A DNA stretch of 53,369 nucleotides, filler included, from Jimgerdemannia flammicorona (lineage: Eukaryota), in the NCBI GenBank assembly GCA_003990765.1. It is 3 parts of 3 records of this genome, joined end to end, with 100 filler letters (N's around TTAATTAATTAA, not from the genome) between each part and the next. Parts side by side here need not be neighbours in the genome. Positions count along the whole stretch, not along the records: positions 17,824 to 35,546 come from RBNJ01002438.1; 2 more parts are not named here. The stretch is one strand, 5' to 3'. Shown here one piece after another: positions 1-53,369 of the stretch. The notes under the pieces were generated by a model, which had not been told where the DNA came from, did not search any database, and worked only from the letters and a program-made list of their open reading frames with translations. Position 1 is the stretch's first letter, and every line of letters starts with the position of its first letter. Position numbers and translations under genes: made by a program.

Positions 1-210
1 GGTCGGGTTAAAGACGGGTGACGTACGTTTCCAGGTCGGGTTAAAGATGGGTGACGTATAATTCCGGGTCGGGTTAAAGACGGGTGACGTATTATTCCGG
101 GTCGGGTTAAAGACGGGTGACGTATTATTCCGGGTCGGGTTAAAGACGGGTGACGTATAATTCCGGGTCGGGTTAAAGACGGGTGACGTATAATTCCGGG
201 TCGGGTTAAA
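1..210. repeat. 33-bp tandem array, about 6.4 units (GGTCGGGTTAAAGACGGGTGACGTATAATTCCG)
   Basis: Units start at 1, 34, 67, 100, 133, 166 and 199, are nearly identical and have no spacers. Confidence 0.95.
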
Positions 211-245
211 TATGTACACGGGTCGGCTCGGGTTGCGATGCACTA
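1..245. mobile_element. Terminus of a hAT-type DNA transposon with subterminal repeats (truncated by contig start)
   Basis: Ends in GATGCACTA (reverse complement TAGTGCATC), resembling the TAGTGCTC termini of the TSD-verified hAT elements at 33137, 40645 and 51366. CpG-rich sequence switches abruptly to decayed LINE at 246. Confidence 0.6.
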
Positions 246-1930
246 TCTATAGCAATATTCTTAAGAGCCCTATCTCCTCTATCAGCCTGACAGAATATCT
301 ATCATCAGCCCTTTCTATCTTACCATTCTATCTCTCAACACTACTCTTCTCTTATTCTTGAATATATACTACTAGTATTTAGCCAACTCTATCTATATTA
401 TTAATACCTATCCAACAATAAGCCACTTATTATCAATATACTCTATCAACTATACTCTCAAGTTATTCTATCTCTCTCTCTTACTATCATCTTGCTATTA
501 TACTCTTAGATAACTTTTCATTAATATCTAAAAGTCACTAAATATCTATACTCTCTTAACTAATATTCTGGCATCTATACAATCTCTTTCTCTTACTCTA
601 CATTATAATAATTCTTATACTTAAAAACTCCTCTTTCTACCAAATACCCTGAGCTGAAGTTCAATATGATGTTTTTTCTCAAGATATATCACTACACTAT
701 TCAGAACTTAGAAGGAAGCTATTGCTATATCTCAGTACTCCAAGATCAGACTCTAGTCAAATCTCATACTTTATCAATATCTACTGACTGCTAGCCTATA
801 GGCTATAGATCCTGGCCCACTCTCTATTAATAATAAATATCAGTATTAATGTTAAAGTCTAATAGCAGTAAACCACTCAATAGAAATCTGTTCTATTTCT
901 ATATTATAGATCTTTATTATATCTCTCTCTTATTACTATATTAGCATAGACTAATACAGTGAGCCCCCTCTATCACTCTCTATTAGAATTCTTTAAACTA
1001 TAAGTACTGGCTACCTTCTAGTCTAATCAGTAATAATAAATTATCAGTTGAGCCCTTCAGAGAAAATCTAGCCTTCCAGACCTTCTGTATAATAGCACTT
1101 ACTCTTTACTCTATAACTCAATAGCTCTCTTTAGCCACCAAGCTCTAAGATAGTATAATCTCTTTGAAAAGTTCATCAGACCCAGACCACTCCTGTCTAC
1201 CAGAGTTGTCAATATCTTCCAACTTATCTAGCTCCTCTTCTCAACCCAAATCTAATTCTTAGCTATCTTCAACAATCTCTTAACTACTTATACTAGAAAG
1301 TCTAAGTGATAAGTCAGATTTTATAATATTTATAACTAGTAGATATTAAGATTGACATCTGTCTAGTAAGAGAGATATAGTATTTCTCTCAACTCTGAAG
1401 AGTCTTCTCCCATTCTATCACCTTTCTCTCCTACTAAATCCTAGGCAAGACAGATACATATATTGATAGAAATATGCTCAGATACTATACTACCTCTCTA
1501 GCAGAGACAATAGAGCCCACAATATTCTCACTAAACTAAACTATTTCTCAGTACTATTATTTTATACTTATATCAGTTGAGCTTGGTCTCAGAGTACTTC
1601 TTATATATATATATCAATCTATAGCAGTCCTCAGCCTACCAATATTACTAATAGAACTGAGTTTAACTACTATATTATCTGTAAAAGCCCCCACCTTCTA
1701 GTCAATCTCTAAGACTAAAAGCTCAACTATCTTATAATTAATTCTATCTATTAATAGCTCTAATAATAAAGTATATAGAATAAAGAACAGTAGGTCCTTT
1801 TAAGTGACCTCTCTTCTTAAAGAGAATGAGATACTATAATATCTATTATATAAGATTACTGTCTAGCTACTTGCTAAAAGACTGATTATCATCAACTGGA
1901 ACTAATGAGAGATACTAATTCTTTCTAATA
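246..1930 (-). mobile_element. Highly decayed L1/Tx1-like LINE fragment (RT region)
   Basis: Minus-strand remnants SFSLRREVT*KDLLFFILY (about 1780-1830; GVRQGDPLSP-like) and AFTDNIV (about 1670-1690; FADD-like), collinear with the LINE at 8800-9060. Confidence 0.65.
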
Positions 1931-1988
1931 TGTTTTTTTTTTTTTTTTATAGTCACTTGGACTTTGTCATTTATTACTAGTCTATTAA

Positions 1989-2868
1989 TATGGTTATAGT
2001 ATCACCTCTCACTACTCAATCTCCATAGGAGAGCCCCCCCCTACTCTTTTATAGATAAAGACTACTTTCTTACCCATTACTCCAACCCTCCTTCTACTCT
2101 GTTTACAGATTTTCTCTACTAAGCAATGTCTCTGACTACTCTGCAAACCCCAACCAAGCTACCAGCCTGTCATAGTGTCTTCTATAAGCCCATGCCATCT
2201 TGCCAGCCATACTCACAATCTCAGTCTCCTCTTATCCTCAAAAATAAATAACCAGTAATCTGCTAGCCTCATCCAAATTGCCAAAACCCAACCTAAGGTA
2301 AGCCACTCCTTCCCCACCCCCCCAACCAATCTATCCTGCAAATCCTCCCACTGATCCCTCATACTATCTCCCATATACACTATATCTAATTGATCTCCAA
2401 TAGCTCTCCAAAAGTCACTAAGTACCTCACACTCTTCTAGCCAATGTTCAGATGTCTGTATATATCTTCTTTCCTGCTCTACATTATGGTACTCCTTATA
2501 GTTGAAGTATCTCCCCTCAATAAGGTGATCTATGTGGAAGTTGAGCATAACATTCCTCTACAGCATATACCACTAGACCACTCAGTACTTTGGTGGCAGC
2601 CTCCTCCTCACCTCAGCACTCTAGGCCCAGACTCTATGTCAGTCCCACTCCTCTCTGATACCCACCAACTGCCACCCACTGGGCCACAGATCCTGGCCTG
2701 GCCCCCTCTAGCACTCGATCCCATTACTAATATCAAATTCAACTAAGGGAGTACCCCCTAACAATACTCAGTCCCATCTCCACATCACTGGGTCCCAAGG
2801 CATCTCCCCTTTATTTTCTTACCAGCATATTCCAATGTAGTGTACTCTCTCTGCTACCCCTCACTAGA
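1989..2868 (+). repeat. 880-bp direct duplication, copy 1 (left flank of PLE)
   Basis: TATGGTTATAG...CCCTCACTAGA matches 7347-8226, same length, differing by scattered mostly transition substitutions. Confidence 0.95.
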
Positions 2869-3368
2869 GGAGGAAGAAGGCCCAGCAGGAGCCAAGGGAG
2901 CGAACCCAGAGCCAGTGTCAAAGTGAATGGAAGACATGTGGAAAAGTGTATATAAGGGGGACAAACAAAGAACGTAACTGAAAATGCATCAGCCGTTTAT
3001 TGCTACATAAAAACGCGGTCCTTATATACAAAATACGACGTCCCAAAAGGGAGGATGCGCCACAACTCAGGGCGAACCGAATTAGGAACCACATGACCAC
3101 CGGAGATAGGTGGAGATAAAGGGGGAGCCAATCCCAGTTGCAGGATAAAAATCACAAACAAACACAAACAAAACAAATCCAAATCGAGATTAAAAAACAT
3201 CTGTAGACCCCGGAGGGGTGAGCACGAGCGAGGGGTGAGGCCGAAACGGAGTGAGCCACAGCGAGCCTGAGCAAAGCGAGGGGCCGAAGGCAGTGGAGGG
3301 GAGCAGAGTAAGGCCGAGACCCCGGAGCAAGTGCGAGACCCCGGAGGGGGCAAGGATGTTTTTTAATC
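2866..3368 (-). repeat. PLE pseudo-LTR, 3' copy (contains the RT stop, the 5' UTR and the start of ORF1)
   Basis: 503-bp direct repeat of 6524-7026. Confidence 0.93.
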
Positions 3369-5312
3369 CTCTCCAGCAGAACCGGAGGCACCAGAAGGTG
3401 ATGAAAATGCAAAACGAGAGCAATGGATTGAAGAAGAAACAGAAGGAAGACGCGAACGAGCAATCAGAGAATGTCGGGAAAGAGATGAAAGTCCATGGCA
3501 TGAAAGAGAAGAACGCAGGACGGTATCAGGGCATTGAGCGACCCAGCGAGTACAATCAAATGGTACAACGAGAATCGGGGGTGGAAAAGAAGAGGGGGTA
3601 TGGAGAGGGTAAGGGGGGAGAGAGGGAAGGGAGGGGGGATAAAGAGAAGAGAGTAGAGTAGAATGAACAACAGACCATTCAACAGAAGCAAGCAGATCAT
3701 GAATGATAGAAATAGGGTAGGCATGATGATGGACCACGAAGTTGCTAAGAATCCGAACAGCAGACACCCAATCAGAACGACAGAAGCAGCATAGTACAAG
3801 ACGACGAGCCTCACCCCGAATACATTCAAGAAGAGTGTGACGGGGATGGTTGGACAAGAAGTCAGGGAACTGTTGGGAATGGGGAAAACAAGAATAAACA
3901 ACAGTTCGGAAAGGAGAAAGAGAAATGGAAAGGTCTAAAAAGGGAATACTAGTTATACCACACACCCAGGTAATAGAATGGTGGAGAGGGTAGATGCTCA
4001 GGAATACACTAGGGATATCAACACCAGCAACAGCGAAGACAATAAAGTCATCAATGTATTGGCGAAAGAAGATATCTCCAGCCCAGAATGCAATGGAAAG
4101 AGGTGAAGTAATATCATGTAATGCATGCAATTCGTGGGCCAGGCCAACGAGGTTGGCAAGGGTGGGGGCACAATTCGTACCCATGGCAATACCAGAAGTC
4201 TGGTGAAAGGAGTCAAGGGCCGACTCAAAATAATTAAAGCTGCAGACGAGGAGCGTAAGCTCAACAATCGAAGCCAGCGAAACTGGGGAATCCAAAGGAA
4301 AAACCAAGGAACCCAAGAAGCGAAGGCAATCATCGATCTCATCAAAACGAATAGCAGTATAGAAGGAAGAGAAGTCACTAGAGGCCAAATGGGAAAAACG
4401 ATGAACAGGCACAATGGTGGAGCAGAGAAGGGCGAGCTCCTGAGTATTATGAAGAATAGTATACTCAGGCCCAAGACGGTGTTGTAAGAGAGCCATCCAG
4501 GAGAGAAAGAAGCGGGATAACCACTTCGAAATCTCGGTGATAGGAGAACTATAAGCAGCCGTAATAGGACACCAAGCCAAAACAGGCTTGTGAACTTTAG
4601 GAAGAGTATAGAAAACCAGAAGAGAAATATCCGGGGAGGACAAAGAGTCCTGGAAGAAGTTAAAAATAGGGTTCATGAATGGGAAATCCGAAAGCGATCT
4701 AGCATGAGCCAGAGAAACCCGAAGAAGAGTGAGAATTTCATCCAATCCAAGAGCACTAGGCTCATAAGCCGTGGCTTGAAGGAGGGCAGAAAGGCCATCA
4801 AGGTAGAGCAACTTAGGAATAAGTGCAAAACCCTGATTCTTATCAGTGACTGTGGGCAAATGCATAGGCAATTGCTTGACCGATTTAAGCATGGTATGCA
4901 CAGCACAGTCTGAAACCAAGCAAGAGCGAGCTCGTCTGGGAATGGACAGTGAGCAAGCCATGTCAAGGAATATGCAGTGTGAAGAGACATTGGGAGGGGG
5001 GACCCAATTGCTAGGAATAAAATAGTGAGAGGGCATCTCACCATGATCTTGAAAGAAAATGGCAAGATCAAGAGCATGATGAAAACGTGTTAGACGAGCC
5101 AGATCAGTGAAGGAGAATTGTGAGGGAGTCGCAGGAAAAACAAAGTGAGGACCCAAGGATAAGGCAAAGACTTGAAGGAGAGAAAGGGGGCAGTCAGCTG
5201 AAGAAAAAGGAGGAGACAAAAGAGTTCCAAGAGAAGAATAAACCTGAAAGTTCGGGACAAGCAACTGGGAAAGGCGAAGGGGGGACAACATGAGGAACCA
5301 CTCAGGGCACAC
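3363..5312 (-). CDS. Penelope-like reverse transcriptase, no C-terminal endonuclease
   Basis: 649-codon open frame with FYTLPKVHK, SSDFSSFYT, SGIAMGTNCAPTLANL, FRQYIDD, IPFLDL and PLE thumb SNHP...GEARRL...AYP. Start codon uncertain (GTG at 5312 or a downstream ATG). Confidence 0.9.
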   Translation of the reverse strand: MCPEWFLMLSPLRLSQLLVPNFQVYSSLGTLLSPPFSSADCPLSLLQVFALSLGPHFVFPATPSQFSFTDLARLTRFHHALDLAIFFQDHGEMPSHYFIPSNWVPPPNVSSHCIFLDMACSLSIPRRARSCLVSDCAVHTMLKSVKQLPMHLPTVTDKNQGFALIPKLLYLDGLSALLQATAYEPSALGLDEILTLLRVSLAHARSLSDFPFMNPIFNFFQDSLSSPDISLLVFYTLPKVHKPVLAWCPITAAYSSPITEISKWLSRFFLSWMALLQHRLGPEYTILHNTQELALLCSTIVPVHRFSHLASSDFSSFYTAIRFDEIDDCLRFLGSLVFPLDSPVSLASIVELTLLVCSFNYFESALDSFHQTSGIAMGTNCAPTLANLVGLAHELHALHDITSPLSIAFWAGDIFFRQYIDDFIVFAVAGVDIPSVFLSIYPLHHSITWVCGITSIPFLDLSISLSPFRTVVYSCFPHSQQFPDFLSNHPRHTLLECIRGEARRLVLCCFCRSDWVSAVRILSNFVVHHHAYPISIIHDLLASVEWSVVHSTLLSSLYPPSLPSLPPYPLHTPSSFPPPILVVPFDCTRWVAQCPDTVLRSSLSCHGLSSLSRHSLIARSRLPSVSSSIHCSRFAFSSPSGASGSAGED

Positions 5313-5377
5313 CAGAAGCGACGACGGAATCTGAGAAGGGATGGGGACACTGGGGGAGAACTACGCCAGGGGGAAGT

Positions 5378-6595
5378 TTAAGAGCGGAAGGCCTTCCCCT
5401 TCCCTCTGACTTTTTTTGAAGGTGGCGAGCCTGACGAATGAGAGCACACCCCATCAGAGTGCCAGACCTTGTGGCCACAGGCTTTCGTGCAGCCCTTACA
5501 TTCAGGGGCACGGGTGGAGGAGGCAGAGGAGGAACTGGTGGAGGAGGCCGAAGGTGAGTGAGCAGCCGAAGGGGCAGCAGTACGAGGAACACCACCATGA
5601 GGACAGACGGACTTGGCCGGGTGCCAGTAGGCACAGTAGAGGCGACCGGAGCAGACAGCACAAGGCCAGGCCCCGACAGGGCAAGAACCAAGTTGGCGGC
5701 TATGCTTGGGGGCAGGGGGAATGGAGGAGGAAGCCTTGGCAGGGGAGGGGGACCGGGAAGAAGCCAACGAAGCCTGGTTGGGCTTGGCGGGGGTCTTGGC
5801 AGGGGTCTTGGAGGGGGCCTTGGTGGCGGCAGTGGCAAAGGAACGAACCTCAGCACGAGTAGTGGCACGAGCTTCGGCACAGATGGCCTTGGAGACTGAA
5901 ACCTCAGGGGAGGTAGGCAGAGGAGCAGTGGCAGCGGCGCGAGCAGCGGCAGCAGCACGTGATGACTCCTGCTCATGAAGGCGAGCAACAAAAGAGGTGC
6001 CGGCGAGGAGGAAACGATGTATAGCGTCGATGTCAGCGGTGACAGAAGGAATGTCTTGGATGGTGAAGCCACAGAAGGGGGCAGCATCCGAAAGGTGAGA
6101 GGAGGCGAAGACCACAAAAGCGGCACAGGCACATTGGAAGGAGGTGGAAGTGGTGGCAGTGGAAGCAGTGGCAGCATCAGCGGCAGCAAGCTTGGCGGCG
6201 GCAGTGGTGGCACAGACCTCTTTGGAGAGGGCTTGGCGGCAGACCTCAGGGAGAACAGAGTAGCGGACGGCAGGCGGAGCGATGACATCGACATCATGGC
6301 AGAGATGAGCCTCCTTGGCGGAGAGGGCAAGAACCGACCAGAACTGAGAGAGGAGCGGATGACCAGAAGGACGAAGGTCCAGGGGGAGGGAAAGGATGGC
6401 AGAAGAGATGTAGGTCTCGAAGGAGACAGTGGCGGGGGTGAAGGCAGGGGGAGGAGGAGGAGGAAGTACCTCATCCATGAGCTCGTCGATGAGGATGGAG
6501 GCCCTGAGGGCAGGTGGTACAGCAGAGGAGGAAGAAGGCCCAGCGGGAGCCAAGGGAGCAAACCCAGAGCCAGTGTCAAAGCGAATGGAAGACAT
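5378..6595 (-). CDS. PLE ORF1: Ala/Pro/Ser-rich protein with two C-x2-C-x8-WH-x4/5-C zinc-finger-like motifs and a basic C-terminus
   Basis: Intact frame of about 405 aa; the ATG at 6595 is conserved in all three pseudo-LTR copies. Motifs CAVCSGRLYCAYWHPAKSVC, CKGCTKACGHKVWHSDGVC and PPSKKVRGKGK. Confidence 0.78.
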   Translation of the reverse strand: MSSIRFDTGSGFAPLAPAGPSSSSAVPPALRASILIDELMDEVLPPPPPPAFTPATVSFETYISSAILSLPLDLRPSGHPLLSQFWSVLALSAKEAHLCHDVDVIAPPAVRYSVLPEVCRQALSKEVCATTAAAKLAAADAATASTATTSTSFQCACAAFVVFASSHLSDAAPFCGFTIQDIPSVTADIDAIHRFLLAGTSFVARLHEQESSRAAAAARAAATAPLPTSPEVSVSKAICAEARATTRAEVRSFATAATKAPSKTPAKTPAKPNQASLASSRSPSPAKASSSIPPAPKHSRQLGSCPVGAWPCAVCSGRLYCAYWHPAKSVCPHGGVPRTAAPSAAHSPSASSTSSSSASSTRAPECKGCTKACGHKVWHSDGVCSHSSGSPPSKKVRGKGKAFRS

Positions 6596-7026
6596 GTGGA
6601 AAAGCATGTATAAGGGGGATGAACAAAGAACGTAACCGAAAATGCATCAGCCGTTTATTACTATGTAAAAACGTGGTCCTTATATACAAAATACGATGTC
6701 CCAAAAGGGAGGACGTGCCACAACTCGGGGCGAACCGAATTAGGAACCACATGACTGCTGGAGATAGGTGGAGATAAAGGGGGAGCCAATCCCAGTTGCA
6801 GGATAAAAATCACAAACAAACACAAACAAAACAAATCCAAATCGAGATTAAAAAACATCTGCAGACCCTGGAGGGGTAAGCGTGAGCGAGGGGTGAGGCC
6901 GAAACGGAGTGAGCCGCAGCGAGCCCAAGCGAAGCGAGGGGCCAAAGGCAGCGGAGGAGAGCGGAGTAAGGCCGAGACCCCAGAGCGAGCGCAAGACCCC
7001 GGAGGGGGCAAGGATGTTTTTTAATC
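6524..7026 (-). repeat. PLE pseudo-LTR, 5' copy
   Basis: Direct repeat of 2866-3368. Confidence 0.93.
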
Positions 7027-7345
7027 TCGATTTGGATTTGTTTTGTTTGTGTTTATTTGTGATTTTTATCCTGCAACTGGGATTGGCTCCCCCTTTATCT
7101 CCACCTATCTCCGGCAGTCATGTGGTTCCTAATTCGGTTCACCCCGAGTTGTGGCACATCCTCCCTTTTGGGATGTCATATTTTGTATATAAGGACTGCA
7201 TTTTTACATAGCAATAAATGGCTGATGCATTTTCGGTTATGTTCTTTGTTCATCCCCCTTATACACGCTTTTCGCATGTCTTCTGTTCGCTTTGACACTG
7301 GCTCTGGATTCGCTCCCTTGGCTCCCGCTGGGCCTTCTTCCTCCT
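7013..7345 (+). repeat. Inverted partial pseudo-LTR
   Basis: Reverse complement of 6526-6859, overlapping the direct copy by the 14-mer GATGTTTTTTAATC. Confidence 0.93.
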
Positions 7346-7346
7346 T

Positions 7347-8226
7347 TATGGTTATAGTATCACCTCTCACTACCCAATCTCCATAGGAGAGCCCCCCCCT
7401 ACTCTTTTATAGATAAAGACTACTTTCTTACCCATTACTCCAACTCTCCTTCTACTCTGTTTACAGATTTTCTCTACTAAGCAATGTCTCTGACTACTCT
7501 GCAAACCCCAACCAAGCTACCAGCCTATCATAGTGTCTTCTATAAGCCCATGCCATCTCGCCAGCCATATCCCCAATCTCAGTCTCCTCTTATCCTCAAA
7601 AATAAATAACCAGTAATCTGCTAGCCCCATCCAAATTGCCAAAACCCAACCTAAGGTAAGCCACTCCTTCCCCACCCCCACAACCAATCTATCCTGCAAA
7701 TCCTCCCACTGACCCCTCACACTATCTCCCATATACACTATATCTAATTGATCTCCAATAGCTCTCCAAAAGTCACTAAGTACCTCACACTCTTCTAGTC
7801 AATGTTCAGGTGTCTGTATATATCTTCTTTCCTGCTCTACATTATGGCACTCCTTATAGTTGAAGTATCCCCCCTCAATAAGGTGACCTATGTGGAAGTT
7901 GAGCATAACATTCCTCTACAGTATATACCACTAGACCACTCAGTACTTTGGTGGCAGCCTCCTCCTCACCTCAGCACTCTAGGCCCAGACTCTATGCCAG
8001 TCCCACTCCTCTCTGATACCCACCAACTGTCACCCACTGGGCCACAGATCCTGGCCTGGCCCCCTCTAGCACTCGATCCCATTACTAATATCAAATTCAA
8101 CTAAGGGAGCACCCCCTAATAATACTCAGTCCCATCTCCACATCACTGGGTCCCAAGGTATCTCCCCTTTATTTTCTTACCAGCATATTCCAATGTAGTG
8201 TACTATCTCTGCTACCCCTCACTAGA
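7347..8226 (+). repeat. 880-bp direct duplication, copy 2 (right flank of PLE)
   Basis: Matches 1989-2868; the LINE continues uninterrupted from 8227. Confidence 0.95.
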
Positions 8227-9572
8227 AGCCTTTGTGTCTCATGTGTCTAGTGTTCTGAAGCCCAACCAATGATAATAGATCTCCTATAGAGCCTCTCAGT
8301 GAGGCCCTTATCTCCCAGACCTTCTGTAATAGGGGGACCCAGTCACTCCCTCTCAACTCCACCACTCTCTTCAACCTCTATGCTCTCAAGCAGTACAGTC
8401 TCTTTAGAAAGTCAACCAGCCCAAGGCCTCCTCTCATCACTGGTAAGAACAAAACCTCTCAGCTGATCTGACTCCTTCTCTCAGCCCAGATCCACCCCTT
8501 GGCCAGTTTCATTAGTCTCTTCACCACCCAGGCTGAGAAGTCCAGGTAATAGACTAGATACCATAACTTTGGCAACCAGTAGATATTCAAAATCAAGACA
8601 CACCTCACCAAAGATAGATGGCAATCACCCCAACTCTGCAAGGCCTCTTCTCAGATTGTTATCCTTTGCTTTCATCAAAGTTTTGATAGAACTAACCCAT
8701 ATACTGACAAATAGATACCCAAGTACTACACTGCCTCTCCAGCAGAGACAATTGTTCCAATGACATCCCCTCTTACCAGACCATTGCCTAACACTATCAT
8801 TTTGCACTTATGCTAATTGAGTTTAGCCCCAGAGTTCACCTCATACCACTCCACTGTCTCCTTGAGCTCCTCTATATCAGCAATGGATCCCAGGCTGACT
8901 ACCATATCATCTACAAAGGCACCAACTTTCCACCTAATTCCAAAGACTGAGAGCCCAACTATCTTTCATCTAATCCTATCTATTAGAAGTTCCAGGGAGA
9001 GAGTATACAGAATGGGAGACAGTGGGTCTCCCTGGAGTACACCTCTATCCAGGAGAAATACCATCTCTCTATGCCCATTATATGCAAGAAAAGTAATAGG
9101 TAGGTTGAGGTGATAAATGGTCTGATAGTCTTTAAGAGAGTAAGGGTAGGGAAGAGAGAGTATATTAGAGTAGAGTAAAGTGGAGTTAAGATGGAACTAT
9201 TAATGTAGTATAAAGATCTTGAGTTTGTTATAGATTAGTTAATAAAGGAGCCTAGTATTCATAAAAGAGAAATAAAGTAAAATAAAATAAAATAAAATAA
9301 AATAAATAATTATTAAGACTGAAAAAAAAAAAAAAAAAAAAAATAAAAAAAATAAAAAAAAAAAAAAAAAAAAAAACCTATTAGATGAATTGTTTGAGTT
9401 ATAGATAATAGAAAATTAGTTATAAAAAAGGATATTTTTCTAAAATTTTTAATTATTTATAATTAGAACTTTAAGAATTTGATCTGAGTTTATTTATTAA
9501 AAATATTAAAAATATTTATATTAATAATCAGGTTTATAGTTCTGAACTTATAATTGTAAAATAAATTACTAT

Positions 9573-10969
9573 TGTAACAAACCAAAATGTACCACCTAAA
9601 TTATAACTTAGCCAGATGATATGAACAATTAGCATATTTAGCCAACATGATGTGACTACTAGTATATTATAGTTACTCATACCTACCATACTTATAATTA
9701 GCCAGGATATCAGACCAGGGTTGTTTATCTGTATCCTGAGGACACATCTGTGTCTGGCAGACACACTCATGTCCTGTGGATACCTCATGTCCTGTAGATA
9801 CACTCATACCCAGAGGATATACCAAAACATTACCAGAAGTAGTAAATCTATAGTTAGCCACATAGTAACCAGATAGCAACCAATCTATATAAAAATACCT
9901 AGAGACAAGAGTGAATAAACCTCAGTCTGAAATATAAATACTAAAGAAGCCTCTAAAGATTGAGCATTGGTCCCCTTTCCACTCCAGTCTACTTTTCAAT
10001 ACAAAGCCTTGCTGAAGATTTGCTGCTAAGTTTGAGAAAGAACTTCACTATCTTTGGAATTATTGGTACACTTGTCAGACTAAGCCTGAAGAATCTGAGT
10101 TTACTGCCCAAGTTCAAGGAAGAACTTTGCCACTGTTTCCAAGTTATTCTCTACATTCCCAGAAAGCCTAAGAGAAAGCCACCTTGCTTAAGCCAGTTTC
10201 TGATACAACTTCACAGTGAATCTGTTTGCACAAATAAAGTCAGTCTTAGATGTAACTTTGCCAAGAGACCCTTTCCCAAAGCCACCAGTTGTTTATATTC
10301 CCAGAAAGCCTGCTGATTCAGGAAGAATCCACGATATCTGAGTTATCTATACCATCTAAGTTATTATTCTCAGAAGAGCTCAATTCAGAAAAACTCACAC
10401 CATCCAAGTTATTTCCCAGTTAAAGCTGCTGCTTTCAAGAAGCCTGTCAATTCAGGAGAATCCATGACATCCAAGTTATTTATTATTCCCAGTGAGCCCA
10501 AGAAGAATCTGCTACCAGCATAATTCCCAGTAAGAAGAATCTGTATTAAATTAAGTTATCTGCCAAATTATCAGAATATCTCATATAAGGAACCCATTTG
10601 TACTATACAGAGATCATCACATAGAAATTGTATACTTTCGGAGATCACCACCCAAGAAGGAGAACTGCTAAATCACCAGACCATCACACACAGAGATTGT
10701 CATACTATATATGAAATTCTATCAATTCCCAGATTGACCCAAGAAGGAAATCCATTTATACACAAATTGCTGCTATACCCAGAGAACTGTCCCAATAAGG
10801 AAATTGCTTGCTGATATTCAGTTTTGACTATTATACTACTAAATACCACTAAGGATCTCAGGAATCTTAGAACATTTTGTTGCTTTTTGACAAAGTAACT
10901 GGGGGCTCAAGCCAAACTACATCAATCCCCAACCTTGTAATTTGCCTCCATTGAGCTAGGCATATTACA
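9573..10969 (+). repeat. Putative 5' LTR of gypsy family B
   Basis: TGTAACA...TATTACA termini, TATA/AATAAA module at about 9886-9928, followed by a TGG-initiated PBS. No second copy is present to confirm the left edge. Confidence 0.6.
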
Positions 10970-10971
10970 TT

Positions 10972-10980
10972 TGGGGGCTC
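10972..10980 (+). promoter_or_regulatory. Primer binding site TGGGGGCTC (tRNA-Pro-like)
   Basis: Lies 2 nt after the LTR CA end and matches the first 9 nt of the canonical Pro PBS. Confidence 0.55.
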
Positions 10981-11019
10981 CAATGGGAAGATTTCAAAAT
11001 TGATGTGACTTTTCAGCTC

Positions 11020-12210
11020 TTTTTTTTTGTTTAACAGACTCATATCCCATGGATTTTTATTGGAAGGGAACCTAGACTATATAGGCCAAAACCCTCCCCC
11101 ACCACCCACCAAGCACTGCCCCCCCATTAACCTAGACTAGCTATTGTCCAGCAGCTCGACTATGTCAGGCGCAGCAGAGTTGATAAGCCCGCACCTCATT
11201 CTGCACACTATGCTCTCCCTACCACCAGGGGAAACCCAACCATATGCCAACGACCAAAAGTGTATGCCTGAGAACCCAACGTATGTACAAGGCCACGCCC
11301 AAGCTGAATAGAATAGCCCCTGCCACCCCAAAAAGAATGACAGGCAAATAAAAAACCCTCATCAAAGCACAATATGGTGGGTAGGGCCTGGTTCTCCCAG
11401 TTGAGGTGAGTAAAGGACTTACACATAAGGTGGGAGGAAACCCCCAATACCCCACTACTCAAGCCTGTGGGCCTCAATCACGTTGTCATGTCAGCTCCCG
11501 GTTCCAGTTGAGTGTAGCCAAGATGTCTGAAATGGGTAGCCTCGGGCCTCCTGACCCCCCCTGATGACTGGGGCCCAACCCTGCTGACTGCCAAAAGAAG
11601 CCGATAGTGACACCTACTACCTAACCACACTGCACCAATCAAAAGACCCCACCGAAGCAGCACCTGCCCCAGCCCTGACGACTGCCCCCAGCCTGGCACC
11701 CTACTGGTTCACCGTAATCACCCTTCCACCTATCTGTGATGGCCATCTTCCCTCCCATCCCAACAACACCCGAAAAGCAGTCACCTACGCCAGAACCGCA
11801 CTCGCCGGGAAGCTCGCCAAAGCCAGAGGGCCCCACTACAGGCACCGAGGACCTGTAAGTAACCTACACTGAGCACTTGATGCCCAAGGTCGGCCGACTC
11901 CCTATCTAGCCTGAGACATACTGAGACAACTCCTTGTTGGCAATGGCAAAAGGAAGAAGGCGCCGCACTAAAACGGGTACACCCCAGACACAGCTGAAGG
12001 CACTAGAATCTGCGAAAAAGTGGAGGAAGCACCGATCTGATACTGATAAAGGGGCAACTCATCACCATTGCCCTTCTCCCACCATGCCCCTGCAGGCACA
12101 GCAAACCAACCTGAGGTAGAGGGGGTAATATTAGGGGAAAGGAGACTCGGAAGGTCGCCTACCAAATCTTGTGACCAGTAAGGTAGCGGAGAAAAGAGCA
12201 ATCAGACTTG
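11020..12210 (-). mobile_element. Non-LTR retroposon insertion with poly(A) tail and 15-bp TSD
   Basis: TSD GTGACTTTTCAGCTC at 11005-11019 and 12211-12225; T-run at 11020-11028; 3' end resembles 40478-40644. Confidence 0.85.
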
Positions 12211-12733
12211 GTGACTTTTCAGCTCACAAGAACTCACAGTCAAACTAGATACATTTGATACAATACCAATCTCTGCCACCACAGGAGAACTAGTTATCAC
12301 CAGCATCTGGACAAGAAGAGAAGTAATCACATCAAGACTTACCAACTACCCAGCATCAGAAGGATCTCAACCAGAACCAGAAACCAGTATAGCCCAAAAT
12401 CCCCAACTAGATCAACCAGACAATACAGGTGGTCCTGTTGGAGATTTTGAAGAACTTGCACAAGAACTAGAAGATCTTATTATATAAGCCTGAGATCTTA
12501 TAGCCAGATACTCCATTTTAGTCCTACCAATCTCACCAATAGAACCTTTACCACCAGTCTTTGCAGAATTGAAAGTAGCTTCTACAAGAATACCTAGGCT
12601 TATTGCACTCTATCTAAGACCCAGAACACCATCCTCAGGATACCCAAGCACCCCCATCTCCAGTGACAGCTCAGAAAGTGAATCAGAATCAGAATTCAGA
12701 CCAGAACCAGAATCAGAAGAAAGTGATAATAAA

Positions 12734-15700
12734 ATGGCCACCTCATTGCCAACCTTTACAGGATATCTAGAGAAAGACCCCAGAGAATTCCTTGATAGAA
12801 TTGAAGGAATTGCAGCCCTGAGGAATCTCTCAGATGAAAGAAAAATCACCATCTACAAGGCCCAGCTCAGAGAACCAGCCAGAGGAATTTTCCACCAAAC
12901 AGCAAATGATCCAAATTCAGAACTAGCAAGACAGATATAAACAGCAGCATATTATGAGCTAGAATATGTGGCCATGGTCCACTGGCTTATTGAAAAGTAT
13001 GCAGGAAATGAAACCTGCCACAAGGCTTAAGAATCTATCATGGAGATGAAGATGAATCTTAGAGAATCACCCAGAGCCTTCTTCACAAGAATCTAGAAAA
13101 GAATGTATTCCACCAGATTCAATGCCACCAATCAGGACATCATAGGTCCAATGACCTTCATGAATGGAATTCCCCCAAACATTGCCCAGTATGTCTGCAC
13201 TCTAGGCATCAGAAGGTCCAAAGAGTAAGTAGATATAGCCCAAGGATTCTTTGATGTCAGATAAGGAACTACCTGGAGTGATCATGACAAGAAAGAAGAT
13301 AAAGAAGATATCCTGGTCAAAGCCCTACAAGGACTCCTTCAAGAACAAGAAAGGTCCAAGAAAGAAGGCCAGCCAAAGGGAAGAAGGACAGGAGTGAAAT
13401 TCAAGACCTCAGCTCTAAATTGGACCAATTGATTGAGCAGATTGAAAAACTTACCACATGCAAAAATCAGAGTTATCAAGACAACAGAGGATACCCTCCA
13501 CAAAGAAGTCAAGGTTATCTATTAAGAGATAATAGGAGCTACCAGTAAGAGGAAAGAAGATACTCTACCTGAGAGAGAGCCCAAGTCCAATGCTTTTACA
13601 GTAGATAATTCAGACACTATGCTACTGAATTTGACAACAAAAGAAATGACTAAAGAGACTCAGAACTATCAAACCAAAGGAATGATACTCAGAACAAGAA
13701 AACTGAAGCCCACCCTGTTGAAGATTTCAAGGAAGCAAGCAACAGTGAAGACTACAGTGACCTAGACTTGTACCCTATCAAGGTTACCATCCAAAAAACA
13801 GTCTACCCAGCATAGAAGAGGAAGAGACCCATAGGAAGACCATCCAGAAATATCAGCAGAAGAATCATCCAAGAAGAAGATGAAGAACATGAAGAGGAGC
13901 AGATAGAAATACCTCCCCAAACCCCCTCACCTTTTGTCTCCAAGACAAATGAGCTACCACCAGAAGATGAAGAAATAGAACAAGAGGAATAGGAACCTGC
14001 TGCCCCAAAGCCCAAGAAGAAGTATACCCCAAAGACCATGCCCAGAGACATCTACAATGAAGTCTGGCAGAATATTCAAGAAGCCAAGATAGAGGTCCCT
14101 CTTCTGCAGTTCCTGCAACTAACACCAGCTGGAGTTCAAAACAAATTACTGAGGACCACCAGGTCCAGTACTGGCCAAGTTCCAATCCCACAGCAAGAAC
14201 TAGTTCCCATCTCTGTCCAAACAGCTGAGAGACATGTCAGCACCTACCTATATAGAGATATTGGAGGACAAAAAGTGAAAATCCTCATAGACACAGGAGC
14301 AGCTGTCTGTGTCATTGCCAAATGATTTCTTGATACCCTCCAATGGCCCATTGATGGACCATCCAACCTCAGCATCATAGTAGCAGATGGAGCCCAAACT
14401 CAACCCCTTGGAGAAGTATGAAACATCACTATTTCCCTTGGACACATTCAGTTCTCTATCCCAAAAGCTATTGTCACTGAAGCTGTCATCTATGACATAA
14501 TCCTTGGCACCAACTGGATGAAGGAAATGAATACAGTTGTTGATATCAGTCAACAAGTACTCAAGTTTGACTACTGAGGCAAGAAGTACAGAGTTAAGGT
14601 GACCAGCTATGAGCAATTGAAGAAGAAGAAGAAGGTCATCATCCAGGAGAAATATACCAGCAGCAAAGAATCTACCACAGAAGAAGAGGAAGAATCTGAA
14701 GATGGAAATGATCCCAGACTCAACCCCCAAATTAACCTGGTGGATGACAGACCAGAAGACAATGTATGGGTCAAGAACACTGTCCCCATTACCATCAGAG
14801 CCATTGCAGGAGAAATCAAAGGATGCCCCACCTGCCTTAAGAGATACAAGTGCCCTGAGCACTCCTCTAAGATCATTGGAAGAAGGAATTCGCCTGACAC
14901 AGCCTACCCAGAGTGCAGAAAGAAGGAGAAGAAATGCAGACATGTTCCAGAAACACCTGCAGCCAAAGCTGCAGAAGTATAAGCAATTTGGGGCCAAGAA
15001 TTATCTGAGGAAGAAGAAGCTTCTAACCAAGAAGTTCCTGAACAAGAAGTACCTGAAGAAGAAGAGGTCCCTGAACTCATTCTCTGAGATGACTCTCACT
15101 GGATACCACCTGAAGATAATGACCCCTGGAATATCAAAGAAGAATCCAGTACAATCCCCATTATTCCAAAGAAAGAAATACATCAAGAAAGAGCTTTCTG
15201 GTTGGGAAGATGCCCACATCAAATGGTCTTCCACTCTCTCCAAGACTACTGCTACCAGTGCCATCTACTGGACTAGTAAGAAAGATAGAGACCTCAAAGA
15301 CCAGAACCCCCAACTATAGTTGTGCAGTCAACCATCTTTCAAAAAGTTACCATAAGGTTACAAAGTCGATTTAGAGAATAAGGCTTCTTCACCTGAACAG
15401 AAATATATTCCTTGTCTATCCTTTCCCCAACTTATGACCAAGATGGGTACTGATTCCCAAGATAACAAGAAATCAAAAATCAGGAACATCATTTCAGAGC
15501 AATGGAATATTGTAACCATAAAAGACACCCAGACTGCTGAGACTGTAGACATCAGAAGATTCATCTCAGTCATAACATTGCAGTCCATACTTTGAAGAGA
15601 GGAGACAATAGAGATCAGATCCAAAAAAGCTAGACCAAGAAGCCAAGAAGAAGAACCCTCAAGATCTATGATTTAGGAGAAGACATCCTAGCTCTCATCA

Positions 15701-17715
15701 GACATGCAACCTGCCAAGGATAGACAGAAGATACCACCAACTTCATGGAAGTCCTAGACCCTACAAGAAGAAGAGAAATCAATTATCTCTAAGACCCCTC
15801 CACTGGAGCCAGGTGGTCACACCTCAATCTTAGAGCCTGGAGGCTCTCTGCTAGTAGAGCCTCAGCTCAAGGACAGCCTGAACTCAGCAAGGATATTGCC
15901 CAGTATACTCTGCTACATCCCAAGGCCAAACCCCCGACCAAAGTATACCCAGAGGATGTAGGGTATGATCTTTACAGTCTGGAGGATGAATCTATCAAGC
16001 CTGGAAAAAAATTTATAATCAGAACCAGGCTAGCCATGCAGCCACCCCAAGGAGCTTACATCCAACTGATCTCAAGGTCTAGACTTACCAGACAAGGAAT
16101 AACTATAGAAGGAGAAATCATTGACCCAGGATATACAGGTGAAATCAAGGTTATCCTACACAACAGCAGTACAGAATGGCACTGAATTATTAGAGGACAG
16201 AAGATTGCCCAATCAGTCTTCATGAAGGTCAAGACCCTACAATTACAAGAAGTCTCTGAACTGACTGAAGGAACAAGACAAGCCAAAGGATTTGGGAGCT
16301 TAGATAAGAAAGAAGTACATCTCCTTCAAGTCAATCACCTCAAGAGGAATGTTCCCCAGCAAGTATACTGCCAACCAGTCAAACTGCACAAGAATCTAAT
16401 TCTGGAGCCTGGAGAACAAACTACCTTTGAAATCTTTGCACCACCTGACCCCAGGAATCTTTTCTTCAAACCCAATAAAGATATTCCACACTTGGATATA
16501 GAAGAACACACATTCCCTGACAAGATGAATCTAGTGCACTCCCAAGCAATCAACCAAAGTTGGGAAACCATCATCTTGTCAAAAGGAACTATCATAGGAC
16601 ATCTGGTGCCTTTTCTCAACTGAACTTATAGGAAATTTTATGAACTAAACCTATTGGGAAATGGCAAAAGGTCTCAGAAGAAAGGAAAGGCCCCTCTGCG
16701 ATCCAGGAGACAGTGAAGCCTTCCACCACCATTGGAGAAGAATTGACACCCCAGCAACAGTAACAACTAGTAGAACTTCTCAACAAATATCAAGATATCT
16801 TCACTACTAATTATGGCCTTTCTTTGGTACAATAAGTATAGGGCTGGCCCAGGGGCTGGTAGAGGGTCAGATGACTCCATTGTTTAAGAGTTCTTAAATG
16901 TGCTCCTTTTTGAATGTTTTTAAGTAATGGGGTATTCTATAGAGTTTCTGATGGATGAGTGTTGCATTTTCTGTATTGATGCTATAGTGATATAATGGAT
17001 TGTAAGGATAGAGACTCTGTGTAGATTACAGGAAACTCAATTCAGTCACCAAAAAGGATGCCTATCTTTTGTCCAGAATCGATGACCTTTTGGATCAGTT
17101 ACAGGATGCCAGATACTTCAGCAGTATGGATCTTTTTGCAGGATTCCATAAGATCCCCATGGACCTAAGAGATTCAAAAGACAACCTTCCTTGCTTTAGG
17201 AAAACTGTTTAAATACCTCTGAATGTCTTTTGGACTTTGCAATGCACCCCCCCACCTTTCAGAGGATGAATTCAGTCTATACCCCCTTGATCCACCACTG
17301 TCTGATTATATACATGGACAATTCCAATATCTATTCAATAAATTTCAAAGAATACCTATACTATCTAGAGGAATTCTTCAAGCTCACCTGCAAGAACCAC
17401 TTGAGACTAAATGTAAATAAATGCTACTTTGGGAAACAGAAACTTGAATTCCTTGAATTTATGGTTTTGAAAGAAGAAATCCATGCAGACCTGAAGAAAA
17501 CTGAGAAGATCAACAATTGGCCAGTACCCAAGACCCCAAAGGAAACACTATCATTCCTGATGCTAGTATCCTACTATAGAAGGTTTATCAAGGACTTTGC
17601 TCAAATTGCTGCCCAAATCTGGATCCTTCTCAAGAAAGAAGTATCATTAAAATAGACAGAATCATAAGAAATAGCCTTCAAAGAACTCAAGAACTATATG
17701 ACTACAGCACTAATC
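12734..17715 (+). pseudogene. gag-pol of gypsy family B (gag, degenerate zinc knuckle, protease, Cys-rich insert, dUTPase, RT)
   Basis: MATSLPTFTG...DPREFL (gag), ILIDTGAAV (protease, about 14281), LCVDYRKLN (about 17015), IYMDN (YxDD remnant), FLMLVSYYRRFIKDFA; many stops. Confidence 0.9.
15898..16305 (+). pseudogene. Trimeric dUTPase domain within pol, between PR and RT
   Basis: All five motifs present: VGYDL, ISRSRL, EIIDPGYTGEI, KIAQ, RQAKGFGS. Confidence 0.9.
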
Positions 17716-17723
17716 TTTTTTTT

Positions 17724-17823
17724 NNNNNNNNNNNNNNNNNNNNNNNNNNNNNNNNNNNNNNNNNNNNTTAATTAATTAANNNNNNNNNNNNNNNNNNNNN
17801 NNNNNNNNNNNNNNNNNNNNNNN
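17724..17823. other. Artificial contig linker N44-TTAATTAATTAA-N44
   Basis: Six-frame stop linker embedded in Ns. Confidence 0.99.
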
Positions 17824-20800
17824 CCCCCCCCAGCGACCGCAACTAGATGTTTGAGAATTACATCTTCGACATACCCACCACTCGCGTGTTCCGCAAAATC
17901 GTGGGAGCCGGCTTGGCACTCCAGCGCTTGAAACTGAACAATTTGGGGCACTGCTACCTCTTTGCTCCCTCGCATTCTAATTAGATCTCGACACGAGGGC
18001 GTAGGGTCCATTGTTTTTGACGTCAATTTCCCACCAACGGCGTGTATTACGTCGTGGTCTGGCCGCTCACCAAGCAGTCCGCGTGAAAGACCTCAGCCTA
18101 CCTCGGCTGGTTATGCACACTGTCATTCTTGATTACTGAGAACGAATACGCCGGGATATCGTTCAGGGAGACAATATGCACACTGATCTTGCGCGATATA
18201 TGATCGAACCGCGTAAAAGCCTACCTCGGGTTTGTCGCCATCCAGACTATGACCTCTCACTCATTTCCCACAGCAGCCCCGAGTTGGGGGGTTTTATTAC
18301 ATGGTCTTCGAGCAGGTCCATCAAACCCCTTCGGCTTGGTCTACAACATTGCGGACAGCTTATATGCCAAGCCTTTCGATAAATACATCGAGGACGCGGT
18401 TATCATCCGTTATCTTGTTATTATTATTGTTATTATTAAGATATCAAATAAATGAATGGCAATATAATATATAATTCCTTAAAATAAAAAATATTTATTA
18501 TTTCACATAAAGTTCGTATTGAACGACATTGCTACGCTTTCTATAACAAATATGTCACTTGACGCTGAGGAATACACTCCCATGCGATCTCTTCTTTCTC
18601 TTCATTTCTTTACTTGTTAGGCGTCGCGCGAAGAATGCGTATTGGGGGTATTGTTTGTTTGATGAGATTGCGGTCGTGAATACGGACGAACAGCGCCAAT
18701 ACCATCCATACTGTTATGCTACGAGCAATCTAATCCATACCAACACCATTGAATCTAGACCAGAAAGTGATATATATTCAACAATATTGGATTGCCAGAC
18801 ATCCACAAGACCATATGATGGAAAAAATAATAAGAGTCAGAGTTAAGGCATTATAAACTGCCAGTATTATCTCAGTAATCATCATCAACAGAAACTCACA
18901 ATCTCAAGAACAGAAGAGAGAAGATTTTCTTGAGGAACTTACTAAGATATTTCCTGAAATAAATATATATTTGAAAGATGTAGTTAAGGAAATTCAAAGA
19001 AATCAGAGACTAGTCTAAAATTTTATCACTACAATTGAAAGAATTTCTATCACTTATTTTAAGTATAGAGAAAAAGACTACTATATAAGATATTGTATAA
19101 ATGAAAACCAATTATAAGATTCAATAAAACAATACTATTAGAAATTAGCTAATATAATTACCTTTAAAGAAATTAAGAGATTAAATAATAATAAAGATAT
19201 ATAAATAAGAGATAGACTCTATTTATATATATATAATAAACTTAAAAGAAATTAGTTGGAAAATTAAAGAAGAATTAAATATTAATAGTTATTAAAAATC
19301 TAAGTAATTAAAAAGTTAATATATATAATATTTAAATATTAGTTAGTAAAAATCCTAGCCTTTAGATATATAATAAATAAAAACTAAACTATTTAGAATT
19401 ATTAAAAATTAAGACTTCAAAAATATAAAAATTAATAATGCTTAAAAAATTAAAATATTAATCTATATTATTTATTAAATTGAAGATTAAAATTTTAATA
19501 TAATTATTAATAATAAGTAAAAAATAGTCAACTATTTAAAATAAAAAATAAAAAATAAAATAAAACTAATATTTATTACTATAAATAAAATAAGAGTATC
19601 TATTATAATATAATAGATATATAATAGTAGATTTTCATATCTCTTCTTGATTCCTCAGAGTTACAGATAGTATTTGTCTAATCTCAATATCAGACTACCA
19701 GGGTGAGGCTTAAACTCTTTTGATCTGAGGTTTATTTACTCTAAATACTAGAGATATTTATATAAGTTTACTAACTATATATTGGCTAAGTTAAGACTTC
19801 TTTTTCTGTAAGTTATTTTATATAGTTATATAATCTATATACATATTTATATCTATATAATCTATATAACTATAAGATTAAGTAACTACTAATAATAATA
19901 TTATACTATATTGAAAATCAGATTCAGATACTATAATCAAATATCTATCCTCTGATAGTTATTTCTAATTCAGATTATATATTATAACTTTTTCTAAATA
20001 GATGATCTCATTCTTGAGACATTCTATTCAAACTTAAAAATATATAGTTTATTTCTTCTAAATAGATAGTAATATATATTTAGATGCTAAAAATGAATAA
20101 TAGACTTATAGGTTTTTTTGAAACAGTAGTTATATATCTTATTACATAGTCATATGTAGGTAAATTTGTAGATATTATCAGATAGATAATCTTATCATTC
20201 AGATATATAATCTATATCCAAATTATGTCTAAATTTGACTGCAGGTAATTCACTGGAAAGAATATATACAATTGAAACCTATAACTAATAACTACTATTT
20301 GAATATATATATGTATAACTTTATTCAGAAATATATAGTTGAAAATAAAGATAAATACAGAATACTAACAATCAATAAGTACAGGATATATAATTATAGA
20401 ATAGTAAGTACAGAATAACAATGATGAGCTAGAAGATAATATAATATCAATAATGATAAGTATATAATGATAGCTATAATAGTAAGTATATATATAATAA
20501 TAATAATAATAATAGATATATAATAATAGTGATAATAGTAAATATATAATAATAATAATAATAATAATAACAATAATAACAGTAAGTATACAATAAGAGT
20601 AATAATAAAAGGTAGTAAAAAAAAAAAAACTATATAAAATAAAAAAATAATTCATATCTTAGATAACAACTATAATATGAAATGCTAAGAGTAATGTAGA
20701 ATACTGGGAGGTAAAGTATTTATATAATGAGTTGAAACTATCTTGCAAACTTCACAATAAAGTTAGAACTATATAGAGATTACTTTGATATAGAATACTA

Positions 20801-21518
20801 AGAGACAAAGTACTCATAGAATAACTTAAAACCATTCTGTGAATCTCATAATAATATTTCTGATATATATATATATAAATCATGATCTAAACTATAATAT
20901 TTGCCATAAATATAATAGAATAGTATAATGAATAGAGATAGTCTTGAGTATCTGGTAATATAATACTATTGTTATTGGTATAATTGAAGCCTCAGTAAAT
21001 TAGAAGTACAGCTTGATTTATAGATATGAAGTCTATAATAATAGTGAACTCTGTAGACTTCATAGCTGAGTTATTATAATATATATATCTGGTGATAAAG
21101 TTGAGTTTGAATATATAAAAACAAAAGTCTTTGAAACTTCTTTAAACTACAGTTTTGAAAACATTTGATCAAGAGCTAATATAATATATATATTTTCCTT
21201 CTATTAGTATTGAACAGTATGTAGAATAGTACTTAGAGAAATTCTATACTCATTGATTTCTTCATTATTAGGAGTATCTTCATAGTAGTCACCTTCATAG
21301 TAGAGACTTATTAATTAATTAGACATAGTTTACAAAATATACAAATAGAGTATATATATAAGATAGTATAAAATATAAATAAGATAGAGTATAAATATAT
21401 AGGTATACTATAGTTTATTATATATTTATATAGTTTGTTACATTTTATATATTTATATTTATAGTTTATTATATTTTATATATTTATATTTATATAGTTT
21501 ATTATATTTGATATATAT

Positions 21519-23172
21519 TATAATGGTGACCCCAGAATGATGACATCAGTATAAGAGACAGTCTTTCCTCACAAGCCATTAGATTGGAGCACAAGGAGAT
21601 CATATGGCATATGAGATGAGCAATGATGACTAACTGTGAGTCATTATGACTACAGTACAAACATCCTGAAGAATATAAAAGAAGGATCAAGGAACTACCA
21701 AGATATCTTGGTCAAGGAAAGAATATTCCAAGACATCAGAAGAGCCATGAGGACCTGCTCAAGAAGGACTCCTAGTGTCAACCTAGGTACTGCAGATCCC
21801 TATCACTTTATCCTCTACTGCTGTGAAATAGAAATAAGGATCACTATTGCCACCAAATGTCTTCAAATGTGGCAGGAGTATGAAATAGAAAACCTCCTCT
21901 GCTGGGAGTTCCCACAGACCAGCACTCAAGAGCTACAAGATACCACTCTTATGGATATATGTGAAATGAGGACAGCTAAGAAGATCCATCAGATCTTCAG
22001 ATATGTATCATGGTTGATCCCCAACTTGGAGTATATTAGAGTCTCAGACTTCAGAGATCTGTTATCCTATCATATCAATGCACTAGAAGTCAGGGTAGCT
22101 ACAGAAGCCCAGTCCACTATTACTCTCAATAGTGATAAAGTAGAAGACTTCTGGCATTCCATCCTTCAGGACAACCCAGACCAATTTCTGCAAGGATTGA
22201 TCTCAGTATTCTAAGGCCCAAGCATCCAGGTCAGACCTCCCCAAGACTCCATATTTGTTCCTTATTTTGTAGAAGAAAACCTTATAGATTAGAGAGCCCC
22301 CAATTTCCCTACTGAACATGATGATGTCATTGGTGATGATATCATCCTGCACAACATTGAAACATGTGAAGTACACAAAACATATGACCTATATAATGAA
22401 TTCGCAGATCTTATCTCCTTCAGTGATGATGAGGATGAAGCCTCCATGATCCTGAACTTTCTGCTCTAAGTTCTTTGTTACACTGAATAATGCCACCACT
22501 GGTATTTTGATGTAACACTGAATAATGCCAGCACTGATATTCTGAGGTGACACGAAATTGTTCCAGCACTGGCATTCTGATGTAATACTGAATTATACCA
22601 GTATTCTGAATCTGTACAACCATCAGTGCCGACCCTGGAACTTAGTAGTTTTAGTTATTGGAATTTATATTTAGCTTTATATCTTAGTAACTATTGAATT
22701 ATATTTTGTATAAATATCTCTCTTATTTCCTTTGAAATAAAGTCAGTCAACTCAGTGTAATATACATACTTCCTTGCAAGCAATCTAAGAGATAATAAGA
22801 CAGTTTAAAGATAAGAAGTTTAAGAACTATAAGACCTTGGGAAGGCACTCCAATAAGAACTTGCTTATAATAAACTTGTAGTTAGTCTAAGAGATATACC
22901 TTGAAGAGAATCTGATATATTTGAAGGACTCAATATCCACTATATAACAATATATATAATATAGTCCCCTCAGTCAACTCAGTGCAATACACACTTCCTT
23001 GTAAGCAATCTAAGAGATAACAAGATAGTTAAAGATAAGAAGTTTGAGGACTATAAGACCTTGGGAAGGTACTCCAATAAGAACTTACTTATAACAAACT
23101 TGAGTTAGTCTAAGAGATATATCTTGAAGAGAATCTGGTGTATTTGAAGGACTCAGCAATTACTATGTGACA
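21519..23172 (+). repeat. 5' LTR of family A (contains accessory ORF remnant 21636-22469 and duplicated R-U5)
   Basis: Matches 28872-30595, 43834-45335 and 50412-52416. Confidence 0.93.
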
Positions 23173-23292
23173 ATTTGGTGCCCATTGGCTGGTGATTCAA
23201 GATGAATCCCTCACTTTCAAGCTGAAAAACAAACAATCCCCACAATAACTACCCTGATTACAAGAGTCACCCCTATAAGAATTCAAGACAAG

Positions 23293-26200
23293 ATGGAAAT
23301 GCATCTCCCCACATTCTATGGATATACTACTGAAGAGTCAATTCTGACCTTCATTGAAGACTTTGAACAATTTGCTGCCATATGAGCCCTTGGTATGGAT
23401 GCTCAATTAGCCCTTCTACCAGTCAGCCTCAGAGGATCTACCAGAGATAAGTTCAATGTAGCTACTATTGCTGATGCTGGTGCAGCCAAACTTATCAACA
23501 TGAAGACCTTTCTCAGAACAACATATTATACTGAAAAGATCAAGCAAGCTCTTAAAGATCAACTCAATACTATTTGCCAGAGACTTAGTGAAGATCCCAA
23601 CTCATTCTATACCTGAATCTGCCACCAGATTGTCTTGGCTGGCTATGATGACCATCTCAAGGAACAAATAGTGGATTCAACCTTCCTTAAAGGAGTTTAC
23701 CCTGAAATTACCCTAGCAATCTGGTCTACCCCAGCTGCACTGACCCTTGATCAGAAAGTGGTCTTTGCACAGAGATATTGGACTGCCAGACACCCTGCCA
23801 AACACTCAATAGAGAAAATAACTGACATCAAGATGGAGCCATCAAAGCTAACTAGTATCATACCTGCCACAGTTGTAAACAGACAACTAACCCCACCTAC
23901 CCCCAAGATAGCCAAAGCTGACCCAGTGGAGGAACTCACCAAGTAGTTCGCTGAGATGACTACATACCTTAATGATGTTGTTAGAGAAGTCTGAAGTGCC
24001 AACAGGAGACCAGTACAGAGATTTGCAGCTACTACAGAAGAATACAATATCACATACTTCAGATGTGGAGAAGAAGACCACTATGCAAAGAGTTATATGA
24101 CCAAAACAAGATGCAAAGCCCAACCAAGTAATGCTAGTAGAACTAGAGAACAAACCAATGCAGTAGTCATTGAGGAGATTGGTGACACTGATGATGAAGA
24201 ATACTATGAGGAGCTCGAATTCTATCCTGCTACTGAAGGTACCAGAACCTGGTCTAAGCCCTATGACAAGAAGAGCAACAGTAAGCCAGTTGGAAGACCA
24301 AAGAAGACCCCAGCTGTCACTATTCAAAGCAAGACCCAACCTGAGGAGATTAATCAAGACATGGAGTTAGATGAAGCTGCCTGTCAAATCATTGAAGGCA
24401 CTACTCCAGTCTCAGAAGAAAGTGAAAGCAAGAAGGAACAGAAGCTGCACAAGACCAAGATTCACCAGTATGATATCTACAAGGACCTCAAGGAACAAAA
24501 GGTCAATGCTACTTTTGGTCAACTAGCTGAAGTCCCTGTCTTCAGACAGCAGTTGAGAGTAGGACTTGCAACTATTGCCAAGAATCAAGAGTACAAGATT
24601 TTAGAAGCTCACAATGTATAGGAAGAATCCAAGAACTCAGGTGAAGAATCCAAAGACCAGCACAAGACATCAGCCTATACCTCATGTCAGATTGAAGACT
24701 GTATCTTTGATGCCATCATTGATACTGGTGCTAGAGGATGCCTCATGAGTAAGAAAGCAATTAACTGCCTAGGTTGGGACATTGAAGAGTCCACCAAGAT
24801 GGTCTATATCACGGCAGATGGTACACAAGCTACCCCACTTGGCAAAATCCGAGAAGTCCCCATCAAGATAGGAGGAGCTACCATCCCAGTAGATATAATT
24901 GTTACAAGTACCACCAACTATAATATCCTCATTGGCAACCAATGGCTTTACAAGGCCAAGGCCATCATTGACCTCAATGTCCAGAAGATGCAGATTAACT
25001 ATAGAGGAAGAAAGGTATGAGTCTCTATCAATGTTCATAAAGGAGTTCTACCAGACATGGAGAAAGGAGATGAAGAGGACACAGAGGTCTTCATGCACTT
25101 GGTGAACAAGAACAAGAATAAGACACCCAAGCTCACAGATGAGCAGTGGTACAATAAGATCATCGATGGGTATACCCCTCAAGAAAGATGCCTCTATGGT
25201 ACTAAGATATACTGCTCTGAACACCTGAATGACTGCTGGTCCTGTATCAGTAAAGTCAGGAAAATAAACCAACAGAAACATGAGCAAGAAGCCACTGAAG
25301 CAAAAAGGAAAGCTGAAGAAGATGACCAGCCCCCAGAGCTTCAAGCTGACAGCAATGATGAGGAGGAATAAGAATCAGACATTACTCTCAAGGTTAAGAA
25401 GTTTCACCCTGAAGCCAAGATCCCAGAATATAAGACTGAAAAAGCCATAGGAATGAACCTTACCAGTATTTAAGATACTACTCTCAAACCACAGACCACC
25501 ACTCTACTTGGCACTGGAATTGGAGTCAAGCTGCCAAAGAACCATGCTGGAATTATCAAGACCAGGAGCAGTCTGACCAAAAGTGAAATCTCAGTTGAAA
25601 GAGGAGTAATTGACCCTGATTACACTGGCAAGATCTTCCTCATAGTCAGAAATTACAACCACACCACCCCTTTTGAGGTCAAGAAGTATGACAGGATTGG
25701 CCAGATGCTGATCCACGAAATCAAGAAGCTCAAGATCATAGAAGCCATCAAACTCATCAAGACTGAGAGAGGAGAACAAGACTTTGGATCTACTGGAAGA
25801 GGAGTCTATACTGCCACCAAGATTACTGAACTTGAGCACAAGAAAGACAAGAACCAGAACAAGTACACATACACTATTGGAGAAAATTTCCCCCTGGAGG
25901 AACAACTTCTCAAGATCCTGCATCAGAATGAAGGAGTACTTGCTACAGACTTCCAGGATATCCATAATCAAGAACCCAAGTACTATTACAAAGTTGACAC
26001 TAGTGATACTAAGCCCATCTACCAGAAAGCCAGACCCATACCACCTGCCTATAGAGAATGGCTGCAAGCAGAACTCAAGAAAATAGAAGAAGCTGGAATC
26101 ATCAAGCAGACTATCAGCCTCTGGGCCTCACCTATTGTCCTTGTCTCAAAGAAAGGAAGCAAGCCTGGAGAGTTTGCACCAAGACTCTGTATTGACTACA

Positions 26201-28558
26201 AGAAGCTCAATACTATCACCAAGAAGAATAGGTAGCCTTTACTGAATATTCAAGAAATCCTTACCACCCTTGAAAGTGAAGCCAAATATTACACTACCTT
26301 GGATCTATTCTCAGACTTCCATCAGATTGATCTCACTCAAGATGCCAGTGAGAAATCAGCCTTCATCACACCTAACGCCACCTATATCTACCTGCAAATG
26401 CCATTTTGAATGTGCAATGCCCTAGCAAGTTTCCAGTGAATGATGAACAGAGTCTTCAGCAATGAGATTGGAAAATGGCTCTTTGTCTATGTTGATGATG
26501 TGATTATCTTCAGCAACACTGCACAGGAACATATCAATCACATACAGCTAGCCCTCAAGAAGCTCAAAGAGTATGGCCTCTATATCAAGCCCAAGAAATA
26601 CAAGTTTGCAGCCCAGGAAATTGCCTATCTAGGACACCTTATCAACCAGACCAGAATCCATACAAACCCCATGAAGATTGAGGCTGTTGCAGCCTATCTG
26701 AAACCCAGAACAACCACAGAAGTCCATGCCTTCCTTGGACTAGCCAGCTACTATAGAAGGTTCATTAAAGGATACTCCAATATTGCAGCACCCATCTATG
26801 AGCTACTGAAGAAGGAAACCAAATTCAAGTAGACTAAGGAGCGCCAAGAAATCTTTAATGAACTCAAGACCAGGTTGACCCAAGCACCCATCCTCAGAAG
26901 ACCAGACTGGAATCTAGAATTCATCCGGTAGACAGATGTGAGTGCTATAGGACTTAGAGCAGTCCTAGCTTAGAAGAAAGATGGACATGAATATGTCATC
27001 TCCTATATAAGCTGAGGTACCCACAGAGTAGAACAGAACTATGAGTCATGCAAGCTTGAATGCTTAGCAGTAGTTTGGATAGTAGATAAGTTCCATTACT
27101 ACCTAGCCAGAAAATACTTCACCATTCAAACAGACCATTCTGCTCTCACTTGGCTATTCCACACTCTGAACGCCAAAGGAATATATGTCAGATAGATCTA
27201 CAGGCTGCAAGAGTATGACTGTACTGTCAAGCACTGCTCAGAAAAGACCAACACCAATGCCAATGCACTCTCAAGGACACCCCGAAACACCCCCATCAAG
27301 ACCATTCAACATGAATAAGAAGCTATACTATGGATTAATCAGCTATCTTGGGCAGTAGAAGATGCTCAACTATCTTGAACCCTAGACAATCACTATCATC
27401 AACTAGACTTGGAAACAGTTTGAATTAGACAACACTATACTCAGAAAAAGAGAAAAGCTAGTAATACCCAAACACAAAAAGTATCAAGTAATGAAGAAAG
27501 TATATGAGCAAGGACACTTAGGAGGAACCAATACATACAACAAAGCAAGAAGAACCATATGGTAGTCCAAGATGGAAGAAGACCTGTGCCAATTTGTCAA
27601 AGGATGTGACAAGTGCCAAAAACAGAAACAAGATCAGCAAGACCAAGCATCCAGGTCATCAAGAATTGAGCCTATCCCCTTCTACCATATTGCAATAGAT
27701 ATCATTGGACCACTACCAGTAACACTATCAGGAAACCACTATATTATAGTTATTGTAGACCTCTTCACTAAATAGATAGAGGCAGGAGCATTATAAGAAG
27801 CCAATGCCCTCTCTATAGCTGACTTCCTGTATTGAGAAATCATCTGCTGCTATAAGACACCAAAGCAAATCACAACAGACTACAGCATGGAATTTGTCAA
27901 TAGATTCTATGAGATAATGTATTAGAAATACAAGATCCAGTACATCAAGACCACTACATACCACCCTTAAGAAAATGGACAGACAGAGAGAACCAACAAG
28001 ATCCTTAAGAACATCCTAGCAAAGATCTCAGAGACATATGAGAATTGGGATAACTATCTCCCAACCACCCTCTCTATCCTACAAGACATATGGTCACAGA
28101 GTACACACTTTACCCCAAGAGAGCTGCTCTTTGGAGAAGAAGATTCTGATGGAACCTCAGCTATAAATCTAGACCTAACTTAGAGATGAGTTGATGCAGA
28201 AATCTGGAGACTACACCAAATCAGAAAGAAGGCTGAAGATTATATCACCAAGTCACAAGCACTGACAAGAAAGAATGCAGAAAAGATTCACAAGGCCCTA
28301 GAACCCATTCGAATCAGAGAAAAGATTCTACTATATCAAAATATGATAGAAGCCTCATGGTTGTGAAAACTAGAGCCCAAATGGAAAGGACCCTTCTATG
28401 TGCAAGATATCAAGGGAACTATCTTCTGGCTTAGAAAAATCTCAGAGACTATACTGCCTACTACAGTACATAGGAACAGACTCAAGAAGTACTACAAACC
28501 TATACAAGAGAAGCAAAACATGATGACTGCCTGTGAGATTCTAGTCCGCAAATCGTAA
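23293..28558 (+). pseudogene. gag-pol of gypsy family A
   Basis: LPTFYG (gag), YFRCGEEDHYAKSY (CCHC remnant), AIIDTGA (PR), LCIDYKKLN and YVDD (RT), TDVSAIGL (RNase H), CDKCQ, IAIDIIGPLP, NGQTERTN and WKGPF (integrase). No chromodomain seen. Confidence 0.95.
25384..25797 (+). pseudogene. Trimeric dUTPase domain within pol, between PR and RT
   Basis: AIGMNL, KTRSSL, GVIDPDYTGKI, DRIGQ, RGEQDFGSTG. Confidence 0.92.
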
Positions 28559-28569
28559 CAGTATGTCCC

Positions 28570-28893
28570 ATGACCAGCAGGCTATCTGTCTGGACCATTC
28601 TCTAAGGGATATGGCACTGGCAACTACTCATCCATGAGACTTTCGAAGTTAGAGGAGTTCAAACCATCAACTGATTGGTCAAGATCAGAATCAGGCCCTT
28701 GTTTTATATGAAGAGAGCGACTCTTTACCATTATGCCAAAATACAAAGAGAAGACATCAGCTCATAAATATCACTTTTTGACCCCTTGCTAGAGGTTATG
28801 GGATCAGCAAATTTTTCAGAACTGAACCAATGAATAAGAATGCTCAAGAAGATCCTTATTCAGGAGGAAGATGTAACAGTGACCCCAGAATGA
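28570..28893 (+). pseudogene. Putative accessory ORF3a (about 107 aa) between pol and the 3' LTR, crossing the PPT
   Basis: ATG 12 nt after the pol stop. Frame MTSRLSVWTIL*GIWHWQLLIHETFEVRGVQTIN*LVKIRIRPLFYM...EEDVTVTPE* has four internal stops, all TAA/TGA revertible to CAA/CGA. Confidence 0.5.
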
Positions 28894-30595
28894 TGACATC
28901 AGCACAGGAGACAGCCTTTCCTTACAAGCCACCAGATTGGAGCATAAGGAGATCATATGGCATATGAGATGAGCAATGATGACCAACTGTGAGTCATTGT
29001 GACCACAGTATAAGCATCCTGAAGAATATAAAAGAAGGATTAAGGAACTATAGTAGTAGTAACCAATAAGAACCACCAATCCCAAAATAGCTCAAAGACT
29101 TACCACAAATGAAATGCCTACTACTTGCCAAACCTCAAGGTCAAGAAACCACTAAGGCATCTCAGTCAAGGAAAGGATATTCCAAAACATCAGAAGAGCC
29201 ATAAGGACTCACTCAAGAAGGACTCCTAGTGTCAACCTGGGTACTGCAGATCTCTATCACTTTATTCTCTACCACTATAAAATAGAAACAAGGATTACCA
29301 TTGCCACCAAATGCCTCCAAATGTGGCAGAAGTATGAAATAGAAAACCTCCTCTACTGGAAGTTCTCACAGACCAGTACTTAAGAGCTACAAGATACCAC
29401 TTCTATAGATATATGTGAAATGAGGATAGTTAAGAAGATCCATTAGATCTTTAGACATACACCATAGTTGATCCCTAACTTGGAGTATGTTAGAGTCTCA
29501 AACTTCAGAGACCTGTTATTCTGCTGTATCAATGCACTAGAAGCCAGGGTGGCTACAGAAGCCCAGTCCACTATTACTTTCAATAATGATGAAGTAGAAG
29601 ACTTCTGGCATCCCATCCTTCAGGACAACCCAGACCAATTCCTACAAGGATTGATCTCAGTATTCCAAGGCCCAAGCATTCAGATCAGACCTCCCCAAGA
29701 CCCCACATTTGTTCCTTATTTTGTAGAAGAAAACCTCATAGATTAGAGAGCCCCCAATTTCCCTGCCAAATATAATAATATCATTGGCAATGACATCATC
29801 CTGTGCAATATCGAAATATATGAAGTATACAAAATATGTAACCTATATGACAAATTCACAGATCTTATCTCCTTCAGTAATGATGAGGATGAAGCCCCCA
29901 TGATCCTGAACTTTCTACTCTAAGTTCTTTGTTATACTGAATAATGCCACTACTGATATTTTGATATAACACTGGATAATATCAGCACTGGTATTCTAAT
30001 GTGATACTGAATTATACCAGCATTCTGAACCTGTACAACTATCAGTACCAACCCTGGAACTTCATAGTTTTAGTTATTAGAATTTATATTTAGCTTTATA
30101 TCTTAGCAACCATTGAATCATATTTTGTATAAATATCCCTCTTATTTCCTCTGAAATAAAGTCAGTCAACTCAGTGCAATACATATACTTCCTTGCAAAC
30201 AATCTAAGAAATAATAAGACAGTTTAAAGATAAGAAGTTTGAGGACTATAAGACCTTGGAAAGGTACTCCAATAAGAACTTGCTTATAATAAACTTATAG
30301 TTAGTCTAAGAGATATATCTTGAAGAGAATCTGATGTATTTGAAGGACTCAATGCCCACTATATGACAATGTATATAATATAGTTCCCTCAGTCAACTCA
30401 GTGTAATATACACTTTCTTGCAAGCAATCTAAGAGGTAATAAGACAGTTAAAGATAAGAAGTTTGAGAACTATAAGACCTTGGGAAGGTACTCTAATAAG
30501 AACTTACTTGTAACAAACTTGAGTTAGTCTAAGAGATATATATATCTTAAAGAGAATCTGGTATATTTGAAGGACTCAGCGACTACTACATGACA
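28872..30595 (+). repeat. 3' LTR of family A
   Basis: TGTAAC...TGACA, follows the PPT and is followed by ATAT. Confidence 0.95.
29114..29923 (+). pseudogene. Accessory ORF3b (269 aa) wholly inside LTR U3
   Basis: ATG to TAA is exactly 270 codons. The same frame is kept in the solo LTR (44076-44897) and the 5' LTR (to 22469), with premature stops mostly at different positions in different copies. Confidence 0.8.
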
Positions 30596-31169
30596 ATATA
30601 TATATTTGCTTAGTTTATTATATTTAACATATTTGTACTATTTTGTATTATTTGATTCAGAAGTAGTATAAGAAAATGAGGTATAATGAAGAGGGTAGAG
30701 AGAGTGAAAAAAAAAACTAGAATAACAGAATAATAAGATAATGCTGAAATATATATTAAATTATAAGAGTAAGTAAGATAGAGATTAATTAGATTAGTTG
30801 ATTAATTTTAGAGAAGTGTAGAAACAGATATAAAATATAAAAGGAAAATATTATAGATCATATGAGTATATAAATAGCAAGTATATAAATAGACATATTG
30901 ATCAAGTAAAGATATTGAAATGATGCAGGCAAATTTGTCTGCATTCTGGATATAAATTGTCTATACTTATATAAGTATTATAAAGTATAGACTACAGTAT
31001 TTTACTCTAAATATTCACAGATACATATGTTTGTCTACAATGAGGTTATAATATATATACTTATATACTATGAGTATATATTAGTATAGAGTAAGAAATT
31101 TTAATTAAATATATTTGCAGATAAATTTACCTATACTATAGAGTAAGAGATATTAAGAGCAAATTGTAT

Positions 31170-32185
31170 ATTACAGAATAGTTAACAGACTTATATAAGA
31201 AATTAGATAAACTATATATTACAAGATAGTCTCTTTATAAACTTGTTAATAATAGACTTGAGTTCTGAGTATAAAAAATCAGATAATAGACTTGTAGACT
31301 TTTTTAGAGTAGTAATTATTAAATTATATATTATGGGATAGTTAACAGACTTATGCAGAAAATCAGATAAACTATATATTACAAGATAGTCTCTTTATAA
31401 ACTTATGAATAATAGACTTAAGTTCTAGATATAAAAAATCAGATAACAGACTTATAGAAAATTAGATAACAGACTTATAGAATATCAGACAATAGGCTTG
31501 AGCTCTGGATGAGCTTGAGCTCTGGATATAGAAAATAGATAATGGGCTTATAGGCTTTTTTAGAACAGTGGTCATCAAATTGTATATTATAAGATAGTGA
31601 ATAGACTTGTATGAGAAATCAGAGAAACTATATATTATAGAATAGTCTCTTTATAAACTTATAGATAACAGACTTGAGTTCTGAGTATAGAAAATCAGAT
31701 AACAAACTTATAGGAAATCAGACAACAGACTTGTAAAAATCAAGTAATAGGCTTAAGCTCTAGATAGACTTGAGCTCTAGGTATAGGAAATGAGTAATAG
31801 GCTTACAGACTTTTTTAAGACAGTAGTCATATATTGAGAATAAATTGTATATTACAAAATAGTCTCTTATAAATCTATAAGTAACAGACTTGAGTTTTAG
31901 ATATAAAAAATCAGATAATGGACTTATTGGAAATTAGATAACAGGTTTGTAGAAAATTGAACAATACTTTAAGTGAGTTTGAGCTTTAAGTACAGAAAAC
32001 AGATAATAGACTTATAGGTTTTTTTGGAGTAGTAGTCATATATTGAGGGTAAATTATATATTATAGAACAGTCTTTTCATGAACTTGTGAGTAATGGGCT
32101 TGAGTTTTGAGTATAGAAAATCAGATAACAGGTTTGCAAAAAATTAGTCAAACTGTATATATATATATATTACAGGACAGCTTCT
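31170..32185. repeat. Degenerate internal tandem repeats of family C element
   Basis: Recurrent AAAATCAGATAACAGACTT, GACTTGAGTTCTGAGTATA and AAATTGTATATTACA blocks. Confidence 0.75.
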
Positions 32186-32729
32186 AGGCTTATTGAGTAT
32201 AGTTGAGTGACAGTTACTCATTTTTCAACTTAAAAGTAAGAGATTTATCTTGACTTGAATTACCAGCTAATAAGATACTAAGTTATAATATAATAGATAT
32301 AGGGAGGGTCATAAGTGTACTAATGTTTTATTATTTTTACTTTTTAAATTAATTATAGCTTATATAAAAATATTATTGAAGCTATTTTTTAACCAGTAAG
32401 AGAATAAGTTTAGAACTTCTAAATATATTAGTTTTGCCTTATTTGGATAATTACAAATAAATTTATTACTATTTAAAGTTATATTAATCATTGATATATT
32501 TATAGTCCTAATGGTACCTAGAGGCCCTTACTATTGTTTTATGAGCTCTTGATGTTTTAAAAAAATTTTCTCCAATTGAGGCTTTATTATCTATATCTTC
32601 TCTATCCCTAATATACTTTGAACTATAAGAAAGCTTTCTAAAAACATTTGTAACCATATAATCTACAAACTGTATTCTGGTATATTAGTATATAAGATTG
32701 CCAAGGAGATAGATATTAGAACAGTGACC

Positions 32730-34069
32730 ATGTGTTATATAAGAGATCAGTACTGTGGTGATATCAAAATATCATCAAAAAGTAATTATCTATAGACTCT
32801 TTCTATCAGAGATAAGATATGGGCCATTTGCCAAATAACTACTGGTAAGGTGGAAACTATCACAATAGTCACTAAAACTATGGAAGAAGAAGGAAAACCA
32901 TCTGTTAGTACCAAGACCATATGCCAGATACTAAAACAAGTAGATCTGAAGGCTGCTATCAAGTAGAAGAAGTCTATATTATTTAAGCATCATGTTAAGA
33001 CAAGATACAAATTCACTCTTAAGTACCAATATTGGACTCTAGATGACTGAAAATGGGTTATTTTTTCAGATAAGACAAAGATCAATCATTTTGGGTCTAA
33101 TGGATATCAATAGATATAAAAGAGGCCAGGCATAATTAGTACTTCTGAGGAATCAAATTAAATCGAATTTGGCCCAAACTTGATTTGATTCAATCAAATC
33201 AAAGGTCCAATTCAATTCAATTCGAATTGAATCAAAGGTCCAATTCAATTCAAAGTTCAATTCGAACCTTAATTTTCAAAATATAATAACTCGATGAAAA
33301 CTCATCTAAATTTAACATATTTTCACTTGTTAGATTTACCGTATTAATGTGATTCTAACAAGCTAAAGTACATTAGATTTGGATGAGTTTATGCTGAGTT
33401 ATTACATTTTGAAAATTAGGGTTCGAATTAGACCCTCAATTCGATTCAACTTTTGATTCAATTTGAATTAATTCAAATTGAAAAATCCCCAATTCGATTT
33501 GACTTATTTAACTCTTAATTCGATTTGATTCGAATTGATTCAACTTATTTGGGAGCACTAGGCATAATACTACTTAACTATTATGTAAAAGGGACTGTCA
33601 AATTCAGTGGTAAATTGGTGATAGTCTTATATAAATTACCATAGCATAGGCTATATATGCCAGATCAATGGTAGAATGAACACAGAGCTCTATATGAGTA
33701 TTTCACTAATGAGCTACAAAAATCCATTTAGTTTTTTAAGATGGACAGAAAGAAGCTCATATTTTAACAAGATAATAACCCAAAGTATACATCTAAGATA
33801 GCTTCCAAATGGCTTGCTGATTGTTTATTTGTATCCTAGACTGGCCTGTGCAATTCCCTGATATCAATCCAATCAAGCATTTATGGTGCCATCTCAAGAG
33901 AAAGCTCAGCACATATGAAATACTACTGAATGGTATAAAGGAGTTGTAGAAGCAGGTGGAGAATGAATGGAATAGTATTCCACAAGATGTTTATATCAAA
34001 TTGGTGGAGAGTATGCCAAGGCACATTGCTGCAGTAATTAAAGCTAAGGGAAAACACACCAAATATTAA
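32730..34069 (+). pseudogene. Tc1 transposase, disrupted by stops and a MITE (5' limit approximate)
   Basis: WTLDD*KWVIFSDKTKINHFGS, F*QDNNPKYTSK, DWPVQFPDINPIKHLW, ESMPRHIAAVIKAKGKHTKY*. Confidence 0.92.
33137..33560 (-). mobile_element. hAT-type MITE, 424 bp
   Basis: 8-bp TSD GGCATAAT (33129-33136, 33561-33568); reverse complement of 51366-51789. Confidence 0.93.
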
Positions 34070-34830
34070 TTATTATGAATAAAGTAATTCAGATACCATC
34101 AGGACCATAAGTATACCAATGATTAATATAACTTTAAATAGTAATAACTTTATTTATAATCATCCAAATAAGGCAAAACTAATATATTTAGAAATTCTAA
34201 ATCTATTCTATTATTGGTTAAAAAATGGCTTCAATAATATTTTTATATAAGTTATAATTAATTTAAAAAGTAAAAATAATAAAACATTAGTATACTTATA
34301 ACTCTTACTATATATAACAGCAGATTTCCATATCTCTTTTTGACTTCTTAGAGTTATAGATAGTATCTGTCTAATCTTATTATCAGACTATCAGAGTGAG
34401 GCTCAAACTCTTTTAATTTAAGATTTATTTACTCTAGATACTAAAGATATTTATATAAGTTTACTAGCTATATATTGACTAAGTTAAGACATCTTTTTCT
34501 ATAAGTTATTTTGTATAGTTATGTAATCTATATATCTATAAAAATTATACATCTATATAATCTGTATAACCATAAAATTAAGTAACTACTAACTATAATA
34601 CTATACTATATTGAGAATTAGATTTAGGTACTATAATTAAATATCTATCTTCTGATAGTTATTTCTAATTCAGATTATATGTTATAATAATAATATATAA
34701 TATTTTATATTTTATATTAATAAATTAAAGCTATCTATATATCTTTTTATATATTAAATATTTATACTTATCTTTTATACTATTTAAATATTTATATTTA
34801 CTAATTATATTATTTTATACTAATATATAG

Positions 34831-35546
34831 TGTGGTGTGTGGTTTGTATCCCTAGTTGCTTCAAGCATGGCTCAATGTGCTACTTGGTGGAGTGCGCGGT
34901 ATATGACTGAGTGCATTTGTGATGGTTGCGGGTCGATGGTCATATGATCGGTTCATCCGATTCGTATGGTGGAGGCTTGGTTGTTTAGTGGTTGATGAAT
35001 TTTCCTAGTAGTGAATTACTTCTTGAACATACATGGTTCGTGGCACAGCAGGTAAAAGGGGAACTCATCCATCTGACTTATTAGATAAATGATGATGGTA
35101 CTGGCTTTCCTAAGCTAAGTATCCTTGGGTTCCTTGGCTGGGGTCTTAATACTTGAATGGTGGATCTCGAATATGCGGTCTTGAACCTCGAATGGCAGTT
35201 GGTTCTGAATGCATAGCGGTCAGGTCAAATGCACGATGGTTGGGCTGGCAGGATCTCGGTGGCGGTTGACAGTTTTTTGTATGGCTTTCCTTTAGTGGCA
35301 GGTCTTTAAACTGAACTGAATGGCTTTTTGTGTGGCTTTTCTTAGTGGCGAATCTTGAACATTTTCCATGGTAAGAGAAAATTCTTTAACTCAAACCTTG
35401 AGCGATCGTTGCTCTAGTTATCTTGTTCTCAGAATTTATCCAGTCTCTTGGAGGCAGTGAGGTTTCTCTGTAATCCTTTTTACTTTTAAACACAAACTGA
35501 CTGAGGTTTATTCACTCTAAGATATAGGGTTATTTATACAAATTTG
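34831..35546 (-). mobile_element. Partial LTR (R-U5) of another LTR family, cut by contig end
   Basis: Minus strand GTATAAATA...GAGTGAATAAACCTCAGTC module like other LTRs here; TG boundary at 34831 against AT-rich flank. Confidence 0.55.
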
Positions 35547-35646
35547 NNNNNNNNNNNNNNNNNNNNNNNNNNNNNNNNNNNNNNNNNNNNTTAATTAATT
35601 AANNNNNNNNNNNNNNNNNNNNNNNNNNNNNNNNNNNNNNNNNNNN
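35547..35646. other. Artificial contig linker N44-TTAATTAATTAA-N44
   Basis: Same linker as 17724-17823. Confidence 0.99.
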
Positions 35647-36106
35647 TTTTTTTTGATGATTGGTTCTGAATGCGTGTAAGTCATGAAACCTAGTTTACAC
35701 ACTTATATCATTTATCGCCCCCGAGATTTCAATCCGGATAATAGCGGTGGGGTACGTGACCCCGCATGTGTCGTCGGTTATCCGCGTGGCTGGTTTGTCC
35801 TTTCCGAAATGGAATGTCGCAGGAACTTTCATTGCATGCGTGTCTTGCATGTTTGTTTTTAATCAACGGAGAATGCAACGCAAAATTATAATGAACAGGC
35901 ATATTTACAAGAATTGGTTTTATTTTTGACAGGTAGTTTCGAAATGGAAGCAAGTTTACAAAAGACCCGAGGTTGAGCCCTGTACATTTGAGAGGAACCG
36001 AAATGAATTTTAAAAATTACTAGTATTCAAAATGTTCGTGGCGAAAAGGATATATCCACATTTGCAGGCCGCAACTCTAAAGAATCTGCCCATCTCACCT
36101 CGCATT

Positions 36107-37315
36107 CTACCTCATCACATCCCCAATGACCACCCAACTTTCTGTTCTCCTCGCATTCCCTTTCCAGCCCCACGCCCCCTCATCTCTCCACTTCCCCCTC
36201 GCCCAAAACACAACCACATAGGCGACCGTCACCACCCACCTAACCCCGACATCTCTCCAAACAATCTGTCTCCTCACCTCCGCCCACCACCTCCTCCATT
36301 CAGTCCCCTTCCCGCCCTCTTGCCTAAGCTTGGCCTCCACAACAACCATATGCCCCACAATTTCTCCCCGACACGAAGGACACGTCGGCTCGCCCCTTCC
36401 ACCACCAAGGATCGTCATCCCTCCGGGTCCCAGTACGATTCCGGCTCCACCCGCGGCCCAGGGTCGTCCGGCAGCCACCCAGCGTCGCATGCAGGCGCGG
36501 TGGGCTACGTGGTGCGGGATGTGGCAGAAGGTGTCGAGAGTTTCGGCGTCAATGCGGTCTGTGGGGTCGTCATAGGAAGAGGAGGAGAGGATAGAGGACG
36601 AAGGAGGGACAATGAGGGTGCCGAAGCATATGCAGCAGTCGCCGTCGACAGAAGTAGGGGGCGCAGGGGTGCCGATGAGGCAGGCTGCTGAAGGATGCAG
36701 GTGCGGGATGTAGAGTTGGAGGATACGGAGGTGAATGAGCTCGTCGAAGAGGGTACTGAACAGGGTGAGGAGTAGGAGAGGACGGAGAGTAGGGTGGGGG
36801 AGGGGGGGTGATGGGCAGAAGACGACGGAGCTCTGCATGGGGGGGTGGGAGATTGTTTTTGTATGAGGTCATGTCACGGGGTCAATGCCAATGGATTGAA
36901 ACAAGGAAATCCCAACGTACCCTGCTGTTGAACCACCGTAAGGTTATGTAGGCAACCTTTACATCCAGAAATAAAAGAAGAGACAGACAAGCGTTCGCAA
37001 AGTGTTCATATCTCTCTTAACCAATAACGAATACTGTCAGAGATATTGTTCCAAACTAGAGGTCCTACCAGTAAATGATAAAACGAAAGCGACCGCCTCT
37101 CCTCAAGGCTGAGACGTTGTCGGAACGCACGGCGACGGTACGGAAGAAGGAGGGTGGCTGTCGAGAGGCAAGCGAAGATCAATTTCCGGTCAACCGTGGT
37201 TGTGCGGATAAAAGCTAAGAGAACCAAAGAGAACCAAGGCACCTTTAGTCCACGAGCTACATGCCCATGCGAGCAGGAAGGTCTGTATGACTGGCGGAAG
37301 GCGTAAAAAGTTCAT
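36107..37315 (-). CDS. RING-finger protein with hydrophobic segments (putative membrane E3 ligase), about 307 aa; predicted exons 37315-37243, 37157-37069, 36956-36921, 36832-36107
   Basis: CCICF...FCHIPHHVAHRACMRRW...CPSCR RING-like motif. GT-AG introns join in frame (924 nt); CpG-rich undecayed sequence. Confidence 0.75.
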
Positions 37316-37826
37316 TTGATGTGTGCGAAAAAGTTGCAGCGTTGGTCTCCGTTATTAAAAAGCGTTGACTTTTTGGCGTCAGTCGTCCCACAGGCTCTAT
37401 ATATTGGAATGGTGTCACGTGCCCATGCGATTTACATGGTATCATAGAAAGAAAATAGATAATATATTTTAATATGATTACATTCTCCAGCATAAAGAAT
37501 ATTTTTATCTATCTTATAATTATATTTAAATATTACTATATTAGATTAAAAAGTAAATAATAATAATAATAATAATTTAATATTTAATATTTATTTATTA
37601 ATCAAATTATATTACTTATATTTTTTTTAATTAAAAAATTAAAATATTTTTTTTAAAAAATATATATTTATAACAATATTGATTTTGGATTTTTAAATTT
37701 TCCAACTTTAAAGTTCTAGTAATCAAGAGATATGTAGAGAATTCTCTAAATTCTTTACGATGTGGCTGGTTGGGAACAAAAGAGGAGCACAGGCCTCTTC
37801 CTCCATCTACACACACAGAGTACAGC

Positions 37827-38444
37827 ATGACTGACCAGCTTACCAATGAACAGATTGCCGAGTACCGTGAGGCCTTCAACCTGTTCGACAAGGTATATAT
37901 GGGCGGTGGTGGGAGACAAGCGGGGATTGTGTACGTGTCATACGTCACGAGGAAGGAACTCACAATACCTCGTCGCTCTCTACGTGACTGTACTAATCTC
38001 CAGAATCACGATGGCACCATTTCCTCCACGGAACTCGACATAGTGCTCAAGAGTTTCGGCCAGAACGAGACGACGGCGCAACTCCAAGAAATGATTAACG
38101 AAGTCGACGCCGACGGAGACGGCAGAATTGACTTCTCCGAGTTTCTGACCCTCATGTCCCGGTACGTGCACACCTCGTAGTGACTGAATACTCCACACGC
38201 GTACGCACCTATCACGCGATCCACAACGACCACCCCACTCTGCTCGCTCTTTCTTCGAACCCAGTTCCCTTAAGGAGACTGAGGAGGACGACCTGCGCGA
38301 GGCGTTCAAGGTCTTCGACACGGACAGCAACGGTCTCATCAATTCCGCGGAGTTGCATCAGGTCTTAAACTCGCTCGGCGAGAAGCTGACGAACGATGAG
38401 GTGAATGAGAGTGAGTGTTATCCAGCTTGCATGCGGGGTGCTAG

Positions 38445-38477
<33 letters not shown>

Positions 38478-38665
38478 GCATACAGTGTGATCATTCTTCA
38501 CCCAGTCGTTTTCGAGGAGACCGCCGAGTCTTTTATAATAGTGTTCGGCTATATGCTCATACCTCACTTCATTCCCTTATTATAGTGATCCGTGAAGTCG
38601 ATTTGGATGGCGATGGTCAGATCAACTACAAGGAGTTCCTCAAGATAATGTCCTTAAAAAAATGA
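37827..38665 (+). CDS. Calmodulin-like protein, 149 aa, four EF-hands; exons 37827-37892, 38004-38161, 38265-38410, 38586-38665
   Basis: [22 protein letters not shown] start; loops [36 protein letters not shown] and [12 protein letters not shown]; canonical GT-AG introns give a 450-nt CDS. Confidence 0.95.
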
Positions 38666-40258
38666 TCTCCTCTTACTAGAGGAGACGCGAGCGATAAAAA
38701 CAAATGGGTTGGGAGGGAAAGGAAGGGTGTCCGTTCTGCGCATGTCCCGATTTTGCTCCCGCACCTGTCATAAACCACCACTCCATGGAAGCTCCCTTGG
38801 TAGCTTGCAATCGCTTGGCATTTTTATTTCATTTTATTTTATTTTGGACAAGGTTGCCGTTTTCTCATCTATATTTTTGTTTGTATAAATATATAATGGA
38901 CTCGTGAATGATAACTCAGCAACCAACCATCATGGACTTGAGCCTGAGGAGCTGTGGCCTGGTATGAGTGGTATAACTGTGGCACGAGACCTTCGTACGG
39001 ACAAGGAAAACTCAAGGCCTCATGTATAAATACGCGAGGTAGGGTGCGGGAGAACAGAAAATCAGCAAAACCTCTCTTCTCTCCAATCTACAATCTAAAC
39101 TATCCAACACTCCAACGTCGATTCCCCGCATTTAAGCACCAACGACAACTTCGCTGGACACGGGCGCTGCAAATTTGATCGTCGATGAGACAAAGAGAAG
39201 AGTGAGGCCATTGGACGTAATGGAGATGCCGCATTTGATCGTTTCATTTGCGCCAGCAAGACTTCACTCTGCGTTGAGCATTCCGGCCCACCATCAAGCG
39301 GTCAATTAGAGCGCTCAATAAGCAGATAGCATCCAACACAATGTGACATCATACAAGTCTCGGATTGGTATATGAACCCTGCCATATTGCTTACGAGAGT
39401 TTCGCATGTCGTATTGTAATTAGAAAGGAGTCGGTATCGCAAAATAATTTCCTGCATCGCTGCGCGCATTAACTGCAAATATGTTGTTTAATCCTACAAA
39501 CATTCTGTTGTAAAATGTATTAGCACTTTCACAGACTTATTTTTTGAATGCAAAAGAAACGAAAAAAAAAAAAAAAAAAAAATCGAAAACGCAAAACGGT
39601 ATATACGTGTGATTAAAATAAATTGGATCTTGAAAGAAAGTCTCCGAAGTCAAGATCCGAGCCAGCTTATTCAAACAGCATAGGCGCCACGGTCATCGCC
39701 TATGTGTAGGACCACTGGAGAGTCGTGCGCCCAGTCAATCTTGGGCTACTCAGTCTCGGTGAACTTTCTGACAGCATAGTCGGTAACAAGACTCGAGCTG
39801 AAGAAACCACAATTTTCTAACAAGACAATGCTTTACCGAAATGTATATACAATATACAAGGTAGCCAGGAGTGGGGCGAAGAGCTGGTTGTAGCGACCTC
39901 ACGTCCTTAGAATTTCGTGTATCAGGACATTGACAACACATGGTTCAAAATATTTTGTAGATTGTGCTCGTAGATAATGCATGGTGGACCAATTGCTCCT
40001 TTGCTAGTCAAGATCATGTAGCCAGGCAGCGGCAGTGGAACAATCACATACTGAGGTGAGCACGATAGTACAAATTTATTTTCAAATACCACTGAAACAG
40101 TCATCAAAGCTACTTGTCAGATCCGCCGTCCATCAGGTTCACTGGCTCTTTTGCATGACATCTTGGCCTGTCACATCATTCAACGGCAGAAATTGAATGG
40201 CCCCCAACGATGCTATGTATTGAAACCCAAAAGAGTTCCATACTAATAATTATGATCT

Positions 40259-40314
<56 letters not shown>

Positions 40315-40472
40315 CTTCATTACAGTTCTGTTGTTAAAAGCTTTCAACTAGAGCAGGTAATTGTTGAAGATACCACTATGGTAAAGTAATATTGTTAAAA
40401 ATAAAGAGTAGCTTGGAAATATTAGATTGCAAAATTGACTCTCATCAATAATAATTATCTCCAATCTCATGA

Positions 40473-40507
<35 letters not shown>

Positions 40508-41659
40508 TAGATCAAGTTCCTGCAGATTTTTATTGAAAAGAAATCTAGACTATATAGGCTAAACCCTCCTCTACCTCTACTCTGAGTACTATTCCTCTAT
40601 TGTTCTTAGACTATAAAGAGAACCAGCAGTCTCACTGTCTCAGCTAGTACTTGCAAATGAATCGAATAAAATTGAGTTAAATTAAATGGGAGGTCTGAAA
40701 AGTCAAATCGAATCGGGATTTTTTCAAGTTGAATGGAAGTTGAATCAAATAGAAGTCAAATTGAATAGAGTCTTGATTCAATTAGAGTTGAATCGAATGG
40801 AGGCTTTATTCAAATGATAATGTTACAAAAATTTTATTAATTACAATATAGGCTAGGCTATCAATGATACAGGCTTTCAACAATTTCTCTTATATGTATC
40901 TAGCTACTACTGCTTAATGAGTGTTATGTATTGTATGCTCTTTTTTGGAGAGATAGATTCAGAGTCAAGGGGTTGATCTTCTGACAGATTTGAGGTATCA
41001 TATTACATTTCTTTCCATATTACTTACAATTGTAGTAACTGGTATATAGATGACTTCTTTTTGGAACCAGAACCTCCTCATCACTCAAAATTACAATGTC
41101 TGGAGTATTATTGTTAGAAATTTCAAACATGTTATTGACCTCTACTTTAATGTCTAAATCTGAAATCTCAATGGCAGCAGTATTGGTGAGTATGTTATTT
41201 TCCACTTTAATATCTAAGTTTGAAATATTAATGGTAGCAGCATTAGGGGTGGCAGTATTGGAGACTATGGCAGTAGCAGTATTGGGAGCTATGGTAGTAT
41301 TGGAGGCTATGGCAGTATTGAGGGCTATAGCAGCAGCAGCAATGACAGTAATAGTATTTGGAGCAGTAGTAGTGGTGGTAGTGGGTTCAGCCTTGAATGC
41401 TTTGTCTATATTTAGATTGAATTCTTGAATTGCCTTAGTAATCTTTATTCTTATTTTCTTATATTTAACTCTAGACTTGTTTCTTTCATTGAGCTAACTG
41501 GAGACTTTATAGATTCTCTGATTCATTTTCTACAATACTTTGGTAAGATCTTTAATAAGTATATGAAGATTGATATAAAGAGAGAAAGAGAACATTTTTT
41601 TTTTTTTTTTTATAGAAATTTTCACATCAGAAGTACTTATTTATATATTTTAGATTGAA

Positions 41660-42000
41660 GTGCCTACTATATCTTAAGCTTTCAAAGTACCCACTTTCAC
41701 AAAGCATCTATGCTTTCAAAGTACCTACATCTACTATATCTTAAGCTTTCAAATCACTTGCTTTTGAAGCACTTGCTATATCTTAAGCTTTCTATTTTCA
41801 ATACAACTCTCATCATGATTCCCATGACCCATTACCATATCTATGGTACTCTGACAACATCCACCCCACTTTCAAAGTATCCACCCTGATGATATCTATC
41901 CTACTTTCAAAGTGTCTGCCATATCTTAAGCTTTCAAAGCACTCACTTTTAAAGTATCTGTCATATCTTAAGCTTTCAAACACCTGCTTTCAAAGTGCCA
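41660..42000. repeat. Clustered ATATCTTAAGCTTT(CAAA) repeats inside hAT
   Basis: About five copies plus partial CTTTCAAAG units. Confidence 0.75.
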
Positions 42001-42099
42001 TATCAGAGGGATTTTATGAAAAGTATTTCAATTTAATTATATAAAAATAGTTACATTTTGAGATTTTGGAGTTAGCTAGTACTAGGCTGATTGTTATGT

Positions 42100-45000
42100 C
42101 TTTAAACACATATATATATTCCCAAATTGTTTCTGGTTTTAAAGCACTTCTTTTAAGTAATACAAGATCCCTACCATTAGAAAAGATTCTCTCAATTAGA
42201 GTACTTATTGCTGGGATGGCTAAATAGTCTCATGCTATTTTCACTAGATTTGGGAAATCTCCAATATAGCTCTAATGTTTTTGAATATATTTTAATTCAA
42301 ATTAAATATAATTCAATTTAAATATGATTCAAATTAAAATTCAACTTACTTGCTATCAAGATAATATATCAATTCTTGTTAGATATTCAACAATTTTACT
42401 TTTCAAATAAATATCTATCTTATGCTCAGGATTTGTCATCATTTTTTGTCTTTTGTTAAATATATGTTATTATAATGTAATATCAATATCATTGATTTCA
42501 GTATCTATAATATTATACTATTCTTAATAAACTAATCCAGAGAGAGGGATATAGGTTTCATTATAAGTTGTATAAATAGCTCTTTTTGTAGCCTCAACCC
42601 ATTTAGACTCCCATTCATGAGATATATAATATGATAGTTTAAGTCTAGGGTTAAGTACTGGTATATTCAAAGAAAAATAAATTAAAAATATAAAAATTCG
42701 AAATGTAAAATTCATATAGTTCTCAAGTTTCAAAATTTTACTTACCAGTATCAATATAATAAGTTGGAATATCTGTTATTGAATAATATATTTTCAACTT
42801 ATCAATAGCTGCCATTAGTACTAGATGAATAATATTTAATTACTCTCTAGTAGTATTCAATTGCTCATCTGTAGTTTTTCAAATCTTCTTATCATGCTCT
42901 TCCAACATATCTAGTAAGAAATTATAAATTGAAACAGTAGAATAGATTGTCGGATATTTTTCTTGAGCAGCAAGATCTGTTGCTATTTTGAAGCTCTTTA
43001 GAATTTTCACAGTATCTTTCAATATTTCTCAAGTATAGCTCCCAATAATATATTTTCTTAAGTCTTTATCTATAATAACAGTTGTAGTTAAAGGCTATAT
43101 ATTATAGAAAATAAATTTATTAGATTATTTGAATTGAATTTTGAATTAAATTTTGAATTAAATTTAAAAATAAATAAAAGACTTATATCTAAAAATTCTA
43201 AGATCTGCTCAATTATAGAATATGTTGAATTCTATTGAGTTTTAATATTTAAAATAAGTTCTTTCAGTTTGAGTCCAAATATTTTGCACTTCTTAACAAA
43301 TTTCTCTTAGTATAGTAAAGATAATTGAATCTTCATAACAATCATTCAAAGTTTTGAAATTTCTCTACTCTTAGTTATATCAATAGTATCTTAATTAGCC
43401 TTCAGATAGGTAAAAAAATCCTGAACAGCCAGATTAATGATATGAGCCATATATTATACATATTGTATTGATGGATAGTTTAGGCTAATATGATCAAACT
43501 CCTCATGAATTGTTTGAAATAAAACATTATTATTAGTTGCATTATCTATTATTATAGCCAATATCTAGAGTAAATAATTTAAAATATAAGATAATTTTTA
43601 AATATCAAACAATAATCTGAAAGTACAAAAATACTCTTTTTGAAAAATATATATCTTTGTCTATATACCAAAGTCTTTAATATACTTTAAGAAGATATCA
43701 GCAAGATTTTCACCTAAGTGAGATCCTGACAGCTCAATAAAATTAATCAATATAGAATTGAGTCACCAATTCTGACAGATTCAATGTGCATTAATTCTAA
43801 GAAATACATGCATATTTGGTGATGTCCATATATTGTAACAGTGACCCCAGAATGATGACATCAGCACAGAAGACAGTCTTTTCTTACAAGCCACCAGATC
43901 AGAGCACAAGAAGATTATACAGTATATGAGATGAGCAATGATGACCAACTGTGAGTCATTGTGACCATAGTATAAGCATCCTGAAGAATATAAAAGAAGG
44001 ATCAAGGAACTGCAGTAGCAGCAATCAATAAGAACCATCAATCCCAAAATAGCTCAAAGACTTACCACAAATGAAATGCCTGCTGCCCACCAAACCTCAA
44101 GGTCAAGGAATCACTAAGGTATCTCAGTCGAGGAAAGGATGTTCTAAGACATCAGAAGAGCTATGGGGACCTGCTCAAGAAGGACTCCTAGTGTCAACCT
44201 AGATACTGCAGATCCCTATTACTTTATCCTCTATCACTGTGAAATGGAAACAAGGATCACCATTGCTACCGAATACCTCCAAATATGGCAGGAGTACAAA
44301 ATAGAAAACCCCCTCTGCCGAGAGTTCCCACAGGCCAGCACTCAAGAGCTATAAGATGCTACTCCCATGGATATATGTGAAACAAGGACAGCTAAGAAGA
44401 TCCATCAGATCTTTAGGCATGCACTATGGTCGATTCCCAACTTAGAGTATGTTAGAGTCTCAGACTTCAGAGATCTGTCATCTTGCTGTATCAATGTACT
44501 AGAAGCCAGGGTGGCTACAGAAGCCCAGTCCACTATCACCCTCAATAGTGAAGAAGTAGAAGACTTCTGGCATCCTATCCTTCAGAACAACCTAGACCAA
44601 TTCCTACAAGAATTAATCTCAGTATTCCAAGGCCCAAGTATCCAGATTACACCTCCCTAAGACCCCACATTTGTTCCTTATTTTGTGGAAGAGAACCTCA
44701 TAGACTAGAGAGCTCCAGATCTTGTTCTTGATTTCTCTGCCAAATGTGATGATGTCATCAGTAATGACATCATCCCACATGATATCAAAGTATGTGAAAT
44801 GCATGACTTGCATGACAAATTCACAGATCTCATCTCCTTTAGTGATGATGATGATGATGATGATGAAGCCCCCATAATCTTGAACTTTCTGCTCTAAGTT
44901 CTTTGTTACACTGGATAATGCCAGCACTAGTATTCTGAGGTGATGCGAAATTATTCCAGTACTGGTATTTTGATGTGACACTAAATAATGCCAGCATCCT

Positions 45001-46080
45001 GAACCTGTACAACCATCAGTGCCACCCTTGGAACTTAGTAGTTTTAGTTATTGGAATTTATATTTAGCTTTATATCTTAGCAACCATTGAATTATATTTT
45101 GTATAAATACCCCTCTTATTTCCTCTGAAATAAAGTCAGTCAAGTTTATCTACACACTTTCTTGCAAGCAATCTAAGAGATAACAAAATAGTTAAAGATA
45201 AGAAGTTTGAGGACTATAAGACCTTGGGAAGGTACTCCAATAAGAACTTGCTTATAACAAACTTGAGTTAGTCTAAGAGATACACCTTGAAGAGAATCTG
45301 GTATATTTGAAGGACTCAGTGACCACTATATGACAATATCAAGAGTGAAGGATATTTAACCTAGTATATTCTATTTTCTAATGAATTAAATAAGATTCAG
45401 ATTATTAGAATTAAATTAAATTTGGATTATTTGAATTAAGATTTGAACTATTAAGATTTATCTGTAGTTTAATTTTGATAGCATTCCAACTTTGTTTGAA
45501 AGTTAATCTGATTTCATTTTGAATCATTCCAGTAGATGGAATAGTAATATCTGATTTCAAAAGGTGAAAAATATCTCTCAGTTCCAAATTCTCAACAACT
45601 GTGAAAGGCTGATTATCCTGAATAATCCAGTGAATAAGCTTCTCTTGAAATAATTGTATGTTGAATTTTGGTTATTATTATGATAAGAAAATTTTAAGTA
45701 ATAATAAATAAAATAGAAAAAAAAAAAAAAAAAAAAGATAAAGTAAATTAATAATACTTGTGAAAGGAATAAATCCATTGCTCCTGCTTGTTTAACTTTA
45801 TGGTTCTGAGTAAAATGGTCCCACATATTTGTTGTTGAACTATCTACCAGTTTATATATTGCTGAACAGTGATTGTATTTTACTCTAATTTTACTATTTT
45901 TGTCTATCTTTGTAAATTCTTTTCAGATCTCAGAGCATTTGTGTGGTTTTTCTTTTTCTTTTCCTTTTCTTCTCTCCATACTAGATTGTTGTAATAAGGT
46001 TATACTTATACTTGTTGAAGTTGTATCTATTGACACCAAGGCTGCTCTAGTATCTTCTATAGATAGTGGTAGTAGTGAAA
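42100..46080 (-). pseudogene. hAT transposase with BED finger and introns (limits approximate)
   Basis: SSTTNMWDHFTQNH (BED), FTLDIWTS (first catalytic D, split by solo LTR), IIDNATNN, MAHIINLAVQD, Q*NSTY, DYLAIPAISTLIERIFS (dimerisation domain). Confidence 0.9.
43834..45335 (+). mobile_element. Solo LTR of gypsy family A with ORF3b remnant (44076-44897)
   Basis: TGTAAC...TGACA with ATAT TSD; removing it restores the transposase codons TTC ACT CTT GAT ATA TGG ACA. Confidence 0.95.
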
Positions 46081-46590
46081 ATAGTTTCTCTAATATGGTT
46101 AATGTATTGGAAGAGAGTGTTTACTGTAAATAGTATAGTGTGTGAGTAGTATATAAACTGAATTGAATCAATTTGATTCAGATTTGGAACTGAATTGAAT
46201 CAATTCAATTTAGGTTTGGAACTAAATTGAATTAATTCAACTTGAGTTTGGAACTAAATCGAATCAATTCAAATTGATTTAATTTAGGTATCCTTAAAGT
46301 ATATAATTCTAAAAGTCACATAACTCATATCAAACTAAATAAAAGTTGAATCGAATGAAAGTGGAATCAAATGAAAGTCAAATTGAATAAAGGTGAAATC
46401 AAATAAAAGCCAAATCGAATTGAACAAAAGCCAAACCAAATGAAAGTCAAATCAAATGAAAGTCAAATCAAATTGAGCCTTGATTTGATTTATATCAAAT
46501 CAAATTAAGAGTCAATTCAACTCGATTCAGTTTTTTGTAAGTACTAGTTCCAGCTATATAAGAGTAGTATTATATACTCTCATCTTAATA

Positions 46591-48557
46591 TATAAGGGGT
46601 TGCTTTTTAGGATAACTGTTACATAGTTCTGGAAGAGTTTTCTAGAAGTTCTGGATATTCTGGAAGACTGTTTTCTTATAGTCAAGATTAATTTCATATG
46701 GAGTATATCCTCTATACTTATTGATTTCAAGATCAGGTTGACATCTCAACCAAAGTCCTTTTTCAGACTAGTTTTGGATGTTCAGGATTTTCCATATTTC
46801 AGGAAGTTCAAGAAACTAAGACCAGCTTAGTTGAATTGGTATATCGCTGCAGACAATACCCAATTAGGAAATTTCATGATGGGGTTAGGAGTGGGACCTA
46901 ACAGAGAGCAGATTTACTTAAGAGTAGTTTGTGGGTTATTAAATAGATTTATTTGCTATTCATGATATTACTATGCTAGGAGTAGTTGTGAAGGGGTATT
47001 GTGGGGAAGTATTCAGGAATATTCTTGTGTGTTTTTGTCTGAGATTCTGAGGTCTGGGGGAGGGGGTATTTATACTAGTAAGGGGCTATCTAGACTATAC
47101 TGAATATGGATGTAGCACTAAGTGTCTTGCTGAGTTGGAATGTAGTCACATAGTACAAGGCTAATCTAACTACACTATGACTGCTAGGCTATTTATAAGT
47201 TTAGATGCTGTCTGGGTAGTCTTCGATGACATCACCATCAATGACATCATCTCTGATGAAGTAGTCATCCAGAAAGAGTGGTTTACAGATTACTTCTCCT
47301 TGTTGGCTGAGGTAGTAATACATTGAGACTTCATCACTGTCCCACAGGATAGCATCATCTGTCTCATATGCTGGATAAGGTGTTGGTGAGTAAAGGAGTA
47401 GTGCATCATCTTTGCTTTTATCAGATTTGCTGTCTGTATATCTTCTATAAGTTATGGTGCTATGAGTTACAGGGTTGTAGTAAGCTAGTGACTGTAGCTC
47501 ATGTTGTTTATACTTGGGTAGTGGAGTAGTTGGTTCCATCTCAAGGGTTGTCTGGAGATACAGGTTGTGTTCTCCAGTCTCTTCATTATAATTAAAGTAA
47601 TCAGGAGTGAATACAGGTTGGTATTTGTGCCAGTGGTCATTGTCCCAATAGGTCTTGTATGTGGTTATAAACTATTGTAAGTTCATCGGCAAGATTGGTG
47701 GGGTGATCAGGGTTGGTAGGGATCCTTGGCTTGAGGTTATGTCGGCATCAGAGGGATCATTGTCTTCTGCTTTGTCTTCATCAAATCGGATTATATCATA
47801 GACATCCTTCATTATGTATCTAACTTGAGGCATTTGCAGGATGTGGTCATCAGGGTATGGGAAGGTTCTGTCTGTGGTCTGAACATATTCGAGATACTTG
47901 TGGTTGAGTTCTTATATCATATTATCAATTTGACCATAGGACAGGGTAGCAATCATTTCGCTGGTAGTAACTCAGAGGCAGGGAATAAAGGTGCTATACT
48001 TGTAGAAGAGTTCTCAATGTTTGTGGGTGATGAACTTCTAGTGTTGAGACATCTGAGTAATATCTGTATCATGGTGGTGTTCAACCATGTCTTCTAGGAG
48101 GCAGCCAATTTGATAGTAGCTTGAGATTTGTCCAATTCGGTAAGCCTTATTGAGCATATTTAGGGTGTTCCATCAGGCTTCCATGAAGTAGAGGGGTGCT
48201 AGGCTATGGATATTCATGAGGGGCAGAGGGAGTGTGGCTCGGTTGACAATGGTATTCCAAATATCAGTGCAGATGCGGTTGTAGATCTTAGTGGTCATAT
48301 TTGTGTATATTCAGAAGTTGTGGTTGTTGTTTGTTTTTATTCTCTATTTTGATACATCTCAGTGCTCAGTATATATGCATTTGGTCCTGATTGGTAAGAT
48401 TCATTTGTATGAATCTTGTGTTCCATGACTTTGTATTGACTCAGCTTTGTGTACTATGACTTTAGTTTGACTCAGCTTCATAATGGAGCAGGTAATTTCC
48501 AGATTTGTTTGGAGGTTACATGTGATTTCAGTGGTTTGGAGGTTGTGTGGTTATACA
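46591..48557 (-). mobile_element. Probable solo LTR of a further family (D) containing an ORF; edges approximate
   Basis: Block of about 2 kb interrupting the LINE. Minus-strand ORF is followed by a GTATAAATA...CCTCAG module (about 47050-47075), as in family A LTRs. TSD not resolved. Confidence 0.55.
47201..48298 (-). pseudogene. 365-aa accessory ORF resembling family A ORF3b
   Basis: Single frame from MTTKIYNRICTDIWNTIV to DDVIDGDVIEDYPDSI*, no frameshift, six internal stops each one C-to-T change from a sense codon. Confidence 0.72.
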
Positions 48558-50411
48558 ATAATATATAGACCAGACTTGTCTATTTATTAGGACTAGATTA
48601 TCAGACCAATACTATGAGAGTATATCTATATATTGAATCCAATAATACTGAGACTGAATAATATAATCTCTCTAACTCTAAATAAAAGTTAAAGATAAAC
48701 AAAAAACCCTCTAATTAAAAAATAAGAAGTAAAACAGATTTATAGTAGATGAGTAAAGAACTTATATATAGAACTATCTCAAAAGAACTAGTATATAAAC
48801 TAAGATCTAAAAAGACTCCAATCTTACTTTTTAAATCTATAGGCCTCAATTATATTACTATATTAGCTCTCAGTTCTAGTCAGATACTGCTAAATAAGGA
48901 AGATTCCACCTCTCAAGTCTGTAGGCCTCAATTATATTACTATATTAGTTCCTAATTCTAGTTAGATATAGTTAGAATATTGACTACTATATTATCTTAT
49001 CACCTACTAGTCAATCAAAAGATCTCATTAAGATAATATTACTATAATATCAATAACTACTCTCAGCTTAGTATCTAACTAGTTTATCATTATCATTCTT
49101 TCTTCTATCTGTGATAGTCATCTCTCTTTCTAACCTGACTCACTCAAAAAATAGTTACTTATATTAGAACTATACTTACTGGAAAGCTTGCTAAAGCTTA
49201 CTATAAATACTAACAATCTATAGATAATCTATATTAGTACTTAATATCTAAGATCAGCTAACTCTCTATATAGTTTATGATATATCACAACAATATCTTA
49301 TTAATGATAGCAAAAGAAAGAAAGTACTATATCAAAATAAGTATATCTCAAATATAGTCAGAGGTACTAGAAACTGTAAAAAAGTAGAGAAAGTACTAAT
49401 CTGATACTGATAAAGAGACAACATATCACTATTATCTCTTTTTTACTATCTTATAATAGATACAGAAAATAAATCTGAGATAGAGGAGGTAAAAGTTAAG
49501 AAAAGGAGACTCAGAAGATTACTTACCAAAATCTTATAACTAGTATAATAGTAGAGAAAGAGACTAATTTTACAATCTACTATATATAGATTACTAAAAT
49601 CAATATAATATATAACAGTGAGCTTAGCCAATAAATAAGACTTGATAAAAGATGATAAGAACATTAGAAAGTAATATATAAATTTGAAATAAATATTATT
49701 ATTAATGTAAATTTTTATGAAAAGATATACTGTAGAATTACAAGAGCTTGTAAGAGAGTTATACCAGACTTAATCTTATCTCTAGCAGTTTAACTATCAC
49801 TATAGCATTTTCTCAAAAAGAATGCCAATATTTTAATATAATAAAATAGAGAGCATAAGAGGATATATATCTGAGAGTCAAAGATAGAGTTAGACTATAG
49901 TAGTAGAAGTCAGAGATCTGATCATATTATCAAGTTTTAGTTATATTATCAAGTTTGATATTATGAAATTGATATATTCTAATAATATTTAGCTTTCTAA
50001 TAATCAAATTTTATACTGATATTTCTGAAGACTACTATATACTATATTGCAAAGTTCTGGAGACTACTATATATTATAATATATATATAATATATAGAGG
50101 ATATCTGAAGTCAATTAAATAAAATAAGTATATCTATTATTATAGTAATTAAAAAGATATTTCTCAAAGCTATAAATATATATATATATTCTATAGAATA
50201 TTGCTTAGAATAAAAGAACTATCAAAGTATAGAATAAAATAAATATTATATAAATATTATATAAGATATGTATCTATTTAGTCTGATATATAACTTAGTA
50301 GAATAGATATTAGAGAAAGAGAGAGCAAATAAGTATTTGTTTATTATTTCAAATAATATATATTTATACATTAAGTAATATAACTCAAAGATGATATAGT
50401 TACATATATAT

Positions 50412-52845
50412 TATAACAGTGATCTCAGAATGATGATATCAGTATAAGAGATAGCCTTTTCTTGTAAGCCACTAGATCAGAACACAAGAAGATCATATGG
50501 CATAACTCAGGCTATGAGATAAGTAATGATGACCAACTGTAAGTCATTGTGACCACAGTTCAGATATCTTGAGGAATATAAAAGAAGAATCAAGAAACTG
50601 TAGTAGCAGTAACTCAATAAGATCCACTAATCTTAAAATAGCTCAAAGACTTACTATAAACAAAATGCCTGCTGCTTGCCAAACCTCAAGGTCAAGGAAC
50701 TACCAAGGTACCTCAGTCAAAGAAAGAATGTTCCAAGATATCAGAAGAGCCATGAGGACCTGTACAAGAAGAACTCCTAGCCTCAACCTGGATATTATGG
50801 ATCCTTATCACTTTATCCTCTACTGCTGTGAAATGGAAACAAGGATCACTATTGTACCAAATGCCTCCAAATGTGGCAGGAGTATGAAATAGGAAACCTT
50901 CTCTGCCAGGAGTTCCCATAGGCCAGCCCTCAAGAGTTACAAGATACCACTCCTATAGATATATAAAATAAGGACAGCTAAGAAAATTCATCAGATCTTC
51001 AGACATGTACCATAGTTGATCCTCAACTTGGAGTATGTTAGAGTCTCAGATTTCAGAGATCTGTCAGCCTACTGTATCAATACACTGAAAGCCAGAGTGG
51101 CTACAGAAGCCCAGTCCACTATTAACCTCAATAGTGATGAAGTAGAAGACTTCTGGTATCTCATTCTCCAGGACAACCCAGATCAATTCTTGTAAAGATT
51201 AATCTCAGTATTCCAAGACCCAAGCATCCAGATTAGATCTCCCCAAGACCCCACATTTGTTCCCTATTTTGTAGAAGAGAATCTCATAGACTAGAGAGCC
51301 CCAGATCTCCTTGTTTCTGCTATCACCAAATGTGATGATGTCATTGGCAATGACATCATCCCACATAGTGCTCCCAAATGAGTCAAATCAATTCAAATTG
51401 AATCGAATTGAGGGTTAAATGAGTCAAATCGAATTGGAGATTTTTCAATTTGAATCAATTTGAATCAAATCAAAAGTCGAATCGAATTGAGGGTCTGATT
51501 CGAACCCTAATTTTCAAAATGCAATAACTCAGCGTAAACTCATCCAAATCTAACATACTTTAGCTTGTTAGAATCACATTAATACGGTGAATCTAATAAG
51601 CTAAAATATATTAAATTTGGATGAGTTTTCGTCGTGTTATTATATTTTAAAAATTAAGGTTTGAATCGAACTTCGAATTGAATTGGACCTTTGATTTGAT
51701 TCAAATCGAATTGAATTGGACCCTTGATTCGATCGAATCGAATCGAGTTTGGGCCAAATTCGATTCGATTCGGTTCGTTGGGAGCACTAATCCCACAAAA
51801 TATATATGAAGTATACAAAACATATGACCTATGCAATGAGACTAAAATGTTTATGGACCTCATCTCCTTTGAGGACAGCAATGACAAGGATGAAGCCCCC
51901 ATAGTCCTGAACATTCTGCTCTAAGTCTCTTAGTTACACTGAATTATGTCAGTATCTTTTTTCTGTATAACAGTTATTCCTCCAACAGTATTCTGATCTT
52001 GTGACTCAGAATTATTCTAGTATCATTTTCCTATATCACTGAAATTATAGCAGTATCCTGAACCTGTGTAACCATCTGTGCCAACCTTGGAACTTGGCAG
52101 TTTTCTATGTTCTAGCATTTTATTTGGTTATTGAAATTTATATTTAGTTTTATATCTTAGCAAATATTGAATTATATTTTATATAAATATTCTTCTTATT
52201 TTCTCTGAAATAAAGTCAGTTCTGATTCACTTATATATAATTCTTTGCAAGCAATCTAAAAGATAACAAGATAGTTTAAAGATAAGAAGTTTGAGAACTA
52301 TAAGACTTTAGAAAGATACTTCAATAAAAACTTGCTTATAACAAACTTGAGTTAGTCTAAGAGATATATCTTGAGAATCTGATATATTTGAAGGACTCAG
52401 CAACTACTATATGACAACTTGGTACCCATTGGCTGGTGATTCAAGATGAATCCCTCACTTTCAAGCTGAAAAACAAACAACCTCCACAATAACTACCCTG
52501 ACTACAAGAGTTACCCCTGCAAGAATTCAAGATAAGATGGAAATACATTTCCTTACATTCTATAGATATACTACTAAAGAGTCAATCCTGATCTTCATTG
52601 AAGACTTTGAACAATTTGCTGCTATATGAGCACTCAACATGAATGCACAATTGGCCCTTCTATCAGTCAGCCTCAGAGGACCTACCAGAGATAAGTTCAA
52701 TACAGCTACCATTGCTGATACTGGTGTAGCCAAACTTGTCAACATGAAGGCCTTTCTCAGAACAACATACTATACTAAAGATATTAAACAAGCTCTCAAG
52801 GATCAACTCAATACTATTTGCCAGAAACTTAGTAAAGATTCCAAC
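50412..52845 (+). mobile_element. Second internal-domain-bearing gypsy family A copy: 5' LTR (50412-52416), PBS and start of gag
   Basis: Preceded by ATAT; matches 21519-23600; interrupted by a MITE at 51366 and a hAT end at 52846. Confidence 0.92.
51366..51789 (+). mobile_element. hAT-type MITE, 424 bp
   Basis: Perfect TIR TAGTGCTCCCAA/TTGGGAGCACTA; 8-bp TSD ATCCCACA (51358-51365, 51790-51797). Confidence 0.96.
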
Positions 52846-53296
52846 TAGTGCTCTGAATGAGTCAATTTGAATCAAATCCAGATTTGATTCATCACATGAT
52901 GGTTTGATCTGAATCTCAAATCTGAAGTCATCTGAATCAACTTAGATTAATCTGAATCACTCCATCTAAATTACCCCATCTGAATCACTTATCCAAATTG
53001 TCTCATCCAAACTACCACATCTGAATCACTCAATCTGAATTACTCAATTAGAATCACTCAATCTGAATCACTTAATCTGAATCACTCAATCTAAATCCTT
53101 CAATTTGAATCCTCTAATTCAAAACCTCTAATTCAAATCCTTCAATCTGAATCCTCATCTGAATCCTTTAACTGAATCCTCCAATCTGAATTCTCTATAT
53201 AACTCATATACTAGATATATCCACATACATAATACATACACATATAAACATATGCATATATATATAAACATACAAACACACATGTTGACAGATCAG

Positions 53297-53298
<2 letters not shown>
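52846..53298. mobile_element. Terminus of another hAT-type element with ATCTGAATC-containing subterminal repeats, inserted in gag
   Basis: Starts TAGTGCTCTGAATGAGTCAA exactly where gag similarity stops; tandem units of about 15 bp at 52930-53195. Confidence 0.75.

Positions 53299-53369
<71 letters not shown>

Follow-up and report, generated by a model that had tools for sequence, protein, structure and literature searches.

A Penelope-like element without a detectable endonuclease inside a dead LINE of Jimgerdemannia flammicorona, flanked by a probable 880-bp target-site duplication

The window, a stretch of 53,369 nucleotides assembled from three records of the Jimgerdemannia flammicorona genome (GCA_003990765.1), contains a Penelope-like element (PLE) without a detectable endonuclease (EN) inside a dead LINE; the 880-bp LINE copies on either side of the element are most likely an unusually long target-site duplication (TSD), a finding that concerns a single locus in assembled sequence. 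The left copy of the duplicated target, A1 (1989–2868, minus strand), comprises the C-terminal part of ORF2 and the 3′ UTR of the LINE; the right copy, A2 (7347–8226, minus strand), aligns with it as a direct repeat over 880 nt with no gaps and 97.386% identity (blastn, first 12 kb against the window). The 23 mismatches consist of 20 transitions and 3 transversions, and on each side the repeat meets the insert flush. The first-pass annotation had described a PLE bracketed by direct 880-bp copies of its host LINE, which the ungapped, flush repeat bears out; the duplication was also called exact, which holds for its length and register and not for its sequence (97.4% identical).

The insert has its PLE on the minus strand and is composed of two direct pseudo-LTRs (pLTRs), each 503 nt long, and a partial one of 336 nt in inverted orientation, with a 14-bp overlap. 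The 3′ pLTR, L (2866–3368, minus strand), starts at the stop codon of ORF2, reaches the element terminus and takes in the first 28 codons of ORF1; the upstream direct pLTR, M (6524–7026, minus strand), shares 92.6% identity with L; the third copy, R (7013–7348, plus strand), is an inverted, 5′-truncated version of the terminal 336 nt of the element, with its terminus towards the right flank. Direct and inverted pLTRs overlap at 7013–7026, and the 14-mer involved is present in the 3′ UTR itself as an inverted repeat (positions 1–14 and 168–181; chance expectation ~5e-4), closing a 181-nt hairpin; none of 200 shuffled sequences folded with equal stability (z = −3.84).

Both outer ends of the insert correspond to one position in the element, ...GGGCCTTCTTCCTCCT(CT), as the first-pass annotation had proposed; this shared terminus fits priming from two target 3′-OH ends. 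On the left, the PLE arm begins at 2866 and overlaps the end of the repeat at 2868 by the three nucleotides AGA (2866–2868); the internal copy M reads on as ...CCTCCTCT, which confirms that the element terminus and the 3′ end of the target share AGA as microhomology. On the right, the repeat starts at 7347, and the inverted arm reaches 7348. The extra T reported at this right junction is present in the sequence; its untemplated origin is one of two equal readings, as it can equally be read as an element C that mutated to T after insertion, together with 1 nt of microhomology. All 37 of the 37 differences among pLTR copies are transitions.

Between the direct pLTRs, ORF2 (3363–5312, minus strand) encodes a PLE-type reverse transcriptase (RT) of 649 aa, with the motifs DKN at residue 157, PKVHK at 238 and YIDD at 419, in which no endonuclease domain was found; ORF1 (5378–6607, minus strand; 409 aa) starts within the pLTR and carries Cys/His-rich C-terminal motifs, and searches with it returned neither a family nor a homologue. 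No GIY-YIG domain was detected in any frame: Pfam searches gave none, and a PLE-specific GIY-YIG HMM, applied to 96 six-frame pieces of 2800–7400, yielded as its best match a 26-aa antisense segment (E = 0.021); this HMM detects the domain in 19 of 157 relatives. The nearest relative (P0003, 47% identity) stops at the same point as ORF2. The earlier view of the element as endonuclease-less, for which a GIY-YIG HMM check of both ORFs had been suggested, is thus upheld by negative HMM evidence in all frames. Searches for a hammerhead ribozyme and for telomeric repeats found neither at the PLE locus.

The host is of LINE type: the minus-strand read-through of 8222–9196 matches RVT_1 (E = 1.1e-11, with a score of 45.3 bits where the cut-off is 29.6). 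Its poly(A)16 tail (1933–1948, minus strand) can be read from the sequence as T16 on the plus strand, and an AATAAA signal precedes it by 21 nt on the minus strand (TTTATT at 1970–1975 on the plus strand). Since the left flank of the duplication consists of the last 40 nt of the LINE 3′ UTR (1949–1988, minus strand) followed by the poly(A) tail, each present once, the repeat has its left edge within the LINE, at a distance of 40 nt from the poly(A). The right flank (8227–9196, minus strand) holds the rest of the host LINE, the second half of the RT and downstream ORF2, with nine in-frame stops. An older paralogue, LINE-L (265–1862), is colinear with 7503–9094 and unbroken across the boundary between A2 and the right flank, so this boundary is an internal point of the LINE; LINE-L gives way to a 33-bp tandem array before it reaches the left duplication boundary, and the empty-site comparison covers the right one. 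All LINE copies within the window are dead.

In the LINE ORF2 frame, 12 stop codons are common to A1 and A2 and two are private to each, and the observed/expected CpG ratio is 0.03 in both copies; these shared lesions indicate that A1 and A2 come from one dead genomic copy that was duplicated as DNA, and not from fresh LINE cDNA. Outside CpG sites, A1 and A2 differ at 22 of 876 positions (2.5%), and the copies of the element terminus differ by 3.0–3.7% (L/M 15/431, L/R 11/297, M/R 9/301); given small counts and an approximate CpG filter, the two levels are statistically similar (Fisher p 0.31 to 0.68), and all repeats are apparently of the same age. The three-way pattern among L, R and M is star-like, with 13, 12 and 7 private changes, respectively. 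When C>T and G>A are taken as derived, there are 12 derived changes in A1 against 8 in A2 (p = 0.50), so neither copy is older. The shared stops, the matched divergence and the continuity of LINE-L across the boundary support the earlier interpretation of the 880-bp repeat as a target duplication made at insertion.

A single insertion of the PLE into a poly(A)-tailed LINE that was already dead is therefore the reading that we consider probable; we infer the order of its steps and the source of its primers as follows. Two 3′-OH ends on opposite target strands, 880 nt apart, would have primed cDNA synthesis at the same terminus (...CCTCCTCT), on the plus strand at 2868 and on the minus strand at the base that is now 7347, equivalent to 1989. 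The left-primed cDNA would have copied a template of 4161 nt, longer than unit length, to give the order pLTR-ORF1-ORF2-pLTR; the right-primed cDNA would have copied just 336 nt, as far as the base of the 3′-UTR hairpin. The 3′ ends of the two cDNAs, complementary over the 14-nt hairpin stem, could have been joined there, and the two single-stranded target stretches of 880 nt would then have been filled in to form the direct repeat. In twin priming of L1, a second target 3′-OH primes on the same RNA and generates an inverted segment, the second primer annealing internally; in endonuclease-independent L1 insertion, the RT can use pre-existing DNA lesions, and TSDs are usually absent. As the element encodes no recognisable endonuclease, we lean towards nicks that were already present, or a break or fork intermediate, and away from a nuclease acting in trans, as the source of the two 3′-OH ends. 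We know of no demonstrated enzymology for PLEs that would place nicks 880 nt apart.

The same insertion and TSD could also have started from nicks made by an endonuclease in trans, supplied by an EN+ PLE or a LINE of the same genome, the second strand being cut very far from the first, as has been suggested for Dualen; this variant, under which the insertion would not be the repair of a spontaneous lesion, is possible although on balance unlikely. The insert has the architecture of EN+ PLEs, which fungal and protist EN− PLEs are said to lack (PMC3846280), and EN− lineages are reported to arise within EN+ clades (PMC8557442). Moreover, EN-bearing Dualen LINEs give duplications of ~900 bp (PMC9977147), and the minus-strand nick would lie in AT-rich sequence (CCATA/TTAAT), the kind of DNA that PLE endonucleases are described as preferring (PMC11167929). 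However, the plus-strand nick site (TAGA/AGCC) is not AT-rich, the TSDs reported for EN+ PLEs measure 8–10 bp (PMC3846280), and the 53-kb window contains neither an intact LINE nor an EN+ PLE, with tblastn searches using the RT returning this copy alone.

For the inverted arm R, snap-back self-priming of one cDNA at the 14-nt hairpin stem, in place of a second target 3′ end, appears doubtful. Palindromes recur at inverted PLE junctions, where they have been read as traces of self-priming (PMC3846280), and the 14-mer here, an intrinsic repeat closing a stable hairpin, would suit such a role; yet R stops exactly at the element terminus, where it adjoins the target, and the geometry predicts that snap-back along M would continue past the terminus into ORF1. 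The ability of a PLE protein to extend both strands in vitro (PMC11167929) also speaks against it.

We regard an assembly artefact as improbable. In such a case two different PLE-in-LINE loci or two haplotypes would have been joined through a collapsed PLE, the 880-bp copies on its two sides would come from different LINE copies, and no one locus would hold a duplication. Tandem and inverted PLE structures are known to trouble assembly (PMC8557442, PMC3846280), but the differences between A1 and A2 are 23 substitutions without any indel, in a spectrum like that of the PLE repeats, and this resembles biological divergence and not consensus error; if the loci were unrelated, the 12 shared stops and the PLE-matched divergence would be coincidence. 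The assembled insert is, furthermore, an exact canonical PLE unit by the published description (PMC3846280).

It is very improbable that the left 880 bp are a new 5′-truncated LINE cDNA and not a target duplication, the outcome of a LINE-driven chimeric retrocopy in which new cDNA was primed in the old poly(A), ~940 nt of LINE RNA were copied and the template was switched to PLE RNA. The minus-strand order of PLE, LINE 3′ part and poly(A) matches the layout familiar from template-switch chimeras of L1, and the 3-nt microhomology at the switch point and the poly(A) tail on the left would agree with it; but A1 carries the 12 premature stops and the complete CpG loss of A2, so that the template would need to be the dead resident copy itself and not an active master, A1 is no less decayed than A2 (12 vs. 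8 derived changes), and the scheme takes more steps: besides LINE RNA and a template switch, it calls for the loss of 40 nt of target and for the PLE to prime a second time. An 880-bp tandem duplication by slippage or unequal exchange, later entered by a PLE at its exact junction without a TSD of its own, is hardly credible: it has no positive evidence in its favour, it needs insertion at one exact phosphodiester bond with both ends flush, and the divergence of A1 and A2, no greater than that of the PLE repeats, gives no sign of an older duplication.

The canonical Penelope insertion is described as two direct pLTRs and an inverted partial one with a palindromic overlap, bounded by TSDs of 8–10 bp (PMC3846280). 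The two outward-facing 3′ ends that the first-pass annotation pointed out therefore belong to standard Penelope structure, with its head-to-head layout and palindromic junction (PMC3846280), and are not new; of the earlier two-end priming scenario, the duplication at insertion and the use of one terminus at both ends are supported. Pen2a_Av, an EN+ element of Adineta vaga, likewise has an ORF between direct pLTRs and a shorter inverted pLTR, a pLTR overlap of ~15 bp (14 bp here), an ORF start within the pLTR and a bounding target duplication; in contrast to the present element, with its two ORFs, no detectable EN and 880-bp repeat, it carries a GIY-YIG EN at its C terminus and shows a TSD of 9 bp (PMC3846280). 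Athena and Coprina resemble our element in their RT-only coding, DKN motif and RT motifs 1–7 plus thumb (PMC8557442); the two-ORF layout recurs in Athena and in Coprina-1_Alen (PMC8557442, PMC13159263), and the latter also has terminal repeats in direct orientation, a few hundred bp long (PMC13159263). In contrast, Athena and Coprina are described at chromosome ends, with reverse-complement telomeric repeats and hammerhead motifs (PMC8557442), none of which was found at this locus when the latter two were looked for as hallmarks of membership, and they are said to be without the inverted-pLTR organisation (PMC3846280). EN− derivatives within EN+ clades are represented by Chlamys PLE-X, which targets 28S rDNA, and the Neptune-like MjPLE01 (PMC8557442).

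Long host-DNA duplications around retroelements are reported for the LINEs Dualen-4b_cRei (median TSD ~900 bp) and R9 (126 bp) and attributed to widely spaced nicks; in contrast to this PLE, these LINEs have their own endonucleases (RLE and APE in Dualen) (PMC9977147). The earlier statement that TSDs span a few to tens of bp thus sets no hard limit for retroelements (PMC9977147); a limited literature search found no kilobase-scale target duplication for a PLE. The purified PLE protein PAc (Poseidon of Anolis) extends both target strands in vitro and begins reverse transcription close to the ORF start, at a defined site and not at an arbitrary RNA end (PMC11167929). Since the shared terminus here sits 84 nt inside ORF1, it may, by analogy with PAc, be an internal initiation site as an alternative to the RNA 3′ end; PAc differs in cutting its target with its own GIY-YIG domain and in having a hammerhead ribozyme (PMC11167929).

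Within the first 12 kb of the window, blastn against the whole window and a repeat scan resolved a nested set of repeats. The outermost pair consists of two host-LINE segments, A1 (1989-2868) and A2 (7347-8226), which align by blastn in direct orientation over 880 nt without gaps; a retroelement on the minus strand, the Penelope-like element (PLE), fills the space between them. The 880-bp duplication bracketing the PLE that was described in the first-pass annotation is thus recovered, flush with both ends of the insert; the term "exact" holds for its ungapped length but not for its sequence, since A1 and A2 are 97.4% identical and differ by 23 mismatches (20 transitions and 3 transversions). 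The insert itself carries two direct pseudo-LTRs (pLTRs) of 503 nt, L (2866-3368) and M (6524-7026), which are 92.6% identical and lie 3658 bp apart, and an inverted partial pLTR, R (7013-7348), which copies the final 336 nt of L and M with 92-94% identity and overlaps M by 14 bp at 7013-7026. The overlapping 14-mer occurs twice within the PLE 3' UTR itself, in inverted orientation (positions 1-14 and 168-181), an arrangement for which the chance expectation in 503 nt is approximately 5e-4; the pair closes a 181-nt hairpin with a minimum free energy of -66.8 kcal/mol (z=-3.84), a stability reached by 0 of 200 shuffled sequences.

The left and right outer ends of the insert correspond to one and the same element position, ...GGGCCTTCTTCCTCCT(CT), in agreement with the earlier claim that both junctions use a single point of the element. 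At the left junction, target and element have AGA (+ strand) in common, the 3-nt microhomology already proposed for this site; the right junction contains a single extra T. This T had been called untemplated; it is present, but as the L/M differences are all transitions (37 of 37, with 22 in CpG context), an element C mutated to T and followed by 1-nt microhomology is an equally possible reading. Both target junctions are located within unique LINE sequence and not in a microsatellite, the target that characterizes Naiad and Chlamys elements. The comparison of L, M, and R also shows a PLE that has visibly been shedding CpG since its insertion.

The host LINE is represented by a reverse transcriptase (RT) region at 8222-9196 (minus strand, stops written as X) that matches RVT_1 positions 104-203 (E=1.1e-11); as expected for a LINE, the RT is of the non-LTR type and a 3' UTR with poly(A) lies downstream. 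In our own reading of the sequence, the duplicated segment A would represent a zinc-knuckle-like C-terminal region of the LINE ORF2, with the LINE frame running on into A. Beyond the left end of A1, another 40 nt of LINE sequence (1949-1988), including an AATAAA signal, lead to a poly(A)16 tract (1933-1948); the left edge of the repeat therefore falls within the LINE and does not coincide with its natural 3' end. The right edge can be judged by LINE-L, an older LINE paralogue at 265-1862 that is colinear with 7503-9094 by tblastx; a global alignment of 232-1930 with 7470-9165 is nearly gapless at 57% identity and runs unbroken across the boundary between A2 and the right flank, which is therefore internal to the LINE as well. 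LINE-L is also the sole stand-in for a single-copy empty site, as a 57-72% diverged paralogue that spans the right boundary and does not include the left one. A 33-bp tandem array at 1-231, cut off by the start of the window, comprises at least 6.4 copies with 95% matches and stands in place of the 3' part of LINE-L from approximately position 232; at the other end, the homology between the host LINE and LINE-L tails off around 9094-9165, and an A-rich low-complexity tract, (ATAAA)n and then A55, is found at 9261-9376.

The window consists mostly of decayed repeats; its other content includes an RT fragment at 17200-17652 (RVT_1, E=8.7e-4), a gag-like ORF at 12494-12937 that was recognized by eye and has no Pfam match, a dUTPase-domain ORF at 25474-26232 (E=2e-20) and an EF-hand ORF at 37683-38177 (E=4e-13). 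A T71 homopolymer at 53299-53369 and an A32 run at 40279-40310 are possibly the tails of other retrocopies. Two pairs of 44-N runs, with 12 bases between the members of each pair, occupy 17724-17823 and 35547-35646, the filler positions between the joined records.

Between LINE2, the copy with which LINE-L was compared, and LINE-L, 336 of 747 substitutions are C>T or G>A (232 and 104, respectively; GC content 31.5% in LINE-L vs. 45.3%), and the observed/expected CpG ratio is 0.03 in all LINE copies, A1 and A2 included, vs. 0.61 in the PLE. This pattern of base changes suggests that repeats in the Jimgerdemannia flammicorona genome are under strong methylation-linked or RIP-like deamination. 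In the LINE ORF2 frame, A1 and A2 have 12 stop codons in common and 2 private to each; together with the CpG ratio of both, the common stops indicate that their ancestor was a long-dead, CpG-depleted genomic copy, which argues against A1 having been newly reverse-transcribed from the RNA of an active master LINE. Non-CpG divergence between A1 and A2 (22/876, 2.5%) does not differ significantly from that among the element copies (15/431 for L/M, 11/297 for L/R, and 9/301 for M/R; Fisher p=0.31-0.68), and the latter diverge in a star-like manner, with 13, 12, and 7 private changes in the three-way comparison. If C>T and G>A are taken as derived, being the dominant direction in this genome (the 336/747 from LINE2 to LINE-L), A1 carries 12 derived changes and A2 carries 8 (p=0.50); hence neither copy is the older one. 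The 880-bp repeat thus has the properties of a target-site duplication (TSD): it is flush with both ends of the insert, goes back to one pre-existing source copy, and has the same age as the insert. Given these three tests, the flush boundaries, and the canonical structure of the insert, a duplication coupled to PLE insertion is the most economical explanation of the repeat, on the evidence of a single locus as assembled that has decayed by approximately 1.3% per copy. The common stops, equal divergence, and flush ends in this way favor the target duplication proposed at first pass. The alternative that the repeat combines two independent LINE cDNAs, with its left edge as the natural LINE 3' end, was rejected on account of the 40 nt by which the LINE extends further and the 12 common stops; the strand bias of the A1/A2 transitions (18 C/T vs. 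2 G/A on the + strand) was considered as a trace of RNA or cDNA editing and likewise rejected, as base composition (299 C, 100 G) accounts for it (Fisher p=0.18).

The larger ORF of the PLE, ORF2 (P0001; 3363-5312, minus strand), encodes a reverse transcriptase of 649 aa with a weak Pfam RVT_1 match below the cut-off (E=0.0072). In an exhaustive phmmer search, 1978 relatives scored E<=1e-3, of which 235 reached E<=1e-10 and 4 reached E<=1e-30; ORF2 shares 47% identity with the nearest of them, P0003, which ends within 11 residues of the end of ORF2. The protein contains DKN at residue 157, PKVHK at 238, and YIDD at 419; DKN is a conserved PLE motif (PMC13159263, partial text). When the 157 best-scoring relatives were searched with an HMM built from the C-terminal GIY-YIG domains of four Pfam-positive relatives, 19 proved to carry a PLE-type GIY-YIG at the C terminus, which places the ORF2 RT in the Penelope-like superfamily; Pfam found GIY-YIG in just 3 of the 50 next-best relatives (P0011-P0060). 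Further class traits of PLEs are present, in the form of a PLE/TERT-related RT with the N-terminal DKG/DKN motif and a thumb, and of partial-tandem pLTRs with an inverted, 5'-truncated copy upstream, as described in the literature. In a FastTree phylogeny of 143 rows (the query and 142 of the 157 best-scoring relatives, none of them a named reference; 15 relatives that do not span query residues 235-500, P0003 among them, were dropped), the query falls into a set of five rows without GIY-YIG (support 98), and all 19 GIY-YIG proteins fall into one 28-row clade (support 97) that does not include this set; the query branch is long, and deep support is weak.

Upstream of the RT, ORF1 (5378-6607, minus strand, 409 aa) is the sole frame of ordinary composition. 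The encoded protein contains Cys/His-rich motifs and matches no Pfam family at E<=10; 8000 scored candidates of 224-716 aa included no homolog at E<=0.01, and comparison with the N-terminal extensions of the 157 best-scoring RT relatives revealed no similarity (best E=0.35). ORF1 ends at 5378, and the RT frame opens at 5360 in a different frame and without an ATG before residue 8; possible explanations for this layout at 5360-5380 are a frameshift, reinitiation, and a mutation acquired during decay. The pLTR encompasses the start of ORF1, from its ATG through codon 28 (6524-6607, with the copy at 2866-2949), and therefore the element terminus is located 84 nt into ORF1. When the 19-nt PLE terminus was used to search for metagenome loci, the 16 loci recovered shared just 21-41 nt and in no case encoded an RT; they were dismissed as chance matches.

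The PLE had been annotated as endonuclease-less, and the domain searches are consistent with this designation: Pfam identified no GIY-YIG domain in ORF1, ORF2, or the alternative frame. For the PLE-specific HMM, the region 2800-7400 was translated in six frames and all 96 pieces of 25 aa or longer were searched with filters disabled; neither of the two ORFs nor any other part of the sense strand gave a match. The best HMM match is an antisense stretch of 26 aa in the pLTR (6628-6705, + strand) that resembles the start of a PLE GIY-YIG; at 7.5 bits and E=0.021 among the 96 pieces, it is probably noise. The C-terminal GIY-YIG of endonuclease-bearing (EN+) PLEs (Penelope/Poseidon, Neptune, Nematis, Hydra) was accordingly not found in this element, nor was the N-terminal Naiad/Chlamys type (220-275 aa, linked to the RT by CxC) in ORF1 or in frames upstream of the RT, although an HMM of C-terminal origin may miss a divergent N-terminal domain; ORF1 contains a QCAC string (cf. 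the Naiad/Chlamys CxC motif). According to the part of PMC8557442 consulted, a hammerhead ribozyme occurs in the pLTR of every PLE clade except Naiads and most Chlamys; here, none was found by Rfam cmscan of 1-12000 at E<=1, and the core CUGANGA...GAAA had no regex match on the PLE sense strand. The terminal 503 nt contain no telomere-complement (CCC-type) repeat, and the 53-kb window contains no G-rich short-period array and 0 matches to a TTAGGG-type array, a motif from which the host's own telomere repeat may differ.

The mechanism that we infer for the insertion as a whole is twin priming from two target 3' ends, as the first-pass annotation had suggested; the coincidence of both outer ends with one element position supports it. 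The geometry would require two 3'-OH ends, one on the + strand at 2868 and one on the minus strand at the left edge of A, and thus a target intermediate with 880-nt 3' overhangs, the usual TSD geometry stretched approximately 100-fold. Each target end would prime a cDNA beginning at one shared template position; the long cDNA would extend to position 1 of the upstream 3'-UTR copy, and the short cDNA would halt at the base of the 3'-UTR hairpin, leaving cDNA 3' ends that are complementary across the 14-nt stem, which would explain the R/M junction. The element terminus ...CCTCCTCT may correspond to the 3' end of the RNA or to a site of internal initiation. With purified PAc, a PLE protein, both strands of the target are extended, and reverse transcription starts internally, close to the beginning of the ORF (PMC11167929, partial text); both properties fit this locus, and a cDNA start 84 nt into ORF1 recalls the PAc initiation site.

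Since the PLE encodes no endonuclease, the two 3' ends could plausibly have come from nicks already present in the target or from an intermediate of replication or repair; repair nicks arising from a methylated, deaminating LINE, as its CpG ratio of 0.03 would allow, are conceivable as a matter of speculation. The main alternative is that a nuclease supplied in trans generated both target ends, for which there is a parallel in duplications with a median of 900 bp at EN-bearing Dualen LINEs and of 126 bp at R9 (PMC9977147, partial text). Self-priming, by the model in the available text of PMC3846280, is an improbable origin of the inverted arm R; it leaves unexplained that R abuts the target precisely with the element terminus. 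Returning to twin priming from spontaneous ends, we tentatively propose, as a possible rather than a probable course of events, that a PLE without endonuclease, hammerhead, or telomeric-repeat tail inserted away from chromosome ends and still produced the complete canonical Penelope structure by priming on both strands. The primers would have been two 3'-OH ends that arose spontaneously in the host DNA, separated by just under 0.9 kb; a fork intermediate, for example, could have supplied them, or repair nicks in a repeat subject to heavy methylation and deamination. If so, the RT would patch widely staggered lesions and duplicate almost a kilobase of host DNA in the process, and the twin-priming architecture of PLEs would belong to the RT and its RNA, not to the GIY-YIG nuclease.

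Confirmed by reads and further copies, the locus would represent, as far as we are aware, the first kilobase-scale target duplication for a PLE; in the literature on PLE and LINE target duplications, searched non-exhaustively and in part from partial texts, no TSD longer than tens of bp was found for any PLE. It would also document an EN-less PLE inserting within a chromosome with an architecture so far tied to EN+ PLEs, and imply that two-strand priming and pLTR building are separable from the element's own nuclease. Such a case would bear on the primer source of EN- PLEs, as relatives of telomerase, away from telomeres, and would add to the examples of retroelement-coupled segmental duplication.

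In coding capacity the element resembles EN- PLEs, yet the Athena/Coprina hallmarks named in the available text of PMC8557442 are absent: it shares with these elements the lack of an endonuclease domain (Pfam and HMM) but not their 3' reverse-complement telomeric repeats, which were not found here. Athena and Coprina elements are further characterized by positions at telomeres or close to them. EN- lineages also emerge inside EN+ clades, as in PLE-X and MjPLE01 (PMC8557442, partial text). The typical Penelope unit consists of an ORF between two pLTRs, with an adjoining, shorter inverted pLTR that overlaps by 15 bp; the pLTR takes in the first ORF codons, and the unit is bounded by a TSD of 8-10 bp (PMC3846280, partial text). 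Naiads have the same insertion architecture (PMC8557442, partial text). In every point but the length of the flanking repeat, the locus agrees with the canonical Penelope unit, and the outward-facing 3' ends noted in the first-pass annotation are standard Penelope architecture by the same account and not novel. Fungal and protist EN- PLEs are described in that portion of PMC3846280 as being without this organization, and the combination of an EN-less PLE with canonical architecture is therefore unusual. The locus is best filed as a canonical Penelope insertion structure formed by an EN-less PLE, with a target duplication on the kilobase scale.

Follow-up and report, generated by a model that had tools for sequence, protein, structure and literature searches.

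A fungal Ty3/gypsy retrotransposon family probably carries a complete protein-coding gene within its LTR

Introduction

Protein-coding genes that lie within an LTR are best known from a few complex retroviruses, which are separated from the simple retroviruses by their accessory genes. The sag gene of mouse mammary tumor virus (MMTV) lies in U3 of the LTR of this betaretrovirus and encodes a membrane protein of a vertebrate retrovirus. To our knowledge, even retroviruses rarely have an entire gene in the LTR. Does the LTR of a fungal retrotransposon harbor such a gene? This question is raised by a stretch of DNA from Jimgerdemannia flammicorona (assembly GCA_003990765.1), which comprises 53,369 nucleotides in three parts joined by filler letters and is referred to below as the window; positions 17,824 to 35,546 derive from RBNJ01002438.1. 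The original prediction described an LTR-borne frame in this window and called it atypical of Metaviridae, which fits the lack of reports in a limited full-text literature search: among the matches listed, none described an ORF in the LTR of Ty3/gypsy or other LTR retrotransposons, and the papers listed for an ORF in the LTR concerned MMTV only. We consider it probable that in this dUTPase-bearing Ty3/gypsy family, whose host is probably a soil fungus of the Mucoromycota, a complete protein-coding gene resides in the LTR, a judgement that covers the whole account given below, including a model of two transcription units.

Results

The element and its LTRs

The window holds one full-length element, a solo LTR and the 5' LTR of a second element, with the following features:

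21519..23172, + strand: 5' LTR of the full-length element, starting with TATAATGG (a mutated TGTAACAG) and ending with GTGACA, found by self-BLAST
23176..23192, + strand: primer-binding-site-like TGGTGCCCATTGGCTGG, 3 nt past the 5' LTR
23173..28871, + strand: internal region with gag, aspartic protease, dUTPase, RT and RNase H in one frame and integrase in the +1 frame, with many stops
28862..28871, + strand: polypurine tract AGGAGGAAGA, abutting the 3' LTR and identical in the independent metagenome contig L001
28872..30595, + strand: 3' LTR, from TGTAACAG to CATGACA
30162..30597, + strand: 227-nt unit, in two copies in each LTR of the full-length element and in one copy in the solo and fourth LTRs
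43834..45335, + strand: solo LTR with ATAT on each side, found by self-BLAST
50412..52416, + strand: fourth LTR, which is the 5' LTR of another element oriented towards the end of the window; a PBS and internal sequence come next

Domain order, TG..CA LTRs, polypurine tract (PPT) and primer binding site (PBS) identify the element as Ty3/gypsy, in agreement with the original prediction. The LTRs, about 1.7 kb long in this family, are direct repeats with TG..CA ends, the PBS follows the 5' LTR, the PPT precedes the 3' LTR, and the pol order is PR-dUTPase-RT-RNaseH and then IN. On X-masked frames of the internal region, Pfam detected gag-asp_proteas (1e-8), dUTPase (6e-24), RVT_1 (3e-25) and RT_RNaseH (4e-24), followed after RNase H by Integrase_H2C2 (5e-12) and rve (3e-5). 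The 5' and 3' LTRs are 87.5% identical by self-BLAST. ATAT, a possible target-site duplication, is seen on both sides of the solo LTR; the flanks of the full-length element consist of (AT)n, and the limits of a duplication are indistinct there. Contigs of other copies, which come from four runs recorded as DNA or of unrecorded kind, exit the 3' LTR at 30596 into the same PBS letters, and joints in the region of the 227-nt unit, from 30166 or 30175 to 30406, occur in contigs of two of the four runs (X5 and X3).

The LTR frame and its decay

The predicted frame of about 270 codons was recovered in all four LTRs at the expected position. It starts 243 nt into the LTR and is hence found at both element ends and in solo LTRs:

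29114..29923, + strand: LTR-ORF of the 3' LTR, 810 nt (269 codons plus stop), with stops at 29153, 29381, 29444, 29465 and 29744
44076..44897, + strand: LTR-ORF of the solo LTR, 822 nt (273 codons plus stop), with five in-frame stops
21696..22469, + strand: LTR-ORF of the 5' LTR, with about 36 nt including the ATG deleted and two in-frame stops
50665..51924, + strand: LTR-ORF of the fourth LTR, with deletions of 1 nt and 2 nt and about 400 nt of inserted sequence (about 51379-51786)

The complete ORF lies inside the LTR (29114-29923 within 28872-30595), and the same holds for the three other LTRs and for L001. None of the four window copies is open, all of them carrying stops or frameshifts, which would suit a chance open stretch of LTR sequence that is no gene at all. 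Several observations speak against chance. The frame contains 5 (3' LTR), 5 (solo LTR) and 2 (5' LTR) in-frame stops, compared to 9-27 in each of the other five frames. In these three copies 12 of 12 in-frame stops align with Q (8) or W (4) of the intact relatives, and each is a single transition away from the respective codon. Within the ORF, the three indels between the element LTRs and the solo LTR (12, 9 and 9 nt) are all in frame; likewise, contigs of other copies show ORF indels of +3, +6 and +3, while their LTR indels outside the ORF are single bases. Finally, the protein is similar to 13 database proteins, with identities down to about 27% and E values as low as 1e-46 to 1e-125. The relatives found in protein searches, the tblastn matches and the stop positions thus refute a chance frame, to which we assign a vanishingly small probability.

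C>T/G>A hypermutation has turned the window copies into pseudogenes. Of the 164 differences between the 5' and 3' LTRs, 163 are transitions, the observed/expected CpG ratio is 0.04-0.08 in the window compared to 0.54 in L001, and with L001 as the starting point, 191 changes to the window are C>T or G>A versus 68 in the opposite direction. Since the copies differ almost only by post-insertion transitions, dN/dS within the window is uninformative; the 14 transversion columns in the ORF are distributed over the codon positions as 6, 4 and 4.

Intact relatives

Public protein sets contain 13 distinct relatives of the LTR protein, which form three subfamilies (A, B and C) and reach down to about 27-36% identity to the window. 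They were obtained in searches that yielded 5 of 78 candidates, 6 matches at E ≤ 0.001 in 1.84e9 representatives and 12 of 8000 scored. One of the six matches, the low-complexity repeat protein P0014, is probably spurious. Some relatives are full-length open frames that range from 271 to 342 aa and share the conserved start MP..R..QT, among them P0006 (271 aa), P0012 (342 aa) and P0015 (325 aa). Compared to the window by tblastn, relatives matched one frame only, with E values of 7e-109 (P0006), 2.5e-46 (P0011), 8e-36 (P0012) and 5e-13 (P0015). All 13 come from metagenome-type sources and are annotated solely as "hypothetical protein"; they are unmasked metagenome gene calls on contigs of 567-4848 nt, the longest being that of P0012. 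Since these relatives are the output of gene callers on short contigs, their open state is subject to ascertainment. Open relatives in three subfamilies that share a conserved start argue for a genuine coding gene, and together with stops confined to Q and W positions and in-frame indels, the intact relatives bear out the original proposal of a real coding sequence that was once under constraint.

A single scan of metagenome contigs gave L001 as the sole DNA contig for the relatives, and scans of viral and genome contigs gave none. It is colinear with window positions 27139-29234 at 84.6% identity and displays, in this order, an intact IN, a spacer, the PPT, the LTR start and the ORF start. 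The position in the LTR is read for subfamily A, where it is common to copies about 15-25% apart, while subfamilies B and C are known as proteins. Over the first 40 codons, L001 and the window differ by 7.4 transversions per 100 nt, compared to 7.6 in the adjoining non-coding LTR; this equal divergence, in the one pair with DNA, counts against the coding gene.

Properties of the LTR protein

The LTR protein is predicted to consist of a helical domain of about 170 residues (about 45-215 in P0006) and a disordered, strongly acidic tail. The tail has a net charge of -15 to -22 in all three subfamilies and contains the conserved hydrophobic motifs DLI(S/T/N)F and (I/V)LNF. The charge of the N-terminus varies, with +8 over 45 residues in subfamily A, 0 in B and +3 in C, and the C-terminus reads ILNFLL in subfamily A, while subfamily C lacks the ILNF end.

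Pfam searches at E ≤ 1 with three window copies and 12 relatives gave noise only (such as ATG5_HBR with E of 0.04-0.09, below the cut-off) and no recognised DNA-binding domain, and a sequence profile search of the PDB returned no match at E ≤ 10. AlphaFold2 reached a mean pLDDT of 35.7 when given five sequences and of 44.1 when given 12, in the latter case with 32 of 342 residues at 70-90. The better of these models, itself of low confidence, had no Foldseek match in the PDB at E ≤ 0.001, and the listed rows, with TM scores of 0.07-0.16, are meaningless. In the ESM Atlas, whose own model has a pLDDT of 0.35, no named family was hit, and the best feature score was 0.83.

By a simple hydropathy test, six of six relatives have hydrophilic N-termini and no transmembrane-like segment (maximum Kyte-Doolittle mean over 19 residues 0.48-1.07), which agrees with the earlier view that the protein is not env-like. 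The LTR protein may rather be a soluble, trans-acting accessory factor of the element. Its tail resembles an acidic activation domain, and regulation of the element's own expression appears to be its most likely role, as a guess from composition.

Expression signals in the LTR

Three blocks around the ORF bear on its expression:

28894..29034, + strand: promoter-like block 5' of the ORF with TGACATCA (28894-28901), TGAGTCA (28990-28996) and TATAAAAG (29027-29034), consensus matches only
29930..30040, + strand: degenerate tandem repeats of about 35 nt, directly after the ORF stop
30083..30175, + strand: downstream block with TATATA-like elements, TATAAATA (30128-30135) and AATAAA (30155-30160), conserved in four of four LTRs, consensus matches only

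The promoter-like block is kept in the four window LTRs and in L001, and all five sequences retain the TATA box, TGAGTCA and the AAATGCC context of the start. The TATA box (29027-29034) lies about 87 nt upstream of the ORF; in L001 no ATG intervenes between it and the ORF start. In the 5' LTR the 35-nt repeats amount to 3.6 copies (22476-22601).

We propose that the LTR comprises two transcription units. The conserved TATA box ahead of the ATG would direct the LTR protein's mRNA, about 1.1 kb long, while the genomic RNA would start further downstream, at the second TATA (30128-30135) next to AATAAA and behind the 35-nt repeats. Both RNAs would end at one poly(A) site, which would place the ORF in U3 of the genomic RNA. 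From the arrangement of these signals, a location of the ORF in U3 is plausible but unproven.

Alternatively, the ORF could be real but located in R, with the upstream TATA as sole promoter and a genomic RNA that carries the ORF at both ends. The genomic RNA, or transcripts ending early in the 5' LTR, would then have the LTR protein as first cistron, and the downstream AT-rich block would be no more than a fungal-type poly(A) signal. Such an arrangement would agree with the fact that the only promoter-like block with several conserved motifs resembling factor sites is found upstream of the ORF, and with the repeated TATATA-like elements and AATAAA of the downstream block, which we take to resemble yeast-type polyadenylation signals. 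It would, however, imply an R of about 1.1 kb and would leave the gag ATG (near 23290) behind an 810-nt ORF and many AUGs. Moreover, the 35-nt repeats sit just upstream of the second TATA, like the enhancer repeats of many LTRs, and AATAAA about 20 nt after this TATA would suit a signal that acts in the 3' LTR alone. We therefore regard the location in R as rather unlikely, though a serious competitor of the location in U3.

The same signals can be read in yet another way, since a host gene captured as a cassette of promoter, ORF and terminator by one LTR lineage, with no role in the life cycle of the element, would also bring its own promoter-like and terminator-like signals. The LTR protein is indeed unlike any retroelement family in Pfam and unlike the gag of the element itself (hhalign probability 0.1%). 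Host-type relatives were not found, though; all 13 relatives lie on short contigs of metagenome type. Longer or fused forms (searched at 600-2000 aa) were not found either, which is weak evidence. A passenger on an element with fast turnover would hardly be expected to stay open in three subfamilies at 27-36% identity, and the shared LTR position within subfamily A also argues against such a passenger. We judge a captured host gene to be improbable.

The spacer before the PPT

A second accessory ORF across the PPT, ORF3a, which was also part of the original prediction, found no support. The frame from the ATG at 28570 has four stops in the window, and in L001, which is not hypermutated, the frame across the PPT is broken as well, into pieces of 22-24 codons. 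The only ATG-started frame in the L001 spacer comprises 49 codons (L001 1425-1574) and ends about 160 nt before the PPT. Its counterpart in the window is the only candidate left for ORF3a:

28563..28711, + strand: remnant of the 49-codon frame, just past the integrase stop (28556-28558), frameshifted in the window

The stretch from the integrase stop to the PPT could encode another small accessory ORF, given that in L001 an ATG five bases past the IN stop opens the frame and that the spacer is conserved like IN (1.6 versus 1.3 transversions per 100 nt). This comparison involves two sequences, and the spacer indels of 1, 1, 1 and 2 nt include one that breaks the frame in the window. In addition, conservation runs past the stop of the 49-codon frame, which fits a cis-acting RNA or DNA region beside the PPT, and we consider a further ORF to be very unlikely.

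Discussion

The closest analogy to the arrangement described here is MMTV sag, which also forms a complete frame inside the LTR and is duplicated in this way at both ends of the provirus. In contrast to Sag, the fungal LTR protein has no hydrophobic segment and no sequence relation to it by Pfam, and the fungal element belongs to the Metaviridae and lacks env, the U3 position of its ORF being plausible. No relation to Sag or to other retroviral accessory proteins was detected by Pfam, by PDB sequence search or, with a low-confidence model, by Foldseek. The Tas protein of foamy viruses is an acidic transactivator that combines acidic activation and DNA-binding regions and acts on its own LTR. 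The LTR protein has an acidic tail of net charge -15 to -22 that contains DLI(S/T/N)F and (I/V)LNF, and neither a DNA-binding domain nor a match to any Pfam family was recognised in it.

Among Ty3/gypsy elements, Cer1 of C. elegans encodes CERV, which according to the abstract is made from a spliced Cer1 mRNA and acts in trans on element RNA (PMC10309623). Like CERV, the LTR protein is a lineage-specific Ty3/gypsy accessory protein of no known family, whereas the abstract does not place CERV in the LTR (PMC10309623). No relation between the two appeared in the profile searches, which were not specific for CERV. An RNA-export factor of the Rev, Rex or CERV type would be expected to have an arginine-rich RNA-binding motif and a leucine-rich export signal and to bind element RNA. 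Subfamily A has a basic N-terminus and the ILNFLL end; the charge is absent in subfamily B and weak in C, which also lacks the ILNF end.

Extra ORFs beyond gag-pol are described for other LTR retrotransposons, several of them with dUTPase. As stated in the abstract, elements of bdelloid rotifers carry an ORF3 beside gag and pol, the typed ones being env-like, GDSL esterase or DEDDy exonuclease (PMC5408684), and fungal Gypsy elements with an "add. ORF" are mentioned in the relevant passages of another study (PMC2864245). The abstract places no rotifer ORF3 in an LTR (PMC5408684), while the fungal gene lies entirely within the LTR and lacks a recognisable domain. Fungal Gypsy elements of the PosPlaTy3-5 type share the backbone of the present family, with dUTPase between PR and RT; a gene in the LTR is not mentioned in the passages on those elements (PMC2864245).

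What would such a gene mean for the retrotransposon family? It is possible, although we hold it with considerable reserve, that we deal with a "complex" fungal retrotransposon, in which the LTR itself is a small gene with promoter, ORF of about 270 codons and poly(A) signal, encoding a factor that acts in trans to regulate the element, for example as a transactivator, in RNA export or against silencing. If this is true, it would be, as far as our searches reach, the first known LTR-embedded regulatory gene in Metaviridae, and its product a new protein family. A conserved, lineage-restricted LTR gene would show that retrotransposons of simple appearance can evolve the layout of complex retroviruses. 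LTRs are masked ahead of gene annotation, and genes borne by LTRs are therefore missed systematically. The gene would be carried twice by each integrated copy, and a solo LTR would be a possible source of protein and not a promoter alone, so that solo LTRs, left behind by recombination, would stay potential expression units supplying other copies. The LTR protein would be a concrete candidate for the way in which a family of retrotransposons controls its own expression, or silencing by the host, in a repeat-rich fungal genome.

Architecture of the element

The full-length LTR retrotransposon and the other LTRs of its family lie in the window as follows:

21519-23172, 5' LTR of the full-length element
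23173-28871, internal region of the full-length element
28872-30595, 3' LTR of the full-length element
43834-45335, solo LTR of the same family
50412-52416, fourth LTR, after which the PBS and internal sequence of the full element recur

Because of the sequence that follows it, we assign the fourth LTR to the 5' end of a second copy. The LTRs start with TGTAACAG and finish with CATGACA, the PBS (TGGTGCCCATTGGCTGG) is placed 3 nt past the end of the 5' LTR, and the polypurine tract (PPT) AGGAGGAAGA adjoins the 3' LTR. Pfam searches of X-masked frames placed aspartic protease, dUTPase, RT and RNase H in a single frame of the internal region and the integrase zinc-binding and core domains in the +1 frame. 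The element belongs to the dUTPase-carrying Ty3/gypsy elements, and its dUTPase domain (PF00692, E 6e-24, 25411-25797) lies between protease and RT. Such elements are already known from fungi, and this layout is on record for some fungal Gypsy elements (PMC2864245). The gag zinc knuckle at 24060-24100 reads Y-x2-C-x4-H-x4-Y, consistent with a CCHC motif in which G>A changes converted the outermost two Cys codons, the first and the last, to Tyr.

A non-hypermutated relative, the metagenome contig L001 (2109 nt), is colinear with window positions 27139-29234 at 84.6% identity. In both, a TAA closes the RT-RNase H frame (window about 27311-27318, L001 173-180), the integrase frame is +1 relative to it, and an ATG lies 3 bases ahead of the RNase H stop (ATGAATAA). 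Since this overlap also occurs in L001, where the integrase frame is intact, it points to a conserved feature of the RNase H-IN junction, either a +1 shift or a stop-start arrangement, and not to a lesion.

Two further regions of the window resemble retroelements. The first, at about 1989-8700, is GC-rich (46-57%) with strong strand skew in AT-rich surroundings, and contains:

1989-2288 and 7347-7646, direct repeats, 97%
2866-3165 and 6524-6823, direct repeats, 93%
3363-5360 and 5378-6646, minus strand, long frames, one with a YIDD-like motif

Pfam gave no match at E<=0.001 in this stretch, which is probably a further retroelement of another type. A second, unrelated and decayed retroelement spans about 11000-19000, and RVT_1 matches it weakly at 17200-17652 (E 9e-4, under the cut-off); no relative of the LTR protein was found in its repeats. 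A calmodulin-like EF-hand coding piece at 37683-38177 (EF-hand_1 4e-13, EF-hand_7 2e-12) is probably a host-gene exon.

A gene within the LTR

A frame of about 270 codons (LTR-ORF) had been predicted in all four LTRs of the family, and it is indeed present in each, at exactly the predicted positions in the 3' LTR (29114-29923, 810 nt) and the solo LTR (44076-44897, 822 nt). As it begins 243 nt into the LTR and stops about 670 nt short of the LTR end, it lies wholly within the LTR. In L001 an intact 457-aa integrase frame leads into the spacer and then a PPT identical to that in the window; next come the beginning of the LTR and the ORF start MPATRQTSRSRTHQG, after which the ORF runs off the contig end. 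Judged from the window LTRs and L001, the family shares this placement of the ORF within the LTR.

None of the window copies is open. The 5' LTR copy has lost its start by deletion, and the copy in the fourth LTR has two deletions, of 1 and 2 nt, and about 400 inserted nt (window about 51379-51786). In-frame stops number 5, 5 and 2 in the three copies that can be aligned, compared with 9-27 in each of the five alternative frames of the stretch.

With a single X-masked window copy as the query against 5.8e9 proteins, five of 78 candidates proved to be relatives, and these are open frames. The first profile search, against 1.84e9 cluster representatives, gave 6 matches at E<=0.001, including P0014, a low-complexity repeat protein that is probably spurious, and the second gave 12 among 8000 scored candidates. 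In total, 13 distinct relatives form a tiny family (13 proteins in 5.8e9) of three subfamilies:

Subfamily A, the window's own kind: P0005-P0010 and P0017
Subfamily B: P0011 and P0012
Subfamily C: P0013, P0015, P0016 and P0018

Subfamilies B and C share only 27-42% identity with the window copies, but match them in one and the same frame every time (E 2.5e-46, 8e-36 and 5e-13). Relatives and window copies have the start MP..R..QT in common, and W(H/Q)(E/D)YEI, AKKIHQ(I/V)FRH, LQDN.DQ(F/W)LQ and F(E/Q)GP.I are shared blocks. Without selection, so diverged a sequence would keep neither an open frame nor protein similarity, although the database relatives were ascertained as open frames. The indels lead to the same conclusion: those between window copies within the LTR-ORF are 12, 9 and 9 nt, and contigs of other copies from public sequence runs carry only +3, +6 and +3 inside it and four single-base deletions in the LTR outside it. 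From the relatives and the indels we conclude that the LTR-ORF is a real gene, in line with the past coding constraint proposed in the original prediction. Transversions between the window copies are too few to serve dN/dS, and in the first 40 codons, the sole part with DNA from an independent copy (L001), divergence equals that of the neighbouring non-coding LTR. Between L001 and the window, transversions per 100 nt amount to 7.4-7.6 in the LTR part and 1.3-1.6 in the internal part; this roughly fivefold difference is a hint that LTRs evolve faster or that lineages have exchanged them.

A second accessory frame, ORF3a, was proposed to run from the ATG at 28570 across the PPT, and it did not hold up: it contains four stops in the window and is still broken into 22-24-codon pieces in L001. 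The one ATG-started frame there, of 49 codons, opens five bases past the integrase stop and closes about 160 nt short of the PPT; in the window a frameshift disrupts it. Conservation of the spacer matches that of the integrase (1.6 and 1.3 transversions per 100 nt, L001 versus window), yet its indels are 1, 1, 1 and 2 nt, a pattern more like that of a cis-acting region than that of a gene.

Decay by hypermutation

The window copies of the LTR-ORF are dead through hypermutation. In the alignment of the full element's 5' and 3' LTRs (1620 bases), transitions make up 163 of the 164 differences. These two LTRs, the internal region and the solo LTR have a CpG observed/expected of 0.04-0.08, compared with 0.32 in the less depleted fourth LTR and 0.54 in L001. 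From L001 to the window we counted 105 C>T and 86 G>A versus 40 T>C and 28 A>G, the deamination-type changes being found at CpG, CpA and CpC. This transition-only decay looks like RIP-like or methylation-driven deamination. All 12 in-frame stops of the alignable copies fall at columns with Q (8) or W (4) in intact relatives, so that each is one transition from CAA, CAG or TGG, and the most frequent replacements (E>K, R>C, M>I, D>N, R>H) are of the same transition type. Contigs of other copies have C at 29381, reverting a stop to CAA, at all or nearly all depth in the three of three public runs that cover it, and P0006 (271 aa, open frame) has W where all four window copies have a common stop.

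Proposed transcription of the LTR

Promoter- and poly(A)-like signals near the ORF were identified solely as matches to consensus sequences. Within the first 240 nt of the LTR lie TGACATCA, TGAGTCA and TATAAA(A/G)G, the last about 87 nt upstream of the ATG. All three are kept in the four window LTRs and L001, yet this stretch is the most diverged section of the L001-window alignment. L001 has no ATG from the upstream TATA box to the ORF start, and the extra window ATG at 29109 is ACG there. Tandem repeats of 35 nt (3.6 copies in the 5' LTR) directly follow the ORF stop. Past them, a block with TATATA-like elements, TATAAATA (30128-30135) and AATAAA (30155-30160) is conserved in all four LTRs. 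The remainder of the LTR is a 227-nt unit (30162-30597 and 22743-23174). Each LTR of the full element has two such units; the solo LTR, the fourth LTR and contigs of other copies have one, with single-unit joints 30166 or 30175 to 30406 in the runs X5 and X3.

On a less favoured reading with only one promoter, the ORF would lie within an R of 1.1 kb and gag would come behind a long ORF. We prefer two putative transcription units in the LTR. The upstream promoter would produce an mRNA of about 1.1 kb encoding the LTR protein and the downstream promoter the genomic RNA, both ending at one shared poly(A) site, while the AATAAA would be inactive in the 5' LTR because it is too close to the second start. 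With two units the ORF would thus lie in U3, as originally stated.

The LTR protein and its host

Structure models of the LTR protein are poor (pLDDT 35.7 and 44.1); both low-confidence models contain helices between about residues 20 and 190 and end in a tail lacking structure. All three subfamilies have a strongly acidic tail (net -15, -21 and -22), which bears the motifs DLI(S/T/N)F and (I/V)LNF in subfamilies A and B. Neither a hydrophobic segment nor a signal-like N-terminus was seen, so the protein is not env-like, which agrees with the earlier view. Pfam families, PDB sequences and folds gave no match, the fold search having used a low-confidence model, and no longer fused forms were found in the search. 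Comparison with the element's own gag shows no relation. Going by composition, we favour, with low confidence in this particular role, a soluble trans-acting regulator whose acidic tail resembles an activation domain; the protein may alternatively have an RNA-export role like that described for CERV of Cer1 (PMC10309623), or an anti-silencing role.

Copies at >=85% identity occur as many short contigs in all four runs examined (169 to 3039 pieces), three of which are labelled soil metagenome and one coded organism. The ESM Atlas cluster nearest the L001 integrase by language-model features is eukaryotic, with Mucoromycota as the commonest phylum. We infer, rather than determine, that the host is a soil fungus, probably of the Mucoromycota.

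Additional ORFs in LTR retrotransposons are known (PMC5408684; PMC2864245). A full-text literature search turned up no Metaviridae element with a complete, conserved gene in its LTR. MMTV sag is a known example of an LTR-borne gene. The LTR protein would represent a new protein family, and its copy in the window is a dead member.
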